Below, one piece after another: positions 1 through 64,000 of a stretch of DNA of 64,000 nucleotides. Origin of the DNA: Deltaproteobacteria bacterium (lineage in GTDB: Bacteria; Myxococcota; UBA727; JABDBI01); NCBI GenBank assembly GCA_016432245.1, contig CP066680.1, positions 106,446-170,445 of the forward strand, read 5' to 3'. Each line of letters opens with the position of its first letter. The first letter of the stretch is position 1. The notes under the pieces are model-generated. The model had not been told where the DNA came from, made no database searches, and worked only from the letters and a program-made list of their open reading frames with translations. The position numbers and the translations under genes were made by a program.

Positions 1-412
1 GGAAGCAACCAGATAGAAAATCAGAAACAATCAAAGATTTAGAAGTGCCGTCTATTGCTTGATATTTTATGTTTATTTTTTTAAATCTAGAAACTTGACC
101 GAATTTTTGTGGAATGGAAAGACAACCTTCCTCCCACTTAAATTTGTCGCCTAATGGTAAAAAAAAAGGATTAATAAAAATTTCTGGTTTCTTAATATTA
201 AGATATTGATCTAAGTCTTTGCATGAATTTATAACGAAAATTCTTAAATTAATTCCTATTTGCGGAGCTGCCAGTCCAGCAGCATTATGTGCAATAACAG
301 AGTCAACAAGGTCACACCCAATTTTTTGAATATATTTGTCGATTGTTTGAATTGGTTGAGAAATTTTTCTTAAAATAGGGTCGGGCCATAATTTAATTTT
401 TCGGATACTCAT
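1..412 (-). CDS. def: peptide deformylase, 5' part only (gene runs off window start)
   Basis: Manual minus-strand translation from ATG at 412: MSIRKIKLWPDPILRKISQPI...GLAAPQIGINLRIFVI...EGCLSIP. This shows the Def motifs GxAAxQ and EGCLS. The start overlaps the pth stop as ATGA. Confidence 0.8.
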   Translation of the reverse strand, partial: MSIRKIKLWPDPILRKISQPIQTIDKYIQKIGCDLVDSVIAHNAAGLAAPQIGINLRIFVINSCKDLDQYLNIKKPEIFINPFFLPLGDKFKWEEGCLSIPQKFGQVSRFKKINIKYQAIDGTSKSLIVSDFLSGCF

Positions 413-942
413 AAAATTAAATTTTTAGAAAAAGCATCAATAACACATTTGGTATATTTGTATATCATTGGAAGTTGTTTTTCTTCTAAAATACTAAAAT
501 TGGACAGTGCAAAATTTTTTATTGGATACTTATTTAATGTATCTTTTATTTCAACACGAATTCGGAAAAAGGCACTTTCAATATTTTTCAATCTATTATG
601 ACCAGCAGATCCTCCATTAAATCTCACATCTACTGATCCAAAATCTAAATTAATATCATCGTAAATAAGTAGAATATTAGAGTTAGGTATTCTAAAGAAA
701 ATAGAAGAACAATCAAGAGAAACTTCAGAACGATTCATATAAGTTTGTGGCTTTAAATATATGGTATTAGTATGTTTACTATAGAGTTTTAAGAAACCAG
801 GCTTATAATAGCTTAAACACACAGTGCCCAGAATACGAAATCCAATATTGTGACGATTACGAAAAGAATTAGATTTTGACTTTTTAAGACCAGCAATTAA
901 ATATGAACTATGAGGTGCTTGTACTTGTTGTTGTGTTAGCAT
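409..942 (-). CDS. pth: peptidyl-tRNA hydrolase
   Basis: 177 aa with LIAGL...RHNIGF, matching the Pth signature (LIVGLGNPG...TRHNxGF). The true start may be a non-ATG codon a few residues downstream of the listed ATG. Confidence 0.8.
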   Translation of the reverse strand: MLTQQQVQAPHSSYLIAGLKKSKSNSFRNRHNIGFRILGTVCLSYYKPGFLKLYSKHTNTIYLKPQTYMNRSEVSLDCSSIFFRIPNSNILLIYDDINLDFGSVDVRFNGGSAGHNRLKNIESAFFRIRVEIKDTLNKYPIKNFALSNFSILEEKQLPMIYKYTKCVIDAFSKNLIL

Positions 943-1516
943 CAGTTTTATTTTTTTTTGGTATTTTTATTGATAAAATGATAGTGTTTTTATTAATTTG
1001 AAGACTAGTGTTTAAAGGTAATTCTAAACACTTAGCAATTAATGGACCATTGTCTAAATTTGCAATATTTATATCGATTTGAGTTGGGACATGAAGCGGA
1101 GAAACCCAAAGTGGAATAAAATGAAAAAGTTGCTCAATTTTTTTTCCAAGAGCGATAATGATATTTTTTCCAGAAATATTTAAAGGAATTTTCATTTTGA
1201 TTTGTTTAGAAGGATCAATAGACATAAAATCAAGATGATATATAGAACGAGATACCGGATCGATTTGGATGTCTTTAATTATAGCCAATCGAGAAGATTG
1301 ATTGAAAACATTAAGCTGGAAAACTACATTTCGTTTCCATGGTGATTGAAGCAATTTCAACATTTCTTTTTTGTTTACAATTAATGGAATAGAATTAGTA
1401 TTCTTTTCGTATAAGATTGCAGGAATTTGGTTATTTAATAATAAGCGTCGAATTGAATTTTTTCCAAGAGATTTCCTTGGAAAAGCGTAAAGCGAAAAAT
1501 GTGAAGAACTTGTCAT
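908..1516 (-). CDS. rplY: 50S ribosomal protein L25 / general stress protein Ctc (long form)
   Basis: 202 aa. The N-terminus FPRKSLGKNSIRRLLLNNQIPAILYEK fits the L25 pattern RxxxGKGxxRRLRxxGxxPAVxY. Confidence 0.7.
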   Translation of the reverse strand: MTSSSHFSLYAFPRKSLGKNSIRRLLLNNQIPAILYEKNTNSIPLIVNKKEMLKLLQSPWKRNVVFQLNVFNQSSRLAIIKDIQIDPVSRSIYHLDFMSIDPSKQIKMKIPLNISGKNIIIALGKKIEQLFHFIPLWVSPLHVPTQIDINIANLDNGPLIAKCLELPLNTSLQINKNTIILSIKIPKKNKTDANTTTSTSTS

Positions 1517-1579
1517 ATTTATTAACTTTAGATGATTTTTTTAGAAAAGACAAGATATATTTTAATTAATAAATTAAAA

Positions 1580-1888
1580 CTATATTATTTTATTGATAAT
1601 AGAACCTTCGTTTTTGTTGTTTACAAAGTACCAAGATAAGTTTGGAGTGTGCCTTATTTTTAAATTTTGACTCAACATATGTTGAAGAGATGCGCTATTA
1701 AATTTGATCCAATGTAAGGTTTTTTTACATAATTCTTCTGGGCCAAAAAGTGAAAAGAAAATCATAGCATTTTTTAAGTTTTTAGACATTTTTACATTTA
1801 AAATAGTTATGAAAGCAGGCGATTTTAGAATTTGTAAAGATAATATTTTTTGAATTTCTTTACTTATTTTAAGGCTACGTATCTGCAT
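1580..1888 (-). CDS. rbfA: ribosome-binding factor A
   Basis: 102 aa, starting 1 nt after the infB stop. ITILNVKMSKNLKNAMIFFSLFG matches the RbfA core VTITxVEVSxDLxxAKVYVSVLG, and the C-terminal LKIRHTPNLSWYFVNN fits LRxxPELxFxxD. Confidence 0.6.
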   Translation of the reverse strand: MQIRSLKISKEIQKILSLQILKSPAFITILNVKMSKNLKNAMIFFSLFGPEELCKKTLHWIKFNSASLQHMLSQNLKIRHTPNLSWYFVNNKNEGSIINKII

Positions 1889-1889
1889 G

Positions 1890-4556
1890 TTATTTTACAG
1901 AAATACATTCAAGTATGTCGCCAATTTCAAAAGAATGAAAATTTAAAATAGAGATACCGCATTCTAATCCAGAGGAGACCTCTTTTAGGTCTTCTTTGAA
2001 TCGTTTTAAACTATTAATGTGTCCCTCATGGATAATCTTGTTATTTCGCTTAATTCTTATTGGATATGATTTTTGAATCTTTCCACTTGAAATATAAACA
2101 CCAGCTATCTTTTCATTTTTTCCACTTGAGAAAATTTCTCGGATTTCACCGTAGCCGACTACTTCGATAATTGGAATATGAGGTTCGAGAGAGACTATCT
2201 TTTTCTTTATAAAATCTAATATATCATAGATAATATTAAAAGTATTGATATCTACTTTATTTTGACTTGCGAGTGACTTTATTTTAGAGTCTATTTTGGT
2301 ACAGAATCCTATAATTTGAGTATGTACACATTTTGCAAGGGAGATGTCATTTTCAGTTATAGTACCGATTCCAAAATGAATAATTTCAATTGATGCATTT
2401 GCAGAGTTTATTTTTTTTATAGCATTGATTATTGCTTCTAATGATCCATAGGTATTTGCTTTAATAATTAAGCTTAATTTGATTTTAGCACCATCTTGTT
2501 TTGACTTGTCTAGATTAATATGTTTTACAAATTCATGTTTATGAGAAGCTAGTCTGTGTTGTGTAATAGTTTTTGCTGTTTTTTCATTGCTAATGATATT
2601 AAAAGTATTACCTGGCTTAGGGGTTATTGACAAGCCTAGCCCATAAGATTGAAGGATCATGGAAGGAGTTGCGATTTTAATTTCATTTTTATTTTGATCA
2701 TGCATAACCTTAACTCTGCTATAAGCTTCTCCTATAATAATAATATCGCCTTTTTTTAGGATTCCTTTTTGTACTAAAAGGGTAGTAATTTGACCTTTTC
2801 CTTTTTCAGATCTTGATTCTAGTACGTAGCCAGACGCAGATACATTGAAATTTGCTTTGAGATTTAATACTTCGGCTAGGGTAATTATGCCTTCTAATAA
2901 TTGAGGTATTCCTTGATTCTTTAGTGCTGAAATCTCAAAACATTGAATTTCTCCTCCCCAAGATTCAGTTATGACATCATGGTTTGCGAGTTGTTGTAAT
3001 ACTTTATCTGGATTGGAATTTGGAGTATCAATTTTGTTAATTGCAACAATTATAGGAATGTTTAGAGATTTTGCATGTTTGATTGATTCTAAAGTTTGAG
3101 GCATAACGCCTTCATTTGCTGCAACTACAAGAACAATAATGTCAGTAACTTGAGCTCCTCTTGCTCTCATGTCGTAAAATGCTTCATGCCCAGGGGTATC
3201 AATGAATGTAATTAGACCTTTGTTTGAAGAAACATTGAAACCACTTATTTGTTGAGTTATTCCTCCAAATTCTTCATCAACAATTCGAGAGTTTTTTATT
3301 GTATCTAAGAGAGTTGTTTTTCCATGATCTACATGGCCCATGATAGTAACAATTGGAGGCCTTAACAATATATGTTCAGTTTTCTTTCGAGCACTATCTC
3401 GGAAGAGGTCTTCTTCATTTTTTTTTATATTTTTTATTTCATATCCTAGTTCTGTTGCAATAATAGAGGCAGTTTCTAGGTCGATTGTTTGGTTAACAGT
3501 TACGAAAACTCCCATATTCATTAGATGAGCAATTAATTGATTCGCTTTTATTGTCATCTCTAAAGCTAAATTATGAATACTTATAGGACCAGCTAATTCA
3601 ATATGCTTTTTTATAAAAGGAGATGTAGGATGATGGTGCTTAAAATAAGAAGGATTATTAGGGGAGGATAGGCGTTTTGTGGAATAGAAATTTTGAGATT
3701 TTCTTTGATGATGAGAATGAGAAAGATTATTATATGGCTTGAAGTGAGTATTGGGACTTTTTGGAAAGAGGGGCTTATTTTTTTTATGAATATACGGGGG
3801 GAGGTGTCTATTTGTGTCTTGTACAATAGGGTAAGAAGTTGGAAAGTTTTTTTTATTAAAATTTTTATGATAGGAATTTTCTTTATTTTTAAAGAATGGC
3901 ACTTTTTCTTCTGATAGATTGTGTCTTTTATTATTAAGTTTTTTAGAATTATATATGTCAGTAGGTCGTGTAGACGAAGTGGGTCTATAAGGAATTCGAG
4001 GAAACGAAGTGTTTTGATGGGGTCGATGGGGAAACTTGAGTTGAAAGTTTGATTGATCATGCTGAGCGAAAACAGGTTGTTTAGGATGTCTTTCAGAGAC
4101 ATTTATAGCATTGGCCTTAAATTGGTTTGACTTCAGGCTAGATAGAGGGGAAAAAGAGTGTTTTGCTTGGATTTCTTGATAAGAGTGTGTTTTTACTACT
4201 TTGTCAGTGATTAGATCCCTTGAGTGCAAAGGTAGCTGTTTTTCACCCGATGTAGGAAGATTCGTTGCACTTTTATTAAAATTATTAAAATAACTTTTAT
4301 TTGAAGAGATAGGTTTTATAAATTCATGTTGAGACTTGTAGTTTCTATTAAATGGGGATATGTGTTTTGTGAAGTTAGTTATTGGCTTCGAAATGAAGTT
4401 TTTGTGTATTAGATTTACAAGTGAAGGTTCCAACAATGAAATCGGTGTAATTTTATGCTCACCGTGATGTTGAAGAAATGAAATTAATTCATTTGTAGAT
4501 GTATTTAACTGTTTCGCTACTTCAAGTAATCTGATCTTTTTCATAATTTTACCCAT
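1890..4556 (-). CDS. infB: translation initiation factor IF-2
   Basis: 888 aa. It has the G-domain GHVDHGKTTLLD, DTPGHEAF and NKID. The N-terminal region is low-complexity N/K/S-rich. It sits in the conserved nusA-infB-rbfA order. Confidence 0.9.
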   Translation of the reverse strand: MGKIMKKIRLLEVAKQLNTSTNELISFLQHHGEHKITPISLLEPSLVNLIHKNFISKPITNFTKHISPFNRNYKSQHEFIKPISSNKSYFNNFNKSATNLPTSGEKQLPLHSRDLITDKVVKTHSYQEIQAKHSFSPLSSLKSNQFKANAINVSERHPKQPVFAQHDQSNFQLKFPHRPHQNTSFPRIPYRPTSSTRPTDIYNSKKLNNKRHNLSEEKVPFFKNKENSYHKNFNKKNFPTSYPIVQDTNRHLPPYIHKKNKPLFPKSPNTHFKPYNNLSHSHHQRKSQNFYSTKRLSSPNNPSYFKHHHPTSPFIKKHIELAGPISIHNLALEMTIKANQLIAHLMNMGVFVTVNQTIDLETASIIATELGYEIKNIKKNEEDLFRDSARKKTEHILLRPPIVTIMGHVDHGKTTLLDTIKNSRIVDEEFGGITQQISGFNVSSNKGLITFIDTPGHEAFYDMRARGAQVTDIIVLVVAANEGVMPQTLESIKHAKSLNIPIIVAINKIDTPNSNPDKVLQQLANHDVITESWGGEIQCFEISALKNQGIPQLLEGIITLAEVLNLKANFNVSASGYVLESRSEKGKGQITTLLVQKGILKKGDIIIIGEAYSRVKVMHDQNKNEIKIATPSMILQSYGLGLSITPKPGNTFNIISNEKTAKTITQHRLASHKHEFVKHINLDKSKQDGAKIKLSLIIKANTYGSLEAIINAIKKINSANASIEIIHFGIGTITENDISLAKCVHTQIIGFCTKIDSKIKSLASQNKVDINTFNIIYDILDFIKKKIVSLEPHIPIIEVVGYGEIREIFSSGKNEKIAGVYISSGKIQKSYPIRIKRNNKIIHEGHINSLKRFKEDLKEVSSGLECGISILNFHSFEIGDILECISVK

Positions 4557-4679
4557 TGTGTATTTTGCTTTTATAACGAGTTATAAAATGTATTTTAAAA
4601 CATTGCAAATTTTGACATATGTATAAGTTTTTTTTTAATATTTTCAAGGGATTATAAATCTTAAAAGACCAGAGAGAGC

Positions 4680-4698
4680 TTTTTTTTTTTTTTTTTTT
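4680..4698. repeat. T19 homopolymer (A19 on the coding strand) in the nusA-infB spacer
   Basis: 19 consecutive T read directly at 4680-4698, between the nusA stop (4724) and the infB start (4556). Confidence 0.95.
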
Positions 4699-4723
4699 AC
4701 AGAAAATACAGTTTTTATTCATA

Positions 4724-6304
4724 TTATTGGCGTATTGTGTTAGTATTAAAATAAGTTTTGATAAAATGTTTTATTTTTTCTATTTTCTCCAAAGGCATCT
4801 GAGTGTTTGATAATAGAAGTTCTGTAGGGCAAAAGCAAATATCAATTAAATCTTTATAATGAAAGTTTTTCAATACATCTATATCTTGTTTTGAAATTAT
4901 ATTATGAGTTACTAGTAAATTTAGGCTAGTGTTTTGAGATTGAATCGCAAATAAAGGGAAATCACGCAGAAAGAAGGATGATAGTCGTTTTTGTTCTAAG
5001 ATTCTTTTGGCTTTGCTTTTTATATCGATCATTTGTTGTGAGCTTAGGTTTAGGTTGGGGATCTTTTCTAATTGTTCTAAATTTATTTTGATTATATCAG
5101 AAAATGTTTTAATTCCATGATCGTATAAAGACTTGATTTGTAATTCATTTAAATTAGAGAGTTGAGAAAAGAATACGTTAGCTTGTTTTTTTGTTTTAGA
5201 GGATATTGAATCAGAATGAACATCGATACACCAACCAGTTAATATAGATGCGAGACGTACATTTATACCATCTTTTCCTATAGCAAGTGAAAGCTGGTCG
5301 TCTGAAACGAACACTTGCATTGATTTATTTATTTCATTAATTGAAATATGGTTAATGATAGCAGGAGTTAGAGAGTTGCATATGAATTGGGTATCGTTTT
5401 GATTGAAGGGGATGATGTCTATTTTTTCACCTCGTAATTCTTGCACGATTTGTTGAATCTTTTCTCCTTTAATTCCAAGACAAAATCCAACAGGATCAAA
5501 TTGAGAAGCTTTAGAGGAGACAGCAACTTTGCTTCGAATTCCAGCCTCTCTTGCCACTGCGTGAATCTCGACATTATCCAGTAATTTTGAAATATTTTCT
5601 GTTAAGAGGGTCGAGAGCAATAGTGGGGATTGTCTTGATAGAATAATTTGAGGGCCAACTGCTGTTGGTAGGACATTTAAAATTAAAGCAAGAATTTTGG
5701 AGCCAACATGAAGAGTTTCTTGAGCTGCATGTTGAATTGGAATATAGCCTTCTGTTGCACTCATCTTACCAGTGTTTGTGCGTGCTTGAATTAAAGAGAC
5801 GATGATCTTTTCTTTTTCAAACCTTTTAATAATAACGGGTATGATGGATCCAACTTTGTATCTATATTTTTCATAAATAAGCATCTGTTCTGATTCGAGT
5901 GCTTTTTGTTCAAGGAGATGTTTGGCGGTTTGAGTGGCCATTCGAAGGAAAATAGATACGTTGAGGGGAATAGCGAGATAAACAGGATGACCATTTTCTA
6001 TGTCTTTCTTTTTGTATTTAATGCTTGAGTCCAGAAACATTGCTTTGTTAAAGGGAATTTGCGAAATGGGATCAAAGGAGTCAGAGAGTACTATTTTCTT
6101 TATTTGAAAAGCGCTCAAAGATTCATTTAATTTATTGTAATTAACGATAACTTCTGAGTTGGTACCAAGACATTTTTGACTGGCGATTTTTATAGCTAAT
6201 TTCAATGCATTAATTATAGTTGTAGGGTGTAGCTTTTTTGATTTGCCAATAGTATGAGTTATTAGCTTAAGGTTTTCGAGTTTTAATGGTTCAAAATTAA
6301 TCAT
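4724..6304 (-). CDS. nusA: transcription termination/antitermination factor NusA
   Basis: 526 aa with S1/KH-type RNA-binding architecture (…GIRSKVAVSS…, GxxG KH motif GKDGINVRLAS). It lies immediately upstream of infB. Confidence 0.8.
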   Translation of the reverse strand: MINFEPLKLENLKLITHTIGKSKKLHPTTIINALKLAIKIASQKCLGTNSEVIVNYNKLNESLSAFQIKKIVLSDSFDPISQIPFNKAMFLDSSIKYKKKDIENGHPVYLAIPLNVSIFLRMATQTAKHLLEQKALESEQMLIYEKYRYKVGSIIPVIIKRFEKEKIIVSLIQARTNTGKMSATEGYIPIQHAAQETLHVGSKILALILNVLPTAVGPQIILSRQSPLLLSTLLTENISKLLDNVEIHAVAREAGIRSKVAVSSKASQFDPVGFCLGIKGEKIQQIVQELRGEKIDIIPFNQNDTQFICNSLTPAIINHISINEINKSMQVFVSDDQLSLAIGKDGINVRLASILTGWCIDVHSDSISSKTKKQANVFFSQLSNLNELQIKSLYDHGIKTFSDIIKINLEQLEKIPNLNLSSQQMIDIKSKAKRILEQKRLSSFFLRDFPLFAIQSQNTSLNLLVTHNIISKQDIDVLKNFHYKDLIDICFCPTELLLSNTQMPLEKIEKIKHFIKTYFNTNTIRQ

Positions 6305-6690
6305 AGAATAATGTTGCTTTTAAGTATAAAAATATAAAGTTTTTATATTTGTACTATATTTAAGAGAAGTCTCAATCTAGGTGAAATAAATATAATGGTA
6401 AATAAGCTGAATTTTAAGATAAAACTTTTGAATATATTCTTGTTAGGAGCGACATCTCAATCTAGTTTAGTATGATAAAATGATAGCAAAATAGCAGGAG
6501 GTGAAATGGATTTTCAGGATTTTAGATTTAATTCAATGTTTTCAGAGATATGCAAAAAATCATTGTTATCGAAGTTTTTTCAATGGAAATTATACCAGGT
6601 GAAGCTAATAAATGAAAATAGGCTTGATTTGAGCCGTATAAAAGACAGGTTTTTTTTGTATAGGCAAATGTGTTTGTATTTAGAAATATA

Positions 6691-7632
6691 TTAAAGAGTG
6701 TATAAAAATACCTGGAAAATATGTTCCTTGGAGTAGGCAAGAGCTTTTGTATTCTTTTCCGCTTGTATAAGATGTTTCAGAATTTGTATTAAGGTTTTTG
6801 ATTTGAATTTGTTTGAAGGGTAGCGTTTTAGAGTGTTTGAAATTTTTGAGTTAAAAAAAGGATTTATTTTAGCTTGCAATAATGATTTGCAATGCCAGGT
6901 TAGAAGGGATAAGAGTGCGATGGAATTTTTAGGAATTGGAAAGGTACTTAATTGTCTAAGAGAGGATACGTATTGTCTGACAAGAAGAGAATCTAGGCAG
7001 TCTATGGCAGATGGAGTTTGGGTGGATGATTGGAGCATGTTGATAGGGGTTTCAAGTAACGAGTTCGACTCGTTGTGTGAGAAGTGTGGCGTGTCTAAAG
7101 TATTTCTTAATAGATCTAAATTATTTCCTATATTGCTTTGAATCATAGAAGAAATACTTGAACTTATTTGAATGTGAGCTGTTGAGGCTTCGGCTTTAAT
7201 TATTTGTATGGTTTCATATTTAGTTAGTTTGTTGAAGTTGAAGAGAGTGTTTGACATTGCAAGAGTTTCTATTATTTTTAATGGGTAACTTGTTTTTTTA
7301 AATAGAAAGACTAAAAGTGTTGTTTTTATAGGATTTTGAAGGTATTTTTGAAGTAAATCCAATTGATCTGAGCAAAAGGAGTTGGAAATCGGCGCAGCAA
7401 TTAATCGAAAATCAGATTGTATTGGTCTAAATTTGGCGGCATGGAGGATCTTTTCCATAGGAGAATTTTCATCTAAAAAATCATAATTGAATTCGACGTT
7501 ATTTGGCAGATATTTATTTTGCAGGTCTGTTATTGTTTTTTTAGTTAGAAAGCTACTTTGACAGAGTATGCCGATTACATTTGGAAGTGCCTTTAGTGAA
7601 AGCTTTTGTATCCATTCGGAGTATGATTTCAT
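6691..7632 (-). CDS. hypothetical protein, possibly DNA polymerase III delta subunit
   Basis: 313-aa uninterrupted ORF in an AT-rich background. Size and helical composition are compatible with HolA, but no diagnostic motif was recognised. Confidence 0.35.
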   Translation of the reverse strand: MKSYSEWIQKLSLKALPNVIGILCQSSFLTKKTITDLQNKYLPNNVEFNYDFLDENSPMEKILHAAKFRPIQSDFRLIAAPISNSFCSDQLDLLQKYLQNPIKTTLLVFLFKKTSYPLKIIETLAMSNTLFNFNKLTKYETIQIIKAEASTAHIQISSSISSMIQSNIGNNLDLLRNTLDTPHFSHNESNSLLETPINMLQSSTQTPSAIDCLDSLLVRQYVSSLRQLSTFPIPKNSIALLSLLTWHCKSLLQAKINPFFNSKISNTLKRYPSNKFKSKTLIQILKHLIQAEKNTKALAYSKEHIFQVFLYTL

Positions 7633-7732
7633 GATAGAAGGAAGATTAGGGAAGAAATTTATTTTGTCAAAACAGAAATTTCTAATAGTTGAAATTTATT
7701 TTTTATTTGTTATAAGTTATTTTATATAATAT

Positions 7733-9424
7733 ATGTTGGTTATTTTTTTAAAAAACATTATTAACAATGAAATAAGGCGCATATGGCCGAAGATAGATAT
7801 GCCAGATTTCTTTGTGGAGAGATTGGAGCTTAGCGGGTATGGGGATTATTATTCAAACGTAGCCTTTGTTGTGTCAAAAGAGTTAGGGAGCGCGCCATCA
7901 GTTGTTGCGCTTGATTTAGCAAGAGAAGTTCAAAGATATAATTGTATTGAAAAAATTGAAGTGGCAGATCCTGGTTTTTTTAATATATATGTAGATGAGG
8001 AAATTTTGAATGGATTGATTCCGGTTGTGTTGGCTAAGAATGTGGAATATGGATCTCGCGCAATGAAAGGCAAGAGGGTCTTAATTGAGTTTGTTTCAGC
8101 AAATCCAACAGGGCCTCTTCATATTGGGCACGCTAGGTCGGCTTTTTTGGGGGATGTATTGTCTAGGCTGTTAAAAAAAGTTGGATACGAGGTTAGTAAG
8201 GAGTATTATATTAATGATTTTGGTAATCAAGTCGAAATATTGGCTAATAGTATATATAAAGAGTATTGCGCATTGCATGGCGTGGAATTTTCAGTAGATG
8301 AAGAATATTCAGGAGGGTATATAAAGGAAATCGCAAAAGAGATGGCGAAAAAAGAAGGTTCGAGGTGGACTTCGTGCGAGTATCTACCTCACTTTATTGA
8401 AGTAGGAGTTTTAAAAAATTTGGATAGAATAAAAAAAGATCTAAGGGGGATGCATATCGAGTTTGACTCTTGGTTTTCTGAAAGCGAATTATATGAGAAA
8501 GGTATAGTGGAAGAGGTTATGAATATATATAGGTCAAAAAACTTGCTATATGAAGCGAATCGCTCGAAAGAGGGAGGGGAGGCTATTCGGCGAGATGGTA
8601 GCAAGTCGAATGAATTTTCCTTTCGCAAAGAGGGAGGTCTTTTTTTACAGACCTCAAAATATGGCGATGTGGAAGATAGAGTAGTGAGAAGAAAAAACGG
8701 AACATCAGTCTATTTGTTGGCGGACATTGCATATCATATGGAGAAATTTAAAAGAGGCTTCGATTCTATTTTAAATCTTTGGGGAGCAGACCATGCAGGG
8801 CACGTGGGAAGATTGAGGGCAGGTATTAGAGCTCTAGGCTTAGATGATAGTAAGTTGGAATTTATTTTAGTTCAGATGGTAAAGCTGATGAAGGAAGGAA
8901 AAGATATTAAAATTTCTAAGAGGGCAGGAAGTATAATCGAATTGCAGGAGCTCGTCAGAGAGATAGGGGAGGGGGCTTCGAGGATACTGTTTATGCATAG
9001 ATCGCCGAATTCACAATTTGTTTTTGATATCGAAAAGATGAAAGAGGGCTCGGTAAACAATCCAGTTTGTTATTTTTCTTATGGATTGAAACGTATGTAT
9101 GCATTAGTTGAAAAGTCATCATATAATGGTTTTTTTTTTAATAGATCAAATTATAGGCTTTTAAGGGAGGAAAGAGAGTTGTTAAAAAAAGTAAGTATAT
9201 ATCACAGTGTTTTGGAGGTGGCTGCCAATCTTAAGGAGCCACATCGTATATTATTCTATTGCCAAGATCTAATATCGGCTTTTCACTCTTATTTTTCTAG
9301 ATATAGAAATAATGATAAAATTTTGTCTGCGGATAGAGAAAAGTCCAAGATAAGAGTTGGATTAATTATTTCTTTAAAAATAATTGTTGAAAGCTCTTTA
9401 CAAGTTTTAGGGATTCGTGTATGA
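7733..9424 (+). CDS. argS: arginine--tRNA ligase
   Basis: 563 aa. It has the class I HIGH motif PTGPLHIGHARSAFLGDVLSRLL and the C-terminal ArgRS anticodon-binding region. Confidence 0.9.
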   Translation: MLVIFLKNIINNEIRRIWPKIDMPDFFVERLELSGYGDYYSNVAFVVSKELGSAPSVVALDLAREVQRYNCIEKIEVADPGFFNIYVDEEILNGLIPVVLAKNVEYGSRAMKGKRVLIEFVSANPTGPLHIGHARSAFLGDVLSRLLKKVGYEVSKEYYINDFGNQVEILANSIYKEYCALHGVEFSVDEEYSGGYIKEIAKEMAKKEGSRWTSCEYLPHFIEVGVLKNLDRIKKDLRGMHIEFDSWFSESELYEKGIVEEVMNIYRSKNLLYEANRSKEGGEAIRRDGSKSNEFSFRKEGGLFLQTSKYGDVEDRVVRRKNGTSVYLLADIAYHMEKFKRGFDSILNLWGADHAGHVGRLRAGIRALGLDDSKLEFILVQMVKLMKEGKDIKISKRAGSIIELQELVREIGEGASRILFMHRSPNSQFVFDIEKMKEGSVNNPVCYFSYGLKRMYALVEKSSYNGFFFNRSNYRLLREERELLKKVSIYHSVLEVAANLKEPHRILFYCQDLISAFHSYFSRYRNNDKILSADREKSKIRVGLIISLKIIVESSLQVLGIRV

Positions 9425-9588
9425 TAAATTCGGCGGATGAGAAGGAAGTGTCTGAAATCCTAATTGGTGGATTTGGTAGAGCTATTTTACCGATAGCGCT
9501 GCATTTTACTGAATGGATGGCTTTAAACGCTGAAGAGCTGCACGTTTTCTCATGGCTCTCATGGGCAGTGATGCCCCCTTGGAGCAAA

Positions 9589-9660
9589 TGGGGTGTAGAC
9601 AAGTGGCAAGTCATCGGATTTTGATTCCGACATTCGAAGGTTCGAATCCTTCCACCCCAG
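9589..9660 (+). tRNA. tRNA-Gln (anticodon UUG)
   Basis: Cloverleaf folded by hand: acceptor TGGGGTG/CACCCCA (U1:A72 as in E. coli tRNA-Gln), anticodon arm TCGGA-TTTTGAT-TCCGA, T arm GAAGG-TTCGAAT-CCTTC. It overlaps spurious ORFs 9421..9624 and 9366..9689. Confidence 0.8.
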
Positions 9661-9668
9661 AAAGGAGG
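9661..9668 (+). promoter_or_regulatory. Shine-Dalgarno AAAGGAGG for ssb
   Basis: AAAGGAGG lies 5 nt upstream of the ssb ATG at 9674. Confidence 0.5.
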
Positions 9669-9673
9669 CAAAA

Positions 9674-10087
9674 ATGACAGGGATAGCAAAAATAATGATT
9701 ATAGGTAGATTGGGAAACGACCCTGAGCTTAAATATTCCCAAGCTCAGACAGCCATGTGTACATTAAGAGTTGCTGTATCAGAGAAAAAAAAAGAAGGGA
9801 ATTCTTTTGAGGCAAGTACAGAGTGGTTTAACGTTCTTTGCTTTGGGAAAACAGCTGAGAATGCTCACAGATATTTAAAAAAAGGACGACAAGTATATGC
9901 AGATGGGAAATTGCATGTAAGAAAGTGGACTGATAAGGAAGGCAACACAAGATTTTCACTAGATATAGTTGCAAATCAAGTTTTATTTCTAGGTGCGAAT
10001 AGAGATGATGGCCAAACAAATAATTATCAGGATGCTTTTGTGTCGGAAAAAGAAAATGAAGAGTACTTAGAAGACGCTCCGTTTTAA
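9674..10087 (+). CDS. ssb: single-stranded DNA-binding protein
   Basis: 137 aa. It has an OB-fold N-terminus (IIGRLGNDPELKY...) and an acidic C-terminal tail ending DAPF (cf. DIPF). Confidence 0.85.
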   Translation: MTGIAKIMIIGRLGNDPELKYSQAQTAMCTLRVAVSEKKKEGNSFEASTEWFNVLCFGKTAENAHRYLKKGRQVYADGKLHVRKWTDKEGNTRFSLDIVANQVLFLGANRDDGQTNNYQDAFVSEKENEEYLEDAPF

Positions 10088-10098
10088 TTTAATGAGGA

Positions 10099-11499
10099 TT
10101 GTTTATGAAAAATTTAAATATAAATATAAATAAACGCAGTATTGCTATGGTTTTTGGAGTTTTGGTTGGCTTTATCGTAGGTGGAGTGACTATATGTTTT
10201 AATTTGCTTTGTGTAGAGAATTTTGTGTCTCAAAATGCAAAGTCTAGACTTAAAGAGCAGCATATAATAATAGAGAATCCACCAAATGTTTCTAATGTTA
10301 TTACGCGCAAGGAAAATGTGAAGGCGATTGTTAACTTAAGTGCAGTAAGAAAATCTTTTGTAATTAATTATTTAAGAGGAGGAGGGCTAGATCTTAATAA
10401 AAATATAGATAAAAACATAAAGATAGAAAAAGGATTGATGCATGGCTTAAAGAAAAAAGAAGAAATGGATAAAATAGACATCGTAAATGATTATAAGTGC
10501 ATAGATACGCATGCTTTTAATGGCACCATTCCAGGAGGGCTTATTCGGGTACTAGAGGGGGATGATGTAGAAATTCGTTTTTCGAATACATATTCAAACA
10601 ATAATTCCTATAGTCTAATTGTTGATATGGAAAATGTGCCGCCAATGAAAGAGGTGCAGGGCAGACAGGAGATTTCTGCATTTGTTAAAGAAAATGAATC
10701 GACGTTGTTGAGATTTAAAGCTAAAAGGCCAGGGCTTTATATGTATCTAGGAGGAGGGTCTGCAGAGACGCTTATCACGCCTGGCAGGACAGGGCCAAAT
10801 ATGGCTACAGATATTAGTGGCGGCATGTATGGAATGATCTTTGTTCAGCCTAAGGACTATAAGCGAGCAGATAGGGAATTTTATCTTATGAGATCAGAAT
10901 TGTATATTGGGCAGGGATATTCTGCGCTTCAGACAAAAAGAAAAATAAGAACTTTAAAGGAGATTGAGCGATTATATTTATCGTATTGTGGTTTTAAAAA
11001 TAATGGAAAGGGAAGGATAGGTGAGGATTGGAAAAGGCGAAGCGAAGCAGTCTCTGATAGGTATGAAATCAATCAATACACTTACTATAAATTTAGTCAG
11101 TTCAGAGAGGTATTAGAAAAGCCAATGGATGTAGGTTTCAATGGAAAATTAAACCAATATGCAGACGCTTTTCCTTTAATGGTTGTAAGGGATGAGACAG
11201 TGCGATTTTTCATTGGCAATGTAGGGCCTAATAACCCAGCGCAATTTCTAGTAAATGGAGGGGACAAACCTTCTTTAGTGTCAATTTATGCAGAAAAAGG
11301 CGATAGGAAAAGAGTTGAGCATGGGATGTATCTAGCGCCAGGTAGTGCAGTTATAATAGATGTCAGCTTTGGGGAAATCGGAGATTATTTTATTCAAGAT
11401 AGGAAGGATTTACTAGGATTAAGCGGTGCAAGGATGAAGGTGCGTGTTTATAAGGACAGAGTGGATTTATTATATAACTTGTTAGGAGCGCTGAAGTAA
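10099..11499 (+). CDS. hypothetical membrane-anchored protein with a cupredoxin-like segment
   Basis: 466 aa. It has an N-terminal TM helix. The HAFNGTIPGGLIRVLEGDDVEIRFSN segment resembles multicopper-oxidase/cupredoxin folds, but no HxH or Cys/Met copper ligands are present. Its stop overlaps the next start as TAATG. Confidence 0.5.
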   Translation: MFMKNLNININKRSIAMVFGVLVGFIVGGVTICFNLLCVENFVSQNAKSRLKEQHIIIENPPNVSNVITRKENVKAIVNLSAVRKSFVINYLRGGGLDLNKNIDKNIKIEKGLMHGLKKKEEMDKIDIVNDYKCIDTHAFNGTIPGGLIRVLEGDDVEIRFSNTYSNNNSYSLIVDMENVPPMKEVQGRQEISAFVKENESTLLRFKAKRPGLYMYLGGGSAETLITPGRTGPNMATDISGGMYGMIFVQPKDYKRADREFYLMRSELYIGQGYSALQTKRKIRTLKEIERLYLSYCGFKNNGKGRIGEDWKRRSEAVSDRYEINQYTYYKFSQFREVLEKPMDVGFNGKLNQYADAFPLMVVRDETVRFFIGNVGPNNPAQFLVNGGDKPSLVSIYAEKGDRKRVEHGMYLAPGSAVIIDVSFGEIGDYFIQDRKDLLGLSGARMKVRVYKDRVDLLYNLLGALK

Positions 11500-12245
11500 T
11501 GCTACTGGTAATCGTTGTAATTGTATTTATCAGCATGCTTTATCTATTGTTGATTCAATTGATTGAGCATGCAGTAGCTAGTTTTATTTTTGCAATGATA
11601 GGTGGTGTTTATTTTTACAAAAAAGGCTATAATTATATATCAAAAAAAATTGAAATAGAAATGGAAGAGTCATTGGACAGGATACGACGTGGAAAATTGT
11701 TCTATGCAGTGGATGGGTTGTTGGAGGTGAAAAACATATATAAGAAATGGCGATTTTTTTTTTCTAAAACAATTGATGGTCAAATTGGTATGCTATATTA
11801 TATGACATTGAACTATAAAAAAGCAGCTCCTTTTTTAGAACGAGCAATGTCGACAGATTGGATGGCGAAAACTATGCTTGCAGTTATAGCATATAAAAAA
11901 AAAGACTATGAAAAGATGGATAAAGTATTTGAAAAAGCGCTTAGGTATAGTTTTAATTCGAGCTTTGTATGGAGTGTTTGGGCATATTGTTATTGGAGGA
12001 TGGGAAAGATTGATCATGCTATCCAAATTCTATCAAGAGCGAGAGGCTCATTCGGGACTTTTAAAGGTTATTTTGGAGGTACTGAAGAAAAAATTGTTTA
12101 TAATTTAACAAACATTAGAAATGGAAAAAAGATGAAGATGAATGTGTTTGGACAAGATTGGAATATGCTTCATTTAGAGCAAGGTAAGTATGTTGACTTT
12201 GGGCCAGGTCAAGTTACTAGGTTTGGGAGAAAGGGTTTTCACTAG
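11499..12245 (+). CDS. hypothetical membrane protein with TPR-like helical repeats
   Basis: 248 aa. It has two N-terminal hydrophobic helices followed by an amphipathic helical-repeat region. It is tightly coupled to the flanking genes. Confidence 0.45.
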   Translation: MLLVIVVIVFISMLYLLLIQLIEHAVASFIFAMIGGVYFYKKGYNYISKKIEIEMEESLDRIRRGKLFYAVDGLLEVKNIYKKWRFFFSKTIDGQIGMLYYMTLNYKKAAPFLERAMSTDWMAKTMLAVIAYKKKDYEKMDKVFEKALRYSFNSSFVWSVWAYCYWRMGKIDHAIQILSRARGSFGTFKGYFGGTEEKIVYNLTNIRNGKKMKMNVFGQDWNMLHLEQGKYVDFGPGQVTRFGRKGFH

Positions 12246-12248
12246 GAA

Positions 12249-13682
12249 ATGTATTTGTTTTCCTATTTAATTTTGATGTTTTGCAGTTATTGCACTACAG
12301 CAGGGTATTTAATATTGTTTGCCAGCATGCCACTTTGGTTAATTTTAGTAAAAATGCCCTGCGTGCACGGAGCGCAGATTGTTTTTGTTTTTAAATTTCT
12401 AGAGGTGTTTATCCTTACTCAGTGGCTTGGTGTAGGGATGAGTCTTTATGGAGAATTCTCGCTTATATTAGCGGTGATTATTTCCTTTTTATATTCATTA
12501 ATTGTTGCTTGTTATTTCTCATTTGGATATTTCTTTGGTAAAATTTTTTGCGATATTTTTCAATGGGATTTTCGTTTTATAATACCGGTGTTTATGAGTT
12601 TTTGCGAGTTTGTAAAAACATATGGTTATTTGTTATTTCCCATTCCTTGGGGGGATAGTGTGTATGTATTGAGCGGTGTTCCAGTTATGTTGCAACTGGT
12701 TTCAATATTTGGAGCTTTTGGGGTAGGTTTTTTTATATTTTTTATTGGTGCTAGTTTTGCATTTAAGCGCTATTGGCAATCATTGTTTTTTTTTTCTTTA
12801 TGGATTTTTTTTGGGGGAGTTAGTTTACAGAGTATTCATTGTTCATTGAAAGAATTAAATGTTGGTGTTTATCAGGCAAATATAGGGTGTAGTTCGTTGT
12901 CTAAGTTAAAGCAAGAGGAGGCATTTTTGAGGTATTATGGGCTGTATCAGGTGGCAAACAACTGCATAGCACAAGATTTTTATATATGGCCAGAGAATCC
13001 TTCTTTTTCAGCACATGATCAGCGAATGGTGGAGAGTTTTATGCAAAAAAATGTGCAAATGAATATAGTAACTATGCCTGTGATATGTGAGGACTATGGC
13101 TTTGTGAAGGTATTTAATTCGGCGCTTGTGTTTGTCGCAGGAAAAATTAAAATGCAAGTAAATAAAGAAAAGTTAATTCCATTTGGAGAGTATTCGCCAC
13201 GGTTTTTGGAGTTTATTCGCTTGGCAGATGAACCTTTTTGTTTTGGTAGTGGCGCGAAGATATATAGGGAAAAGGATTTGAATTTTGGAATTACTATATG
13301 TTTCGAGGGTCTTTTTCCAGAGCTTGGTGTTAGCTTGCGAAGAGCAGGGGCTGAGTTTTTAATAAATTCCACAAATGATGGTTGGTTTGGAGAAACACTT
13401 GGCCCTCATTTGCATTTTTCAGCATATCAAATAAGAGCTGTTGAGACGGCTGCATCTTATATAAGGGCTGCTAATTCTGGAATTTCTGCCTGGATAGATC
13501 CTCATGGATATGTGCATAGCGCCAGTAATCTGTATGAATCTTCATTTCTTCGTTTAAATGTTGTATCTTGTTTTATGGAGACAATGTATTCAATTATGGG
13601 GGATTTTATCTCTAGAATTTGTGTTTGTATATATATGGTTTCTGGCTTAATAGTGTTAAAAAGAGTAAAAGGAATAGTGTAG
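12249..13682 (+). CDS. lnt: apolipoprotein N-acyltransferase
   Basis: 477 aa. It has a polytopic N-terminus plus a C-terminal CN-hydrolase domain (…ICFEGLFPEL…NSTNDGWFG…). Confidence 0.75.
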   Translation: MYLFSYLILMFCSYCTTAGYLILFASMPLWLILVKMPCVHGAQIVFVFKFLEVFILTQWLGVGMSLYGEFSLILAVIISFLYSLIVACYFSFGYFFGKIFCDIFQWDFRFIIPVFMSFCEFVKTYGYLLFPIPWGDSVYVLSGVPVMLQLVSIFGAFGVGFFIFFIGASFAFKRYWQSLFFFSLWIFFGGVSLQSIHCSLKELNVGVYQANIGCSSLSKLKQEEAFLRYYGLYQVANNCIAQDFYIWPENPSFSAHDQRMVESFMQKNVQMNIVTMPVICEDYGFVKVFNSALVFVAGKIKMQVNKEKLIPFGEYSPRFLEFIRLADEPFCFGSGAKIYREKDLNFGITICFEGLFPELGVSLRRAGAEFLINSTNDGWFGETLGPHLHFSAYQIRAVETAASYIRAANSGISAWIDPHGYVHSASNLYESSFLRLNVVSCFMETMYSIMGDFISRICVCIYMVSGLIVLKRVKGIV

Positions 13683-13687
13683 AGAAA

Positions 13688-14791
13688 ATGTTAAAAGTGT
13701 GCGAATTGAAAAAAAAGATAAATACTTTATATCGGCTGCTTAGAATCTTGGAAAAAGAAAAAAGATTGGCGGAGATTAATAAGTTAATTGAACAGAAAGA
13801 TGAGTTAAAAAAAACAGAGAAAGACATAGACTGCGTGGCGCTATATAAGGAAAAGGAAGTAATTCAAAAGCATATTAGAGAGTATTTTAGCTTGGAGCAA
13901 AGAGTTCAAGACTTAATTCAATTAGAAAGTGAAATTAAAGATGATTATTCATTTTGTTTGGAGGTGGAAGAAGAAGCTGCTAAGCTCGAGGCTGATATAA
14001 AGGCAGTTGAATTGACAGAGCTATTTGTTCATTGCTATGATTCTTATAATGCAGTTTTAGTTTTAAATGCAGGGCAAGGAGGAATAGATGCGCAGGATTT
14101 TACAGAGATATTATTTCGTATGTATACGAAATATGCAGAGAAAAAAGGATATCGTGTTGATATTATAAATCAAATAAGAGGAGATGAGGCTGGGTTAAAA
14201 AGTATAAGTATGATTGTATCTGGCAAGTATGCGTATGGATTTTTAAAGGCAGAAGTAGGTGTCCATCGATTAGTTCGTATTTCTCCATTTGATTCTGGTG
14301 CCAGAAGGCACACGTCTTTCGTTTCAGTATGGCTTGCGCCAGAGGTGGAAGAAGAACAAGATATTCGTATAGATCTTGAAGATATTAAGATTGATACTTT
14401 TAAGTCTGGCGGTGCTGGTGGTCAGCATGTAAATAAAACTGAAAGTGCGGTTAGAATTTATCACATACCAACAGGGTTGTCAGTTGCTTGTCAAGTAGAT
14501 CGCAGTCAATTGCGAAATAGAGTAATGGCTATGAAATTATTAAAAGCAAAATTGTGGGATTTGAAAAATAAAGAAAGGGAAGTTGAAAAGAGATTGTTAG
14601 AAGGACAGAAAAAAGATGCTTCTTTTGGGTCTCAAATTCGAAATTATGTATTGACTCCTTATAGGGTAGTAAAAGATTTAAGAACTCAGTATGAGACGGG
14701 AAATGTTGATGCGGTTTTTGGGGGAGAGATACAGGCCTTTATAGATTTGTATTTAATTCAAGATAGGTTAAGCGAAATTAGTAAGTTGTAA
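13688..14791 (+). CDS. prfB: peptide chain release factor 2 (no programmed frameshift)
   Basis: Start reassigned to the ATG at 13688 (MLKVCELKKK...). It carries the RF2-specific SPF tripeptide (ISPFDSGARRHTSF) and the GGQ motif (SGGAGGQHVNKTESAVRI). The reading frame is continuous. Confidence 0.85.
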   Translation: MLKVCELKKKINTLYRLLRILEKEKRLAEINKLIEQKDELKKTEKDIDCVALYKEKEVIQKHIREYFSLEQRVQDLIQLESEIKDDYSFCLEVEEEAAKLEADIKAVELTELFVHCYDSYNAVLVLNAGQGGIDAQDFTEILFRMYTKYAEKKGYRVDIINQIRGDEAGLKSISMIVSGKYAYGFLKAEVGVHRLVRISPFDSGARRHTSFVSVWLAPEVEEEQDIRIDLEDIKIDTFKSGGAGGQHVNKTESAVRIYHIPTGLSVACQVDRSQLRNRVMAMKLLKAKLWDLKNKEREVEKRLLEGQKKDASFGSQIRNYVLTPYRVVKDLRTQYETGNVDAVFGGEIQAFIDLYLIQDRLSEISKL

Positions 14792-14883
14792 AAGAGTAGA
14801 TAATGATAAAATTGGAGCCAAAAATGACTTGACATAAGAAGATAGTATAGCATACTTAAATAAACAGGAAGTTATTACAAGTT

Positions 14884-15207
14884 ATGAAGCATATGGTTAT
14901 AGAAGTATCTGGAAAGCAGTATTACATAGGGCATGGAGACAAAATTCAAATTGATCTTTGTCAAAAGGTTGCAGTTGGGGATTTGCTTGTTTTTGAAAAA
15001 CAGATAATAAAGACAGAAGAGGATGGAGAAAAAACAAAAGTAGCAGATACGTTGAATAGATTGGTTCAAGGAGTTGTAATGGGAGTGCGAAAACGTGCTA
15101 AGGTTATAATTTTTAAGAAAAAGAGACGGCATGGTTATATGAAAAAGCAAGGACATAGACAGTCAGTAGTTGAAGTGTTAATTGAGGAGGTTAATTATGG
15201 CGCATAA
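14884..15207 (+). CDS. rplU: 50S ribosomal protein L21
   Basis: 107 aa; [24 protein letters not shown] is the L21 signature. Confidence 0.9.
15185..15191 (+). promoter_or_regulatory. Shine-Dalgarno GAGGAGG for rpmA
   Basis: GAGGAGG lies 5 nt upstream of the rpmA ATG at 15197, inside the rplU 3' end. Confidence 0.6.
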
Positions 15208-15454
15208 AAAAGGGCAGGGTTCAACAAGAAATGGAAGGGATTCGAAGCCTAAGTATCTAGGTGTAAAGAGGGCAGATGGAGAGTTTGTAAGAGCAGGGAG
15301 TATTTTAGTTAGGCAAAGGGGTACTAAAATTAAGCCAGGCATTCACGTAGGGTGCGGAAAAGATCATACTCTGTTTGCAGAGATTAGTGGAGTTGTAAAG
15401 TATCAACGTGGTGCTTTAAATCGGGTTTTTGTGGACATTTTCAATTCTTGCTAG
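15197..15454 (+). CDS. rpmA: 50S ribosomal protein L27
   Basis: Start reassigned to the ATG at 15197; [24 protein letters not shown] is the L27 signature. Confidence 0.9.
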
Positions 15455-16493
15455 AAAAGGAAATACTTTGAAGAGATGGATAGGGGAGGAATATTATTGT
15501 TGGTATGGGAAAAGGGTTGCTTATATAGTGACTCTAAACGATATTAGACCTTCCAAAAGAGTATTTGAAGAATTTGGAATAAAATTAATTATCAGAACGA
15601 TTGAGTATTTGCTTAGTAAAGGGGCGTCTCTTATTCTGGTGCTGGAAAAATCTTGTATTATCAGTAAAGTGCAAAAAAGGGAACAGGATATTTTTTTTCA
15701 GCGTTTTTTTTATTGTCTTGGCAGAGTATTCGGTTATCGGCAATCAGGAAAATGGCTTATTGAAGAGGTTATATCAATTAATCGATTGATGCCTGGGCGT
15801 CTTCTTGTTATAAATACTTTTAGAAATGATTTAAAATTTATATTTTCCAAGACCCAAATTGATGTATTTGTATTTGAAGACTGGGCTACCTACAAATTAA
15901 TAAGGTCTAGTAGCAACTTTCAAAAGTATTTTTTTGGATTTTTACATTATAGCAAATCAAAATTTTTTCTTTTAAACTTTAGAAAGGAGAAAACTATATC
16001 TTTAATAGGAGCAGGATGCGATTTAAAGAAAAAGCAAATCTTAAAAAATCTTTTAGAGAGTAAAGTGTTATTAACTAGTGCAAATTGGTTAACTTGTATA
16101 AAGCGTGTGGACCAGGAGAATGAATATAGGCAGAGAATATTGATATCCATAGGTGATTATGAATTTATATATTCTGTTTGGCAAAAAATTTTGGAATTTC
16201 CAGTTTTAGTTTTTTCTCCTTGTGATTTTGTAAAAGTGCAAGAAATAATGACGAATGCTTTAATTTCCATTGTAGGAAAAGCTCCAAGTAATCTCAGTGC
16301 AGTAGTTGAAATAGGGCCAAGAACTATAATCTCATATAGGGAGATTGTGAGAGAATTTCAGTATATTTTATGGCATGATAGGCTTTATAAATTTAAAGAA
16401 AATTTCATTTCTTTGCATTGTGATGTTTTTTCGATTATATTTAAAAATAAAAGTGTATATCCAGTATATAGCTTTAATGAAAAAGTTAAGTGA
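15429..16493 (+). CDS. hypothetical protein (354 aa), unknown function
   Basis: Long uninterrupted ORF in AT-rich DNA with no recognisable motif. The real start may be internal, since the first 26 nt overlap rpmA. Confidence 0.4.
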
Positions 16494-16522
16494 AGGAGTG
16501 CAGTGAGAATCCAGAATATGAT

Positions 16523-16553
16523 TGACAAAAATATATTTTTTCATTACTACTAT
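16523..16553 (+). promoter_or_regulatory. candidate sigma70-type promoter (TTGACA-19-TACTAT) upstream of actA
   Basis: A perfect -35 hexamer TTGACA sits at 16523-16528, with TACTAT at 16548-16553. The 19-nt spacer is suboptimal. Confidence 0.25.
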
Positions 16554-16578
16554 GATATAAATACGAGGACATGAAATT

Positions 16579-17298
16579 ATGCAATTGTTTTCAAAGATAA
16601 CTAATGAAATTCCTAGAATAGCATTATTATGTCTTTTTATAGTATATCTTTGGTTGATCTTTCTCTTTTGGTTTTGGGGTTCACCATGGAACCTTGGTGT
16701 TGGATACAGGCCGATACAGCCGCAGGTATTTAGTCATAGTTTACATGCAGGAGAATTATCGATAAATTGTTATTATTGCCATAGCTATGCTTGTAAAGCT
16801 GAGATGGCAGGGTTGCCATCATTTTCCGTGTGTAAAGAATGTCATGATCTTTTAGTCCATAGTAATCATAACATTTGGAAGTCTTCTATAATGCAAGATT
16901 CAGATTTGAATAATATTTTTAATCTTTCAAAGAAAGGTTATGATTATAAAAATAGGTATTTTGAGATTTTAGGGCGTGGCTTTACAAAAATACAACTAAA
17001 AGAAAGCATTTTAAATGGATGGGGTTTCTTTTTGGATCACGGGCATTGGGTAAAAGTACACAAATTACCAGAATATGTTTATTTTAATCACAGTGCTCAT
17101 ATTAGAACAGGGATAGGATGTACAAATTGCCACGGGGAAATAAAAGAGATGGAAGAAGCGCAAACTGTACAACCACTTAGCATGAGATGGTGTATAGATT
17201 GTCATAGAAAACCAGTAATTTATCAAGAAGGTAGAAAATTTTTTATTAATGAAAGCGCAAATCCACCTATAACAGATTGTTATGGTTGTCATCGATGA
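16579..17298 (+). CDS. actA: Alternative Complex III subunit ActA (pentaheme cytochrome c)
   Basis: 239 aa. It has an N-terminal TM helix and five CxxCH motifs (CYYCH, CKECH, CTNCH, CIDCH, CYGCH). Confidence 0.8.
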   Translation: MQLFSKITNEIPRIALLCLFIVYLWLIFLFWFWGSPWNLGVGYRPIQPQVFSHSLHAGELSINCYYCHSYACKAEMAGLPSFSVCKECHDLLVHSNHNIWKSSIMQDSDLNNIFNLSKKGYDYKNRYFEILGRGFTKIQLKESILNGWGFFLDHGHWVKVHKLPEYVYFNHSAHIRTGIGCTNCHGEIKEMEEAQTVQPLSMRWCIDCHRKPVIYQEGRKFFINESANPPITDCYGCHR

Positions 17299-17315
17299 TG
17301 AAAAGGAATTAAAAA

Positions 17316-20300
17316 ATGACAGATAAAAACAGTAGTTTTGGGAATATTAGAAGGCGTACAATGTTGAAATTAATGGGATTAACATTTGCTCTTGTTAGTT
17401 TTAATATGGGGTGTCGACGCCGACAACCCATTAGAATGTTTCCTCGTAAAGAAATTGAAGGGACAGTAGAGGGGTGGACTCCAGGAGAATCCCTTTTTTT
17501 TAAGACAGCATATCCAGGAGAATGGGGGGCAATAGGGCTATCTGTGGAAACGCATGAGGGGAGACCGACAAAAATAGAGGGAAACAAAGTGCATTTTTCA
17601 AGCATGGGAACTGTGGGAATTCATGAACAGGCATCTTTACTTGAATTGTATGATGAAAAGAGATCAAAGGTCCCGATTAAAAAGATAAAAGGTGTTAGCG
17701 AGAGAGCAAAAACAACATGGACAGAGTGGATGCGGTTTCAAGAGGAGCATTTTTCTTGCTTAAAAGACGTGAAGGGAGAAGGACTTTGTTTTTTATTTGG
17801 ACCAGAAGATTCGATAACAAAAGGTAGGTTAATTAAACTTTTAGCAAGAGAATACCCGAAAGCATTGTTTTTTAAGCATGACCCATTATATCTTTTTAAT
17901 GAAGAGCAGGGGTTAAACCTTGTATATGGCAAAGAAAAATTAAGACTTATTTACGATTTAAGAAAAGCAAAAATAATTTTAAGCATACAAGCGGATCCAT
18001 TTATGCAGGCTCCACTGTCCTTAAAAAACGCTTATGATTATTCATTATTACGAAAGGCGCAGCTAAAAGAAGGAAGGCATCTTAGTCGGTTGTATTGTGT
18101 TGAGGCAAAGTATTCTGTAACGGCTTCAATAGCAGATCATCGAATATCTTTGTCAATAGCAGATAGCATAAGTTTTTTAAAGATACTTTCCTGGGAAATA
18201 TTTCCTGAATTAAAAAATGAGAGAGATCAACTAACAGAATTAGACGCATATAGGGATTTTATAAGTGGACTATCTCGGGATCTGAAGGAAAACATGAAAG
18301 AATCTCTTATTATTATAGGAGAATTAATGCCGCCAGAGGCACATGCAATGGTAGCGGTGTTAAATGAAAAACTAGGTGGGAGAGGACATACATATAGAAT
18401 ACTCGATGCAGGTGAGGCTTCTTTAGCAGAAAAGGTTAATGCGGAAGAAGTGATTGTGGACAAAAATTGTAAAAAGCTAGAAGAATCTATAAAAAAAGGA
18501 AGGGTAAAAACCTTAGTTGTTGTCAATTCTAATCCAATTTATTTAACCTCTAAAAAGACTAACTTGCAAGGTTTGTTTCAGCAGGTTAATACGATTATCT
18601 GTGCTGGAATTTACGAAGATGAGACTGCAGCCTTGTCAGATTGGCATTTGCCACTTTCTCATTATCTTGAAGATTGGGGAGATACGAGAGATTATAGTGG
18701 CCTAGTATTAATTAGACAGCCAGTTTTACAAGAGTCACTGTATGATACGCGATCAGAATATGAATTTTTATATAAAATATTAGAAGCAGGAAATAATAAA
18801 GCATTTTTCCCACATGGTTCGGAAAAAGCACTAGATTTAGTGTTAGAAACGTATTTGCAGGAGAATACAAGTGATTCATTTGATATCGCATTGATTAGGG
18901 GGTTTTGGGGCAGAGAATTTCCAGTGTATTTGGAAAAAATGAAAAATAGCAATTTTTTTCTCAAAAGTTTAGATAATAAAAAGTCGGTAGAAGTTATTTT
19001 AGAATGGGATTATAAAGTTTTAGATGGTCGTTTTTCTAATATAAATTGGCTTCAAGAGTTAGAAGATCCGATAACTAAAGTTACATGGGGGAATGTTGCT
19101 TTAATTAGTAAAAGCTTGGCTGTGGAGTACGGGATTGAAAATATAAGAAGCCTCGTCTCTACGCGGGTAGATGTTGTATCTATTGTATCAGAGGGAAATA
19201 ATATTGAGATACCTGCACTCATAATGCCTGGTGTAGCACAGAATAGTATTATAGTTCCTATCGGCTATGGAAGAGGAGCAGCAGACTCTAGCTTGGTCAT
19301 AGGAGAGAATGCGTATAAGATTATGTCAAGTACAGGTGGCCGTGTTCTTTATGATATTCAATTATTAAAAACGGGAAGGGTAGAAGAATTAGCTATTACA
19401 GACAAGTATTTTGCAGAAAATGCAGATAAGATTAAGGAAGATGATGTTTTGATCTTAAAAAATTATAAGCCAGTTTTATGGGAAGATTTTGATAATGTAA
19501 AGAATAAAGAGCATACAAGCAAGCATAGTAAGTCTTTATATAACAAATGGCCTTATGAAGGAGGCAATAAATGGGGTATGGTCATAGATTTAAATTCATG
19601 TATAGGGTGTCAGTCTTGTGTCATTTCTTGTAGAGCTGAAAACAATATTCCAATTGTTGGAAAAGATCAGATTAAAGCTAGAAGAGATATGAGTTGGTTA
19701 AGAGTTGATCGTTACTTTGTAGGAGATGTAAAGAATCCTTTAAGTTTTTCGCAACCAGTTCCATGCATGCATTGCGAGCAGGCTCCTTGTGAACCAAGTT
19801 GTCCAACTTCAGCAGTTGTTCATACGCCAGAAGGGTTAAACACTATGATCTATAATAGGTGTAGTGGCACGAGATTCTGTGCGGCAAGTTGTCCATATAA
19901 AGTTAGAAAGTTTAATTATTTTGATTATTCACAAAGTGCAGATGTTTTTCCCGATATTGGAGAGGAAAAAGTACAGTCATTGAGTAAAATGCAGAGGAAT
20001 CCAGAAGTGAGCGTTAGATATAGAGGAGTTATGGAGAAATGTACATATTGTGTTCAGAGAATTGTTAAAGGAAAGAATCGAGCGACACAAATGGGGTTTG
20101 ATTCGAATTTTATGCAAGATGAGACGCTTAAAATTGAACCGGCATGTGCTCAGGTATGTCCGACAAGGGCGATTTCATTTGGAAACCTAAATGACTTGAA
20201 ATCTGAAGTGGCATTAGATAAGGGTGATCAGCGCAATTATGAGCCATTAATTGGAAAAAATTTAAGCCCTAGAACTACTTATTTATATCGCGTGTTGAAT

Positions 20301-20339
20301 AGAAGTCATTTAGTGAAGGAGATTAAAAACGATGGTTGA
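17316..20339 (+). CDS. actB: Alternative Complex III subunit ActB (fused molybdopterin-oxidoreductase-like and 4Fe-4S ferredoxin domains)
   Basis: 1007 aa. It has a twin-arginine signal ([12 protein letters not shown]). The C-terminal region contains four Cys clusters ([46 protein letters not shown]). Confidence 0.8.
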
Positions 20340-21729
20340 AAAAAAAATTCATATAGGAGATGTTGTATTTCCTAATATTCCAGGTGAAAGAGATGAATTT
20401 ATCAGGGGAGGGGTTTCTTATGGTGATGTAACAAATTTAGTGTGTAGAATGCCAGAGTTAAAATTGGGAGAAGAGCCAAAATGGTGGAAAATAGCATTTG
20501 GGATTTCCATATTAGGTGTTTTTCTTTTTTTCTCTTCTGTTTTTTGCGTTATTTGGTTTGGCATTGGAATGTGGGGAAACAATAATCCTGTTTTTTGGGC
20601 GTGGGATATTGTTAACTTCGTTTTTTGGGTTGGGATAGGGCACGCTGGTACTTTAATATCAGCTATTTTGTTCTTATTTAGACAAAAATGGAGAACTTCG
20701 ATTAATAGATACGCAGAAGCAATGACAATTTTTGCAGTAATATGTGCAGCTTGTTTTCCAGTGTTTCATATGGGAAGAGTTTGGACAGCTCATTTTTTAG
20801 CACCAATACCTAATCAGATGGGCATGTGGCCGAATTTTCGATCTCCTTTGTTATGGGATGTATTTGCTGTTAGTACATATTTTACAATCTCATTGCTTTT
20901 TTGGTATGTTGGGTTAATTCCAGATTTAGCAACATTAAGAGATAGGGCCAAAGGGACTTTGGGAAAGAAAATATATGGGTTCTTTTCTCTTGGATGGAGA
21001 GGATCGGTTAAGGATTGGTATATCTATGAGAAGGCATATTTATTTTTAGCAGCATTATCAACACCATTAGTGTTATCGGTTCATAGTGTGGTTTCGTTTG
21101 ACTTTGCAACTTCACAGCTTTCAGGATGGCATACTACGATTTTTCCACCATATTTTGTTGCAGGTGCTATCCTATCTGGGTTTGCAATGGTGCAGACGTT
21201 AATTATACCAGCACGTATTTGGCTCGATCTAAAAAATCTAATAACAATTCAGCATATTGAAAATATGAACAAAGTTATATTATTAACTTCTAATATGGTA
21301 GGATATGCGTATGGAATAGAATTTTTCATTGCTTGGTATAGCAAGGATCTTGAAGAATTTCAACTTTTTATACATAGAGCCACAGGCTGGTATGCATGGG
21401 CATATTGGACAATGGTTATTTGCAATGTTGTTATTCCTCAATTGTTTTGGATGCGTAGAATCCGCACAAGTATATTTCTAACTTTTATAATGTCTATTGC
21501 AATAAATATAGGAATGTGGTTTGAAAGATTTGTTATTATTGTAACATCTTTGAGTCAGGGAAATGTTCCTTCTTCATGGAGTTATTATAGTCCAAGAATA
21601 TGGGATGTTTTTTTGTTTATAGGTTCTTTTGGACTGTTTTTCTTTTTATTTTTGCTTTTCATTCGATTTTTACCAGTGGTAGCAATGGCAGAGGTAAAGG
21701 GGGTAATGAAGGGCGGTCACTGCAAATAG
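20332..21729 (+). CDS. actC: Alternative Complex III subunit ActC (NrfD/PsrC-like polytopic membrane quinol-interacting subunit)
   Basis: 465 aa, very hydrophobic with ~10 predicted helices. It overlaps the actB stop by 8 nt. Confidence 0.75.
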
Positions 21730-21743
21730 GAAAGGGAGTATTT

Positions 21744-22292
21744 ATGAATAATATATATGGAATGTTAGCTGAATATGAAGATCAGGGAACCATTTTTGAG
21801 GGATTAACAAAAATTCGATCTTTAGGTTATAAGAAGATAGATATATTTAGTCCATTTCCTATTCATGGGATGGAAGAAATGTTCATGGGTAAAAGCTTAA
21901 AGCGACAATCTCGTAAATTATCTAACACTGTATTTGGATTTGGGATGGTAGGGTTTTTAGCTATTTTTGGTTTAATTACTTGGGTATCTGTTTTTAATTA
22001 TCCTTTAAACATCGGAGGTCGACCTTTGATGAGTTTTCCAGCTTTTATTCCACCAATGTTTGAAATTACAATTTTATTTAGTGGGATAACTACAGTGATT
22101 ACGATGCTTTATTTAAATGGGTTACCTAAGTGGCATAATCCATTATTTAATTCTGTTAAGTTTAAGAGAGTCACAGATGACCGTTTTTTCTTATTAATAT
22201 ATGCAACAGATTGTCGTTTTAATAGTACACAAACACAGATTGATTTAATGAAAAGTAATGCCTTAAGCGTTGAGGTAATATTAAAGGATTGA
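21744..22292 (+). CDS. actD: Alternative Complex III subunit ActD
   Basis: Start reassigned to the ATG at 21744 (MNNIYGMLAEYEDQGTIFEGLTKIRSLGYKKIDIFSPFPIHGMEE). It is an ActD/DUF3341-like N-terminus followed by TM helices. Confidence 0.65.
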   Translation: MNNIYGMLAEYEDQGTIFEGLTKIRSLGYKKIDIFSPFPIHGMEEMFMGKSLKRQSRKLSNTVFGFGMVGFLAIFGLITWVSVFNYPLNIGGRPLMSFPAFIPPMFEITILFSGITTVITMLYLNGLPKWHNPLFNSVKFKRVTDDRFFLLIYATDCRFNSTQTQIDLMKSNALSVEVILKD

Positions 22293-24529
22293 AAATGAAT
22301 ACAATTGAATTTTTTATAAAAAAATTTCTAATATTTTTTTTTCTAATATTTTTTTTTCTAGTAATTTTTTCTGGAGTTTTTGGCAGGGGTTTCATTTCAA
22401 GACATGCTCCAATTTTACTTCAACAGAATATGTTTATACAGGAGAAAGTTGTACCGTACACTCAGGTCTATAACAAACATTTTTTGAAAAATTCTCATTT
22501 AAACAGAAATTTTCCGATAGAATTATTCGAAGATGAGATTCCGATTAGTGATGAAAATTGGCTTTCTACAGGACTTGTAACATATAAGAATAATTGTCAA
22601 ATTTGTCATGGAAAAGCGGGTAGTGGTTTTCCTTTGAATTTTGATCTTCAAATCACACCACCACCGCTCTTAGACCTTCAATCGCTAAAGGAAGTTGATA
22701 TATTTAAAAAGATTAAGCATCATAAGTATGGAGTAATGCCAAGCTTTAAGAATCAATTACAAGCTAGAGAGGCATGGGCTGTTGCATATTACATAAAAAA
22801 TGAGCATTTGCAAAAGGAGATATCATCAATATTAAATGAATTAAAAACTAAGGGATTATTTTATAATGATTTGTTACAGACGCCGAATAATTATTTTGAA
22901 AAGTTATTTTTTTTCAATTTGCTTTATGATTGCGTTTTTTACAATGAATATTTCACAGACTCTTTTTTATTAAATGTTTCGAATTTAGCTTATGCAATAT
23001 TGGATCCAAATTTTGAGTTATCTTTTGAATCTTTTTATGAGATGTTGTCACAGGAAGAAATTACAGATGAAGATTTAAATTTTATTCTGTTAAGGATAAA
23101 AGAAAAATTAATAAGGGAGCGACAAATATATGATATGTTTTCAAATCATGTGGGAAATCCTTATTTTGGAAAAGTAAATAACCTATTTATAACTACAGAG
23201 TTTAATAGAGAAATTTATAATAATTTATTGACAAAGTTGTTGTTTTTGCGTTTTTCTGAAGAGCATAATAATGCAAAGGTTGATAAAATTACTATGTGTA
23301 CAATTAAATCTGAAAATCTTGGAAATAAGCTATATGGTTCGGAAAATCTTTTAAATAAATACCTTCATTCTAGATTGAAAAGTAAGGGAGATAAATTATT
23401 TGTAGCTTTAAATCAATCGTTATTTTTTTTAAATAATAAGGTAGCAGAATTAGAAAACTCTATAAATGGATTGAAAAGAGAATTAGAAGATGATAAATAT
23501 ATATTAGTAGAAAAATGCCCGTTAATTTATAAAGATTTTTTTATAAACATTTATAATTCACAATTAAAAGATTTAACTTCAAAAATAAATAATCAAAACG
23601 ATGATTCGAAAGCAAGGAAGATAATGTTAGAGATAGATAAAGTAAAAGAAACTATCGAAACACGGAAAACACAGATTGAAACCGGCCAAGTATATGACAT
23701 GTTTTATAACGTAGAAATGTCGTATGAAGATTTTGGCCTTATTTTATTGAAAAAGATTATCAGTTATGAGACTTTAGTTAAGAAATACAACATAAGTCTT
23801 GCCAACAAAAAGAACTTTTTTGATTTGGATTTTCTCAATGTAGGTTTGATTCATGATATTGATAAGAAGAATTTAGATTTAATAATTGAAAAGAGACAGG
23901 ATGTTGAAATGATCTCCTTAAATAGGGAAATGCTTGATTATCAATTATTTATTCAAGAATTACAGCAAGAATTTGAAGAAATATTAAGAGACATAGATGA
24001 TTTGAAAGGCATTTTAGACAAAATTCGTACTAAAGGAGCGAAGATTCATACAATAAACACCTCATTTTTGCAAAAAGACTATATGCAATTATATATGTTA
24101 AAAAATAAATTAAATGATCTTCAGTGCTTATTGATATATAAAAAAGATTTAAATGAAGTAGAAATGTTAGGATTGCAAGGGAGTTTTTTTGCTTTTGATT
24201 GGTATCTTGAGGACATTAAACCTAGTATATTAGATCAAAATAAGGAAGAAAAAATGTTAATGCGTAAATATAGAGAATTACTAGAAAAGTTAAAGTATAA
24301 GAAAATATTATTAGGGATATCAATTCAGGAAAGAGAAGTGCGAGCGAAATATTCCCAAGATAGTATGAGTAAATTAATTCAATTATGTGCAATGCTATTA
24401 ACAGAATTGAAGAAGGATCAAGAGAAAGTACGAAGCTATCTTGAATACATATCTGAAAGTGATGTTAAAATTACATATGATTTCATGGGACATTTAACAA
24501 AGTCATGCATGATAAAGGCGGGATTCTAA
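22289..24529 (+). CDS. actE: Alternative Complex III subunit ActE (monoheme cytochrome c) fused to a ~560-aa coiled-coil-like C-terminal extension
   Basis: 746-aa uninterrupted ORF. It has an N-terminal TM helix, a single CQICHGK heme motif and a distal Met segment (KYGVMPSF) within the first ~180 aa. The remaining ~560 aa are K/E/L/N-rich heptad-like sequence with no stop codons. It overlaps actD as ATGA, and actF begins 2 nt after its stop. Confidence 0.7.
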   Translation: MKMNTIEFFIKKFLIFFFLIFFFLVIFSGVFGRGFISRHAPILLQQNMFIQEKVVPYTQVYNKHFLKNSHLNRNFPIELFEDEIPISDENWLSTGLVTYKNNCQICHGKAGSGFPLNFDLQITPPPLLDLQSLKEVDIFKKIKHHKYGVMPSFKNQLQAREAWAVAYYIKNEHLQKEISSILNELKTKGLFYNDLLQTPNNYFEKLFFFNLLYDCVFYNEYFTDSFLLNVSNLAYAILDPNFELSFESFYEMLSQEEITDEDLNFILLRIKEKLIRERQIYDMFSNHVGNPYFGKVNNLFITTEFNREIYNNLLTKLLFLRFSEEHNNAKVDKITMCTIKSENLGNKLYGSENLLNKYLHSRLKSKGDKLFVALNQSLFFLNNKVAELENSINGLKRELEDDKYILVEKCPLIYKDFFINIYNSQLKDLTSKINNQNDDSKARKIMLEIDKVKETIETRKTQIETGQVYDMFYNVEMSYEDFGLILLKKIISYETLVKKYNISLANKKNFFDLDFLNVGLIHDIDKKNLDLIIEKRQDVEMISLNREMLDYQLFIQELQQEFEEILRDIDDLKGILDKIRTKGAKIHTINTSFLQKDYMQLYMLKNKLNDLQCLLIYKKDLNEVEMLGLQGSFFAFDWYLEDIKPSILDQNKEEKMLMRKYRELLEKLKYKKILLGISIQEREVRAKYSQDSMSKLIQLCAMLLTELKKDQEKVRSYLEYISESDVKITYDFMGHLTKSCMIKAGF

Positions 24530-24530
24530 T

Positions 24531-25787
24531 ATGATAATGGCTTTATATCGTTTATATCCACCGTCAGAAGCGGAGATGAGAATTCGCCTTCGTCGGCATG
24601 GGCGTACACGGCGACCACAACCATATGAAAATTTGTTTCAAGTTACACCAACTACGGTCAAGAGGGATTCATTTTTAATGCTTTTAAGTATGTTGTTCTT
24701 AACCTATTGGATTATATGTTGGATATCCATACCAACAAGGGCGTCCTTTGGCTATCTTTTTGCATTTATATCTATGTTGACATGTGTACTTGGATCTTCT
24801 TTTTTTGTTTTAATTCAACATGCAGTAAGAGCAGGATGGTCCGTAATAGCACGGCGAAGTGCTGAATTTATCATGGAAACTGTATCTTTGTTTGCGATTT
24901 TATTTTTACTTGTTGTTATTAACATGAAGGACTTATATATATGGACAGATCCATCATGTAATTTTGAATTGGCGTCAATTGGGATGTTTTATTTGAATAA
25001 TGTTTTCTGGATTATAAGAGGAATTGGGTACTTTTTAGTTTGGATTATTTCTTCAAAATATATTTGCCAAAAATCATTCAATCAAGATCAGGCAAAAAAT
25101 GATTCATTATCTATAACAATGCAAAAAGCAAGTTATATTTTCTTGTTATTATATGCATATACGACATCTTTTGCCTCCTTTGATTGGGTGATGTCTTTAC
25201 AGCCACATTGGTTTTCATCAATTTTTGGTATTTATTTTTTTGCAACTTGTTTTTTAACAGGGTTGGCAAGTATTTGCTTTATATTTTTATTAACAAGGGT
25301 TCCTTCAAATACAAATCATATGTATGATTTTGGAAAATTGTTATTTGGATTTACTATATTTTGGACATATATAGCATTTAGTCAATTTATGCTAATATGG
25401 TATAGTGATCTTCCGGAAGAAATTGGTTTTTATACTACCAGGTCTAACACGGAAGAGTGGTGGAGAATGTCTTTTTATTTAATATTTTTTAATTTTATAG
25501 TTCCATTTTTCTTTTTAATAAGGAAAGATAACAAATGGCATTATGGACCAATCTTTTTTATGTCAATGTGGACTTTGTTTTTTCAATTTATACACATTTA
25601 TTGGTTAATAATGCCAATCTTAGGTGAGGAAAAATGGTGGTATTCCCTAGATTGTGATTTTTCTGCAATGATGATTGTTATGGCCTTATTTATAAGGAAA
25701 ATTATTCGATCATGTAGAAAGTACGAATTATATCCTAAAAATGATCCATTTTTAGAAGAATCCTTGAAATGTGAGAAAATTCATTAA
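24531..25787 (+). CDS. actF: Alternative Complex III subunit ActF (second NrfD-like membrane subunit)
   Basis: 418 aa polytopic membrane protein, paralogous in character to ActC, in the canonical actABCDEF order. Confidence 0.65.
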   Translation: MIMALYRLYPPSEAEMRIRLRRHGRTRRPQPYENLFQVTPTTVKRDSFLMLLSMLFLTYWIICWISIPTRASFGYLFAFISMLTCVLGSSFFVLIQHAVRAGWSVIARRSAEFIMETVSLFAILFLLVVINMKDLYIWTDPSCNFELASIGMFYLNNVFWIIRGIGYFLVWIISSKYICQKSFNQDQAKNDSLSITMQKASYIFLLLYAYTTSFASFDWVMSLQPHWFSSIFGIYFFATCFLTGLASICFIFLLTRVPSNTNHMYDFGKLLFGFTIFWTYIAFSQFMLIWYSDLPEEIGFYTTRSNTEEWWRMSFYLIFFNFIVPFFFLIRKDNKWHYGPIFFMSMWTLFFQFIHIYWLIMPILGEEKWWYSLDCDFSAMMIVMALFIRKIIRSCRKYELYPKNDPFLEESLKCEKIH

Positions 25788-25792
25788 AAAAG

Positions 25793-26860
25793 ATGCTTGA
25801 GCTTGAAATCCTTTATACTTTTTTAGTTACTTTAATCGTATTTATCACTGTATTTTTATTTGTTTCAATTTCTTCATATATAGTGGCTTACTATTTGTTA
25901 AAATCATTTATCGAGTGGTTTTGTGAATATATGCACTCAAATGTCGAGGATTTTGATAAAAGTATTTTATTAGCAATATTTGGCCCTGTTCGTATGGGGT
26001 TAGCTTTTTTAGTGGTGTTCTTATTAGCGTACTGTATAAGTATGTTGCATATTTATTTGCCTTTATTACAAGAAATTGCAAGTCTTTTATTCTTTTTTGT
26101 AACAACATGGTTTCTTTTCGATTTGATAAATTTAGGATTTTCATGGCTAAATCAATTTTATAGTAAAAGAGGGCAAATCGAAATTGTTTTGCTGATTCCA
26201 TTATGGCGTCGCATAGTAAAAGGAGTTATTATAATATTTGTTATTTTATTTTTTTTGCAAAATAGTGGAGTTCAGATAACCGCTTTACTAGCAGGATTGG
26301 GTGTTGGAGGCATTGCCATTGCACTAGGAGCTCAAAAGGCCATAGGAGATTTTATAGGTGGATTAATATTGGTTTTTGATAGGCCAATTAAAATTGGTGA
26401 TGAGTGCAGGTTTTATGATAAACATGGATATATAGAATCTATAGGGCTTAGAAGTGTAAGAGTAAGAACGCCTGAAAAGACCTTATTGATTATTCCAAAT
26501 TCAGATTTTTCCCAGGGAAGGATTGAAAATGTTTCAGAAAGAGATAGAATATTGTTTAAAAGTTTAATTTCTGTACATCAAAATACTACCTTAAAAAAAA
26601 TTCAATGTTTGCTTTTAGAGTTTGAGCAGCTTTTATACAATTCTTCATACACATGTAAAGAGAAAATAAGGGTAACGTTAATTGGATTTAGTAAAAATTC
26701 TTTTGATATAGAGATTCAAGCATATGTATTAACAAATAATTATACAGAATTTTTATCAATGCAAGAAAATTTATTAATGGATTTAATGAATAAAATAAAG
26801 AAATTGAAAATCAATTTAGCTATTCCAATTGTGGAAAATATAGAATCCTTATCTAGTTGA
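25793..26860 (+). CDS. MscS-family small-conductance mechanosensitive channel
   Basis: 355 aa. It has N-terminal TM helices, then the conserved MscS pore/beta-domain region (GLGVGGIAIALGAQKAIGDFIGGLILVFDRPIKIGD). It starts 5 nt after actF. Confidence 0.7.
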   Translation: MLELEILYTFLVTLIVFITVFLFVSISSYIVAYYLLKSFIEWFCEYMHSNVEDFDKSILLAIFGPVRMGLAFLVVFLLAYCISMLHIYLPLLQEIASLLFFFVTTWFLFDLINLGFSWLNQFYSKRGQIEIVLLIPLWRRIVKGVIIIFVILFFLQNSGVQITALLAGLGVGGIAIALGAQKAIGDFIGGLILVFDRPIKIGDECRFYDKHGYIESIGLRSVRVRTPEKTLLIIPNSDFSQGRIENVSERDRILFKSLISVHQNTTLKKIQCLLLEFEQLLYNSSYTCKEKIRVTLIGFSKNSFDIEIQAYVLTNNYTEFLSMQENLLMDLMNKIKKLKINLAIPIVENIESLSS

Positions 26861-26865
26861 AAGTG

Positions 26866-27834
26866 CTATTTTATACATTTTTTTAAAGATGGTTTTTGAA
26901 TTGCAGCTAAGTGGCAATTATAAGTTTTACAAAATATGTGATATTTGAGATTTGGGCTATAAAAATATAAAAATGTAGATTGTATCGGATATAAAATTGC
27001 ATATATTGATGACACACTGGAGGAAGAGATAGGCCCAGGTGGTATTCCATAATTGACATAAGTATTATATTCATTAAATTGTTTAGTTTGAAATTTTAAA
27101 GGCATGATATTCTTTTGAAATATATAGGAGCTGCTTGAATCCATTTGTAGTTTCATTTTTATTTTTAATCTATTAAAAATAATTCCAGCAATTACTTTTT
27201 TCTCATACTGCAACGAAGATTCTTTTTCGACAATGGAAGCAAGTGTAAGTAACGTGTGTAAGTTTATTTTAAGCTGAATAATCATTTTTCTTTTTAAATC
27301 AGGGAAGATATTAGACAGTATTTTATTATTAAATTTGGTTAACATGGCGTTTAGAGATTGATTGCATGGGATACGATAAGTAGCAGGAGAAAAATAGCCT
27401 TCTAATCCTCCCTTTATAGAAAAGTTAGCATTTAGAGTTTTGTAGAAAGTAATGTCATTTAAGGTATATTCAATATTTTTAGGCGAAATAGATTGGGAAT
27501 TAATGAGGGATTCTAGTATTGAATCTAAAGAGGCATTTTCATCTATGCGTATCTTGTATGTTTTTTTAATATTATGGGAAGCTATATAGATTGATTTAAT
27601 GACGGATATATTTTTACATATTGGCAGAGATGCAGGGAGATGTGTTGTTAGAAATAAAAAATCTTTATATATATTCCAGAAAATTTTATGCGATTTTTCA
27701 AAAGATGAAATATTAATTTCTCGACATTTTTTTAAATATATTTGTTTATTAATAAATTTCCAATAGGAGAAAGAGCATATTAAAAAGAGCCCGATAATGG
27801 GAGTTAATAAACGAAGGAAATTAAATATGTTCAT
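26866..27834 (-). CDS. mltG: endolytic murein transglycosylase MltG (YceG family)
   Basis: 322 aa. It has an N-terminal TM anchor and the YceG signature YNTYVNYGIPPGPISS (YNTYxxxGLPPGPI). Confidence 0.75.
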   Translation of the reverse strand: MNIFNFLRLLTPIIGLFLICSFSYWKFINKQIYLKKCREINISSFEKSHKIFWNIYKDFLFLTTHLPASLPICKNISVIKSIYIASHNIKKTYKIRIDENASLDSILESLINSQSISPKNIEYTLNDITFYKTLNANFSIKGGLEGYFSPATYRIPCNQSLNAMLTKFNNKILSNIFPDLKRKMIIQLKINLHTLLTLASIVEKESSLQYEKKVIAGIIFNRLKIKMKLQMDSSSSYIFQKNIMPLKFQTKQFNEYNTYVNYGIPPGPISSSSVSSIYAILYPIQSTFLYFYSPNLKYHIFCKTYNCHLAAIQKPSLKKCIK

Positions 27835-28210
27835 ATAAAAAGGACTCTAAAATAATTTTAGCAGAAATGCTATGAATAGAAACTGCTTTTGATTTATAAG
27901 TTTTAGATTTTGCCAAGTAAGAAGAATAAGACTCATCATGTAATAGAATTTTATATTTTATTGGTAAAATTAACGTAAAATCAGCAAAATATAATAAAGA
28001 TTGAGAAAAAATATGACTATTTTTTTCAGGATATCCAATTAAAATTGTTTGTATATTTAAATTGTTTATAATGGATAAAAGGAGTGTTATAGTTTTTTTT
28101 TTGCTTTCAATTTTAATATGAGGCAAAACTTGTGTCATTGTGCAAGAGCATTTACAAATAGCAAGACCAATATATTTTATGCCTAAGTCCATTGCTAGTA
28201 TGTTTAACAT
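27821..28210 (-). CDS. ruvX: Holliday-junction resolvase-like / pre-16S rRNA nuclease YqgF (RuvX)
   Basis: 129 aa; ILAMDLGIKYIGLAI has the RNase H-like YqgF N-terminal D-x-G signature. Confidence 0.7.
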   Translation of the reverse strand: MLNILAMDLGIKYIGLAICKCSCTMTQVLPHIKIESKKKTITLLLSIINNLNIQTILIGYPEKNSHIFSQSLLYFADFTLILPIKYKILLHDESYSSYLAKSKTYKSKAVSIHSISAKIILESFLYEHI

Positions 28211-28211
28211 A

Positions 28212-28622
28212 TTATCTTGATTTTGAAATTATAAATACTCCAATTTGTTTACCATGAGGAGTATTATTTAAAAAATTTGAAAAAAAAATACCGTTTGTTG
28301 ATCCTGTAAATTTTAGAAAAACTTCTAAGGGCAAATTGTTATGAAATCCAATGACTTCTTTCAAAATTAAGTGCCCGTCCTTATACAAATAGAGTCCAAT
28401 GCTTTGTTGCATTCCTGATATATTTGAAATTTCATATTGGTTTCGTGATATAAATTTTAAAATAAATTGACTACCTTCAAATTCAGAGAAATAACCAGTG
28501 TTAGAAATTGATATTCCTTTAATTAATTTACCTGTGAGCTCATGATAAAGATGAGGATGTTTATTATAAAAGAAGGAATCTAAAAGAACTAAAAAAAGTA
28601 ATAAGAGTAAAACATATTTCAT
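28212..28622 (-). CDS. hypothetical secreted protein
   Basis: 136 aa. It has an N-terminal hydrophobic signal-like segment (MKYVLLLLLFLVLL) and sits between thrS and ruvX with 1-17 nt spacers. Confidence 0.4.
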   Translation of the reverse strand: MKYVLLLLLFLVLLDSFFYNKHPHLYHELTGKLIKGISISNTGYFSEFEGSQFILKFISRNQYEISNISGMQQSIGLYLYKDGHLILKEVIGFHNNLPLEVFLKFTGSTNGIFFSNFLNNTPHGKQIGVFIISKSR

Positions 28623-28639
28623 AGAGGATAGTATATTAA

Positions 28640-30349
28640 TTATTCTAATTGTTTTAAGTAAGCAATTAATGAATTGATTTCCATTGATAGATGTGAAGAA
28701 TTTCGGAGACGAATAGCTACCTGCTTTTCAGAAATTTCTTTGTCTCCAATAATTAAGACGATTGGAATTTTATCAGTTTGGGCATTTCGAATCTTAGCAG
28801 ATAAAGGTTCATTTTTTAAAAAAGTTTTTACACGAAATCCTTCATGTTTCAGAATTGATTCAATCGATTTCGAAAATGAGATATGTTTTTCTGAAATATT
28901 TAAGATTCGAATTTGCTCAGGCGCAAGCCAGAATGGAAAAGCGCCAGCGTATTCTTCAATTAGAATGCCAATAAATCGTTCAAAAGAGCCAAGAAGAGCT
29001 CTATGAATAATGATTGGGTGTTCTAATTTGCCATGTTTATTTATAAAATTTATATCAAATTGCAGTGCATTTATAAAATCTAGCTGAATTGTTGAGCATT
29101 GCCAGAGACGGTTTAGGGAGTCTTTTAATTTGATATCAATTTTAGGACCATAAAATGCTCCATTTCCTATATCTATGCTGTACTTTAAATTATGATATAA
29201 TATAGCTTTTTTTAAGCTATCCTCTGCGATTTCCCATTGTTTTAGAGTGCCTATATATTTATCGGGACGAGTTGAGATTGTAACTTCGAATTTGCAAAAT
29301 CCAAATTTTTTTAAAATTGTAAGAGCTAGAGATATAATATTTCTTAATTCTAAATCAATTTGTGAAAATTCGCAGAAAATGTGAGAATCATCTTGAGTGA
29401 ACCCTCTTAATCTTAAAAGGCCATGTAGAACTCCCGGTAATTCATACCTATATACTGTTCCAAATTCCGCTAGTCGAATAGGAAGGTCACGATAGCTATG
29501 CTGATGGGCTTTAAAAGCAGTAATATGAAATGGGCAATTCATTGGCTTTAAAACATAAGAAGATTTATCTACACACATGGGTGGGTACATACTGTCTTTA
29601 TAGTAAGCCCAGTGTCCAGAAGTTTTCCATAGATCGATAGATGCAATATGAGGAGAATATACAAAATTATATCCATTTAATAAATGAATCTTTTTTAAAT
29701 AATCTTCTATAACGGAACGAATTATAGCACCATTAGGGAGCCAAATATTTAATCCAGCACCGATTAATGGATTTGATGCAGAAAAGAGATCGAAAGAAGA
29801 GGCAAGATTTCTATGATCTCTTTTTTTTGATTCTTCAAGAAGTTTAAGGTAGGAATTTAAATCATTGATAGACGGAAATGCCATTCCAGCAATTCTATAT
29901 AGAATTGCATTCTGTTTATTTGATTTCCAGTATGAGCTAGATATATTAAGTAATTTAAACTCTTTGATTTGATTTAAATTTTTTATGTGAGGGCCTCTAC
30001 AGAGGTCAAAATAATTTCCACATTTATAGATGCTTACTGAATTTGACTTTATATCTTTTAGAATTTCTATTTTATATATTTGTTTGCATAAGGAAAATAA
30101 AGAGATTGCTTCTTTATGACGTAGATCAAAATGATAGAAATTTAAAGACAAAGAGATTAATCTCCTCATTTCTTTTTCAATTTCAGTTAAATCAGATGTT
30201 GTTAATTGTTTCTCTAGGCGTACTTCATAATAAAACCCATTATGATGGGGTTTTGAGTCGGTGCCAAGTAGGGTATGAGGATAAGTATTTAAAATGGCAT
30301 AGGCTAATAGATGTTCACAACTGTGTGAAAGAATATTTTTTGATGACAT
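28640..30349 (-). CDS. thrS: threonine--tRNA ligase (lacks N-terminal TGS domain)
   Basis: 569 aa. It has the class II core (HRDLPIRLAEFGTVYRYE), an editing-domain HxxxH segment and a C-terminal anticodon-binding domain. Confidence 0.85.
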   Translation of the reverse strand: MSSKNILSHSCEHLLAYAILNTYPHTLLGTDSKPHHNGFYYEVRLEKQLTTSDLTEIEKEMRRLISLSLNFYHFDLRHKEAISLFSLCKQIYKIEILKDIKSNSVSIYKCGNYFDLCRGPHIKNLNQIKEFKLLNISSSYWKSNKQNAILYRIAGMAFPSINDLNSYLKLLEESKKRDHRNLASSFDLFSASNPLIGAGLNIWLPNGAIIRSVIEDYLKKIHLLNGYNFVYSPHIASIDLWKTSGHWAYYKDSMYPPMCVDKSSYVLKPMNCPFHITAFKAHQHSYRDLPIRLAEFGTVYRYELPGVLHGLLRLRGFTQDDSHIFCEFSQIDLELRNIISLALTILKKFGFCKFEVTISTRPDKYIGTLKQWEIAEDSLKKAILYHNLKYSIDIGNGAFYGPKIDIKLKDSLNRLWQCSTIQLDFINALQFDINFINKHGKLEHPIIIHRALLGSFERFIGILIEEYAGAFPFWLAPEQIRILNISEKHISFSKSIESILKHEGFRVKTFLKNEPLSAKIRNAQTDKIPIVLIIGDKEISEKQVAIRLRNSSHLSMEINSLIAYLKQLE

Positions 30350-30356
30350 TGCAATA

Positions 30357-30428
30357 TAGGTACGGCCGGGATTGAACCGACGACCCTTACCATGTCACGG
30401 TAATGCTCTACCACTGAGCTACGCACCT
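30357..30428 (-). tRNA. tRNA-Val (anticodon GAC)
   Basis: Reverse complement folded by hand: acceptor AGGTGCG/CGTACCT, D arm GCTC-AGTGGTA-GAGC, anticodon arm TTACC-GTGACAT-GGTAA, T arm GTCGG-TTCAATC-CCGGC. Confidence 0.8.
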
Positions 30429-30622
30429 TATTTTAACTTATAGAAACTAAAAGACCTTGTCAATAAAATAATATTTACTACGAATTGATACTTCTTGTAA
30501 TAATTTTCAATTATAATGAGAGAAAATATCTTGTTTTTTACTTTAAGTTTTATTAACTTAAAAAAACCGTTGAAAGTAAGCTATTGTTTTTATTTTTATT
30601 GTGGTTTAGAGTAAAAAAGATA

Positions 30623-32866
30623 ATGAATATTGAATTATTTAATGAAAAGACTTTAATCATTGTAGAATCACCAACAAAAGTAAAAACGGTTCAGAAATTT
30701 ATAAGTGGACAGTATAATATACAGGCTTCTAAAGGGCATATTGTAGATCTTCCTTCAAGCGTTGTTGGGATAGATCTTGATAATACTTTTTTATCGAAAT
30801 ATGAATATATTTACGAAAAAATTGATATAATCAATTCTGTAAAAAATTTTATTATACATGGAAAAATAAAATATATATTTATAGCTGTTGATGTAGATAG
30901 GGAGGGAGAAGCAATAGCATTTCATTTAGCCAATTTAATTTTTAAGAGCAATCCTTACTGCATAATCTTTAGAGTAAAGTTTTTAGAATTAACAAGGAAA
31001 AGTTTAGAGAAATCTTTTAAAAGCCCCCAAAAGATTGATTTTAATTTAGTGTATGCTCAGCAAACACGAAGAATTTTAGATAGACTTGTAGGATTTTTTC
31101 TTTCCCCATTTTTATGGAATAACATATTTGTCGGATTAAGTGCAGGTCGAGTGCAATCAGTTGCTTTATATCTAATTGTATTACGAGAGCATGAATATTT
31201 AAATAGCACAAACTTTGATTATTGGATTATTGAAACATTGTCTAAGTCAAGTGATGGTTTATATTTTGAGTCAAAAGTAATTTCGCATTTAAAGTCAGTG
31301 CATGAATTTAATAGCTTTAATAAGGCAAAAGAAGTAAAAAAGACATTAGAACATGAAGAGCTAAGGCTTAAATCTATAAAAAAAACTAAATATAGTAGAA
31401 ACCCTTCGGCTCCGTATAATACAGTAAGACTGCAGCAAGAAGCATCGCGATATCTGAAATTTTCAATACAAAAGACGATGACAATTGCACAATCCTTGTA
31501 TGAGGGAGTTTCTTTATTTAATGAAAATATTGGTTTAATTACATATATGCGCACAGATTCTACATATACTAATTATGAATCAGTTGCAGAAGTTCGTAAA
31601 TATATTAAAAAGCATATTGGTTCTGAATATGTATCAACAGTTCCTTTATCGTATATGGGAGGAGGGCTTGGGTTTCAAGGAGCTCATGAAGCAATACGGC
31701 CAACGTTTGTAAAGTATGAGCCTGATAATATAAAATATTCATTGTCGCTAGATCAATACGCTTTATATCGCATGATATGGGCTAAATTTGTATCATCACA
31801 AATGATGAAAGCATTTTTTTGGAGAACAGAAATTTTGTTTGAGAATAGTACTTGTATTTTGCTTGCATTAAGTCAACTCTTAGAATTTGATGGATTTTTG
31901 CGAGTGCAAAATACCAACCTATGCAAAATTGGAAGAAATATAGAATTCTTAAAAGGAAGTATAGATTTATTATTGACTCGCATTATTAATAAAAAAAGAA
32001 ATCTTACTAAAAGATTTAATGAATCAAGTTTAGTTCATATACTTGAAAAAAGTGGGATAGGAAGGCCCTCGACTTATGCGAATATCTTATTTAAAATTCA
32101 AAATAAAAAATATGTAGATAAGCTAAAAAATGGGCACTACGTACCAACAGAGTTAGGTGTTGTTGTTATTAGTTTACTTCAGAAAACTTTTTCAAGAGTT
32201 TTAGATATATCTTTTACGGCTGCTGTTGAAAAATTTTTAGATAAAATAGAAGTTGGAGAAGAAAATTGGATAAATATTCTTAAAAGGTTTTATAACCCTT
32301 TTTATTTATCATTTAACTGCGAAAAGAATAATAAGATAAATATAAATTTTACAGAGGAAGAGACTATAATTTTTTGTAGAAAATGTAATGGAAGTAAAAT
32401 GGTTATTCGCTGGGGGCGATTTCAAAGTTTTTTAAGATGTGCAACTTATCCTATTTGTAAAAATATTATAAGTTACAGAAGGGATAAAAGAGAAAGGCTT
32501 TTAATTGAATTATACAAGCAGAAAAAGTGTTTTTTATGTCAGTCATTTATGGTGTTGAAAAAAAGCTTATATGGACCATTTTGGGGATGCATAAATTATC
32601 CAAATTGTAAATTTACACAAAAGTTTTTAAGCGATGTAAAATGTATGCATAAGGAATGTACGGGATACATTATTAAAAATAAAGGGGCACATGGGAATGT
32701 GTTCTTTAGATGCTCTAATTATTTGAACTGTGGGGAAAATTGGAAACATTCAATAATATATTCAATTTGTCCAATATGTCTTACTTGTAAGGTTAGAAAA
32801 GTTTCAAACATTAAAGAAAGATGTAGTGTTTGTTATTTGAAAAACATTAATTTTTTTATGCGTTAG
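30623..32866 (+). CDS. topA: DNA topoisomerase I with C-terminal zinc-ribbon repeats
   Basis: Start reassigned to the ATG at 30623 (MNIELFNEKTLIIVESPTKVKT, Toprim N-terminus). It has the catalytic Tyr region and a Cys-rich C-terminus (…CRKCNGSKMVIRWGRFQSFLRC…CFLCQSFMV…CPICLTC…). Confidence 0.9.
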   Translation: MNIELFNEKTLIIVESPTKVKTVQKFISGQYNIQASKGHIVDLPSSVVGIDLDNTFLSKYEYIYEKIDIINSVKNFIIHGKIKYIFIAVDVDREGEAIAFHLANLIFKSNPYCIIFRVKFLELTRKSLEKSFKSPQKIDFNLVYAQQTRRILDRLVGFFLSPFLWNNIFVGLSAGRVQSVALYLIVLREHEYLNSTNFDYWIIETLSKSSDGLYFESKVISHLKSVHEFNSFNKAKEVKKTLEHEELRLKSIKKTKYSRNPSAPYNTVRLQQEASRYLKFSIQKTMTIAQSLYEGVSLFNENIGLITYMRTDSTYTNYESVAEVRKYIKKHIGSEYVSTVPLSYMGGGLGFQGAHEAIRPTFVKYEPDNIKYSLSLDQYALYRMIWAKFVSSQMMKAFFWRTEILFENSTCILLALSQLLEFDGFLRVQNTNLCKIGRNIEFLKGSIDLLLTRIINKKRNLTKRFNESSLVHILEKSGIGRPSTYANILFKIQNKKYVDKLKNGHYVPTELGVVVISLLQKTFSRVLDISFTAAVEKFLDKIEVGEENWINILKRFYNPFYLSFNCEKNNKININFTEEETIIFCRKCNGSKMVIRWGRFQSFLRCATYPICKNIISYRRDKRERLLIELYKQKKCFLCQSFMVLKKSLYGPFWGCINYPNCKFTQKFLSDVKCMHKECTGYIIKNKGAHGNVFFRCSNYLNCGENWKHSIIYSICPICLTCKVRKVSNIKERCSVCYLKNINFFMR

Positions 32867-33101
32867 ATTGAAGATTTTGTTTTCTCATTAATTTAGAAGT
32901 TTTTTTTGCAGCAGCTTTCCAGTGGATAATGCGTTTTCGGGAGGCAATAGCTAAAAGTTTTTGCCCAATTTGAACGGACTCTTCATTTATGTTAAGAAAT
33001 ATTTTTTTCAATTTAGTATTTAAAGAACTTTTTAATGATCGATTTAATAGTCGTTTTTTTTGCGATTGAATATGTCTTTTAATTGTTGATTTATGTCTCA
33101 T
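32856..33101 (-). CDS. rpsT: 30S ribosomal protein S20
   Basis: 81 aa; the basic, helical MRHKSTIKRHIQSQKKRLLNRSLKSSLNTKLKK is typical of S20. Confidence 0.75.
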   Translation of the reverse strand: MRHKSTIKRHIQSQKKRLLNRSLKSSLNTKLKKIFLNINEESVQIGQKLLAIASRKRIIHWKAAAKKTSKLMRKQNLQSNA

Positions 33102-33149
33102 AAATTAAATGTATTATTTTGAAAAAAAGATGTCAATGAATGGTTTAAT

Positions 33150-33222
<73 letters not shown>

Positions 33223-33282
33223 TTTCAATAGGTAATCTAAGATAAAAACATATAAGAGGTCAAGGGTTGTTTTTTGATTTGA

Positions 33283-33288
33283 TATAAT
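33283..33288 (+). promoter_or_regulatory. consensus -10 hexamer TATAAT 19 nt upstream of tRNA-Ser
   Basis: Perfect TATAAT at 33283-33288. No good -35 was found. Confidence 0.25.
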
Positions 33289-33306
33289 GTAATATTAAGT
33301 ACAATT

Positions 33307-33391
33307 GGACAGCTGACCGAGTGGTTTAAGGTGCTTGATTCGAAATCAAGAGAACATTTAGTTTCCGGGGGTTCGAATCCCTCGCTGTCCG
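33307..33391 (+). tRNA. tRNA-Ser (anticodon CGA)
   Basis: 85 nt type II tRNA with a long variable arm. Anticodon arm is CTTGA-TTCGAAA-TCAAG, T arm CGGGG-GTTCGAATCC, acceptor GGACAGC/GCTGTCC. Confidence 0.8.
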
Positions 33392-33403
33392 AAAAATAGA
33401 GAA

Positions 33404-33490
33404 GGAGAGGTGGCTGAGTGGTTGAAAGCGCACGATTGGAAATCGTGTTTAGGATAACACCTAACGAGGGTTCAAATCCCTCTCTCTCCG
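33404..33490 (+). tRNA. tRNA-Ser (anticodon GGA)
   Basis: 87 nt type II tRNA. Acceptor is GGAGAGG/TCTCTCC, anticodon arm CACGA-TTGGAAA-TCGTG, with a long variable arm and T arm GAGGG-TTCAAAT-CCCTC. Confidence 0.8.
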
Positions 33491-33505
33491 GTCTAGGATA
33501 TAAAG

Positions 33506-34891
33506 ATGACGTATATTTCTTTAGCTCGCAAGTGGCGACCTACGTGTTTTTCTGATGTTATAGGGCAAGATCATATAATAAGATTGCTTCAAGGTGCAAT
33601 AAGAAAAGGGAAGCTAGCGCACGCTTTTTTATTTTCAGGCACGCGTGGGCTTGGAAAAACTACAGTTGCTCGGCTTCTTGCTAAAATTATTTGTTGCGAA
33701 AATTCACATAAGCAGGAGCCATGCAATGTATGTACACAATGTTTCACGATTTCTTCGGGACATTCATCAGATGTTTTAGAAATTGATGGAGCAAGTAATA
33801 ATAGTATTGATGATATAAGAAATCTAAAAGAATTTGTAAGGCATCATCCAATAAATGGAAGGCATAAAGTGATTATTATTGATGAGGTTCAAATGTTGTC
33901 AAATAGCGCTTTTAATGGTTTGCTAAAATTAATAGAGGAGCCTCCTTTGCATGTAAAATTTATATTTGCGACCACAGATATAGAGAAAATTCCAGTGACA
34001 ATAGTGTCTAGATGTCAAAAATATGATTTTAAAAAGATTTCTTGTAAAGATATGGTAGTCAAATTACAAGAAGTGGCAATTAAAGAGCGTATACCTATTA
34101 AGGAAAAAGGACTTTATTTAATCGCTTTGACTTCGGATGGTAGTATGAGAGATGCTTTAAGTTTATTAGATCAAGTTGGTACAATTTCTCATGTAGAGAT
34201 AACAGAAAAACATATAGTAGAGTTAATTGGATTAGCAGAACAAAGTAATATAGATAAAGTAGTCGATGCAATTTTATATGGGCATTCGAGATGTGTAATT
34301 CAGGAATTTAATAAATTATGTGTTCAAGGAAAGGATGAAAAAAGGATTTTAGATGCTTTGATTGAAAGATTGAGAAATATTCTATTGCAAGCTATTTCTG
34401 GAAGTTTTCCTGAAATGAGTAATTTTAATCCAGAATATATAGAGTTCATTAGAACACGAGCATTTTTGTTTTCACAGGAGGATTTACAGCGAATATTATT
34501 TTTAGGTTATTTTTTTTTAAACCAAATAAAAAGAAATGAAAATTTTACTTTATTAATTGAGCTTGCTCTTATTAAGATGACTAAACGGCCTAAGGTAATA
34601 GAAAAAAATGCAATTGAGGCTAAAATTAGGACATTAGTGAATCTATCAAAGTGTAGAAAAGAAAGATTAAATGAACATAAAAAATGGATTATTTTGTTTG
34701 ATAAAATTTATAGTGCAATACCATCAATTGCTTATTATTTAACGATGGGAACATATGATGCTTTTGGAAATATTTGGATATCTAATAAGTCTTTTTATTT
34801 TAGATTAAAAGTTTTATTTGCAATGAATTTATTTAAAAGTCAATGCTTAAAGTATCATGGTTTTTTTCCAATTTTATTTTTAGAAAATTAA
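33506..34891 (+). CDS. dnaX: DNA polymerase III subunit gamma/tau (short form)
   Basis: 461 aa. It has the Walker A GTRGLGKTTVARLLAKII, a Zn-module CxxC (CNVCTQC) and an SRC motif (TIVSRCQKYDFKKI). Confidence 0.85.
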   Translation: MTYISLARKWRPTCFSDVIGQDHIIRLLQGAIRKGKLAHAFLFSGTRGLGKTTVARLLAKIICCENSHKQEPCNVCTQCFTISSGHSSDVLEIDGASNNSIDDIRNLKEFVRHHPINGRHKVIIIDEVQMLSNSAFNGLLKLIEEPPLHVKFIFATTDIEKIPVTIVSRCQKYDFKKISCKDMVVKLQEVAIKERIPIKEKGLYLIALTSDGSMRDALSLLDQVGTISHVEITEKHIVELIGLAEQSNIDKVVDAILYGHSRCVIQEFNKLCVQGKDEKRILDALIERLRNILLQAISGSFPEMSNFNPEYIEFIRTRAFLFSQEDLQRILFLGYFFLNQIKRNENFTLLIELALIKMTKRPKVIEKNAIEAKIRTLVNLSKCRKERLNEHKKWIILFDKIYSAIPSIAYYLTMGTYDAFGNIWISNKSFYFRLKVLFAMNLFKSQCLKYHGFFPILFLEN

Positions 34892-34933
34892 AATATTGAA
34901 AAAGAAAATAGATAGTGTATATTATAGATATCT

Positions 34934-35827
34934 ATGAATAAATTTCTATTGTTTTTGTTTTTTACTATTGCAGGATGTAAATTTTCCATTTTTGACTCAA
35001 GTAAAATAGGTGATTTACAAAATGAAATTAGTCCTAAAATTAAAAATGGTAATGAAGTTAAAAATTATTTTTTTCAATCAGATTTAGGTAGAGTAAGTTA
35101 TTCTGTCGGATATTTAGCTGGGAGATCAATTACGGAAAGATTTCCTGAGTTAGATTCAGATGCTATTTCATATGGGTTTAGACATGGCCATGAAGGTGCT
35201 GATTCGTTATTAGATTCTGAAATTGCGGATCAGATAGTGGATAAATATAGGAAAGCATTAATTTATAGGAAAAAAATTTTAAAAAAAGAATTAAATATCA
35301 AAAATAAAAAAATAGGCCAATTGTTTTTAGAGAAAAATAAAATAAAAAATGGAATTGTAAATTTAAAAAGTGGGCTTCAATATAGAGTAATTCATAAGGG
35401 CACTGGTCCTAAACCAATAAGTATTCATGATGGAATAAAATTTGAATTTATAGCAAAGGACATTTATGGAAATGTTATAGAAAATAGCAGAATACAACAT
35501 AAACACGGTTTCATGCGAATTTTAGACGCTATAGAAGGAATCTCAGAGGCATTTTTAATGATGAAAGTTGGATCTGAGTGGGAAGTATATATTCCACCTC
35601 ATTTGGCGTATGGAGTAGAAGGATATAGTGGGATAGAGCCGTCTCAAGTTATTGTTGTAAATATTAAAGTACTTGATATAAAGAAATTACCTCCGAGAAA
35701 AAAGCAAAAACAAAAGAGATTTGAACAAGTATGGAGAAAGTATAAAGAGGCAATGCAACAATCAATAAAGATACAGAAAAAGATATTGAAAGAAAAACTT
35801 ATAGACGACGAAATTATCGATTCATAA
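34934..35827 (+). CDS. FKBP-type peptidyl-prolyl cis-trans isomerase (lipoprotein, Mip/FkpA-like)
   Basis: 297 aa. It has a lipobox-like FTIAGC N-terminus and a C-terminal FKBP domain (GLQYRVIHKGTGPKP…GSEWEVYIPPHLAYG). Confidence 0.75.
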   Translation: MNKFLLFLFFTIAGCKFSIFDSSKIGDLQNEISPKIKNGNEVKNYFFQSDLGRVSYSVGYLAGRSITERFPELDSDAISYGFRHGHEGADSLLDSEIADQIVDKYRKALIYRKKILKKELNIKNKKIGQLFLEKNKIKNGIVNLKSGLQYRVIHKGTGPKPISIHDGIKFEFIAKDIYGNVIENSRIQHKHGFMRILDAIEGISEAFLMMKVGSEWEVYIPPHLAYGVEGYSGIEPSQVIVVNIKVLDIKKLPPRKKQKQKRFEQVWRKYKEAMQQSIKIQKKILKEKLIDDEIIDS

Positions 35828-35828
35828 A

Positions 35829-37229
35829 TTATTTATTTAAATATTTGGATAAGGCAACTTTCAAAAAGGCAGGCTCATAGTTTCCTTTTGTTTTTTTTAT
35901 AAGACTTCCAAGTAAAAAATTGAAAACCTGCACTTTTCCGTTTTTATATTTTTCTATTTCAATATGGTGTTCTGTGCAAATATTTTGAATAATAATTTTA
36001 AGTTCTAGATTGTTGTGAGATAAAGAAAGATTATTTTGTTTAATGTATTGATCTATATTTAGATTAGTGTCTATTTTCAGTAAATTTAATATAAACCTTG
36101 CATTTGTTCGTGAAATTACCTTATTTTTAATGTGTAACATTAATAGCGCGATTTGCATCGGAGGAATAGAAGATGTTTCCAGCTTCATTTCGTTTATGAT
36201 CCAATTTGCAATCATTTTAGGGCTATTGCAAATAGATAGTAACACTTCAAAGTAATTTGATATAGGTAAATTAGATGACAATATGTAGGACTCTGAAGTA
36301 CTTAAATGTAGTGAATATAAGTATCTAAGATATTTACGTATAGGAAGCTCAGGAATTGTTTCTTTAATTATTTTAATATATTGAGTACATAAGATGGAAG
36401 GGATATCAGGGTCAGGAAAAAATTTATAATCTAAATTTATTTCTTTTTTTCTTAGTGTTTTAGTTTCTTTAGATATAGAATTCCATAATTTTGTTTCTTG
36501 TAAAATTTCCTTTCCGGATAAAAGTTGAGACATTTGAAGGGAAATTTCATAATTGAGAGCTTGAGTTAAATATTTAATAGAATTTAAATTTTTTATTTCG
36601 ACCTTCGTTCCTAAAGAATTAGTATTGCTGAGGGAAATATTTGCATCTACACGTATATCTCCTTTATCTAAATTCCCATTACAAATATTAAGAAAAGATG
36701 TAAGATTTTTAATTTCTTCAAAAATTCTTGAGGCATCATATGAACTATAGATTGTTGGTTTTGTTATAAGTTCAAGAAGTGGAGTTCCAGCTCGATTATA
36801 GTCACAGTATGTTACATGATTATTTTCTGTATGTACATTTTTTCCAGCATCTTCTTCTATTTGAATTTTTTCGATTTCAATTCCTTGAATGCCTTGATTT
36901 GATCTAAAAAATAGTGTTCCGTTTCGGCATATAGGGTGATAATATTGAGATATTTGATATCCTTTTGGAAGGTCTGGGTAGAAATAATGTTTTCTATCGA
37001 ATTGGCAAATTGAAGAGATTTTACAATTTAAAGCGAGTCCTAACTTTATTGCGGATTCTATTGGGTTAAGATTTAAGCAAGGTAGACTTCCAGGGAGCCC
37101 AATATCAACAGGATTAAGATTTTGATTAGGTTCGCTTCCGTATTCGTTCAATTCATTAGAAAATAGTTTGTTTTTGCAATTTAATTTGATGTGAAATTCT
37201 AACCCTATTGTTGGTTTGTATTTGTTCAT
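35829..37229 (-). CDS. gatB: Asp/Glu-tRNA(Asn/Gln) amidotransferase subunit B
   Basis: Start placed at MNKYKPTIGLEFHIKL (cf. MxxxETVIGLEVHVQL). The full GatB core and C-terminal YqeY-like tail are present. Confidence 0.85.
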   Translation of the reverse strand: MNKYKPTIGLEFHIKLNCKNKLFSNELNEYGSEPNQNLNPVDIGLPGSLPCLNLNPIESAIKLGLALNCKISSICQFDRKHYFYPDLPKGYQISQYYHPICRNGTLFFRSNQGIQGIEIEKIQIEEDAGKNVHTENNHVTYCDYNRAGTPLLELITKPTIYSSYDASRIFEEIKNLTSFLNICNGNLDKGDIRVDANISLSNTNSLGTKVEIKNLNSIKYLTQALNYEISLQMSQLLSGKEILQETKLWNSISKETKTLRKKEINLDYKFFPDPDIPSILCTQYIKIIKETIPELPIRKYLRYLYSLHLSTSESYILSSNLPISNYFEVLLSICNSPKMIANWIINEMKLETSSIPPMQIALLMLHIKNKVISRTNARFILNLLKIDTNLNIDQYIKQNNLSLSHNNLELKIIIQNICTEHHIEIEKYKNGKVQVFNFLLGSLIKKTKGNYEPAFLKVALSKYLNK

Positions 37230-37485
37230 ATGTTTGTAAAACATCCTTGCACAAGTCATTAAACGAATGGGAAACAGATGGCAAAATTGTAAAAATGTAA
37301 TAATTGTGGGTTATTTTTAATTTTTGCTTTATTATATACTTTAAGCGCCTTTTAATCAAATTTCTAAAGTGAGCTTTTCCGACTTTTTTAGATAAGCAAA
37401 GACCCACTTTTAGATTGACTGCTGAAAAGAATGTTATAATTATATATTTACCTTTAAATTTTGTACCATATTTATTTGCCTGCAA
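37156..37485 (-). CDS. rnpA: ribonuclease P protein component
   Basis: 109 aa, basic. VGLCLSKKVGKAHFRNLIKRRLKYIIKQ fits the RnpA pattern LGxxVSKKVGxAVxRNRxKRxLRE. It lies immediately downstream of rpmH, and its last ~24 codons overlap the gatB start. Confidence 0.65.
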   Translation of the reverse strand: MQANKYGTKFKGKYIIITFFSAVNLKVGLCLSKKVGKAHFRNLIKRRLKYIIKQKLKITHNYYIFTILPSVSHSFNDLCKDVLQTYEQIQTNNRVRISHQIKLQKQTIF

Positions 37486-37519
37486 AAAAAAATTATGTTT
37501 TATCGTTTTAATTAATTTC

Positions 37520-37669
37520 TCACTTTTTATAGATACATGGAGTTAATATTTTACGCTTTTTTAGCCGCCTTCTTTTTATAACATTACACCCTGCAGAAGA
37601 ACTCATTCTGCTTAGAAATCCATGTGTTCTTAATAATTTAATTCGACTTGGTTGATATGTGCGTTTCAT
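37520..37669 (-). CDS. rpmH: 50S ribosomal protein L34
   Basis: Not in the ORF track because it is under 60 aa. The minus strand translates to [49 protein letters not shown] (49 aa). This matches the L34 consensus MKRTFQPSxxKRxRTHGFRxRM…RRxKGRKxLT, in the canonical rpmH-rnpA position. Confidence 0.8.
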
Positions 37670-37765
37670 TAAAAAAAACATATTAAATTCATGTTATTTG
37701 TCAAGAATGAACCTTGTAAAAGGAAAAGCAATGAAGATAAAATAACATAATAGTTATAGTTATTT

Positions 37766-37840
37766 GGTGGATGTAGCTCAGCTGGTTAGAGCATCAGGTT
37801 GTGGCCCTGAGGGTCGAGGGTTCAAATCCCTTCGTTCACC
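37766..37840 (+). tRNA. tRNA-His (anticodon GUG) with encoded G-1
   Basis: G-1 at 37766 is opposite C73. Acceptor is GTGGATG/CGTTCAC (with G:U wobbles), anticodon arm TCAGG-TTGTGGC-CCTGA, T arm GAGGG-TTCAAAT-CCCTT. It overlaps spurious ORF 37764..37964. Confidence 0.8.
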
Positions 37841-37850
37841 CAAAGACTAT

Positions 37851-37924
37851 GCACTCGTAGCTCAGCAGGATAGAGCACCGGACTTCGATTCCGGGGGTCA
37901 GGAGTTCGAATCTTCTCGAGTGCG
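37851..37924 (+). tRNA. tRNA-Arg (anticodon UCG)
   Basis: Acceptor GCACTCG/CGAGTGC, D arm GCTC-AGCAGGATA-GAGC, anticodon arm CCGGA-CTTCGAT-TCCGG, T arm AGGAG-TTCGAAT-CTTCT. Confidence 0.75.
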
Positions 37925-37927
37925 GAG

Positions 37928-38947
37928 TTATTTTTCAAGTATGTATAAAAATTCCTTATTGTAAGAGTGCGAACTATGGCCAACGGGAATACCGAATTTG
38001 TTGTGGATTCCAATTTTTGAGCCTATATATCTTTTGTACTTAAAGGACAGGATTGATATTAGTTTTCCATGTTTTGATAAAAATTGTTTTAATTCGTTAG
38101 AATTGATAAATCCTTCATCGCTAAAAGATAAGATGATATTTTTAGATTGAATTATATTTAAAAGATGAGAGAGGTTTGAGAGAAACAAGTTTTTATAATT
38201 AAAGATGCTTTTTCTAACTTTACAGTCTATTCTTTTACATGCGATTCCATAGTGTGCCGGCTTATCCCAGAGGGCTAGGGATTCCCATATATGATAGTTA
38301 GCAAGGTAATTATGTTGGTTATATGGAGGATCTATATAGGCCACATCGGCAATGATTTTTTTTGCAGCGGACAGCACGTCAAGATTAAGGGCAAGGCTTT
38401 TTCCATAAGTGCTTTGATAAAGGAGAGTTGGTACTTTGAGTGTTATTGGTTTATATGCTCTTGGTGGAAATTTTTTTAAGTAAGCCATTTGCATTCCGCA
38501 AGTTGAATCAACTTTATCTGCGGCTTCTATTAATGACACTAAAAGAATAGCCGTTAATGCAGGAGGCAGTGAGTGGTGTAGAATCTCTTCTCTTATAGAA
38601 TCAATTTTTTCACCATTTGACTTATGAAAAAAATTAGATTTAACACAGAATGTGCTTGTGAAGTATCCAGAAGAGCCGTGAAGAGTGTTTAAATAGGCAA
38701 TCCATAAGGAGGTATCTTTGATTAGTTCATATGAAAAATCGGTTTCGACATAGCATTTTGCTAACATATAGGCGAAAAAATTGTGGTCATTAGAGAAAAC
38801 TTGGTACCCTTTTTTCTTTAGAGCATAGCCGACACAGGACGAGCCTGAAAATAAATCCATAACAGAAGTTGCATTTGGAAAAAAATCTGCTATAGTATTT
38901 AATATGAAAGGTGTCATTTTTTTTTTGGATCCTAAATATTTAATCAT
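37928..38947 (-). CDS. N6-adenine DNA methyltransferase, Dam/D12 class (alpha-type); orphan
   Basis: 339 aa. It has the N-terminal YLGSKKKM (cf. Dam KWAGGK), an FxGxG-like SAM site (MDLFSGSSCVGYAL) and the catalytic DPPY (VAYIDPPYNQHNY) in the C-terminal half. No adjacent endonuclease-like ORF was found. Confidence 0.75.
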   Translation of the reverse strand: MIKYLGSKKKMTPFILNTIADFFPNATSVMDLFSGSSCVGYALKKKGYQVFSNDHNFFAYMLAKCYVETDFSYELIKDTSLWIAYLNTLHGSSGYFTSTFCVKSNFFHKSNGEKIDSIREEILHHSLPPALTAILLVSLIEAADKVDSTCGMQMAYLKKFPPRAYKPITLKVPTLLYQSTYGKSLALNLDVLSAAKKIIADVAYIDPPYNQHNYLANYHIWESLALWDKPAHYGIACKRIDCKVRKSIFNYKNLFLSNLSHLLNIIQSKNIILSFSDEGFINSNELKQFLSKHGKLISILSFKYKRYIGSKIGIHNKFGIPVGHSSHSYNKEFLYILEK

Positions 38948-38965
38948 AATTACCTTGGAGGCTGT

Positions 38966-41464
38966 ATGAAAATAAACCTAATTTATGCGGTTGTAAACTA
39001 CTTTGTTTTTATAACGGTTGCTGCTAGTAGTTGTTTTGTTATTATATTTAAGCATTATTATGATAAAATAGAGTTATTGGATGTAGCTGTTTATCAAACT
39101 TATCGTCCGGCAGAAGATACTAAGATTTATGATAATGCAGGTAGGTATATGATGCAGTACGGGCAAGAGAGAAGGACTTTAGTTTCTCTTGACGATATTC
39201 CAAATCATGTAATATGTGCATTTGTAGCAGCGGAAGATTCTCGATTTTATGCTCATAACGGAGTCGACTTTAAAGCTTTGTTTAGAGCTGTTTTGTGTGA
39301 AATAAGATACCAATTTACAGGAAGGGGCAGAAGCGGAGGGAGCACAATAACTCAACAATTGATGAAATCAATTATTCCTAAACACCCTGTAAATATAAAA
39401 AAAGGAGAATATGCTTCTAAATTTTTACGAGATAGGTTGTTTAAAAAAAAAAAAACTGCAAAGAGAAATTATTTTACAAAGTTGGTGGAGATGAAATACG
39501 CACAAAAAATGGAAACTATGTACAGCAAAGAAGAGATCTTGGAAAAATATTTAAATGAAATATATTTTGGTTATGAGGTGTATGGCATAGAAGAAGCAGC
39601 TCGTTTTTATTTTGGAGTGAATGTTTTTGATTTAACTTTATCGCAAGCGTCAATTTTAGCTTGTATACCAAAAGCACCTAGTGTAATAAATCCTCATAGA
39701 AATAAGGAGAGATTGAGAATAAGGCAAAAGTATGTATTAACGCGAATGTTTCTAGATAATTATATAACAAAGGAAGAGGCTAAGAAGGCATTTATGGAAG
39801 GAATTAATGTTATTCCAAAAGTACCTCATCATGAAGAAGGAAGTTATTATTACACTTATCCAATATTGTCTTATTTCAAGGAACTCATAGGAGATATACA
39901 GTTAAGAGTTAGGGGGATCGATATATATACAGCAGCAGATATGCGAATTCAAAAAATAGCAACACATGCCCTTAGGAGTGGGCTTGAAGCAATAGATAAA
40001 CGACAGGGTATTTTTAGAGGTCCTTTAAAGAAGATTACTAAGCATGGATATGATGAGTGGAAGAAAACAGCAAGGCAGAAGCCTATGGTAAAAGAAGATG
40101 TGAAGGGGATTATTCGAAAGATAAATGATGATAAAGGGATGGCGATTGTAGAAATTGGGATTCAAAAGTATGGGGTTCTTTTTTTTTCAGATATGCAATG
40201 GATTAAAGAATACCGTATTTATTTAAGGGGAAAAATTATAAAAAAGATTAATTCAAAATCATTTAAGAAAATGGGTGATCTTTTTAAGGTAGGGGATATA
40301 ATATCTGTTAAAATTGAAAGAGTATGTCCCGTAACTGTTTTGTCAATTAATCAGGATCCATTAATTCAAGGTGCTCTTGTTGCGCAGAATCCTCTTAATC
40401 ATAAGGTACTTGCTTTAGTAGGGGGGTATGATAAGTGTTCATTTGGTTTTAACCGAGCTCTAAAGGCTTATCGACAAGCTGGATCTTCTTTTAAACCATT
40501 AATATACGCAGCAGCAATTGATAAAGGAATTATAGAGCAAGATACATTAATAGACGACTCTCCTAGAAAATATGGAACATGGGAACCTCAAAATTATAAT
40601 AAGAAGTATCTTGGTTATATTACAGTTAGAGAGTGTTTGACTAAGTCAATTAATATGTGTTGTTTACAGGTTTTAGAAGATGTTGGACTTGATCCTTTAA
40701 TAAGTTTTGCAAAAAGAATAGAAAATCTAAAAAAAGAATCATTTATTCAAAGGAATTTGACTTTAGCATTTGGAGCATGTGATGTAAATCCTTTATATCA
40801 TGTAAATGCATATTCTATTTTTCCATCGGGAGGAGTTATTTCAGAGCCAATTTTACTTAAAGAGGCAAGAAGAAAAGATGACACATTAATAGTAAAAACA
40901 GCAAGAAGAAAAGGCAAGAGAGTTTTAAGGGAAGAAAGTGCTTTTATCATTTTGGATATGTTAAAAGGTAGTGTGGGAAAGACAGCAATAAAAGAGATAG
41001 GTGGCCCGATTGCAGGAAAGTCTGGGACTTCTAATAATTATAGAAGCACATGGTTTGTTGGATTTTCTCAAGACATTGTAGCAGGAGTATATATTGGATA
41101 TGACAATAATTTGCCCTTAAAAGATAATGAATATGGAAGCAGAACTGCAAAACCTATCTGGATAGAGTTTATGAGGAAGGCTGCTGTGCATTATCCTTTA
41201 AGAGATTTTTGGATTCCCAAATGGATTGAGTGGAAATTAATTAACAGAGAAACTCCATTAATATCCACATCTGAAAATTTAGAAGATTATTTAGGGGAAT
41301 TCTTTTACGATATGGATCAGTGGATTTTAAAATATAAGAAACGAAAAATTTTAAATGATGAAGATGATGAAGATGATGATAATGAACCAGGATATAGGTA
41401 TCGAAAAATTACTATAAAAACAGATTTTGAGATTGCGGTTGGGGCTTTCCTTCAAAAGAATTGA
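38966..41464 (+). CDS. mrcA: penicillin-binding protein 1A (bifunctional transglycosylase/transpeptidase)
   Basis: 832 aa. It has an N-terminal TM helix, GT51 motifs ([26 protein letters not shown]) and a transpeptidase STFKP-like motif ([11 protein letters not shown]). Confidence 0.85.
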
Positions 41465-41471
41465 TAAAATA

Positions 41472-41801
41472 ATGAGAAAAAAAACTTGCAGTATTGTGAA
41501 AAAAAGGCATAATATACTTATGGATAATATTAAGATAAATGAAAGTGAAAAAGAGTTTAAATTGGAAAAAAATGATGAGATAGAGGTTGAAAAAGAAAAT
41601 AATCTGGATTTTTTTGTTCAAAATAAATTAAAAGTCGATTATCATGATCCAGATATATTAAAAAAATTTTTATCAACAGATGGTAAAATCCTTCCAAGAA
41701 GACGCTCTGGATTGAATGCTAAAAATCAAAGAAGGGTTACTAAAGCGATTAAAAGAGCCCGTATATTAAGTATGTTGATGTATAAAAATTTAGATGCTTA
41801 A
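41472..41801 (+). CDS. rpsR: 30S ribosomal protein S18
   Basis: Start reassigned to the ATG at 41472. [47 protein letters not shown] matches the S18 core (…ISERGKILPRRITGxxAKxQRxLxxAIKRAR…). Confidence 0.75.
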
Positions 41802-42099
41802 TATCTATTTAAAAATCTTTATTAGAATATTGGGGCTTTTCATTGTATTAGCTATTATATATAAGTATTCAGAAGATTTATGGTTGCTTTATGATACAGT
41901 TTTTGATGCAGAAGTGGATGTGTCTTTTTTAAATTTTTTAATAGAGGAAAAAAAGAGGGAATTAAAGCTGATAGAAGGTCTTACATGGGATTCAATAGAT
42001 TTTTTGGAAAGAATGATAAGAAGCTTAAAAAAAATGGCAGGATATGATGAGTATATATTTAATTATTTACTGAGCATGGAGCGGAGCGGGCATGAATGA
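41794..42099 (+). CDS. hypothetical small membrane protein
   Basis: 101 aa with one N-terminal hydrophobic helix. It overlaps the rpsR stop and the tsaB start and could be spurious. Confidence 0.3.
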
Positions 42100-42610
42100 T
42101 AACTTTTACTGGCTAGTGGTGGACACCTCTTTTAAGGAGTCACTAGTTGTTATTGCGGAAGGGGAAAATATATTGCTAGAGGTAAAAGTTATACAAACTT
42201 TTAAAAGCTCTGAGAATTTAATCTATTACATTAAATATTTACTTTTGAGTATAGATATGGATTTTAGAAAAATTAATGGAATTGCAATTGGTCTTGGGCC
42301 AGGATCATATACAGGGATTAGAATAGGGCTTGCAGCCGTCAAGGGAGTTGCATTTCCTGATAGAATACCGATTTTAGGATTTAATTCTTTTGAAGGGATT
42401 GCAGGGAATGGAGCTGGTTATGTTGCTGTTCCTGCTACAAAGAATCAATATTACTTATGGAGAGCAGGATCTCAAGAATGCCCGATTATAACTTCAGCCT
42501 TACCAGATAATGTATATATTGAAAGAGTCGGGCTTAAAGGGAGTGTTATTGTTAAGAAAATTCCAAAAATCATTGAAAAACGTGACAGATATATTTCTTT
42601 TAGATCTTAA
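42092..42610 (+). CDS. tsaB: tRNA t6A biosynthesis protein TsaB (YeaZ)
   Basis: 172 aa (short). AIGLGPGSYTGIRIGLAAVKGVAF matches the TsaB GPGSFTGLRIG motif. Confidence 0.65.
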   Translation: MNDNFYWLVVDTSFKESLVVIAEGENILLEVKVIQTFKSSENLIYYIKYLLLSIDMDFRKINGIAIGLGPGSYTGIRIGLAAVKGVAFPDRIPILGFNSFEGIAGNGAGYVAVPATKNQYYLWRAGSQECPIITSALPDNVYIERVGLKGSVIVKKIPKIIEKRDRYISFRS

Positions 42611-42659
42611 AATTAATCATTGATAAATTTTAATTCTATTGTGATAATATTAAGATAAA

Positions 42660-42731
42660 GGGTCTGTAGCTCAGCGGTAGAGCACTCGGCTCATAACCGA
42701 ATGTGCGTAGGTTCAAATCCTGCCAGGCCCA
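42660..42731 (+). tRNA. tRNA-Met (anticodon CAU), elongator type; tRNA-Ile2 (lysidine) not excluded
   Basis: Acceptor GGGTCTG/CAGGCCC, D arm GCTC-AGCGGTA-GAGC, anticodon loop CTCATAA, T arm GTAGG-TTCAAAT-CCTGC. It has G1:C72 and lacks the 3 G:C anticodon-stem pairs of initiators. Confidence 0.7.
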
Positions 42732-42746
42732 TATTATTTATGAAAT

Positions 42747-43988
42747 ATGAATAATAATTTTAAAAATCAATATTTATTAGTGTTGGATTTGTTAAGATTA
42801 GAGCATTTAAGACAGTTAAATACTCTAAATTTGATTGCAAGTGAAAATTTCGTATCAAAGCCTATATTGCAAGCCATTGGAAGCTCTGTTGTGAATAAGT
42901 ATGCAGAAGGCTACCCTAGTAAGAGGTATTATGCAGGTTGTGAAAATATCGATGCAGTCGAAAAAGAAGCCATAGGACGTGCTAAGGATTTATTTCAAGC
43001 GGAGCATGTGAATGTTCAACCGCACTCAGGTACAAATGCTAATTTAGCAGTATATTTAGCTGCAATAAGACCAGGAGATAAAGTTTTGGCCATGAAATTA
43101 AATCATGGGGGGCATTTAAGTCATGGGTCAAAAATGGGCATGGCAGGTATGATTTATAAGTTTGTTTTTTATGGGGTTAATGATGAAACAGGGTACATTG
43201 ATTATAGTGAGCTTGAAAAGATAGCTATTCAAGAAAAGCCTCAAATTATCCTAGTAGGGGCCTCTGCGTATCCCAGGGTCATTGATTTTGAAAGGATTGC
43301 ATTTATATGCAAGAAGGTAAATGCCAAATTTTGGGTTGATATGGCGCATATTGCTGGACTTGTTGCTTCTGGGATGCATATATCACCTATTCCATACGCC
43401 GATTTTATTACTAGCACTACGCATAAAACGTTAAGGGGCCCAAGAGGCGGTTTAATTTTGTGCAAGAAAGAATATGGACAAAAGGTGGATTCAAGTGTCT
43501 TTCCGGGAGTACAGGGAGGTCCCTTGATGAATATGATTGCGGGTAAGGCAATATGCTTTGGGGAAGCTATGTGTAAGGAATTTCGAGATTATCAGAAGAA
43601 AGTTTTAGAAAATGCACAGGCGTTGGCTTGTCAATTTGCATTAGAACGATTTGAAATGCAAACTAATGGTACAGATACTCATCTAATTTTGCTAAATATA
43701 GGCAGATACAGACATGATGCAAGTAAAGCTGAAGAGGAATTGTCTAAAATAAGAATTGTTGTTAATCGAAATTTAATGCCAAACCAGAAGAGAATGGGAA
43801 TTAGGCTTGGAAGTGCAGCAATTAGTACACAGGGCTTTGGAGTTATAGAATCAGCTTTTATTTCACACTTAATAGGCCAGGCTTTAATGCATAAAAGAGA
43901 TATTTCTCTTTATTCAAGAGTTTTGAAATTGATAGATAGACGCCTATTGAGTGTGGAATTTGATGAGTTATCTAGTTTTCTGATATAA
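42747..43988 (+). CDS. glyA: serine hydroxymethyltransferase
   Basis: 413 aa. It has the PLP-lysine region (TTHKTLRGPRGG) and GGHLSHG. Confidence 0.9.
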   Translation: MNNNFKNQYLLVLDLLRLEHLRQLNTLNLIASENFVSKPILQAIGSSVVNKYAEGYPSKRYYAGCENIDAVEKEAIGRAKDLFQAEHVNVQPHSGTNANLAVYLAAIRPGDKVLAMKLNHGGHLSHGSKMGMAGMIYKFVFYGVNDETGYIDYSELEKIAIQEKPQIILVGASAYPRVIDFERIAFICKKVNAKFWVDMAHIAGLVASGMHISPIPYADFITSTTHKTLRGPRGGLILCKKEYGQKVDSSVFPGVQGGPLMNMIAGKAICFGEAMCKEFRDYQKKVLENAQALACQFALERFEMQTNGTDTHLILLNIGRYRHDASKAEEELSKIRIVVNRNLMPNQKRMGIRLGSAAISTQGFGVIESAFISHLIGQALMHKRDISLYSRVLKLIDRRLLSVEFDELSSFLI

Positions 43989-45051
43989 TGATTTGCACAA
44001 ACTTGTGTAAATCTATTTTCCCGTTCCATTTTTTTGGAATGAGATTTATTCGCTTTCCTATTTTAGAAGGAGTGTTTTGGTTTAATATGATTAATTCGGG
44101 AAGCCCAATCACTTTAAATGTTTTAGCGATTTCTTCATTTAAAGAGGCAAATGAAAGATCTACCTGGATTAATTCATAGTTGTATTTTTTGAGGATGGAG
44201 AGAAATTCCATATTGTGAAGAATCTCTTCATGTAGTTGCATGCAAGATTCGCACCAGGAGGCGCCAAAGCTTAACAGTATTTTCTTGTTGCTTTTTTTTG
44301 CATCTTTTATTTTGCTAATAACCTCTCGATATGTATCATCCTTCGCAGAAGATTGGTAGCTTTCAAAGGCATGAAATGCATCAAGTGAATATATTGTTAC
44401 AGACCAAAGCATTGTTAAGCTCATAAATAGTTTTATGTAATCAAGCCATACGCCGGTGCGTGGCATCTTTTTAAATGAAGACTGAAAAAAGCCAAGAAGC
44501 ATATAGGGAATGGCTATACCTAGGCAGTAGAAAAAAAGAAGAATAGAGCCCTTTACAAATTCATTATTTAATGCTATTAGTGATAAAATGTTTGCAAGTG
44601 CTGGGCCAGTACATGGTAAAGAAGATGTGCAGGTGACAATTCCTGATAAAAAGATTGTCCAAGCACCGTTTGTTTTTTTTGTAGACATATTTAGTAAAGT
44701 AGAAGGGATGCGTACAGCAGCTTCTTCTGAGAAAAAAGCTAAGTATCCATTAATTGCGATTAGCAAGCATGGCATGAACGGGCCTTGGAAGAGATTTCTA
44801 CTAGTAATTCCTGCAAATGCGAAAATCGCAGCAACAAAAAAATTTACAAGGCAAATTCCAAGCGTAAAGATTGTAAATATATAAACTGTTTTTGATCTAG
44901 TTGTACACTGGGCGGCGATGACGGAGATGGCAGATGCCAAAAGCGGAATCAAGGGGTAAATGCAGGGAGCTAGTATCGTGCTTAGTCCAGAATAAAAACT
45001 ATAAACAATTAAGCCAACATTAAATGAGTCATTTATCATATAATTCTCCAA
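43972..45051 (-). CDS. CcdA/DsbD-family thiol-disulfide transporter fused to a C-terminal thioredoxin domain
   Basis: 359 aa. It has two membrane Cys motifs (ILAPCIYPLIP, SLPCTGPALA) and a C-terminal CxxC thioredoxin (FGASWCESC). Confidence 0.65.
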   Translation of the reverse strand: MENYMINDSFNVGLIVYSFYSGLSTILAPCIYPLIPLLASAISVIAAQCTTRSKTVYIFTIFTLGICLVNFFVAAIFAFAGITSRNLFQGPFMPCLLIAINGYLAFFSEEAAVRIPSTLLNMSTKKTNGAWTIFLSGIVTCTSSLPCTGPALANILSLIALNNEFVKGSILLFFYCLGIAIPYMLLGFFQSSFKKMPRTGVWLDYIKLFMSLTMLWSVTIYSLDAFHAFESYQSSAKDDTYREVISKIKDAKKSNKKILLSFGASWCESCMQLHEEILHNMEFLSILKKYNYELIQVDLSFASLNEEIAKTFKVIGLPELIILNQNTPSKIGKRINLIPKKWNGKIDLHKFVQIIISEN

Positions 45052-45113
45052 AATAGGTAAGATTAAAAAACATAATATTTTATTATAGCATGTTTTTTTT
45101 TAAAGTCAAGAGG

Positions 45114-45953
45114 TTAGCCATAAAATTCCATTTTTATTTTATTTTTTGGGATTTTGCATGAAGTAAGAATAAATGATATAAATTCTACAAATTTGGAAGG
45201 AAGTGCAATTCCAAGTTTATTGCTTCTTCTTTTTTCCCATCTATTATTAGATGCTCCACATACAAAAATAGCAATAACGTTATTGTTTATGACATATTGT
45301 GAAATTATTTTTGTCAAATCGTTTTTCGAAAAATTAAAATTTTCTTTAGTATAGATATTAAGCATTTTGAATCTTTTAGGGTATAAAGACTCTAGTTTTT
45401 GTAAAGTTGAAAAAAACAATGTATTTTTCAGTGTTTTATTTATATAAATTAATATATGTTGTGTGGTGGCAAGTCGGTTTTGAAACAAATCGTATTTTAA
45501 AATAGAAAGACTTGGAATGATTCCTGATCCAGAAATAATATGAATAATACAGGAATTGGCAGGAACATTTAAAGGTAACATATAATTTCCACTATATTCA
45601 GAAAAATAAATGTACCTATTTTTCATAAAAGAAGAAGCTAAGAAAGGAGAAAGCATCGGAGGGTATTCAGTTTCTTTTCTAAAGTTTTCAATTTTAATAG
45701 TAAGAATAATAAAAGACTCTAATGGGCTGGAGAGGAGAGAGTAAGCCCTAGCGCTTTCTTTTCTTTTTTTTATTTGTTCAAAAAATAATAATGTATCTGA
45801 CAATTCTTGAAATTGATATGGATCAATCGAGATAAATTGGCCAGCTATGTATCTTTTGTGTTTAGTTAAAATTTCAATGTATAGGGAAAATATATTAGCA
45901 GACTCTTTTATAACTTCCTTAACAAGACCTTTATTTAAGTTTTTTCTGAGCAT
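45114..45953 (-). CDS. FNR-family FAD/NAD(P)-binding oxidoreductase (ferredoxin/flavodoxin reductase-like)
   Basis: 279 aa. It has an RxYS FAD motif (ARAYSLLSS), a glycine-rich NAD(P) site (ISGSGIIPSLS), a FVCG motif and a C-terminal aromatic (EFYG). Confidence 0.45.
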   Translation of the reverse strand: MLRKNLNKGLVKEVIKESANIFSLYIEILTKHKRYIAGQFISIDPYQFQELSDTLLFFEQIKKRKESARAYSLLSSPLESFIILTIKIENFRKETEYPPMLSPFLASSFMKNRYIYFSEYSGNYMLPLNVPANSCIIHIISGSGIIPSLSILKYDLFQNRLATTQHILIYINKTLKNTLFFSTLQKLESLYPKRFKMLNIYTKENFNFSKNDLTKIISQYVINNNVIAIFVCGASNNRWEKRRSNKLGIALPSKFVEFISFILTSCKIPKNKIKMEFYG

Positions 45954-45981
45954 ATTACAAGTAGTGAATAATTTAATTTAG

Positions 45982-48423
<2,442 letters not shown>

Positions 48424-48443
48424 AATAAATTCACGGAGTTTCT

Positions 48444-50180
48444 ATGAAAATAAAAGATGTAATAAAGCATTTAAGAAAAAAAGTAGATTTATTAAAAATA
48501 ATTGGAAGAGTTGTTGAACTAAAAAAAAGAGGCAAATATTATATGGGATTATGCCCGTTTCATGCAGAATCTAAGCCTTCTTTTGTGGTTTCAGACAATG
48601 GTTTTTTTAAATGTTATGGATGCGGAGCTTTTGGAGATGGCTTTACCTTTTTGGAAAAACATACCAAACAATCATTTGTAAATATAGTAAAAACATTAGC
48701 ACATGAGTATGGAGTACAGCTTGCGATTGGCGAAAATAGAAAATTTGAAAGTGAGACATTAGAAATAAACAACAATAAAATGCAAATATGTTTTAAGGAA
48801 AACATGCAAAGCAAGCCCTTAGATTATCTTGTTAATGAAAGAAGATATCCTATAAGTCTTATTCGAAAATTTGGAATAGGCTATGGCGGAAATAGTGCTT
48901 TATTTAAAAATAGAATTACTTTTCCGATTCGAGATCAACGAGGGTTTTTAGTCGCATTTGGAGGACGATCCATTCTAAATCAGTTAGGGCCTAAATATAT
49001 AAATAGTTCAAGTAATCACTTTTATGACAAGTCTAAAATACTATATGGATTATACGAATCAATACCGATGATAAAAAAAAATAAGATGGCTGTATTAGTC
49101 GAAGGTTACTTTGATGTGATTGCATTGCGCAGTATGTTTATACCTGCAATTTCAAGTTGTGGAATTGGTTTTTCGAAAGATCATGCAGACTTATTATGGA
49201 ATTATACAGATAAAGTAATTTTATGTTTAGACCAAGATATATCAGGGCAGAAAGCATATGAAAAAAATTTATTAATTTTAATAGCGCGGGGCTTTACAGT
49301 ATATGTTGCTAAACTAGAGCGGAAAGATCCAGACGAAATGTGGCAAGAAAAGAGATATGAAGAACTAAAGATGAGTGTACTAAATGCTTCTGATGCATTA
49401 ATCTATCAAATTCAGAAAACACTGTTGGAAGGTTGTGGAGGGGTGAATTTTAGAATTTGTGCTATTAGAAATTTGCTTAAATTTATAAGAGCGATAAAAG
49501 ATCCTTTTATACTGGAAAAATATTTATCCATAGCTTCTGATATCTTGCAGGAAAGCAAGGAAAATCTTGTTCAATTGCTCAAAGAAGGGTTCAAGCAAAA
49601 AGATGATTTTATAGTCAGAGCAGATAAGTGGACGGACGCAGAAAAGTTATTATTGCAGGTTGCGATTCTATATCCAGAATTAATTAGAGAGCGGCATGAA
49701 GTATTAGATGTTAAAGTAAATTCAGAATTAAGCGAAACTCTTGTAGCAATATGTTCAAAGCGAGATCTTCTTAATATTGAAACAAAGCAGTATTCTGATC
49801 TTGCTATGGCAACTTCTCAATTATGGGATCAAGATTACCATGAGATATCTTATGAATTTGCACAAGAAATAATTGAGGACTGGATAATGAAAGGGAAAAA
49901 AAAAGGATATAGAGATACCTATGTTGAAATTCAAAAAGGAATATATGAGGCTACCAAAGAAAAAAATTTAGAAAAAGTGCTAAAGCATTTAAAAATTCAA
50001 AATAATTTAATTCTTTCTCAGGCCGCGATAGAAAAAGCTAAATTACTTGAACAAGAGCAAGAATTTGAAAGAAGGTTTAGAATGAATAATAATTATCATG
50101 TAGACGGACTGTGCTCTGAAAATGATGAATGCAATTATGAATATGATGAATATGTCAATTTTGAATTTCATGAAAAATAA
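48444..50180 (+). CDS. dnaG: DNA primase
   Basis: 578 aa. It has the zinc-binding CPFHAESKPSFVV…CYGCG and a Toprim core (EGYFDVIAL). Confidence 0.85.
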   Translation: MKIKDVIKHLRKKVDLLKIIGRVVELKKRGKYYMGLCPFHAESKPSFVVSDNGFFKCYGCGAFGDGFTFLEKHTKQSFVNIVKTLAHEYGVQLAIGENRKFESETLEINNNKMQICFKENMQSKPLDYLVNERRYPISLIRKFGIGYGGNSALFKNRITFPIRDQRGFLVAFGGRSILNQLGPKYINSSSNHFYDKSKILYGLYESIPMIKKNKMAVLVEGYFDVIALRSMFIPAISSCGIGFSKDHADLLWNYTDKVILCLDQDISGQKAYEKNLLILIARGFTVYVAKLERKDPDEMWQEKRYEELKMSVLNASDALIYQIQKTLLEGCGGVNFRICAIRNLLKFIRAIKDPFILEKYLSIASDILQESKENLVQLLKEGFKQKDDFIVRADKWTDAEKLLLQVAILYPELIRERHEVLDVKVNSELSETLVAICSKRDLLNIETKQYSDLAMATSQLWDQDYHEISYEFAQEIIEDWIMKGKKKGYRDTYVEIQKGIYEATKEKNLEKVLKHLKIQNNLILSQAAIEKAKLLEQEQEFERRFRMNNNYHVDGLCSENDECNYEYDEYVNFEFHEK

Positions 50181-50191
50181 AATGAAAACAT

Positions 50192-52009
50192 ATGATTAAA
50201 AGAGAAATGAAGATAGAGGCGGAAAAAGGCAATTTAGAGGTCTATATGCAAAAGAGTGAACAAAGAAGTGTTAATCGGAAACAAGAAGTCATACCAATCT
50301 ATGAAAGGAAGGAGGTTTTAAAATTAATTGATTACGGAAAATTAAAGAAAAAAATAAACTTAGATTATATAAATGATGTTTTAAGTAAAGATTTATTAAA
50401 GATGGGAGACTTAGAAGATTTGATAGTCTGCTTATTAGAAGCGAACATAGAGATTATAGATAATGACTCAAAGTTTGAAATTAAAGATAGTTTAGAAGAT
50501 ATTCTATCAGAAGTAGAAATTGGGGACACTGTAGATGGTGATGCAATGGATCCTGTTCGGATTTATTTACAAAAAATGAGTTCAGTAAGTTTACTTAATA
50601 GGGAAGGAGAAATATTTATTTCGAAGGTAATTGAAGAGGGAGAAAGGGAAGTCGCACATGCAGTTTTAGGAACACCGATTTGTTTATTTGAAATTTTAGA
50701 CTTGGGATTTCGATTAAAAATGGGAAAAATTCGCGTTAAGGAAATTGTTAAAGAAAACGAACCTGGAGAAGATGGACAGACAGTCGATTTTGATGAGCCA
50801 TTTGTTACAGAAAAAACATTAAAACTTATAAATAAGTTAAAGACATATAAACAAAGTTATTATGATTTATTTCCGACTAAGGCATTTGAATTATTGGTAG
50901 AAATGAAGGTAAATAAGCGACAAATCGAAAGAATTGTGCAAAAAATAAAGATTTTGATAAGAAGAGTGAATCGTATAGAGTATGATTTGCAAACTATAGA
51001 GCGTAGAATTAGTATGCCTATATGTGATTATTTAGAATATTTAAACAGTTCTATTAAAGGCACATGCGATTATGATTTGTTTATTGAAAATTTAAATGCT
51101 GATCATAAATTGATTGAAGAATGGAATACATATATTATGAATAGGATATTCAGAGCAAGAAAAATAGAGGAAGACGCATTTGTTAATATAGAGACATTGA
51201 AGAAATCATATTTGTTAATTCAGCAAGGCGAAAATAAAGCCAATAAAGCTAAGCAGCAATTAATAGAAGCAAATTTAAGGTTAGTTGTTTCTATTGCTAA
51301 AAGGTATAAGCATCGAGGTTTGCAATTTTTAGACTTAATTCAAGAAGGAAACATAGGGTTAATGAAGGCAGTCGAAAAATTTGAATATAGACGTGGTTAT
51401 AAGTTTTCAACGTATGCAACTTGGTGGATTCGACAGGCTATCACTAGAGCGATTGCAGATCAAGCACGGACAATTCGCGTACCTGTACACATGATAGAGA
51501 CTTTAAATAGATTCTCTAGAATTAATAGATATTTATATCAAGAGCTTGGAAGAGAACCTACACCAGAGGAAATTTCTAATAAGATGGATATATCTATTGA
51601 GAAGATTCATAAACTTCTTAAAATATCAAAAGAGCCAATTTCAATAGAGACACCATTAGGGGAAGAAGAGGATGGAAGCAATCTACTTGGTGATTTTTTA
51701 GAAGATAAAGATAGTATATCTCAGGTAGATGCGGTAACAAATTTAAGTTTAAATGAAGAGGTTCGAAAGATTCTTGAAACGTTAACACATCGAGAAGAGA
51801 AAGTTTTACGAATGAGATTTGGAATAGGAGAAAAATCAGATCATACGCTAGAAGAGGTTGGTCAAGATTTTGAGGTTACAAGAGAAAGAATTCGACAAAT
51901 AGAGGCAAAGGCATTAAGAAAGTTAAGGCATCCTTCTCGTTCGCAAAAATTAGAAATATTTTCTGAACAATCTAATAAAAAAGATAAACAGATTAAAGGA
52001 AAGAAATAG
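50192..52009 (+). CDS. rpoD: RNA polymerase sigma-70 factor RpoD (long, with region 1.1 and a non-conserved insert)
   Basis: 605 aa. Region 1.2 [26 protein letters not shown], region 2 [25 protein letters not shown] and region 4 are all present. Confidence 0.9.
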
Positions 52010-52017
52010 TTACTTAT

Positions 52018-53058
52018 ATGAAGTTAATTTTGATTTTTGGGGGGCAAAGTTTAGAGCATAAAGTTTCTATTGCGACAGCCCAAAATATAAGCACGTCTTC
52101 TATGCTTAAATTTGATTATTGGTATTGGACGGAGAATGGTGAGGTATTAATTATTAAAAAAATAGATCTTAAACTGCATAGAAATCCCTTTAAGAAAGAT
52201 TTCCAACCTTTATTTGGTAATAGATATAAAAATATTAAGGATGCAATTATTCAAGAAAGTTCAGTGTTTGATGTTTTTATACTTGGGTTGCATGGGGGAG
52301 ATGGAGAGAATGGGCAATTTCAAAAATTATTAGAAAATTATAATCGAAAATATACAGGTTCAAAATCGAAAGCATGCCATTTGGCTATGAATAAAATAGT
52401 CTCCAGACTAATGATGGAGAAAGCGGGTTTGTGTATATCGCCTGCTTGTGCTTTTCAGGATTGTGAAGTTTCAATAAAAAAAAAAATTATATGGTTTTTT
52501 CTTTCTAAATTCACACAATTCGTTATTAAACCGGTTGCAGAAGGATCAAGTATTGGATGTTTTTTTCTATCATTTTTTCAAAAAGAAGAATTTTCATTAA
52601 ATATCACTAATCTTTTAGAAAAAAATTTAAATAAATCTTTTATTGAAACATTTATTGATGGAAGAGAGTTTACAGTCGGTGTTTATAATGAATTTGGGGT
52701 TATCCATTCACTAGTGCCAACTGAAATTTGTAAAAAGGCAGTAAAAATCGCCAATTATAAAGACAAATACTGGGGAAAATATATTGTAGAAAAAACACCA
52801 GCAGAAATACCTATTAGATTGTTGAAAAAGCTACAATTTATATCTAAAAAAGCCCATGTAAATATGGGATGCTATGGATATTCAAGAAGTGATATGATAT
52901 TAGATAGAAATGGAAATGTGTTTTATTTAGAAACCAATACTTTACCTGGATTGTCTAAGGTATCTTTATATCCACAGGCATTACATAACAAAGGAATCTC
53001 GATAGATGTTTTTTTGAAAAATCAGATTGAGATTACGCTTTCGCATGTTAAGAGGTAA
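52018..53058 (+). CDS. ddl: D-alanine--D-alanine ligase
   Basis: 346 aa. It has the N-terminal MKLILIFGGQSLEHKVSI and an ATP-grasp C-terminus (…FYLETNTLPGL…). Confidence 0.75.
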   Translation: MKLILIFGGQSLEHKVSIATAQNISTSSMLKFDYWYWTENGEVLIIKKIDLKLHRNPFKKDFQPLFGNRYKNIKDAIIQESSVFDVFILGLHGGDGENGQFQKLLENYNRKYTGSKSKACHLAMNKIVSRLMMEKAGLCISPACAFQDCEVSIKKKIIWFFLSKFTQFVIKPVAEGSSIGCFFLSFFQKEEFSLNITNLLEKNLNKSFIETFIDGREFTVGVYNEFGVIHSLVPTEICKKAVKIANYKDKYWGKYIVEKTPAEIPIRLLKKLQFISKKAHVNMGCYGYSRSDMILDRNGNVFYLETNTLPGLSKVSLYPQALHNKGISIDVFLKNQIEITLSHVKR

Positions 53059-53063
53059 TATTT

Positions 53064-54101
53064 TTAATCCAAGATAGATATGTTTCTTGTATTAGATTTT
53101 TGAGATTTATAAGTGGCAAGACCAATAAATGAAGATAAATATTCAAAAGAAGAATGTAAAAAATTTAAATTATTGTGAATAGGAATATCTATAATTCTCG
53201 GAATATTTAATAAGTAATTGTTTTTTTCTGAACTGTTAAAAATGTAATGTTTAGCAGAACACTTTTGACAAATAAAGTAGCTCATATTTTCTACATAACC
53301 AAAAATATCAATATTGGTTTTTCTTAAAAGAGATTTGATTCTTATTACATCAGCAATTGCTAAATTATGCGGCGTAGAAATCAGTACAGCGCCTGAAACT
53401 GATATTTTTTGGGCGATAGTTAAGTGAATATCTCCTGTACCAGGAGGCATGTCTACTATTAAATAATCTAGATCTCCCCATTGCACATTATGAAACAATT
53501 GTAGACAAGCAGATGATATTACAGGACCCCTCCAAATCATAGCGGTTGAAGTATCCACAAGGAAGCCAATGCTCATCATTTTTAATCCATTTCGAATAAT
53601 TGGTTCTAGCGATACATTGGAATTTTCTTGTTGGGCAAAAATACTAATTTTAGAAGTTAAATTGAACAAAGTTGGAATAGAAGGGCCATAGACATCCGCA
53701 TCTAATAAGCCGACTTTACATCCTTTATTTAATAATGAAAGGCTTAAATTTGCTGCAACAGTACTTTTGCCAACTCCACCTTTTCCGGAAACAACAAGAA
53801 TAATATTTTTTACATTTTTAATGCCAGTATTAACATTATTTGTAGATAAGAAACTTAAATTTGAAGTTATGTGTATTCGGACTAATATAGGAGTTGCCTT
53901 TAAACATTTAAACAAGTGTTTCCAAATTGATTTTTTTAAAAATTGTAAAGAATTTAATGCAAAAGTTGGTACATCAATTTGAACCAATAGAAAAGATTGT
54001 TTCTTTTTTATCAATTTGATCCAACCTAAATTCATAAGGTTTTGCTTAAATTCAGGTACCGTAATTTGAGAAAAATAATCTACTAAAAAAAAATAAGACA
54101 T
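53064..54101 (-). CDS. apbC: Fe-S cluster carrier ATPase Mrp/ApbC (NBP35 family)
   Basis: 345 aa. It has a deviant Walker A (VVSGKGGVGKSTVAANLS) and a conserved CxxC (CQKCS). Confidence 0.8.
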   Translation of the reverse strand: MSYFFLVDYFSQITVPEFKQNLMNLGWIKLIKKKQSFLLVQIDVPTFALNSLQFLKKSIWKHLFKCLKATPILVRIHITSNLSFLSTNNVNTGIKNVKNIILVVSGKGGVGKSTVAANLSLSLLNKGCKVGLLDADVYGPSIPTLFNLTSKISIFAQQENSNVSLEPIIRNGLKMMSIGFLVDTSTAMIWRGPVISSACLQLFHNVQWGDLDYLIVDMPPGTGDIHLTIAQKISVSGAVLISTPHNLAIADVIRIKSLLRKTNIDIFGYVENMSYFICQKCSAKHYIFNSSEKNNYLLNIPRIIDIPIHNNLNFLHSSFEYLSSFIGLATYKSQKSNTRNISILD

Positions 54102-54140
54102 TTTTATTGTAAGAAAAAAATAAACATAGTAAATTTTTAT

Positions 54141-54314
54141 TCAATCATTGTCTGAATTGCGATTTTCAGATTTTAAAGCAGCTTTAAAGTTTTTAATTGC
54201 AGTTCCAAGCCCAGTTGCAATTTCTGGTAATCTTTTTCCACCAAACAAAAAAAATATGATTAAAAAGATAATTATTAGTTCGCTTAAACCGATTCCAAGC
54301 ATTGAATTCTCCAT
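54141..54314 (-). CDS. tatA: Sec-independent protein translocase TatA/E
   Basis: Not in the ORF track. The minus strand gives MENSMLGIGLSELIIIFLIIFFLFGGKRLPEIATGLGTAIKNFKAALKSENRNSDND (57 aa). This has a TM helix plus the FG-hinge and amphipathic helix typical of TatA. Confidence 0.75.
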   Translation of the reverse strand: MENSMLGIGLSELIIIFLIIFFLFGGKRLPEIATGLGTAIKNFKAALKSENRNSDND

Positions 54315-55083
54315 GTCAAGAATATTCTCACACGTCTTTAGAATAAAGAAAGAAAGTATTTTTATTACAATATCTAATCTAATTCAGCTTGTAAAGCGAA
54401 GCATTCGAGGAGAACCGACTCAATTAGTTCTTGGGTATCAGACTTTTTATGAGCATGAATTTTTAATCAATGAAAATTGCTTGATTCCAAGGTGGGAAAC
54501 AGAGTCATTGGTCGATTTAGCATTGGCTCATTTAAGTAAAAAGAAAACTTATAAAGTGTTAGATATCGGATCCGGATCTGGAGATATAGGTATATCTATT
54601 TTAATGAAACATCCATTTTTAAAAGTTGTTGCATTGGAAAAGAGTTTTTTTGCAGCAAACATCTCTTTACTTAACGGAAAAAAACATGAAGTAGATAAAA
54701 GATATAAAGTAGTTGTCTGTGATGCCATTACATATTTATTGACAAATAAGTTAAAGAATATATTAAATGGGAAAAGGTATGATTTACTATTGTCAAATCC
54801 TCCATACATTCAATGTGAAGATATGAAGAAATTAGTTCTTAGTGTTAAAAAATTTGAGCCAAAATTAGCGCTATATGGTATTGGAAGTCTTGGTCTAAAA
54901 TTTCAGGAAACAGTAATTATGAAACTAGTGTGCTTATTGCAACCAACTAAAAAATTTTTAATGGAAGCAGACATCTTGCAGATTGTCTTCTTTCGAAGAA
55001 ATTCACGAATACGAGAAGGAAGGGGAAATATTTTTTTTGACCTAGTAAAGAATCCACGGATTATAGAGGTTACAGTTGGATAA
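54313..55083 (+). CDS. prmC: release factor glutamine methyltransferase PrmC (HemK)
   Basis: Start moved to the ATG at 54313 (MSRIF…), since the upstream part of ORF 54148.. is the antisense shadow of tatA. It has …CLIPRWETESLVD…VLDIGSGSGDIGISI…LLLSNPPYI (NPPY). Confidence 0.65.
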   Translation: MSRIFSHVFRIKKESIFITISNLIQLVKRSIRGEPTQLVLGYQTFYEHEFLINENCLIPRWETESLVDLALAHLSKKKTYKVLDIGSGSGDIGISILMKHPFLKVVALEKSFFAANISLLNGKKHEVDKRYKVVVCDAITYLLTNKLKNILNGKRYDLLLSNPPYIQCEDMKKLVLSVKKFEPKLALYGIGSLGLKFQETVIMKLVCLLQPTKKFLMEADILQIVFFRRNSRIREGRGNIFFDLVKNPRIIEVTVG

Positions 55084-56404
55084 GCTAATTATAGAAGGTG
55101 GAATAAACTTACAAGGTGAAACTGTTTGTTCTGGTTCAAAGAATGCAATTTTTCTTCTCTTATGTGCTAGTGTATTAAGTAGAGAAATTTTAAGACTGGA
55201 AAATATTCCAAATATTGAAGATATAGATGCTTTTTTAGAAATTTTAAAACAATTAAAGATCCGACTATATAGAGAGGGAACTTGTATTTGGATAGATGGA
55301 TGGCACCTTTCGAGAATAGATATTACAGAATCTATGATAAAAAGAATTAGAGTTTCAATTTTATTGTTTTGTCCTATTTTAGTTCGCTTTGGCTTGGCTC
55401 GTATACATTTACCGGGGGGTTGTTCTATTGGGTCGCGTCCAATAAATATGCATATGTCTGTTTTGAAAAAAATGGGTGTATTATTTTTTTTTAAAAAAAA
55501 ATACTTAGAAGCTAAAATGCCCGTAAAAGGCATTCAAGGTAGTTGTGTCGATCTCGGAATTCCAAGTATGGGAGCTACTTGCACTTTTCTTATAGCCTCT
55601 TATAAATCTTCTGGAATAAGTACTGCAAATAATTTTTCTATAGAACCTGAAATCTTAGAGTTAATTATATTTTTTCTTAATAAAGGAATTACAATTTTTG
55701 TAACAAGATCTGGTTTACAAGTGGCTGGAAATAGAAAAAATGTACAATTTCCATTTTATAGGACAATTATTAGACATAAGATAGGTCCTGATCGTATGGA
55801 GCTTGGTACATTGATTTCTTCTTTTTTTAGCTCAAAAGGCAACGGAATTATTCGAAATGCCAGAATAGAATCTGTTAAAAATTATTTAGATGTTTTTCGA
55901 GCAATAGGGTGCGAAATCATTGTGAGATTAGGAAAAGTTATGATAATTCCCACTAAAAATACGGGATCTATTTTGTTAAAATCTTCTTTTTTTCCAGATT
56001 TTCCTACAGATTTGCAGGCTCAATTGTCTATAATCCAATTTCTTATTAAGCATCATTCAGTAATAGAAGAATCGATTTGGGAAAGTAGATTTTCCTATGC
56101 ACGAGATTTAAATACTCAGCAGTCACATGCTCTTCGGTACGGCAATGTCACCTTGATTAATGGTCGTCATAATTTTAGGCCCATGGTTTTGCCTGTATAT
56201 GATTTAAGGGGAGCTGCGTTTGCGAGTCTTTATTCTTTAAATACCAAAGGAATTAATGAGATAGTGAATATAAAGTTTTTTGATCGTGGATATTCAGAAT
56301 TTGAAAAGAAAATAATAACTTTAGGGGGAAAAATTAGTAGAGAATCTTTAATGCTTTATCCTTTTTGCTTATCCGAAAATGTTTTTTGCTCATCATGTTC
56401 TTAG
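55076..56404 (+). CDS. murA: UDP-N-acetylglucosamine 1-carboxyvinyltransferase
   Basis: 442 aa. It has MDKLIIEGGINLQGETVCSGSKNA and active-site Cys-region homology. Confidence 0.85.
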   Translation: MDKLIIEGGINLQGETVCSGSKNAIFLLLCASVLSREILRLENIPNIEDIDAFLEILKQLKIRLYREGTCIWIDGWHLSRIDITESMIKRIRVSILLFCPILVRFGLARIHLPGGCSIGSRPINMHMSVLKKMGVLFFFKKKYLEAKMPVKGIQGSCVDLGIPSMGATCTFLIASYKSSGISTANNFSIEPEILELIIFFLNKGITIFVTRSGLQVAGNRKNVQFPFYRTIIRHKIGPDRMELGTLISSFFSSKGNGIIRNARIESVKNYLDVFRAIGCEIIVRLGKVMIIPTKNTGSILLKSSFFPDFPTDLQAQLSIIQFLIKHHSVIEESIWESRFSYARDLNTQQSHALRYGNVTLINGRHNFRPMVLPVYDLRGAAFASLYSLNTKGINEIVNIKFFDRGYSEFEKKIITLGGKISRESLMLYPFCLSENVFCSSCS

Positions 56405-56490
56405 AGAAATTATTTAAAGAGCAATCTTAATTAAATTAAAAAACATCAAAAACATCTTGCTGAAAGCAAATTTGAGTGATAAAATATTGA

Positions 56491-58732
<2,242 letters not shown>

Positions 58733-58768
58733 TTGACAATATACTAAACATTCGCTAAAAAGAAAGCA

Positions 58769-59209
58769 ATGTTAAATATTGATAAATCCCTTTTTTTTCA
58801 ACTAATTTTAATCTTTATTCTTATTAGATTTTTGCAACGATTTTTATTAGCACCGATAATCAATTTAATAGAGCAACGAAAATTATATTTCATTCAATTA
58901 GAAGAAGAAATTAAGGATTTGCAAAATGTAAGAAAAGTCATTTTAAACGAAATTGAAGGCCAGGTAAAATTAGCACAAAAAGAAATGTTAAAAAATATTT
59001 TTTCATTTAGACAAGAATCAGATAATATGTGTAAAAATATTCTAGAAAACATACAAGAAAAGGCTTTTAAAGAGATTGAATTATCTAAAAGAATTGTTTT
59101 GCAGGCTAAATTAGAAATTTATAATGATTTAAAAAAATATAGAGACTATCTAAAAATGGAAATTATGAAAAAATATTTTATTTCATTACAAAATAGGCAA
59201 GCAATATGA
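58769..59209 (+). CDS. atpF: ATP synthase Fo subunit b
   Basis: 146 aa. It has one N-terminal TM helix followed by a long charged helix, and leads the atpF-F'-H-A-G block. Confidence 0.55.
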   Translation: MLNIDKSLFFQLILIFILIRFLQRFLLAPIINLIEQRKLYFIQLEEEIKDLQNVRKVILNEIEGQVKLAQKEMLKNIFSFRQESDNMCKNILENIQEKAFKEIELSKRIVLQAKLEIYNDLKKYRDYLKMEIMKKYFISLQNRQAI

Positions 59210-59682
59210 TTAATTGGTGGCATATTCATAATAAAGAACAACCGGCAATCGGATTCGTGATTCTTAGCTTTATATTATTTCTTTTATTGCTAAACAAATA
59301 TGTGATAAAAAAAATTCAAAACGATTTGAAATCTCAAGCTCTTTTATTGAAGTCAAAATTGTTTTCCAGTTTAGATAGTCGAGACAATGAATTTGATTTA
59401 TTACTTAAAACAGTTTTACGATTAAATAAAGTAGACCTCGAGATTTCTCGAATTCATTCTGAGTTTTATAAAAAATTAAATAATGAAAGAAACTTCCTTC
59501 TAAGGAATACAGAATTAAATGCGCGAGAATGGTTGTCGCAATTGCAAAAGAATCTGGAAAAACAAAGAAATAAAGAATTATTTAACATTAAAAATCAATT
59601 TATACATGAAATATTGCTTGAAACAGAGAACAGTTTAAGGGAAAGTGAAGAAGCTTTACAATATAGTATCGAAATTTTATAA
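59206..59682 (+). CDS. ATP synthase Fo subunit b' (second b-type subunit)
   Basis: 158 aa with the same TM plus long charged helix architecture. It overlaps the previous stop as ATGA. Confidence 0.45.
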   Translation: MINWWHIHNKEQPAIGFVILSFILFLLLLNKYVIKKIQNDLKSQALLLKSKLFSSLDSRDNEFDLLLKTVLRLNKVDLEISRIHSEFYKKLNNERNFLLRNTELNAREWLSQLQKNLEKQRNKELFNIKNQFIHEILLETENSLRESEEALQYSIEIL

Positions 59683-59690
59683 GGAATAAT

Positions 59691-60209
59691 ATGAAAGTCT
59701 CATGGATTTGTGCGCTTGTTTTATTTGAAAACACAATTTTGAATAAAGAAAGATTAAAAATTGAAACTGATCTACTTAACTTTTTACATTTATCACGCAT
59801 TCATAATCTATTTGCTTTTTGGAAGTCTTATGAAGTGGAAAAAGAAAACAAGATGGAATTGTTGGAAATAATTGTATCTAATAATTTATTAAAAACTTAT
59901 TTACTTGCCTTAATTGATTTAAGTTTAATAACTCAAATTCCTGAAATTATAACCGAATATAGTAGAATGCTAGATCTTGAGATAGGTAGATTAAATGTAC
60001 TTTTAGTTAGCGCTAATCACGTAACAGATGCGCAAGCTTTAATAATTTCTAATAAGATCAGTGAAATAAAAAATGGTAAATATGTTAACCTAACTCGAAG
60101 GGTAGATTCATCTATAATAGCAGGGTGTCAAATCTATTTTGACAATATTGTCATTGACACATCTTTAAAAACCTATTTAATGGATTTAGGACAATTGTTA
60201 TGCATTTAA
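59691..60209 (+). CDS. atpH: ATP synthase F1 subunit delta (OSCP)
   Basis: 172 aa. The C-terminal region (…[23 protein letters not shown]…[26 protein letters not shown]) resembles the OSCP C-terminus. Confidence 0.65.
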
Positions 60210-61777
60210 ATTCAGAAGAAATTTCTCGTATTATACTAGATAAAATACACAGCTTTAATCCAAGAAAAATAGTAAGTCAAACTGGAAAAATACATAAAAT
60301 CGGTGATGGTATTGCTCAAATTATTGGATTAGAGCATGCCCAAATAGGAGAGCTTGTCCTTTTTTCTGATAATTCTAAAGGACTAATTTTAAACTTAGAG
60401 AAAGATATTGTTGGCGTAGCCATTCTTGAAAACTCTTATAAAATAAAAGAAGGGGATATCGTTTATCGAACAGAAACGATTGCAGATGTAGCAGTTGGAA
60501 ATTCCGTTTTAGGTAGAGTGCTAAATGGATTAGGAGAGCCAATAGATGCAAAAGGCGCATTAAATAGTTCATTACGCCGAAGAATTGAAACAAAAGCGCC
60601 TGGAATTATCGCAAGGGCACCGGTATGTGAACCCTTATATACTGGAATAAAAGCAATTGACGCAATGATTCCAATTGGAAAAGGACAAAGAGAATTAATT
60701 ATAGGAGACAGGCAAACCGGTAAAACGTCTATTGCAATTGACACAATTATAAATCAAAAATCACATGGCGTAAAATGCATATATGTTGCCATTGGGCAAA
60801 AGCAATCAACTATAGCTAAAATAGTAAGCATTTTGGAGTCGAAAGGCGCCATGGAGCATACAGTTATAATTTCAGCACCTGCATCTGATTCTGCATGTAT
60901 GCAATTTTTGGCACCATATACAGGAACGGCAATTGGAGAATATTGGAGAGATACAGGAGAACATGCCTTAATTGTGTATGATGACTTGTCAAAACAAGCA
61001 GTTGCTTATCGGCAATTATCACTAATTTTAAGACGACCACCTGGTAGGGAAGCGTATCCAGGAGATGTTTTTTATATACATAGTCGCTTATTGGAACGAG
61101 CGGCAAAAATAAGCAATAATCCGGAAGACATTAAAAGCTATCCCTATATTCAAAAAGGCGGTGGGAGCCTAACTGCTCTTCCAATAATTGAGACACAAGC
61201 AGGTGACGTATCTGCATATATACCAACGAACGTAATTTCAATTACAGATGGCCAAATTTATCTTGAAAGTAGTTTATTTTATTCAGGGCAAAGGCCCGCT
61301 GTAAATGTTGGACTTTCTGTATCAAGGGTTGGGGGAGCTGCACAGATAGCTCCAATGAGACAATTTGCAAGTTTATTACGATTAACACTGGCTCAATATA
61401 AAGATATTGAAACCTTTACTCAGTTTGGATCTGATCTGGATAAAGCAACTATTTCTCAATTGGAAAATGGGTCAAGATTACTTGAATTTTTAAAACAAAA
61501 ACAATATGACCCTTTGCCTGTAGATGAGCAAATTATTCAAATTTTTGCGATAACTCAAAAATTGAAACATCTATCAAATGAAACGATTGTTCGTAGTGTG
61601 CCTTTAAATGTACTATCCCAGTATTTAACAGACATGGTTCTTTTTATTAAAAAAAATTTTCCAAACATATTGCTGTCAATCATTTCAGGTAAAAATAAGA
61701 AGTTAGATAATTCAGTGATTGAACATCTATCTGAAATCCTACTTAAATATCAAGATTCTCTCTCTACCTCATTATAG
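60200..61777 (+). CDS. atpA: ATP synthase F1 subunit alpha
   Basis: 525 aa with Walker [20 protein letters not shown]. Confidence 0.9.
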
Positions 61778-61779
61778 AT

Positions 61780-62661
61780 ATGGTATCTCTTCAATTTATT
61801 CGTAATCGAATTAAAAGCATTAATAATACAGAAAAAATTACAAAAGCCATGAAAGTAATTGCTGCTTCAAAATTTCGACAAAGTCAATTACATATACAAG
61901 CAGCTAATAGTTACCATCAAAGCTTAAAGGACTGCATGGCTTCTTCATTAAGCTTTATACAAAATGTAAAACAAACAAATCTTCCTATATTCTTTGCAGA
62001 TTCTCCTGAAAGCTCTGAATATAATTCTGTTGTAGAGATTTTCATATTTACTTCAGATAGGGGATTATGTGGTTCTTTTAATAGTTCTATTATTAAGGAA
62101 TATTTAAAGAATAATATTAGCAATCACAATCCAAAAATTAAAATAATTGGACTAAAAGGGGCAGAGTCACTAAATCGATTACAGATTTCAAATTATAAAT
62201 ATTCCAATTTTGCAAATACTTTAAATGAGAAATCTTTTTCTAACTTTCGTGAGTCAATATATAATTTTTTAAATTTTAAAACAAAAGAGCTTTATTTTTT
62301 TTATACCCATTTTGTAACAGCTTTTAAGCAAGAAATTGTCCTTAAAAAAATTCTTCCGTTGAATCTTAATGATTTTAATAATCCAAAAAATAAAGTTGAA
62401 ATTCAAGATTCATCTATTCATGAAAATTTAAATTTTTTGTTATCTCAATATTTGTTAAATGAATTTTATTTAGCGATGTCCAATTCTCTTACTTCAGAAA
62501 GCTGCGCTCGAATGAATGCCATGGACAATGCAAATCGAAACGCGAAAGAACTTATAAAAAAATTAACACTACACTACAATCAAGCAAGACAATCAAGCAT
62601 AACAAAAGAAATTTTAGAAATAATCAGTGGAGCAGAGTCAATAAACGTTGACCAAGAATAA
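61780..62661 (+). CDS. atpG: ATP synthase F1 subunit gamma
   Basis: 293 aa. It has the N-terminal IRNRIKSINNTEKITKAMKVIAASKFRQSQ and a C-terminal coiled coil. Confidence 0.85.
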   Translation: MVSLQFIRNRIKSINNTEKITKAMKVIAASKFRQSQLHIQAANSYHQSLKDCMASSLSFIQNVKQTNLPIFFADSPESSEYNSVVEIFIFTSDRGLCGSFNSSIIKEYLKNNISNHNPKIKIIGLKGAESLNRLQISNYKYSNFANTLNEKSFSNFRESIYNFLNFKTKELYFFYTHFVTAFKQEIVLKKILPLNLNDFNNPKNKVEIQDSSIHENLNFLLSQYLLNEFYLAMSNSLTSESCARMNAMDNANRNAKELIKKLTLHYNQARQSSITKEILEIISGAESINVDQE

Positions 62662-62684
62662 TTCTTTTTTTATAATTAAACAAT

Positions 62685-64000
62685 ATGAGCAATTTTTTAC
62701 CATATGAAGAAAATTATAAATATGGTTTTTCTACAGATATTGAATCTGATACAATGCTTCCTGGTATAAATGAATCTACTATTAGAATAATGTCTAAAAA
62801 AAGAAGGGAGCCTTCTTGGTTATTAAATTGGAGATTAAAAGCATATAATCACTGGTGTTCATTGAAACAAGAACCTAGATGGTCTGAAGTAAAGTATGCA
62901 CCAATTAATTATGATAAAATATCTATATTTGCAACGCCTAAAAAGAAAATCGACAGTTTAGACGAGGTTGATCCTGAAATAATAAAGACTTATCAAAAGC
63001 TTGGAATACCTTTGCATGAACAAAAAAAACTTGCAAATGTAGCGGTGGATGCGATTTTTGATAGCGTATCAGTAGCAACTACATTTAAAAATCATCTGTT
63101 ATCCTTAGGTATTCTTTTTTGTTCATTTTCTGAAGCTATAGAAAAATATCCAGATATTGTTCAAAAGTATCTTGGATCTGTTGTTCCTATCAATGATAAT
63201 TTTTTTTCATCTTTAAATTCTGCGGTTTTTAGCGACGGTTCTTTTTGTTATATTCCAGAAAATGTAAAGTGTCCTATGGAATTATCGACTTATTTTAGAT
63301 TAAACAACCAATTAATTGGACAATTTGAACGAACTCTTATTATTGCCAATGCAGGAAGTTTTGTGAGTTACTTAGAGGGATGCTCTGCCCCGCGGCGAGA
63401 TAATAATCAATTACATGCAGCCGTTGTTGAACTTGTCGCACTAGGCAATGCAGAGATTAAATATGCTACTGTTCAAAATTGGTATCCAGGAAACAAACAA
63501 GGAGTTGGTGGAATTTTTAATTTTGTAACAAAACGTGGAATTTGCAAAGAGAAATCTGCAAAAATTTCATGGATCCAAATTGAAAATGGGTCAGCAATTA
63601 CATGGAAATATCCTAGTGTTATTTTAAAGGGGGAAGATACGATTGGAGAATTTTATTCAATTGCAATTACAAATGGACATCAACAGGCAGATACGGGATC
63701 TAAAATGATTCATATAGGATCTAATTCTTATAGTACAATAATCTCAAAAAGCATTCTTGCAGGTCATTCAAAAAATACCTATAGAGGATTAGTAAAAATT
63801 CAAGCACAAGCTACACAGTCGAGAAATTATTCTCAATGCGATTCTTTGCTTTTAAGTGCAACAAGTGAATCGAATACTATTCCACATTTGTGCACATATA
63901 ATGATTCTTCAATCTTAGAACATGAAGCATCAACATCCAAGGTGAATGAGGATCAAATTTTTTACTGTCAACAACGAGGACTTTCTGTGGAAGAATCTAT
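62685..64000 (+). CDS. sufB: Fe-S cluster assembly protein SufB (3' end beyond window)
   Basis: ATG at 62685. The translation [34 protein letters not shown]… continues to the window end in the same frame (…[41 protein letters not shown]). Confidence 0.8.

Follow-up and report, generated by a model that had tools for sequence, protein, structure and literature searches.

The closest described counterparts of the locus analysed here are the alternative complex III (ACIII) of Rhodothermus marinus (PDB 6F0K), with which it has the six subunits ActA to ActF in common, and the ACIII-aa3 supercomplex of Flavobacterium johnsoniae (PDB 6BTM), which has the same subunits in the same order. ACIII clusters often precede oxidase clusters (PMC5928083), and that of R. 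marinus is followed by caa3 oxidase genes. The ActE of R. marinus, about 209 aa long, has a lipobox (PMC5928083). In F. johnsoniae the subunits bear N-terminal triacylated cysteine anchors (PMC8286838), ActA (444 aa) has an extra domain and ActE is 162 aa long. Deletion of actE in this species slows growth while electron transfer to aa3 persists. The Qrc complex of sulfate reducers is built from related modules, namely a multihaem cytochrome c and molybdopterin-like, Fe-S and NrfD-like subunits; as described it consists of QrcABCD, with the B and C subunits as separate proteins, and is not known to contain ActD, ActE or ActF.

The act operon and its subunits

The window, that is the whole 64-kb stretch of DNA that was analysed, comes from the genome of an uncultured bacterium, labelled at NCBI as 'MAG: Deltaproteobacteria bacterium', and the nearest relatives of its Act proteins are labelled Myxococcota or Myxococcales. 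The ORF map places actABCDEF at 16579-25787, on one strand (forward) and in canonical order, with mscS downstream at 25793-26860. The initial annotation had proposed six tightly coupled ACIII subunits in this order and the ORF coordinates are exactly those claimed, with intergenic distances from actA to mscS of +17, -8, +14, +2, +1 and +5 nt. The streamlined, AT-rich character attributed to the genome is also evident along the 64-kb window, which has a GC content of 31.5%, is ~94% coding and has intergenic gaps whose median is 11 nt.

For each Act subunit the best match, or the only one, was to the ACIII family, in solved structures or, in the case of ActD, in Pfam. The R. marinus structure was the best solved match for ActA, ActB, ActC, ActE and ActF, and chains A, B, C, E and F of the F. 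johnsoniae supercomplex were matched as well. ActA (16579-17298, forward strand), a cytochrome c with five haems, bears a membrane helix at its N-terminus and, at 239 aa, is much shorter than its F. johnsoniae counterpart. The five haems predicted at the outset correspond to five CXXCH motifs (residues 64, 85, 181, 205 and 234), as in the pentahaem ActA of R. marinus, and the only solved structures matched were ACIII ActA chains (6f0k_A with 6e-37, 6btm_A, 6lod_A and 8k9e_A). ActB (17316-20339, forward strand) is a protein of 1007 aa in which the molybdopterin-like (B1) and Fe-S (B2) subunits are fused, as in ACIII generally, where B1 carries no cofactor; Molybdopterin and Fer4 domains were found in Pfam. 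Its best solved-structure matches were the ACIII ActB chains of 6f0k, 8k9e, 6lod and 6btm (E-values from 3e-161 to 8e-100), against only 1e-17 for the PsrB and NrfC structures. Its twin-arginine motif RRRTMLKL is followed by Cys33; the Tat motif and the G-C lipobox are common to the relatives, which have in addition a segment of ~25-30 aa N-terminal to the motif that is missing from the window protein. The 15 cysteines found at residues 762-948 of the Fe-S domain would fit three [4Fe-4S] clusters and one [3Fe-4S] cluster, in line with the Tat signal and four cysteine clusters noted originally and with the four clusters of the R. marinus protein.

ActC (20332-21729, forward strand), the NrfD-like quinol-binding membrane subunit, is the best conserved of the six (66-70% identity to relatives). 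It contains the Pfam NrfD domain (1.8e-22) and matched ActC chains of ACIII only, the best being 6f0k_C (1e-181). The assignment of ActB and ActC had been considered vulnerable to Psr or Nrf proteins, and it held in both cases, ACIII chains being the best matches of the former and the sole matches of the latter. ActF (24531-25787, forward strand), annotated at NCBI as a hypothetical protein (HYS16_00665), gave no match in the Pfam scan, and all its solved-structure matches were ActF chains (6f0k_F 6e-60, 6btm_F 7e-44, 8k9e_F and 6lod_F). The two homologous NrfD-like membrane subunits expected for the complex, ActC and ActF, are both present. ActD (21744-22292, forward strand) is a two-helix membrane subunit that matched Pfam PF11821 at 1.6e-52 and 178 bits (cut-off 25.7), with residues 53-225 of the ORF aligned to positions 1-169 of a model of 170. 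Since the match begins at residue 53 of an ORF listed as starting at 21600, the likely start of actD is the ATG at 21744. No homologue of the ActG or ActH of R. marinus was detected here. At the level of sequence, the cluster is confirmed as a genuine and intact ACIII operon, predicted to code for a menaquinol/quinol:cytochrome c oxidoreductase.

By analogy with the ACIII structures, quinol would be oxidised at ActC and the electrons would pass through the Fe-S clusters of ActB and the five haems of ActA to the haem of ActE, which would deliver them to a c-type acceptor or an oxidase, with ActC and ActF carrying out ion translocation. The operon would imply aerobic or microaerobic respiration. 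The 64-kb window contains no genes for a terminal oxidase, bc1, a soluble cytochrome c or the ccs/ccm core; all that was seen were the genes of an F1Fo ATP synthase and, at 43972-45051, a fusion of DsbD/CcdA with thioredoxin.

The extended ActE subunit

The initial annotation simply listed ActE among the subunits. Its presence stands, with a monohaem domain that matches ActE chains, but its length of 744 aa and an orphan tail had been overlooked. Only the first ~185 aa are ActE-like (22295-22849, forward strand; the usual size is ~160-210 aa) and include a signal/anchor helix and a monohaem cytochrome c domain like that of R. marinus; the alignment with relatives runs out near residue 185. The ATG at 22295 is preceded by an AGGA ribosome-binding motif. 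The haem motif CQICH lies at residue 101, the Met ligand region is kept, and the matches are to 6f0k_E (9e-5), 6btm_E (7.5e-3) and Pfam Cytochrome_CBB3 (1.6e-10). When aligned with relatives, the lipobox position reads GVF in the window against LGC, LAC or SGC, and no cysteine precedes residue 101, so the lipobox cysteine is absent, in contrast to both described ACIII complexes. This cysteine is a typical feature of ACIII ActE subunits and not a strictly defining one. The ActE proteins of the Myxococcota-labelled relative loci have 166-189 aa and a lipobox. From the CXXCH to the C-terminus, ActE extends over 644 aa here; in 62 other ACIII loci the median of this length is 95.5 aa and none exceeds 223 aa.

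The C-terminal extension itself (22850-24529, forward strand, ~560 aa) is rich in Leu, Lys, Glu, Ile and Asn and contains 0.9% Pro. Searches among 1.84e9 (1.84 billion) representative proteins and in a word index returned only the protein itself, and neither repeats within it nor a paralogue in the window or in the relative loci fetched could be found. The tail is predicted to be all-helical and to lack membrane segments and, ActE being exported, should lie in the periplasm.

Our best guess is that selection maintains the tail as an appendage of the complex, with a structural or docking role. In the reading frame tested (22814-24529), none of the 571 codons is an internal stop, although stops would make up ~10% of random codons; from base composition the chance of this is ~5e-27. 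Between 27 and 75 stops occur in the other five frames across the region, and 1000 shuffles gave no open run longer than 130 codons. Besides, this frame continues unbroken from the haem domain and stops 1 nt before the ATG of actF, its GC3 is equal to that of the neighbouring genes, and the sequence has no in-frame ATG near the junction of haem domain and tail from which a separate gene could start. All this argues against a non-functional tail, whether produced by a run-on past a lost stop into inserted AT-rich DNA, by fusion with an orphan neighbour or by an assembly error, as does the fact that a 94%-coding genome rarely retains 1.7 kb of useless DNA. Such an origin, which we regard as unlikely, would be in keeping with an extension seen in a single metagenome-assembled genome and free of homologues, with its GC of 25.8% (the lowest of the operon) and with the very low confidence of the AlphaFold2 model, which from the single sequence gave helices only and a pLDDT of 37. 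It would also be in keeping with ActE being the least conserved subunit (23-27% identity to relatives), and with the electron transfer that persists in the F. johnsoniae actE mutant.

ActE has kept its monohaem domain, lost the lipid-anchor cysteine and gained a predicted-helical orphan tail of ~560 residues, and this is the real oddity of the locus. The tail might be a functional periplasmic module evolved in this lineage, plausibly a scaffold or tether replacing the lipid anchor and accessory subunits, or a means of docking ACIII to an acceptor no longer encoded nearby. We put this forward tentatively, as a possibility that is still rather doubtful. If true, a very small genome, perhaps of only ~0.3-0.7 Mb, would have remodelled a respiratory complex, going beyond its mere retention.

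The actF-mscS junction and the inheritance of the operon

The product of mscS (25793-26860, forward strand, 355 aa) is a predicted YnaI-like small-conductance mechanosensitive channel, with matches to PF00924 (7e-19) and PF21088 (4e-7) that cover the beta-domain and the pore-lining TM3 helix of the family. The closest solved structures are those of E. coli YnaI, an MscS paralogue of 343 aa with extra N-terminal helices (PDB 5Y4O and 6URT among others; ~1e-20 to 4e-20 over residues 100-345), a resemblance at the family level only. We know of no respiratory genes linked to YnaI in E. coli, nor of any connection of MscS/YnaI channels with ACIII. The 5-nt gap between actF and an MscS-family gene, reported at first, can be read directly from the sequence, and the gene that comes after mscS in the window is mltG, in convergent orientation.

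Relatives of the locus come in two arrangements. Four AT-rich loci with 32-34% GC (three Logan assemblies, L001-L003, and the New Zealand groundwater MAG nzgw261, L010) have the order actABCDEF-mscS-dnaG-rpoD-ddl, and in L001, L003 and L010 the direct actF-mscS junction, the low GC and dnaG-rpoD-ddl are all found as in the window. Two GC-richer relatives (L006, nzgw262, and L007) carry on one strand actABCDEF-small ORF-sco1-coxB-coxA-coxC-coxD-mscS, with COX4-mscS gaps of 10 and 23 nt, and thus retain between actF and mscS a sco1-coxBACD block that the window does not have. The MscS orthologues of these six loci are 39-41% identical to that of the window and always lie on the same strand downstream of act(-cox). 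We also surveyed 62 other ACIII loci from GTDB in which the sequence extends 6 kb or more downstream of actF; 53 of them have a same-strand COX1 within 6 kb of actF and only 3 a same-strand mscS downstream. No homologues of SCO1 or COX1-4 were found in the 64-kb window. The frequency of cox genes after actF, together with the order in L006 and L007, suggests that the junction arose by loss of the oxidase block: an ancestral act-sco1-cox-mscS cluster would have lost sco1-cox, leaving mscS abutting actF. Judging from these gene orders, the junction is most likely a clade-specific relic of the loss of that block from the site. The adjacency had been called unusual, which is right as regards its frequency among ACIII loci; within the clade it is conserved, and gene-order history accounts for it.

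Going by spacing alone, mscS is very probably co-transcribed with the act genes; promoter and terminator scans gave results no better than shuffled sequence. The channel could also serve the respiratory cluster as a functional accessory, co-regulated with ACIII (and with the caa3 oxidase in relatives), its gating or ion release being coupled to respiration and the linkage kept by selection. The persistence of the linkage in four downstream contexts (convergent mltG in the window, dnaG in L001, L003 and L010, minus-strand genes in L006 and L007) and the operon-like spacing throughout (5-69 nt) speak for this. We consider it improbable because the linkage is limited to one narrow clade, the 3 surveyed loci among 62, and tight spacing is uninformative where the median gap is 11 nt. 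Moreover, L008 is the sister of L006, and in its genome the closest homologue of MscS (P0124, 45% identical) occupies a separate contig, away from any act or cox genes, indicating that the link can be broken. The adjacency of mscS does not amount to a novel respiratory-channel system.

Synteny within the sequences compared shows that the operon descends vertically and is no recent acquisition. The pth-rplY genes upstream of the act locus (409-1516 in the window) are also found in L003, and the marker dnaG-rpoD-ddl, identified by Pfam at 48444-53058 on the forward strand and outside the operon, adjoins mscS in L001, L003 and L010 and lies 21.5 kb further downstream in the window. A recent horizontal transfer of the act operon and mscS into a reduced genome would be consistent with the neighbour-joining tree of ActC+ActF, which sets the window, on a long branch, outside the mscS-sharing clade and does not group it with the AT-rich relatives. 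It is very improbable given these shared flanks, GC and GC3 values of the act genes that equal those of housekeeping genes, and an Act divergence from the AT-rich relatives similar to that of housekeeping proteins. RpoD is 59-61% identical to its relatives, and the Act identities are equal toward AT-rich and GC-richer relatives, ~40-45% for most subunits. The membership of the window in the mscS-sharing clade rests on synteny and on MscS similarity.

Finally, another complex of the superfamily (Qrc, Psr, Nrf or DsrMKJOP-like) can be safely rejected: QrcC, QrcB, QrcA, DsrO and DsrP are the top NCBIfam matches, all of them far below the cut-offs (QrcC 166 bits against 400), whereas the ACIII-specific ActD and ActF are both found, B1 and B2 form a single protein, even the weakest ACIII chain has an E-value over 80 orders of magnitude better than PsrB/NrfC, ActC matches among solved structures only the ActC chains of ACIII and the A-B-C-D-E-F gene order is canonical.

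Meaning for the lineage and the complex

The reading that joins an intact ACIII operon, vertical descent, an mscS junction created by cox loss and an ActE tail maintained as an appendage is one that we hold with good confidence. The operon adds a new member to a known complex, and one of its subunits, ActE, is an unexplained variant. A fast-evolving and highly compact lineage retains a 10-kb quinol-oxidising complex, which points to a lifestyle based on respiration and probably linked to oxygen, and the loss of the usual adjacent caa3 genes raises the question of which acceptor remains elsewhere in the genome. The mscS junction calls for caution: what looks like an odd partnership within an operon dissolves on comparing relatives. 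The sole unprecedented element is the ActE tail; should it prove real and be expressed, no larger elaboration would be known of ActE, the one ACIII subunit of debated role.

The act operon and the genome that carries it

The seven genes from actA to mscS lie on one strand at 16579-26860, at exactly the positions given in the initial annotation of the sequence, which our ORF map reproduced. They are tightly packed, with intergenic spacings of +17, -8, +14, +2, +1 and +5 nt in order (negative values are overlaps), the actF stop codon being at 25787 and the ATG of mscS at 25793, and are probably co-transcribed. The reading of this cluster as alternative complex III (ACIII, an oxidoreductase of the quinol:cytochrome c type) followed by a mechanosensitive channel gene was correct. 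All subunit matches fit ACIII rather than Psr or Nrf. The best matches of ActB among solved structures were the ActB chains of four ACIII structures (6f0k, 3e-161; 8k9e; 6lod; 6btm), versus 1e-17 at best for PsrB and NrfC. ActC and ActF matched only ActC (1e-181) and ActF (6e-60) chains, ActA only ACIII ActA chains, and ActD the full Pfam model PF11821 (1.6e-52). ActA has five CXXCH motifs, and ActB carries a twin-arginine motif and, in its Fe-S domain, 15 cysteines, the count required for three [4Fe-4S] and one [3Fe-4S] clusters. The Qrc/Dsr subunit names coming from NCBIfam were discarded, every score being far under the curated cut-off. The operon is ACIII and a new case of this well-known complex. 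In NCBI, ActF is annotated only as a hypothetical protein. The relatives of ActB carry a conserved segment of ~25-30 aa (KYWRSIQYREWT..EF..GDSEF) ahead of the twin-arginine motif; the protein found here (N-terminus at 17316-17420) starts just 11 residues before its RRR motif, and therefore the segment is absent. An alternative genetic code with TGA read as Trp was also rejected, since ActD terminates at a TGA exactly at the end of the Pfam model, with another TGA two codons past this stop.

The window has a GC content of 31.5%, ~94% of coding sequence, a median intergenic gap of 11 nt and nine tRNA genes in 64 kb, and core housekeeping genes make up nearly all its content, so that the earlier description as a streamlined AT-rich genome is fair. 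Universal genes (infB, nusA, topA, gyrB, dnaG, rpoD, dnaX) are very dense and are accompanied by two aminoacyl-tRNA synthetases and a large part of the ATP synthase operon. By extrapolation this suggests a genome well below 1 Mb, possibly near the size of the 311,843-bp contig. The proteins are deposited as QQG35088-QQG35093 ("MAG: Deltaproteobacteria bacterium"), a type of accession that may indicate a non-WGS, possibly complete, record. GC skew was positive in all 2-kb bins (0.05-0.40), the cumulative skew climbs monotonically and most genes are on the forward strand; the entire window seems to belong to one leading-strand replichore with an unusually strong skew. Scans for promoter-like sites (65 versus 70 expected) and terminator-like sites (nine, none at a gene boundary) were uninformative. 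Literature searches on reduced symbionts among the deltaproteobacteria that carry ACIII gave no useful result.

Other genes of this compact region deserve mention. The ORF located 85 nt upstream of actA (15429-16493, forward strand), after rplU-rpmA, codes for an extremely divergent, 354-aa protein resembling phosphoglycerate kinase (Pfam PGK, 1.3e-3; PDB 1php, 6.7e-6); obg is the gene that commonly follows rplU-rpmA. A D12-class (Dam-like) N6-adenine DNA methyltransferase has been retained at 37928-38947 (reverse strand), adjoining tRNA-His, tRNA-Arg and a class A penicillin-binding protein.

Gene order around mscS and descent of the operon

The gene after actF belongs to the MscS family, as annotated initially, with matches to PF00924 and PF21088 and E. 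coli YnaI as the closest solved structure. It converges with mltG/yceG, on the reverse strand, at 26860-26866, where just 5 nt separate the two stop codons and no hairpin resembling a terminator is found between them. The pairing of such a channel with a respiratory complex had been called unusual, and its frequency among ACIII loci indicates that it is. We searched GTDB contigs, one genome per species, with an ActF alignment (ActB alone as query on genome contigs found no relative), and counted the 62 ACIII loci with at least 6 kb of downstream sequence. In 53 of them COX1 lay on the actF strand, no more than 6 kb away, that is, the classical ACIII-caa3 supercluster, likewise described previously (PMC5928083). 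A same-strand downstream mscS was found in only three (L010, L006 and L007).

The window ActB is 43-44% identical to its nearest relatives, whose act loci, from three Logan assemblies (L001, L002 and L003; 33-34% GC), share the order actABCDEF-mscS-dnaG-rpoD(-ddl). The direct actF-mscS junction is also present in L010, from the New Zealand groundwater MAG nzgw261, which is near-identical to L003 in a tree of ActC and ActF. The GC-richer relatives L006 and L007 (45-48% GC) have the order actF-small ORF-sco1-COX2-COX1-COX3-COX4-mscS, with gaps of 10 and 23 nt between COX4 and mscS, and mscS is absent from the act-cox clusters of three outgroup loci (L005, L019 and L020). Nowhere in the 64-kb window was a homologue of SCO1 or COX detected. 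In the simplest history, mscS would have been placed behind act-cox in an ancestor of the clade sharing it. In the AT-rich lineage, the sco1-cox block of ~4.7 kb would later have been lost or moved from the site, so that actF came to adjoin mscS. Comparative gene order would in this way explain the junction.

That the adjacency reflects a functional unit of respiratory complex and channel appears quite improbable. One relative has lost the linkage: in the L008 genome, L008 being sister to L006, the best database homologue of the window MscS (P0124, 45% identical, from a word-index search that failed to recover known orthologues of 39-41% identity) lies on a separate contig from the act locus, surrounded by unrelated genes. 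From these comparisons we read the adjacency as gene order passed down in the clade, with probable co-transcription, and not as a sign of such a functional unit. At the L008 act locus, the gene after COX4 where mscS is missing (12605-13714, reverse strand) looks by eye ankyrin repeat-like (...GNGPLWHAAEQNNQKIVKMLLEKGANLN...); ankyrin repeats are often found in host-associated bacteria.

The evidence favours vertical inheritance of the operon. The pair pth-rplY is found upstream of it on the opposite strand both in the window (409-1516) and in L003 (5740-6880), and dnaG-rpoD-ddl is found downstream, at 48444-53058 in the window and directly after mscS in L001, L003 and L010. The act genes match the housekeeping genes in GC and GC3. 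The Act subunits other than ActE are 34-70% identical to those of the relatives, a range similar to that of housekeeping proteins (59-61% for RpoD; 37-41% for DnaG, Ddl, Pth and L25). In the neighbour-joining tree of ActC and ActF the window formed a very long branch attached outside the mscS-sharing clade, a placement that we tentatively attribute to long-branch attraction.

Respiratory context

A protein in which a membrane domain of the DsbD/CcdA type is fused to thioredoxin (43972-45051, reverse strand), which we infer gives reductant for cytochrome c maturation, and the F1Fo ATP synthase genes (56494-62661) are, as judged from gene content, consistent with respiration. CcsA/CcsB or Ccm core genes were not seen within the window, and no electron acceptor for ACIII was found in its 64 kb. 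One candidate, a protein of 466 aa related to NirK/AniA (10099-11499, forward strand; TIGR02376, 1.6e-20, under the cut-off; PDB 5tb7, 2.6e-19), was rejected as acceptor because the aligned copper-ligand His and Cys are replaced, PHNVDFH by SYSLIVDMEN and HC by LG at the type-1 and type-2 copper ligands. It appears to be a cupredoxin protein that has degenerated or been put to another use, and that this compact genome has retained.

The C-terminal extension of ActE

The initial annotation overlooked the length of ActE. The actE ORF starts at the ATG at 22295, just after an AGGA motif, and codes for 744 aa, versus 184-202 aa in the nearest relatives. Residues 1 to ~185 align with ActE, N-terminal hydrophobic helix included, and contain the conserved RG...P-I...NM..Q..K..PY motif, the Met-Pro ligand region and, at residue 101, CQICH. 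The span between CXXCH and the C-terminus is 644 aa, the median being 95.5 and the maximum 223 aa in 62 other ACIII loci. The lipobox cysteine of the relatives (LGC, LAC, SGC) is replaced by GVF, so that ActE would be either anchored by an uncleaved helix or released as a soluble protein. The lipoprotein pathway is still present, since the window has lnt (12249-13682) and the post-Tat cysteine is retained in ActB. Because of this aberrant ActE and the separation from oxidase genes, the operon is a minor variant of ACIII.

Several features indicate that the remainder of the ORF is coding. The stretch at 22814-24529 (571 codons) contains no internal stop (P ~5e-27, base composition predicting a stop at ~10% of codons), the remaining five frames have 27-75 stops and the longest open run among 1000 shuffles was 130 codons. 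Its GC3 resembles that of the neighbouring genes and the frame stops 1 nt ahead of the actF ATG. The ~560-residue tail matched only itself among 1.84 billion cluster representatives and in a 5.8-billion word-index search, and had no Pfam, NCBIfam or significant solved-structure match. An origin as a repeat, paralogue or cox remnant was rejected, as no match came from self-BLAST, from tblastn in the window or from BLASTP with every ORF of the fetched loci. A continuous coiled coil was also dropped, since global heptad periodicity was not significant and only a local patch appears near residues 539-595. The tail has no membrane segment, contains 0.9% Pro and 3% Gly and abounds in Leu, Lys, Glu, Ile and Asn. 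Single-sequence AlphaFold2 of ActE gave only helices with a mean pLDDT of 37; the model is therefore unusable and fold matches are meaningless.

ActE has been proposed as the site where electrons leave for caa3, and in R. marinus there is unassigned periplasmic density above it (PMC5928083). In F. johnsoniae, deletion of actE left electron transfer to aa3 unimpaired and made growth slower (PMC8552683). Where the constraint on a subunit is relaxed or unclear, an appendage could be tolerated or recruited. Among the 84 loci with an ActF ORF, a simple script found no separate CXXCH ORF ending right before ActF in 22 (L009, L011, L013, L016 and L078 included), some of them with a very long stop-to-stop ActF ORF (e.g. 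8519-11152 in L078), which suggests that other lineages have fused ActE to ActF or lost ActE, or that ORFs run on in high-GC DNA there.

The tail of the window ActE seems unlikely to stem from a fusion that is tolerated or from faulty assembly. That it acts as a functional scaffold or docking domain is a tentative proposal, possible though doubtful; if true, a very small genome would carry an ActE domain specific to its lineage.

Follow-up and report, generated by a model that had tools for sequence, protein, structure and literature searches.

The actE gene described here, from the genome of a Deltaproteobacteria bacterium, is one single real gene together with its extension. Its product is three to four times as long as a normal ActE because a 570-residue tail, predicted to be helical, is attached to it. 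ActE belongs to alternative complex III (ACIII), which is the main alternative to the bc1 complex. The hand-over of electrons from ACIII to its acceptors is debated, and ActE has been proposed as the exit heme. It is very probable that the gene is translated with its tail, as a periplasmic orphan domain. On balance, we lean towards the fuller reading of an act-operon gene with three parts, i.e., a membrane anchor, a heme domain and a tail that selection maintains as an accessory or docking module.

The act operon and the actE reading frame

The window, which is the whole stretch of DNA that was analyzed (64 kb of a 312-kb contig), carries the following features around actE.

16579..17298, + strand: actA, pentaheme cytochrome c subunit, 239 aa, 5 CXXCH; Pfam Cytochrome_C7 / CIII matches
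17316..20339, + strand: actB, molybdopterin-like / FeS subunit, 1007 aa; Pfam Molybdopterin and Fer4
20332..21729, + strand: actC, NrfD-like quinol-binding membrane subunit, 465 aa; Pfam NrfD, 1.8e-22
21744..22292, + strand: actD, 182 aa, also called so on the Logan contig; Pfam ActD, 1.6e-52
22284..22288, + strand: Shine-Dalgarno-like AAGGA, 6 nt 5' of the actE ATG, as read from the sequence
22295..24529, + strand: actE, 88.3 kDa, 744 codons followed by a stop; encodes the anchor, the monoheme cytochrome c domain and the orphan extension
24531..25787, + strand: actF, 418 aa; 39-49% identity to ActF homologs
25793..26860, + strand: mscS-like channel gene, directly 3' of actF; Pfam MS_channel

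The order actA-actB-actC-actD-actE-actF is complete at this locus according to Pfam and to gene calls on an independent assembly. ActA is 34-36% identical to the ActA of its nearest relatives, ActB 43-44% identical to its relatives across about 1000 aa, and ActC 58-70% identical to the ActC of 80+ genomes. By synteny, a six-gene cox cluster that lies between actF and mscS in the nearest relatives is missing here. The MscS-like protein of the window shares 38% identity with the MscS encoded after the cox cluster at locus L082, and remnants of cox genes were found neither in the window nor in the actE tail. A gene for a CcdA/DsbD-type cytochrome c biogenesis protein is also present in the window (43972-45051).

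The actE frame is open on the + strand up to position 24529, from either a TTG at 22289 (746 codons) or an ATG at 22295 (744 codons), and the open reading frame of the original prediction is thereby confirmed. The ATG is the likely start. It lies 2 nt beyond the actD stop (TGA, 22290-22292) and in a different frame register. The ATGA overlap with actD that had been proposed is an error, since only the upstream TTG overlaps this stop, as TTGA. Likewise, the spacer to actF is 1 nt and not 2 nt: the actE stop (TAA, 24527-24529) is followed by a T and then by the actF ATG at 24531. The operon junctions around actE are therefore tight (1-2 nt). An identical protein bears the NCBI annotation 'MAG: cytochrome c [Deltaproteobacteria bacterium]'; it was also called independently on the Logan contig (run SRR12113422). 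A promoter scan was uninformative (56 promoter-like sites vs 62 expected in AT-rich DNA), and a terminator scan inside actE gave no terminator-like site in this AT-rich DNA.

The N-terminal anchor and heme domain

Judged by its sequence, the region of residues 1-174 is a divergent ActE, in agreement with what had been predicted. The features of this region are listed below.

22325..22381, + strand: hydrophobic anchor F11-F29; KD19 up to 3.0, in this segment only
22325-22369, + strand: 15-nt tandem repeat, three copies, encoding FLIFF-FLIFF-FLVIF, which builds the anchor (read from the sequence)
22568..22795, + strand: class I cytochrome c domain; Pfam PF13442, 1.6e-10
22595-22609, + strand: CQICH, residues 101-105, the sole CXXCH of the protein
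22736-22738, + strand: axial Met148, invariant in the alignment

The single anchor, the single CQICH site and the distal Met that had been noted are all present. The protein thus contains a class I cytochrome c domain with one heme site and a Met sixth ligand, encoded between actD and actF in the same order as in 51 comparator loci. Cys101, Cys104, His105 and Met148 are invariant in an alignment with the ActE of relatives, and this alignment extends up to the C-terminal helix. When residues 1-192 were searched against the PDB sequences, 6f0k_E was the best match (3.6e-6) and 6btm_E followed (1.3e-3), both at weak similarity; a word-index search with residues 1-192 alone returned no match. The identity of the heme domain to genomic ActE is 22-31%, whereas those relatives share 39-76% with each other. 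By homology, the heme domain would terminate the heme wire of ActA on the periplasmic side.

The ActE proteins of R. marinus and F. johnsoniae are anchored as lipoproteins through a lipobox Cys. In our alignment this Cys is replaced, with SGVFGRG in the window protein and SGCRG in relatives; six of the seven aligned relatives have G-C-R-G and the seventh, L049, has A-C-G-R-G. There is no Cys before residue 101 in the window protein, and a 19-residue hydrophobic stretch is found instead. Membrane attachment of ActE is retained despite the loss of the lipobox Cys. We read the stretch as an uncleaved or late-cleaved hydrophobic signal-anchor, which takes the place of the lipoprotein cysteine of the relatives. 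ActE has changed in three ways in this lineage: the lipoprotein Cys was lost, the anchor was lengthened by the 15-nt repeat, and the heme domain evolved fast. The latter is nonetheless an intact monoheme cytochrome c domain by its sequence.

The length of the protein is where it departs most clearly from the known family. Solved ActE proteins have 162-209 aa, the stand-alone ActE proteins in 51 of 75 comparator loci have 166-307 aa, and those of the four nearest relatives have 165-176 aa, which agrees with the size of about 20 kDa that had been given for known ActE. An ordinary ActE thus has about 160-310 aa and ends near its C-terminal helix, whereas the window protein has 744 aa and continues for 570 aa past the last helix. 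An extension of this kind was found in none of the 75 loci. Compared with the solved and genomic ActE proteins, the window protein is alike in its actD-actF position, its one CXXCH with Met and its N-terminal membrane attachment. It differs in its length, in the orphan domain after the heme, in having a long anchor in place of the lipobox Cys, and in its diverged heme domain.

Much longer ActE polypeptides do occur as ActD-ActE fusions, which are found in 18 of the 75 loci (377-565 aa; Planctomycetota, some Ignavibacteriota and others, including Pirellula sp., L004, and Pirellulaceae, L052). Thus, ActE tolerates covalent additions. However, these fusions add a known membrane subunit, ActD, at the N-terminus, whereas the addition in the window protein is C-terminal and unrelated to known proteins. 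The ActE portion within the 18 fusions is at most 388 aa. In the longest of them (L052), which is the one that we examined closely, the extra length precedes the heme domain, and no more than about 30 residues separate the end of the heme domain from the stop. For the window gene itself an ActD-ActE fusion is ruled out, because the TGA at 22290-22292 ends actD. The longest stand-alone comparator, a diheme ActE of 307 aa with two CXXCH from Archangium sp. (L020), illustrates the length variation in the family. There the extra length corresponds to a second heme motif, whereas CXXCH is absent from the window tail, whose length is nearly double that of the complete Archangium protein.

Coding and structural properties of the tail

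The tail and the two segments of it that are discussed below are located as follows.

22817..24526, + strand: orphan C-terminal extension, residues 175-744, 570 aa, 67.8 kDa, pI 5.5
23390..23518, + strand: heptad-like segment 1, residues 366-408, from the 28-residue heptad scan
23942..24064, + strand: heptad-like segment 2, residues 550-590, from the same scan; part of the longest helix that was predicted

The absence of stops over some 560 codons had been called striking for AT-rich DNA, and so it is: with the regional base composition, 570 stop-free codons would arise by chance with P about 6e-27, and the other five frames contain 27-75 stops across the tail. Each of the six 285-nt slices into which the tail was divided has positive in-frame codon log-odds, at 0.15-0.29 per codon, for comparison with 0.14-0.24 per codon in actA, actD and actF. 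Off-frame values in the tail are negative. The codon statistics run unbroken over the junction between the heme domain and the tail. Since the GC3 of the tail (0.24) equals that of its neighbors, the region is native and not recently imported. Its GC1 and GC2 are 0.34 and 0.20, vs 0.45 and 0.36 in actB, and these lower values fit weak constraint. The tail is rich in L, K, E, I, N and D, consistent with the K/E/N/L/I-rich composition that had been described. The case for selection on the tail is made from its open frame and its codon usage, as no homolog was found with which to compare it.

A different reading of these data is that two genes are read as one, with an actE of about 180 aa and an orphan gene of about 560 aa joined by a consensus error or by a strain-variable stop. 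In its favor, we are dealing with a MAG, a common set of reads probably underlies both assemblies, and a single substitution would turn many sense codons of AT-rich DNA into stops. However, we consider this explanation very improbable, since different assemblers produced an identical sequence for 20.9 kb; the Logan assembly of SRR12113422 is identical along 20,890 bases. Moreover, no in-frame ATG occurs past the junction until residue 250, no SD-like motif precedes the candidate starts at residues 172-260, and there is neither an intergenic-like gap nor a change in coding statistics at the junction. In none of the 75 comparator loci does a gene lie between actE and actF. The view that the frame is not an assembly join is upheld by the agreement of the two assemblies, by the continuous codon statistics and by the lack of any relic of an SD motif plus start near the junction. 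We therefore continue with actE as one gene.

Homology searches returned the tail as an orphan. Both phmmer with the tail against 1.84e9 representative proteins and a word-index search with the full protein against 5.8e9 proteins found only the protein itself. The Pfam comparison that had been proposed for the two parts gave PF13442 on the side of residues 1-174 (1.6e-10) and no family for the tail; at lenient thresholds, Pfam and NCBIfam gave nothing above threshold for the tail or for three overlapping pieces of it. Matches of the tail to DUF7841 (0.0027), MutS_III and DASH_Dad1 are sub-threshold coiled-coil noise. A PDB sequence search at E <= 10 returned neither ActH nor any ACIII chain, and its single match, yktB (0.14), is attributed to chance. 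No relative was found in a scan of JGI metagenome contig DNA with the tail, and no paralog elsewhere in the 64-kb window. A clade-specific ActF peptide pattern was also tried against JGI; it led to two unrelated contigs of higher GC, one with a normal 172-aa ActE (L087) and one that is cut off (L088).

The tail contains no transmembrane segment, with a KD19 maximum of 0.9 past the N-terminal anchor, and therefore it has to enter the periplasm together with the heme domain. Pro (0.9%) and Gly (3.0%) are both depleted. The tail is predicted to be all-helical: single-sequence AlphaFold2 models are unreliable (pLDDT 37 for the whole protein and 42 for the tail), and DSSP assigns both as all-helix at this low confidence. 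Helices of 26-58 residues occur among those predicted for the tail in these low-confidence models, and the first ~200 residues of the tail are aromatic-rich with short predicted helices. With the pLDDT 42 tail model as query, Foldseek found no PDB structure below E 0.3 (TM < 0.2), and we assign no fold to the tail.

The description of the tail as coiled-coil-like holds in part. In a heptad scan of 28-residue windows vs 200 shuffles, 15% of the tail residues belong to windows with strong heptad periodicity (31% under a lax cut-off), which exceeds the shuffled tails (0.8% +/- 2%, maximum 11%). Two heptad segments of about 40 residues each stand out beyond the shuffles, and the remainder of the tail is made up of short helices or of sequence rich in aromatic residues. 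However, the periodicity does not cover most of the length and is far from continuous; since only about 15% lies in strong windows, the tail is not a 560-residue coiled coil, and the long coiled coil pictured in the original prediction fails on this point. We suggest a lineage-specific, all-alpha domain that may contain two or more short coiled-coil-like stretches. Internal repeats were not convincing by BLASTP self-comparison and shuffled Smith-Waterman alignment (z <= 3.4). A Q[IV]YDMF motif recurs in the tail.

Possible roles of the tail

We propose that selection keeps the frame of the tail open and that the tail may serve in the periplasm as an accessory or docking module, placed on the outer side of ActE that is exposed. 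In Rhodothermus ACIII this face binds extra helical subunits, namely ActH and an unassigned density. The tail may hold or select an electron acceptor, or organize the complex, and it could have originated by fusion with an orphan gene or by gradual accretion. Such a role would fit the departure of the ACIII-linked caa3 oxidase genes from the locus in this lineage, and the remodeling of its ActE anchor. The accessory or docking function, taken by itself, is a tentative proposal that may well prove incorrect. The tether or scaffold function that had been suggested calls for caution, since in the only structurally characterized ACIII-oxidase supercomplex the contacts are made in the membrane via oxidase subunit III and not via ActE (PMC8361435).

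The tail could instead be baggage, translated but with no role in ACIII. It may be a periplasmic orphan protein, or sequence that arose de novo, fused to a subunit that is dispensable and under weak constraint. It would then persist through the export signal and expression of ActE, or through weak purging in an AT-rich streamlined lineage. F. johnsoniae does not need ActE for passing electrons to aa3, nor is the subunit essential there (PMC8552683), and therefore it may simply tolerate baggage. ActE is also the most plastic ACIII subunit, being absent in 6 and fused in 18 of the 75 loci, and the heme domain in the window is the most diverged subunit (22-26% vs 42-70% for the others). The tail, moreover, is a singleton with an AT-driven amino-acid composition and low GC1 and GC2. 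However, with a stop probability of about 0.10 per codon, an unselected frame of 570 codons would soon be broken, and the codon usage matches that of conserved genes along the whole tail. Housekeeping proteins elsewhere in the window have ordinary lengths, and thus the accretion of tails is not a general trend of this genome. A sister lineage, described below, may also have a long gene upstream of actF. Thus, we regard baggage as a rather doubtful explanation, though one of some weight, and retain the selected module as our preferred reading.

One specific version of this reading is that the tail does the job of a known neighbor of ActE in covalently attached form. In the ACIII of R. marinus, ActH, a three-helix bundle, adjoins ActE, and an unassigned periplasmic subunit lies above ActE; ActH consists of three helices of ~30 residues and about 50 further residues (PMC5928083). 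Both are helical, periplasmic, cofactor-less mass beside ActE, and the tail is predicted to be likewise and to include helices of 26-58 residues. In contrast to the tail, these subunits are small proteins in their own right, with genes that lie elsewhere than in the act cluster, and no sequence similarity to the tail was found. Because the tail has no similarity to PDB chains, ACIII entries included, at E <= 10, is several times larger than ActH (PMC5928083), and has a model too poor for fold comparison (pLDDT 42), we think that such a built-in replacement is quite unlikely.

The case comes from a single uncultured genome, and for the tail no homolog was found and the structure predictions were too poor to use. 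A 68-kDa module on the exit domain would be a natural experiment on the purpose of ActE, all the more so in a lineage whose ActE anchor has changed and whose neighboring oxidase genes have gone. It would also show that a large orphan domain can be maintained on a core respiratory subunit.

A bolder version is that the tail is an ancient, selected and fast-evolving periplasmic domain shared with a sister lineage. ACIII would then have a new architecture, in which an arm of ~68 kDa, helical and borne by the terminal heme subunit, would capture a non-canonical electron acceptor or tie the complex to another envelope component, replacing the genomic and physical coupling to caa3 oxidase of the relatives. 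We consider this unlikely. The sister lineage is represented by an ActF (P0003, on a 2,932-bp contig in ENA ERZ27297709) with 49% identity and shared derived features. Upstream of this actF, and 1 nt away from it, a gene of at least 477 aa comes to its end. This gene was not matched by phmmer with the tail and could instead be an ActD-ActE fusion, as in 18 of the 75 loci; alternatively, it points to a possible age of the tail.

The actE gene and its N-terminal domain

The extended frame lies in the Alternative Complex III (ACIII) cluster actABCDEF, where ActE is the monoheme cytochrome c subunit. Its limits and main features are as follows.

Features of actE and its junctions (window positions)
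22289-24529 (+): open reading frame from an upstream TTG, 746 codons
22290-22292 (+): actD stop TGA; the junction reads TGA-AA-ATG, a gap of 2 nt
22295-24529 (+): actE from its first ATG, 744 codons, with AAGGA 6 nt upstream of the ATG
22325-22369 (+): 15-nt tandem repeat in three copies, tttctaatatttttt twice and then tttctagtaattttt, giving FLIFF-FLIFF-FLVIF
residues F11-F29 (+): N-terminal hydrophobic segment, 19 residues, an unusually long core
residues 175-744 (+): extension (tail), 570 aa, 67.8 kDa, pI 5.5, six Cys
24527-24529 (+): actE stop TAA, then a single T and the actF ATG at 24531

Upstream, Pfam identifies ActA (multiheme cytochrome c), ActB (molybdopterin-like and Fe-S), ActC (NrfD) and ActD (PF11821, 1.6e-52). 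The next gene after actE encodes ActF, which is 39-49% identical to many ActF homologs. Within the actE frame Pfam finds a cytochrome c domain alone (residues ~92-167). The original prediction had an ATGA overlap with actD and a 2-nt spacer to actF; the first is absent, since only the upstream TTG overlaps the actD stop, as TTGA, and the spacer is 1 nt.

The assignment of the first ~180 residues to ActE holds. Residues 1-174 are a remodelled ActE: by alignment, they match the ActE of seven relatives, with conserved positions including R31-G32, C101, C104, H105 and M148. This homology runs up to the C-terminal helix (AYYIKNEH, ~residue 172), and the relatives end 0-25 residues further on. The best solved matches are the ActE chains of R. 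marinus (6f0k_E, 209 aa, 3.6e-6) and F. johnsoniae (6btm_E, 162 aa, 1.3e-3).

All seven aligned relatives have a lipobox Cys (G-C-R-G in six, A-C-G-R-G in one); lipidation has been proposed at Cys24 of R. marinus ActE, and a lipid anchor is described for the ActE of F. johnsoniae (PMC5928083, PMC8552683). In contrast, the window ActE reads SGVFGRG at this position and has no Cys ahead of the heme motif. The lost Cys and the longer, repeat-encoded hydrophobic segment suggest that a lipoprotein signal peptide was turned into a signal-anchor, i.e., a membrane anchor. The heme domain has evolved fast, being 22-31% identical to those of the relatives, compared with 39-76% among the relatives themselves. 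For the other subunits, identity to the nearest clade is 68-70% (ActC), 43-44% (ActB), 43-48% (ActD), 42-45% (ActF) and 34-36% (ActA).

A single gene with an orphan C-terminal extension

As originally claimed, the frame continues uninterrupted beyond the heme domain. From the base composition of 22817-24526, the stop probability per codon is 0.10 and the chance of 570 codons without a stop is ~6e-27; stops in the remaining five frames over the extension number 27-75. Under a codon model built from 19 housekeeping genes of the window with Pfam confirmation, each of the six 285-nt slices of the extension scores positive in frame (log-odds 0.15-0.29 per codon; actA 0.14, actF 0.14, actD 0.24), and off-frame values are clearly negative. 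At third codon positions the extension (GC3 0.24) matches its neighbours (0.22-0.27), and the lower overall GC of the extension stems from codon positions 1 and 2, i.e., from amino-acid composition. The gene is also very unlikely to be an assembly join, since the Logan assembly of run SRR12113422, in which the same protein is called, matches the window without a difference for 20,890 bases, and no SD-like motif precedes candidate starts at residues 172-260. The first in-frame ATG past the heme domain is residue 250. An identical protein is held at NCBI as 'MAG: cytochrome c [Deltaproteobacteria bacterium]' on a 311,843-bp contig (actF locus tag HYS16_00665). Because of the stop statistics, codon log-odds, GC3, matching Logan assembly and lack of an SD-bearing internal start, actE and its extension are one gene in the assembled genome.

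Since the extension has no hydrophobic segment (highest 19-residue Kyte-Doolittle mean, 0.9) and follows a c-type heme domain, it must, on these sequence grounds, be periplasmic. We consider it very probable that this is a real gene whose tail is translated as a periplasmic domain. The extension is enriched in L, K, E, N, D, F and Y and depleted in Pro (0.9%, compared with 3.2% in housekeeping proteins) and Gly (3.0%, compared with 5.8%), with Ala low too. Two single-sequence AlphaFold2 models of low confidence (pLDDT 37 and 42) are both all-helical, with predicted helices of 8-25 residues up to ~residue 400 and of 26-58 residues in the C-terminal half. A ~560-residue coiled-coil-like tail had been proposed. 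Its helical character stands as a prediction, and scanning for heptads in windows of 28 residues picks out two strong segments (residues 366-408 and 550-590), but strong heptads cover only 15% of the extension, compared with 0.8% +/- 2% (maximum 11%) in 200 shuffles. No internal repeats are significant. As modelled, one or more large alpha-helical domains, a few stretches of which resemble coiled coil, describe the tail better than a 560-residue coiled coil does.

No relative of the extension was found in a word-index search of 5.8e9 protein clusters, and exhaustive phmmer against 1.84e9 representatives returned only the protein itself. Pfam and NCBIfam gave no family, PDB sequences (E <= 10) and Foldseek with the poor model gave nothing resembling it, and neither tblastn on 80+ ACIII loci nor JGI metagenome DNA gave a match. 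In these searches, the suggested check for conservation or lineage specificity yields neither an extension homologue nor a separate gene matching the tail. The gene is single and intact, comprising an anchor, an ActE heme domain and an orphan periplasmic domain predicted to be helical.

Orphans are not rare among the proteins of this genome, since several sizeable ORFs lack a Pfam family at E <= 1e-5: 6691-7632 (-), 10099-11499 (+), 45114-45953 (-) and 28212-28622 (-). By tblastn, none of these four resembles the ActE tail.

ActE in other ACIII loci and the gene neighbourhood

Of the ACIII subunits, ActE shows the greatest plasticity across 75 comparator loci. It is separate in 51 (166-307 aa, median 218), fused to ActD in one frame in 18 (377-565 aa in total; L004, L008, L010, L021, L023, L024, L028, L039, L041, L046, L048, L052, L055, L060, L067, L070, L074, L075) and missing in six, where actD directly precedes actF (L025, L026, L035, L042, L044, L069). 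The separate proteins and the two solved chains bear out the ~20 kDa ascribed to known ActE, against which the window protein is long. In L052, the longest fusion, ~30 residues follow the heme domain, which places the extra length on its N-terminal side; the 307-aa ActE of L020 (Archangium sp.) has two CXXCH motifs. Four Myxococcota-labelled MAGs of 43-49% GC are the nearest relatives when ActF is compared (41-45% identity), and their ActE has 165-176 aa. The distance from actD stop to actF start is 2,238 bp in the window versus <=866 bp elsewhere. The architecture of anchor, ActE heme domain and orphan tail recurs in none of the ACIII loci or protein databases that were searched.

In three of these four relatives, the genes after actF are, in order, one of 85 aa, SCO1, COX2 (carrying a cytochrome c domain), COX1, COX3, COX4 and an MscS-like gene; the same cox cluster occurs in the fourth, with no mscS behind it.

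Interval between actF and mscS
L082, 9124-13850: six-gene cluster
L084, 9124-13827: six-gene cluster
L085, 7119-11834: six-gene cluster
window, 25788-25792: orthologous mscS (38% identity) begins 5 nt past actF; six-gene cluster absent

No cox genes are detectable in the 64-kb window. A remodelled anchor, a fast-evolving heme domain and the absence of adjacent oxidase genes are concurrent in this lineage. The tail does not reflect a general lengthening of proteins, since housekeeping genes of the window (IF-2, NusA, ArgRS, RF-1, ThrRS, TopA, DnaX, GatB, PBP1, GyrB, DnaG, RpoD, ATP synthase) are of ordinary length. The window also has a CcdA/DsbD-type gene for cytochrome c biogenesis. The low GC (31.5%, versus 42-49% in the nearest ACIII relatives), the densely packed housekeeping genes of normal length and nine tRNA genes suggest a deeply branching, Myxococcota-like lineage that is streamlined and AT-rich (labelled 'Deltaproteobacteria bacterium' at NCBI, with locus tags HYS16_).

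An ORF of 341 aa at 15468-16493 (+), which lies 85 nt upstream of actA, has no Pfam family above threshold (PGK 18 bits, cut-off 27). It matches PDB 1php_A (E 6e-6; residues 14-310 on 13-323 of 394) and is a short, very divergent phosphoglycerate-kinase-like protein.

Possible role of the tail

Because composition predicts a high stop density, we infer that selection keeps the frame of the tail open. The tail would act at the periplasmic face of ACIII, where ActE, by homology, provides the wire's distal heme. In R. marinus, ActE gives electrons to caa3 and adjoins the helical accessory subunit ActH and unassigned periplasmic density (PMC5928083). By analogy with this arrangement, the most economical reading, which we regard as possible rather than probable, is that the tail may be an accessory or docking module covalently attached to ActE. 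The main rival holds that the tail is baggage, tolerated because the subunit that carries it is dispensable, as ActE is for electron transfer to aa3 in F. johnsoniae (PMC8552683). A supercomplex-scaffold role is without precedent. In F. johnsoniae, ACIII and aa3 touch through oxidase subunit III, within the membrane (PMC8361435). The novelty lies in an orphan domain on a known subunit in one uncultured genome; the system itself is not a new kind.

The closest ActF of all (P0003, 49% identity) comes from a sister lineage. It shares with the window ActF (24531-24700, residues 1-~55) a charged N-terminal tail of 45-60 residues that other ActF proteins lack, one of the derived features common to the two. 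P0003 is carried on a 2.9-kb ENA contig, where the upstream gene, of at least 477 aa and cut at the contig end, stops 1 nt before actF, the same spacing as in the window. This gene may be an ActD-ActE fusion. Alternatively, it may be a diverged extended ActE, in which case the tail would be old and selected.
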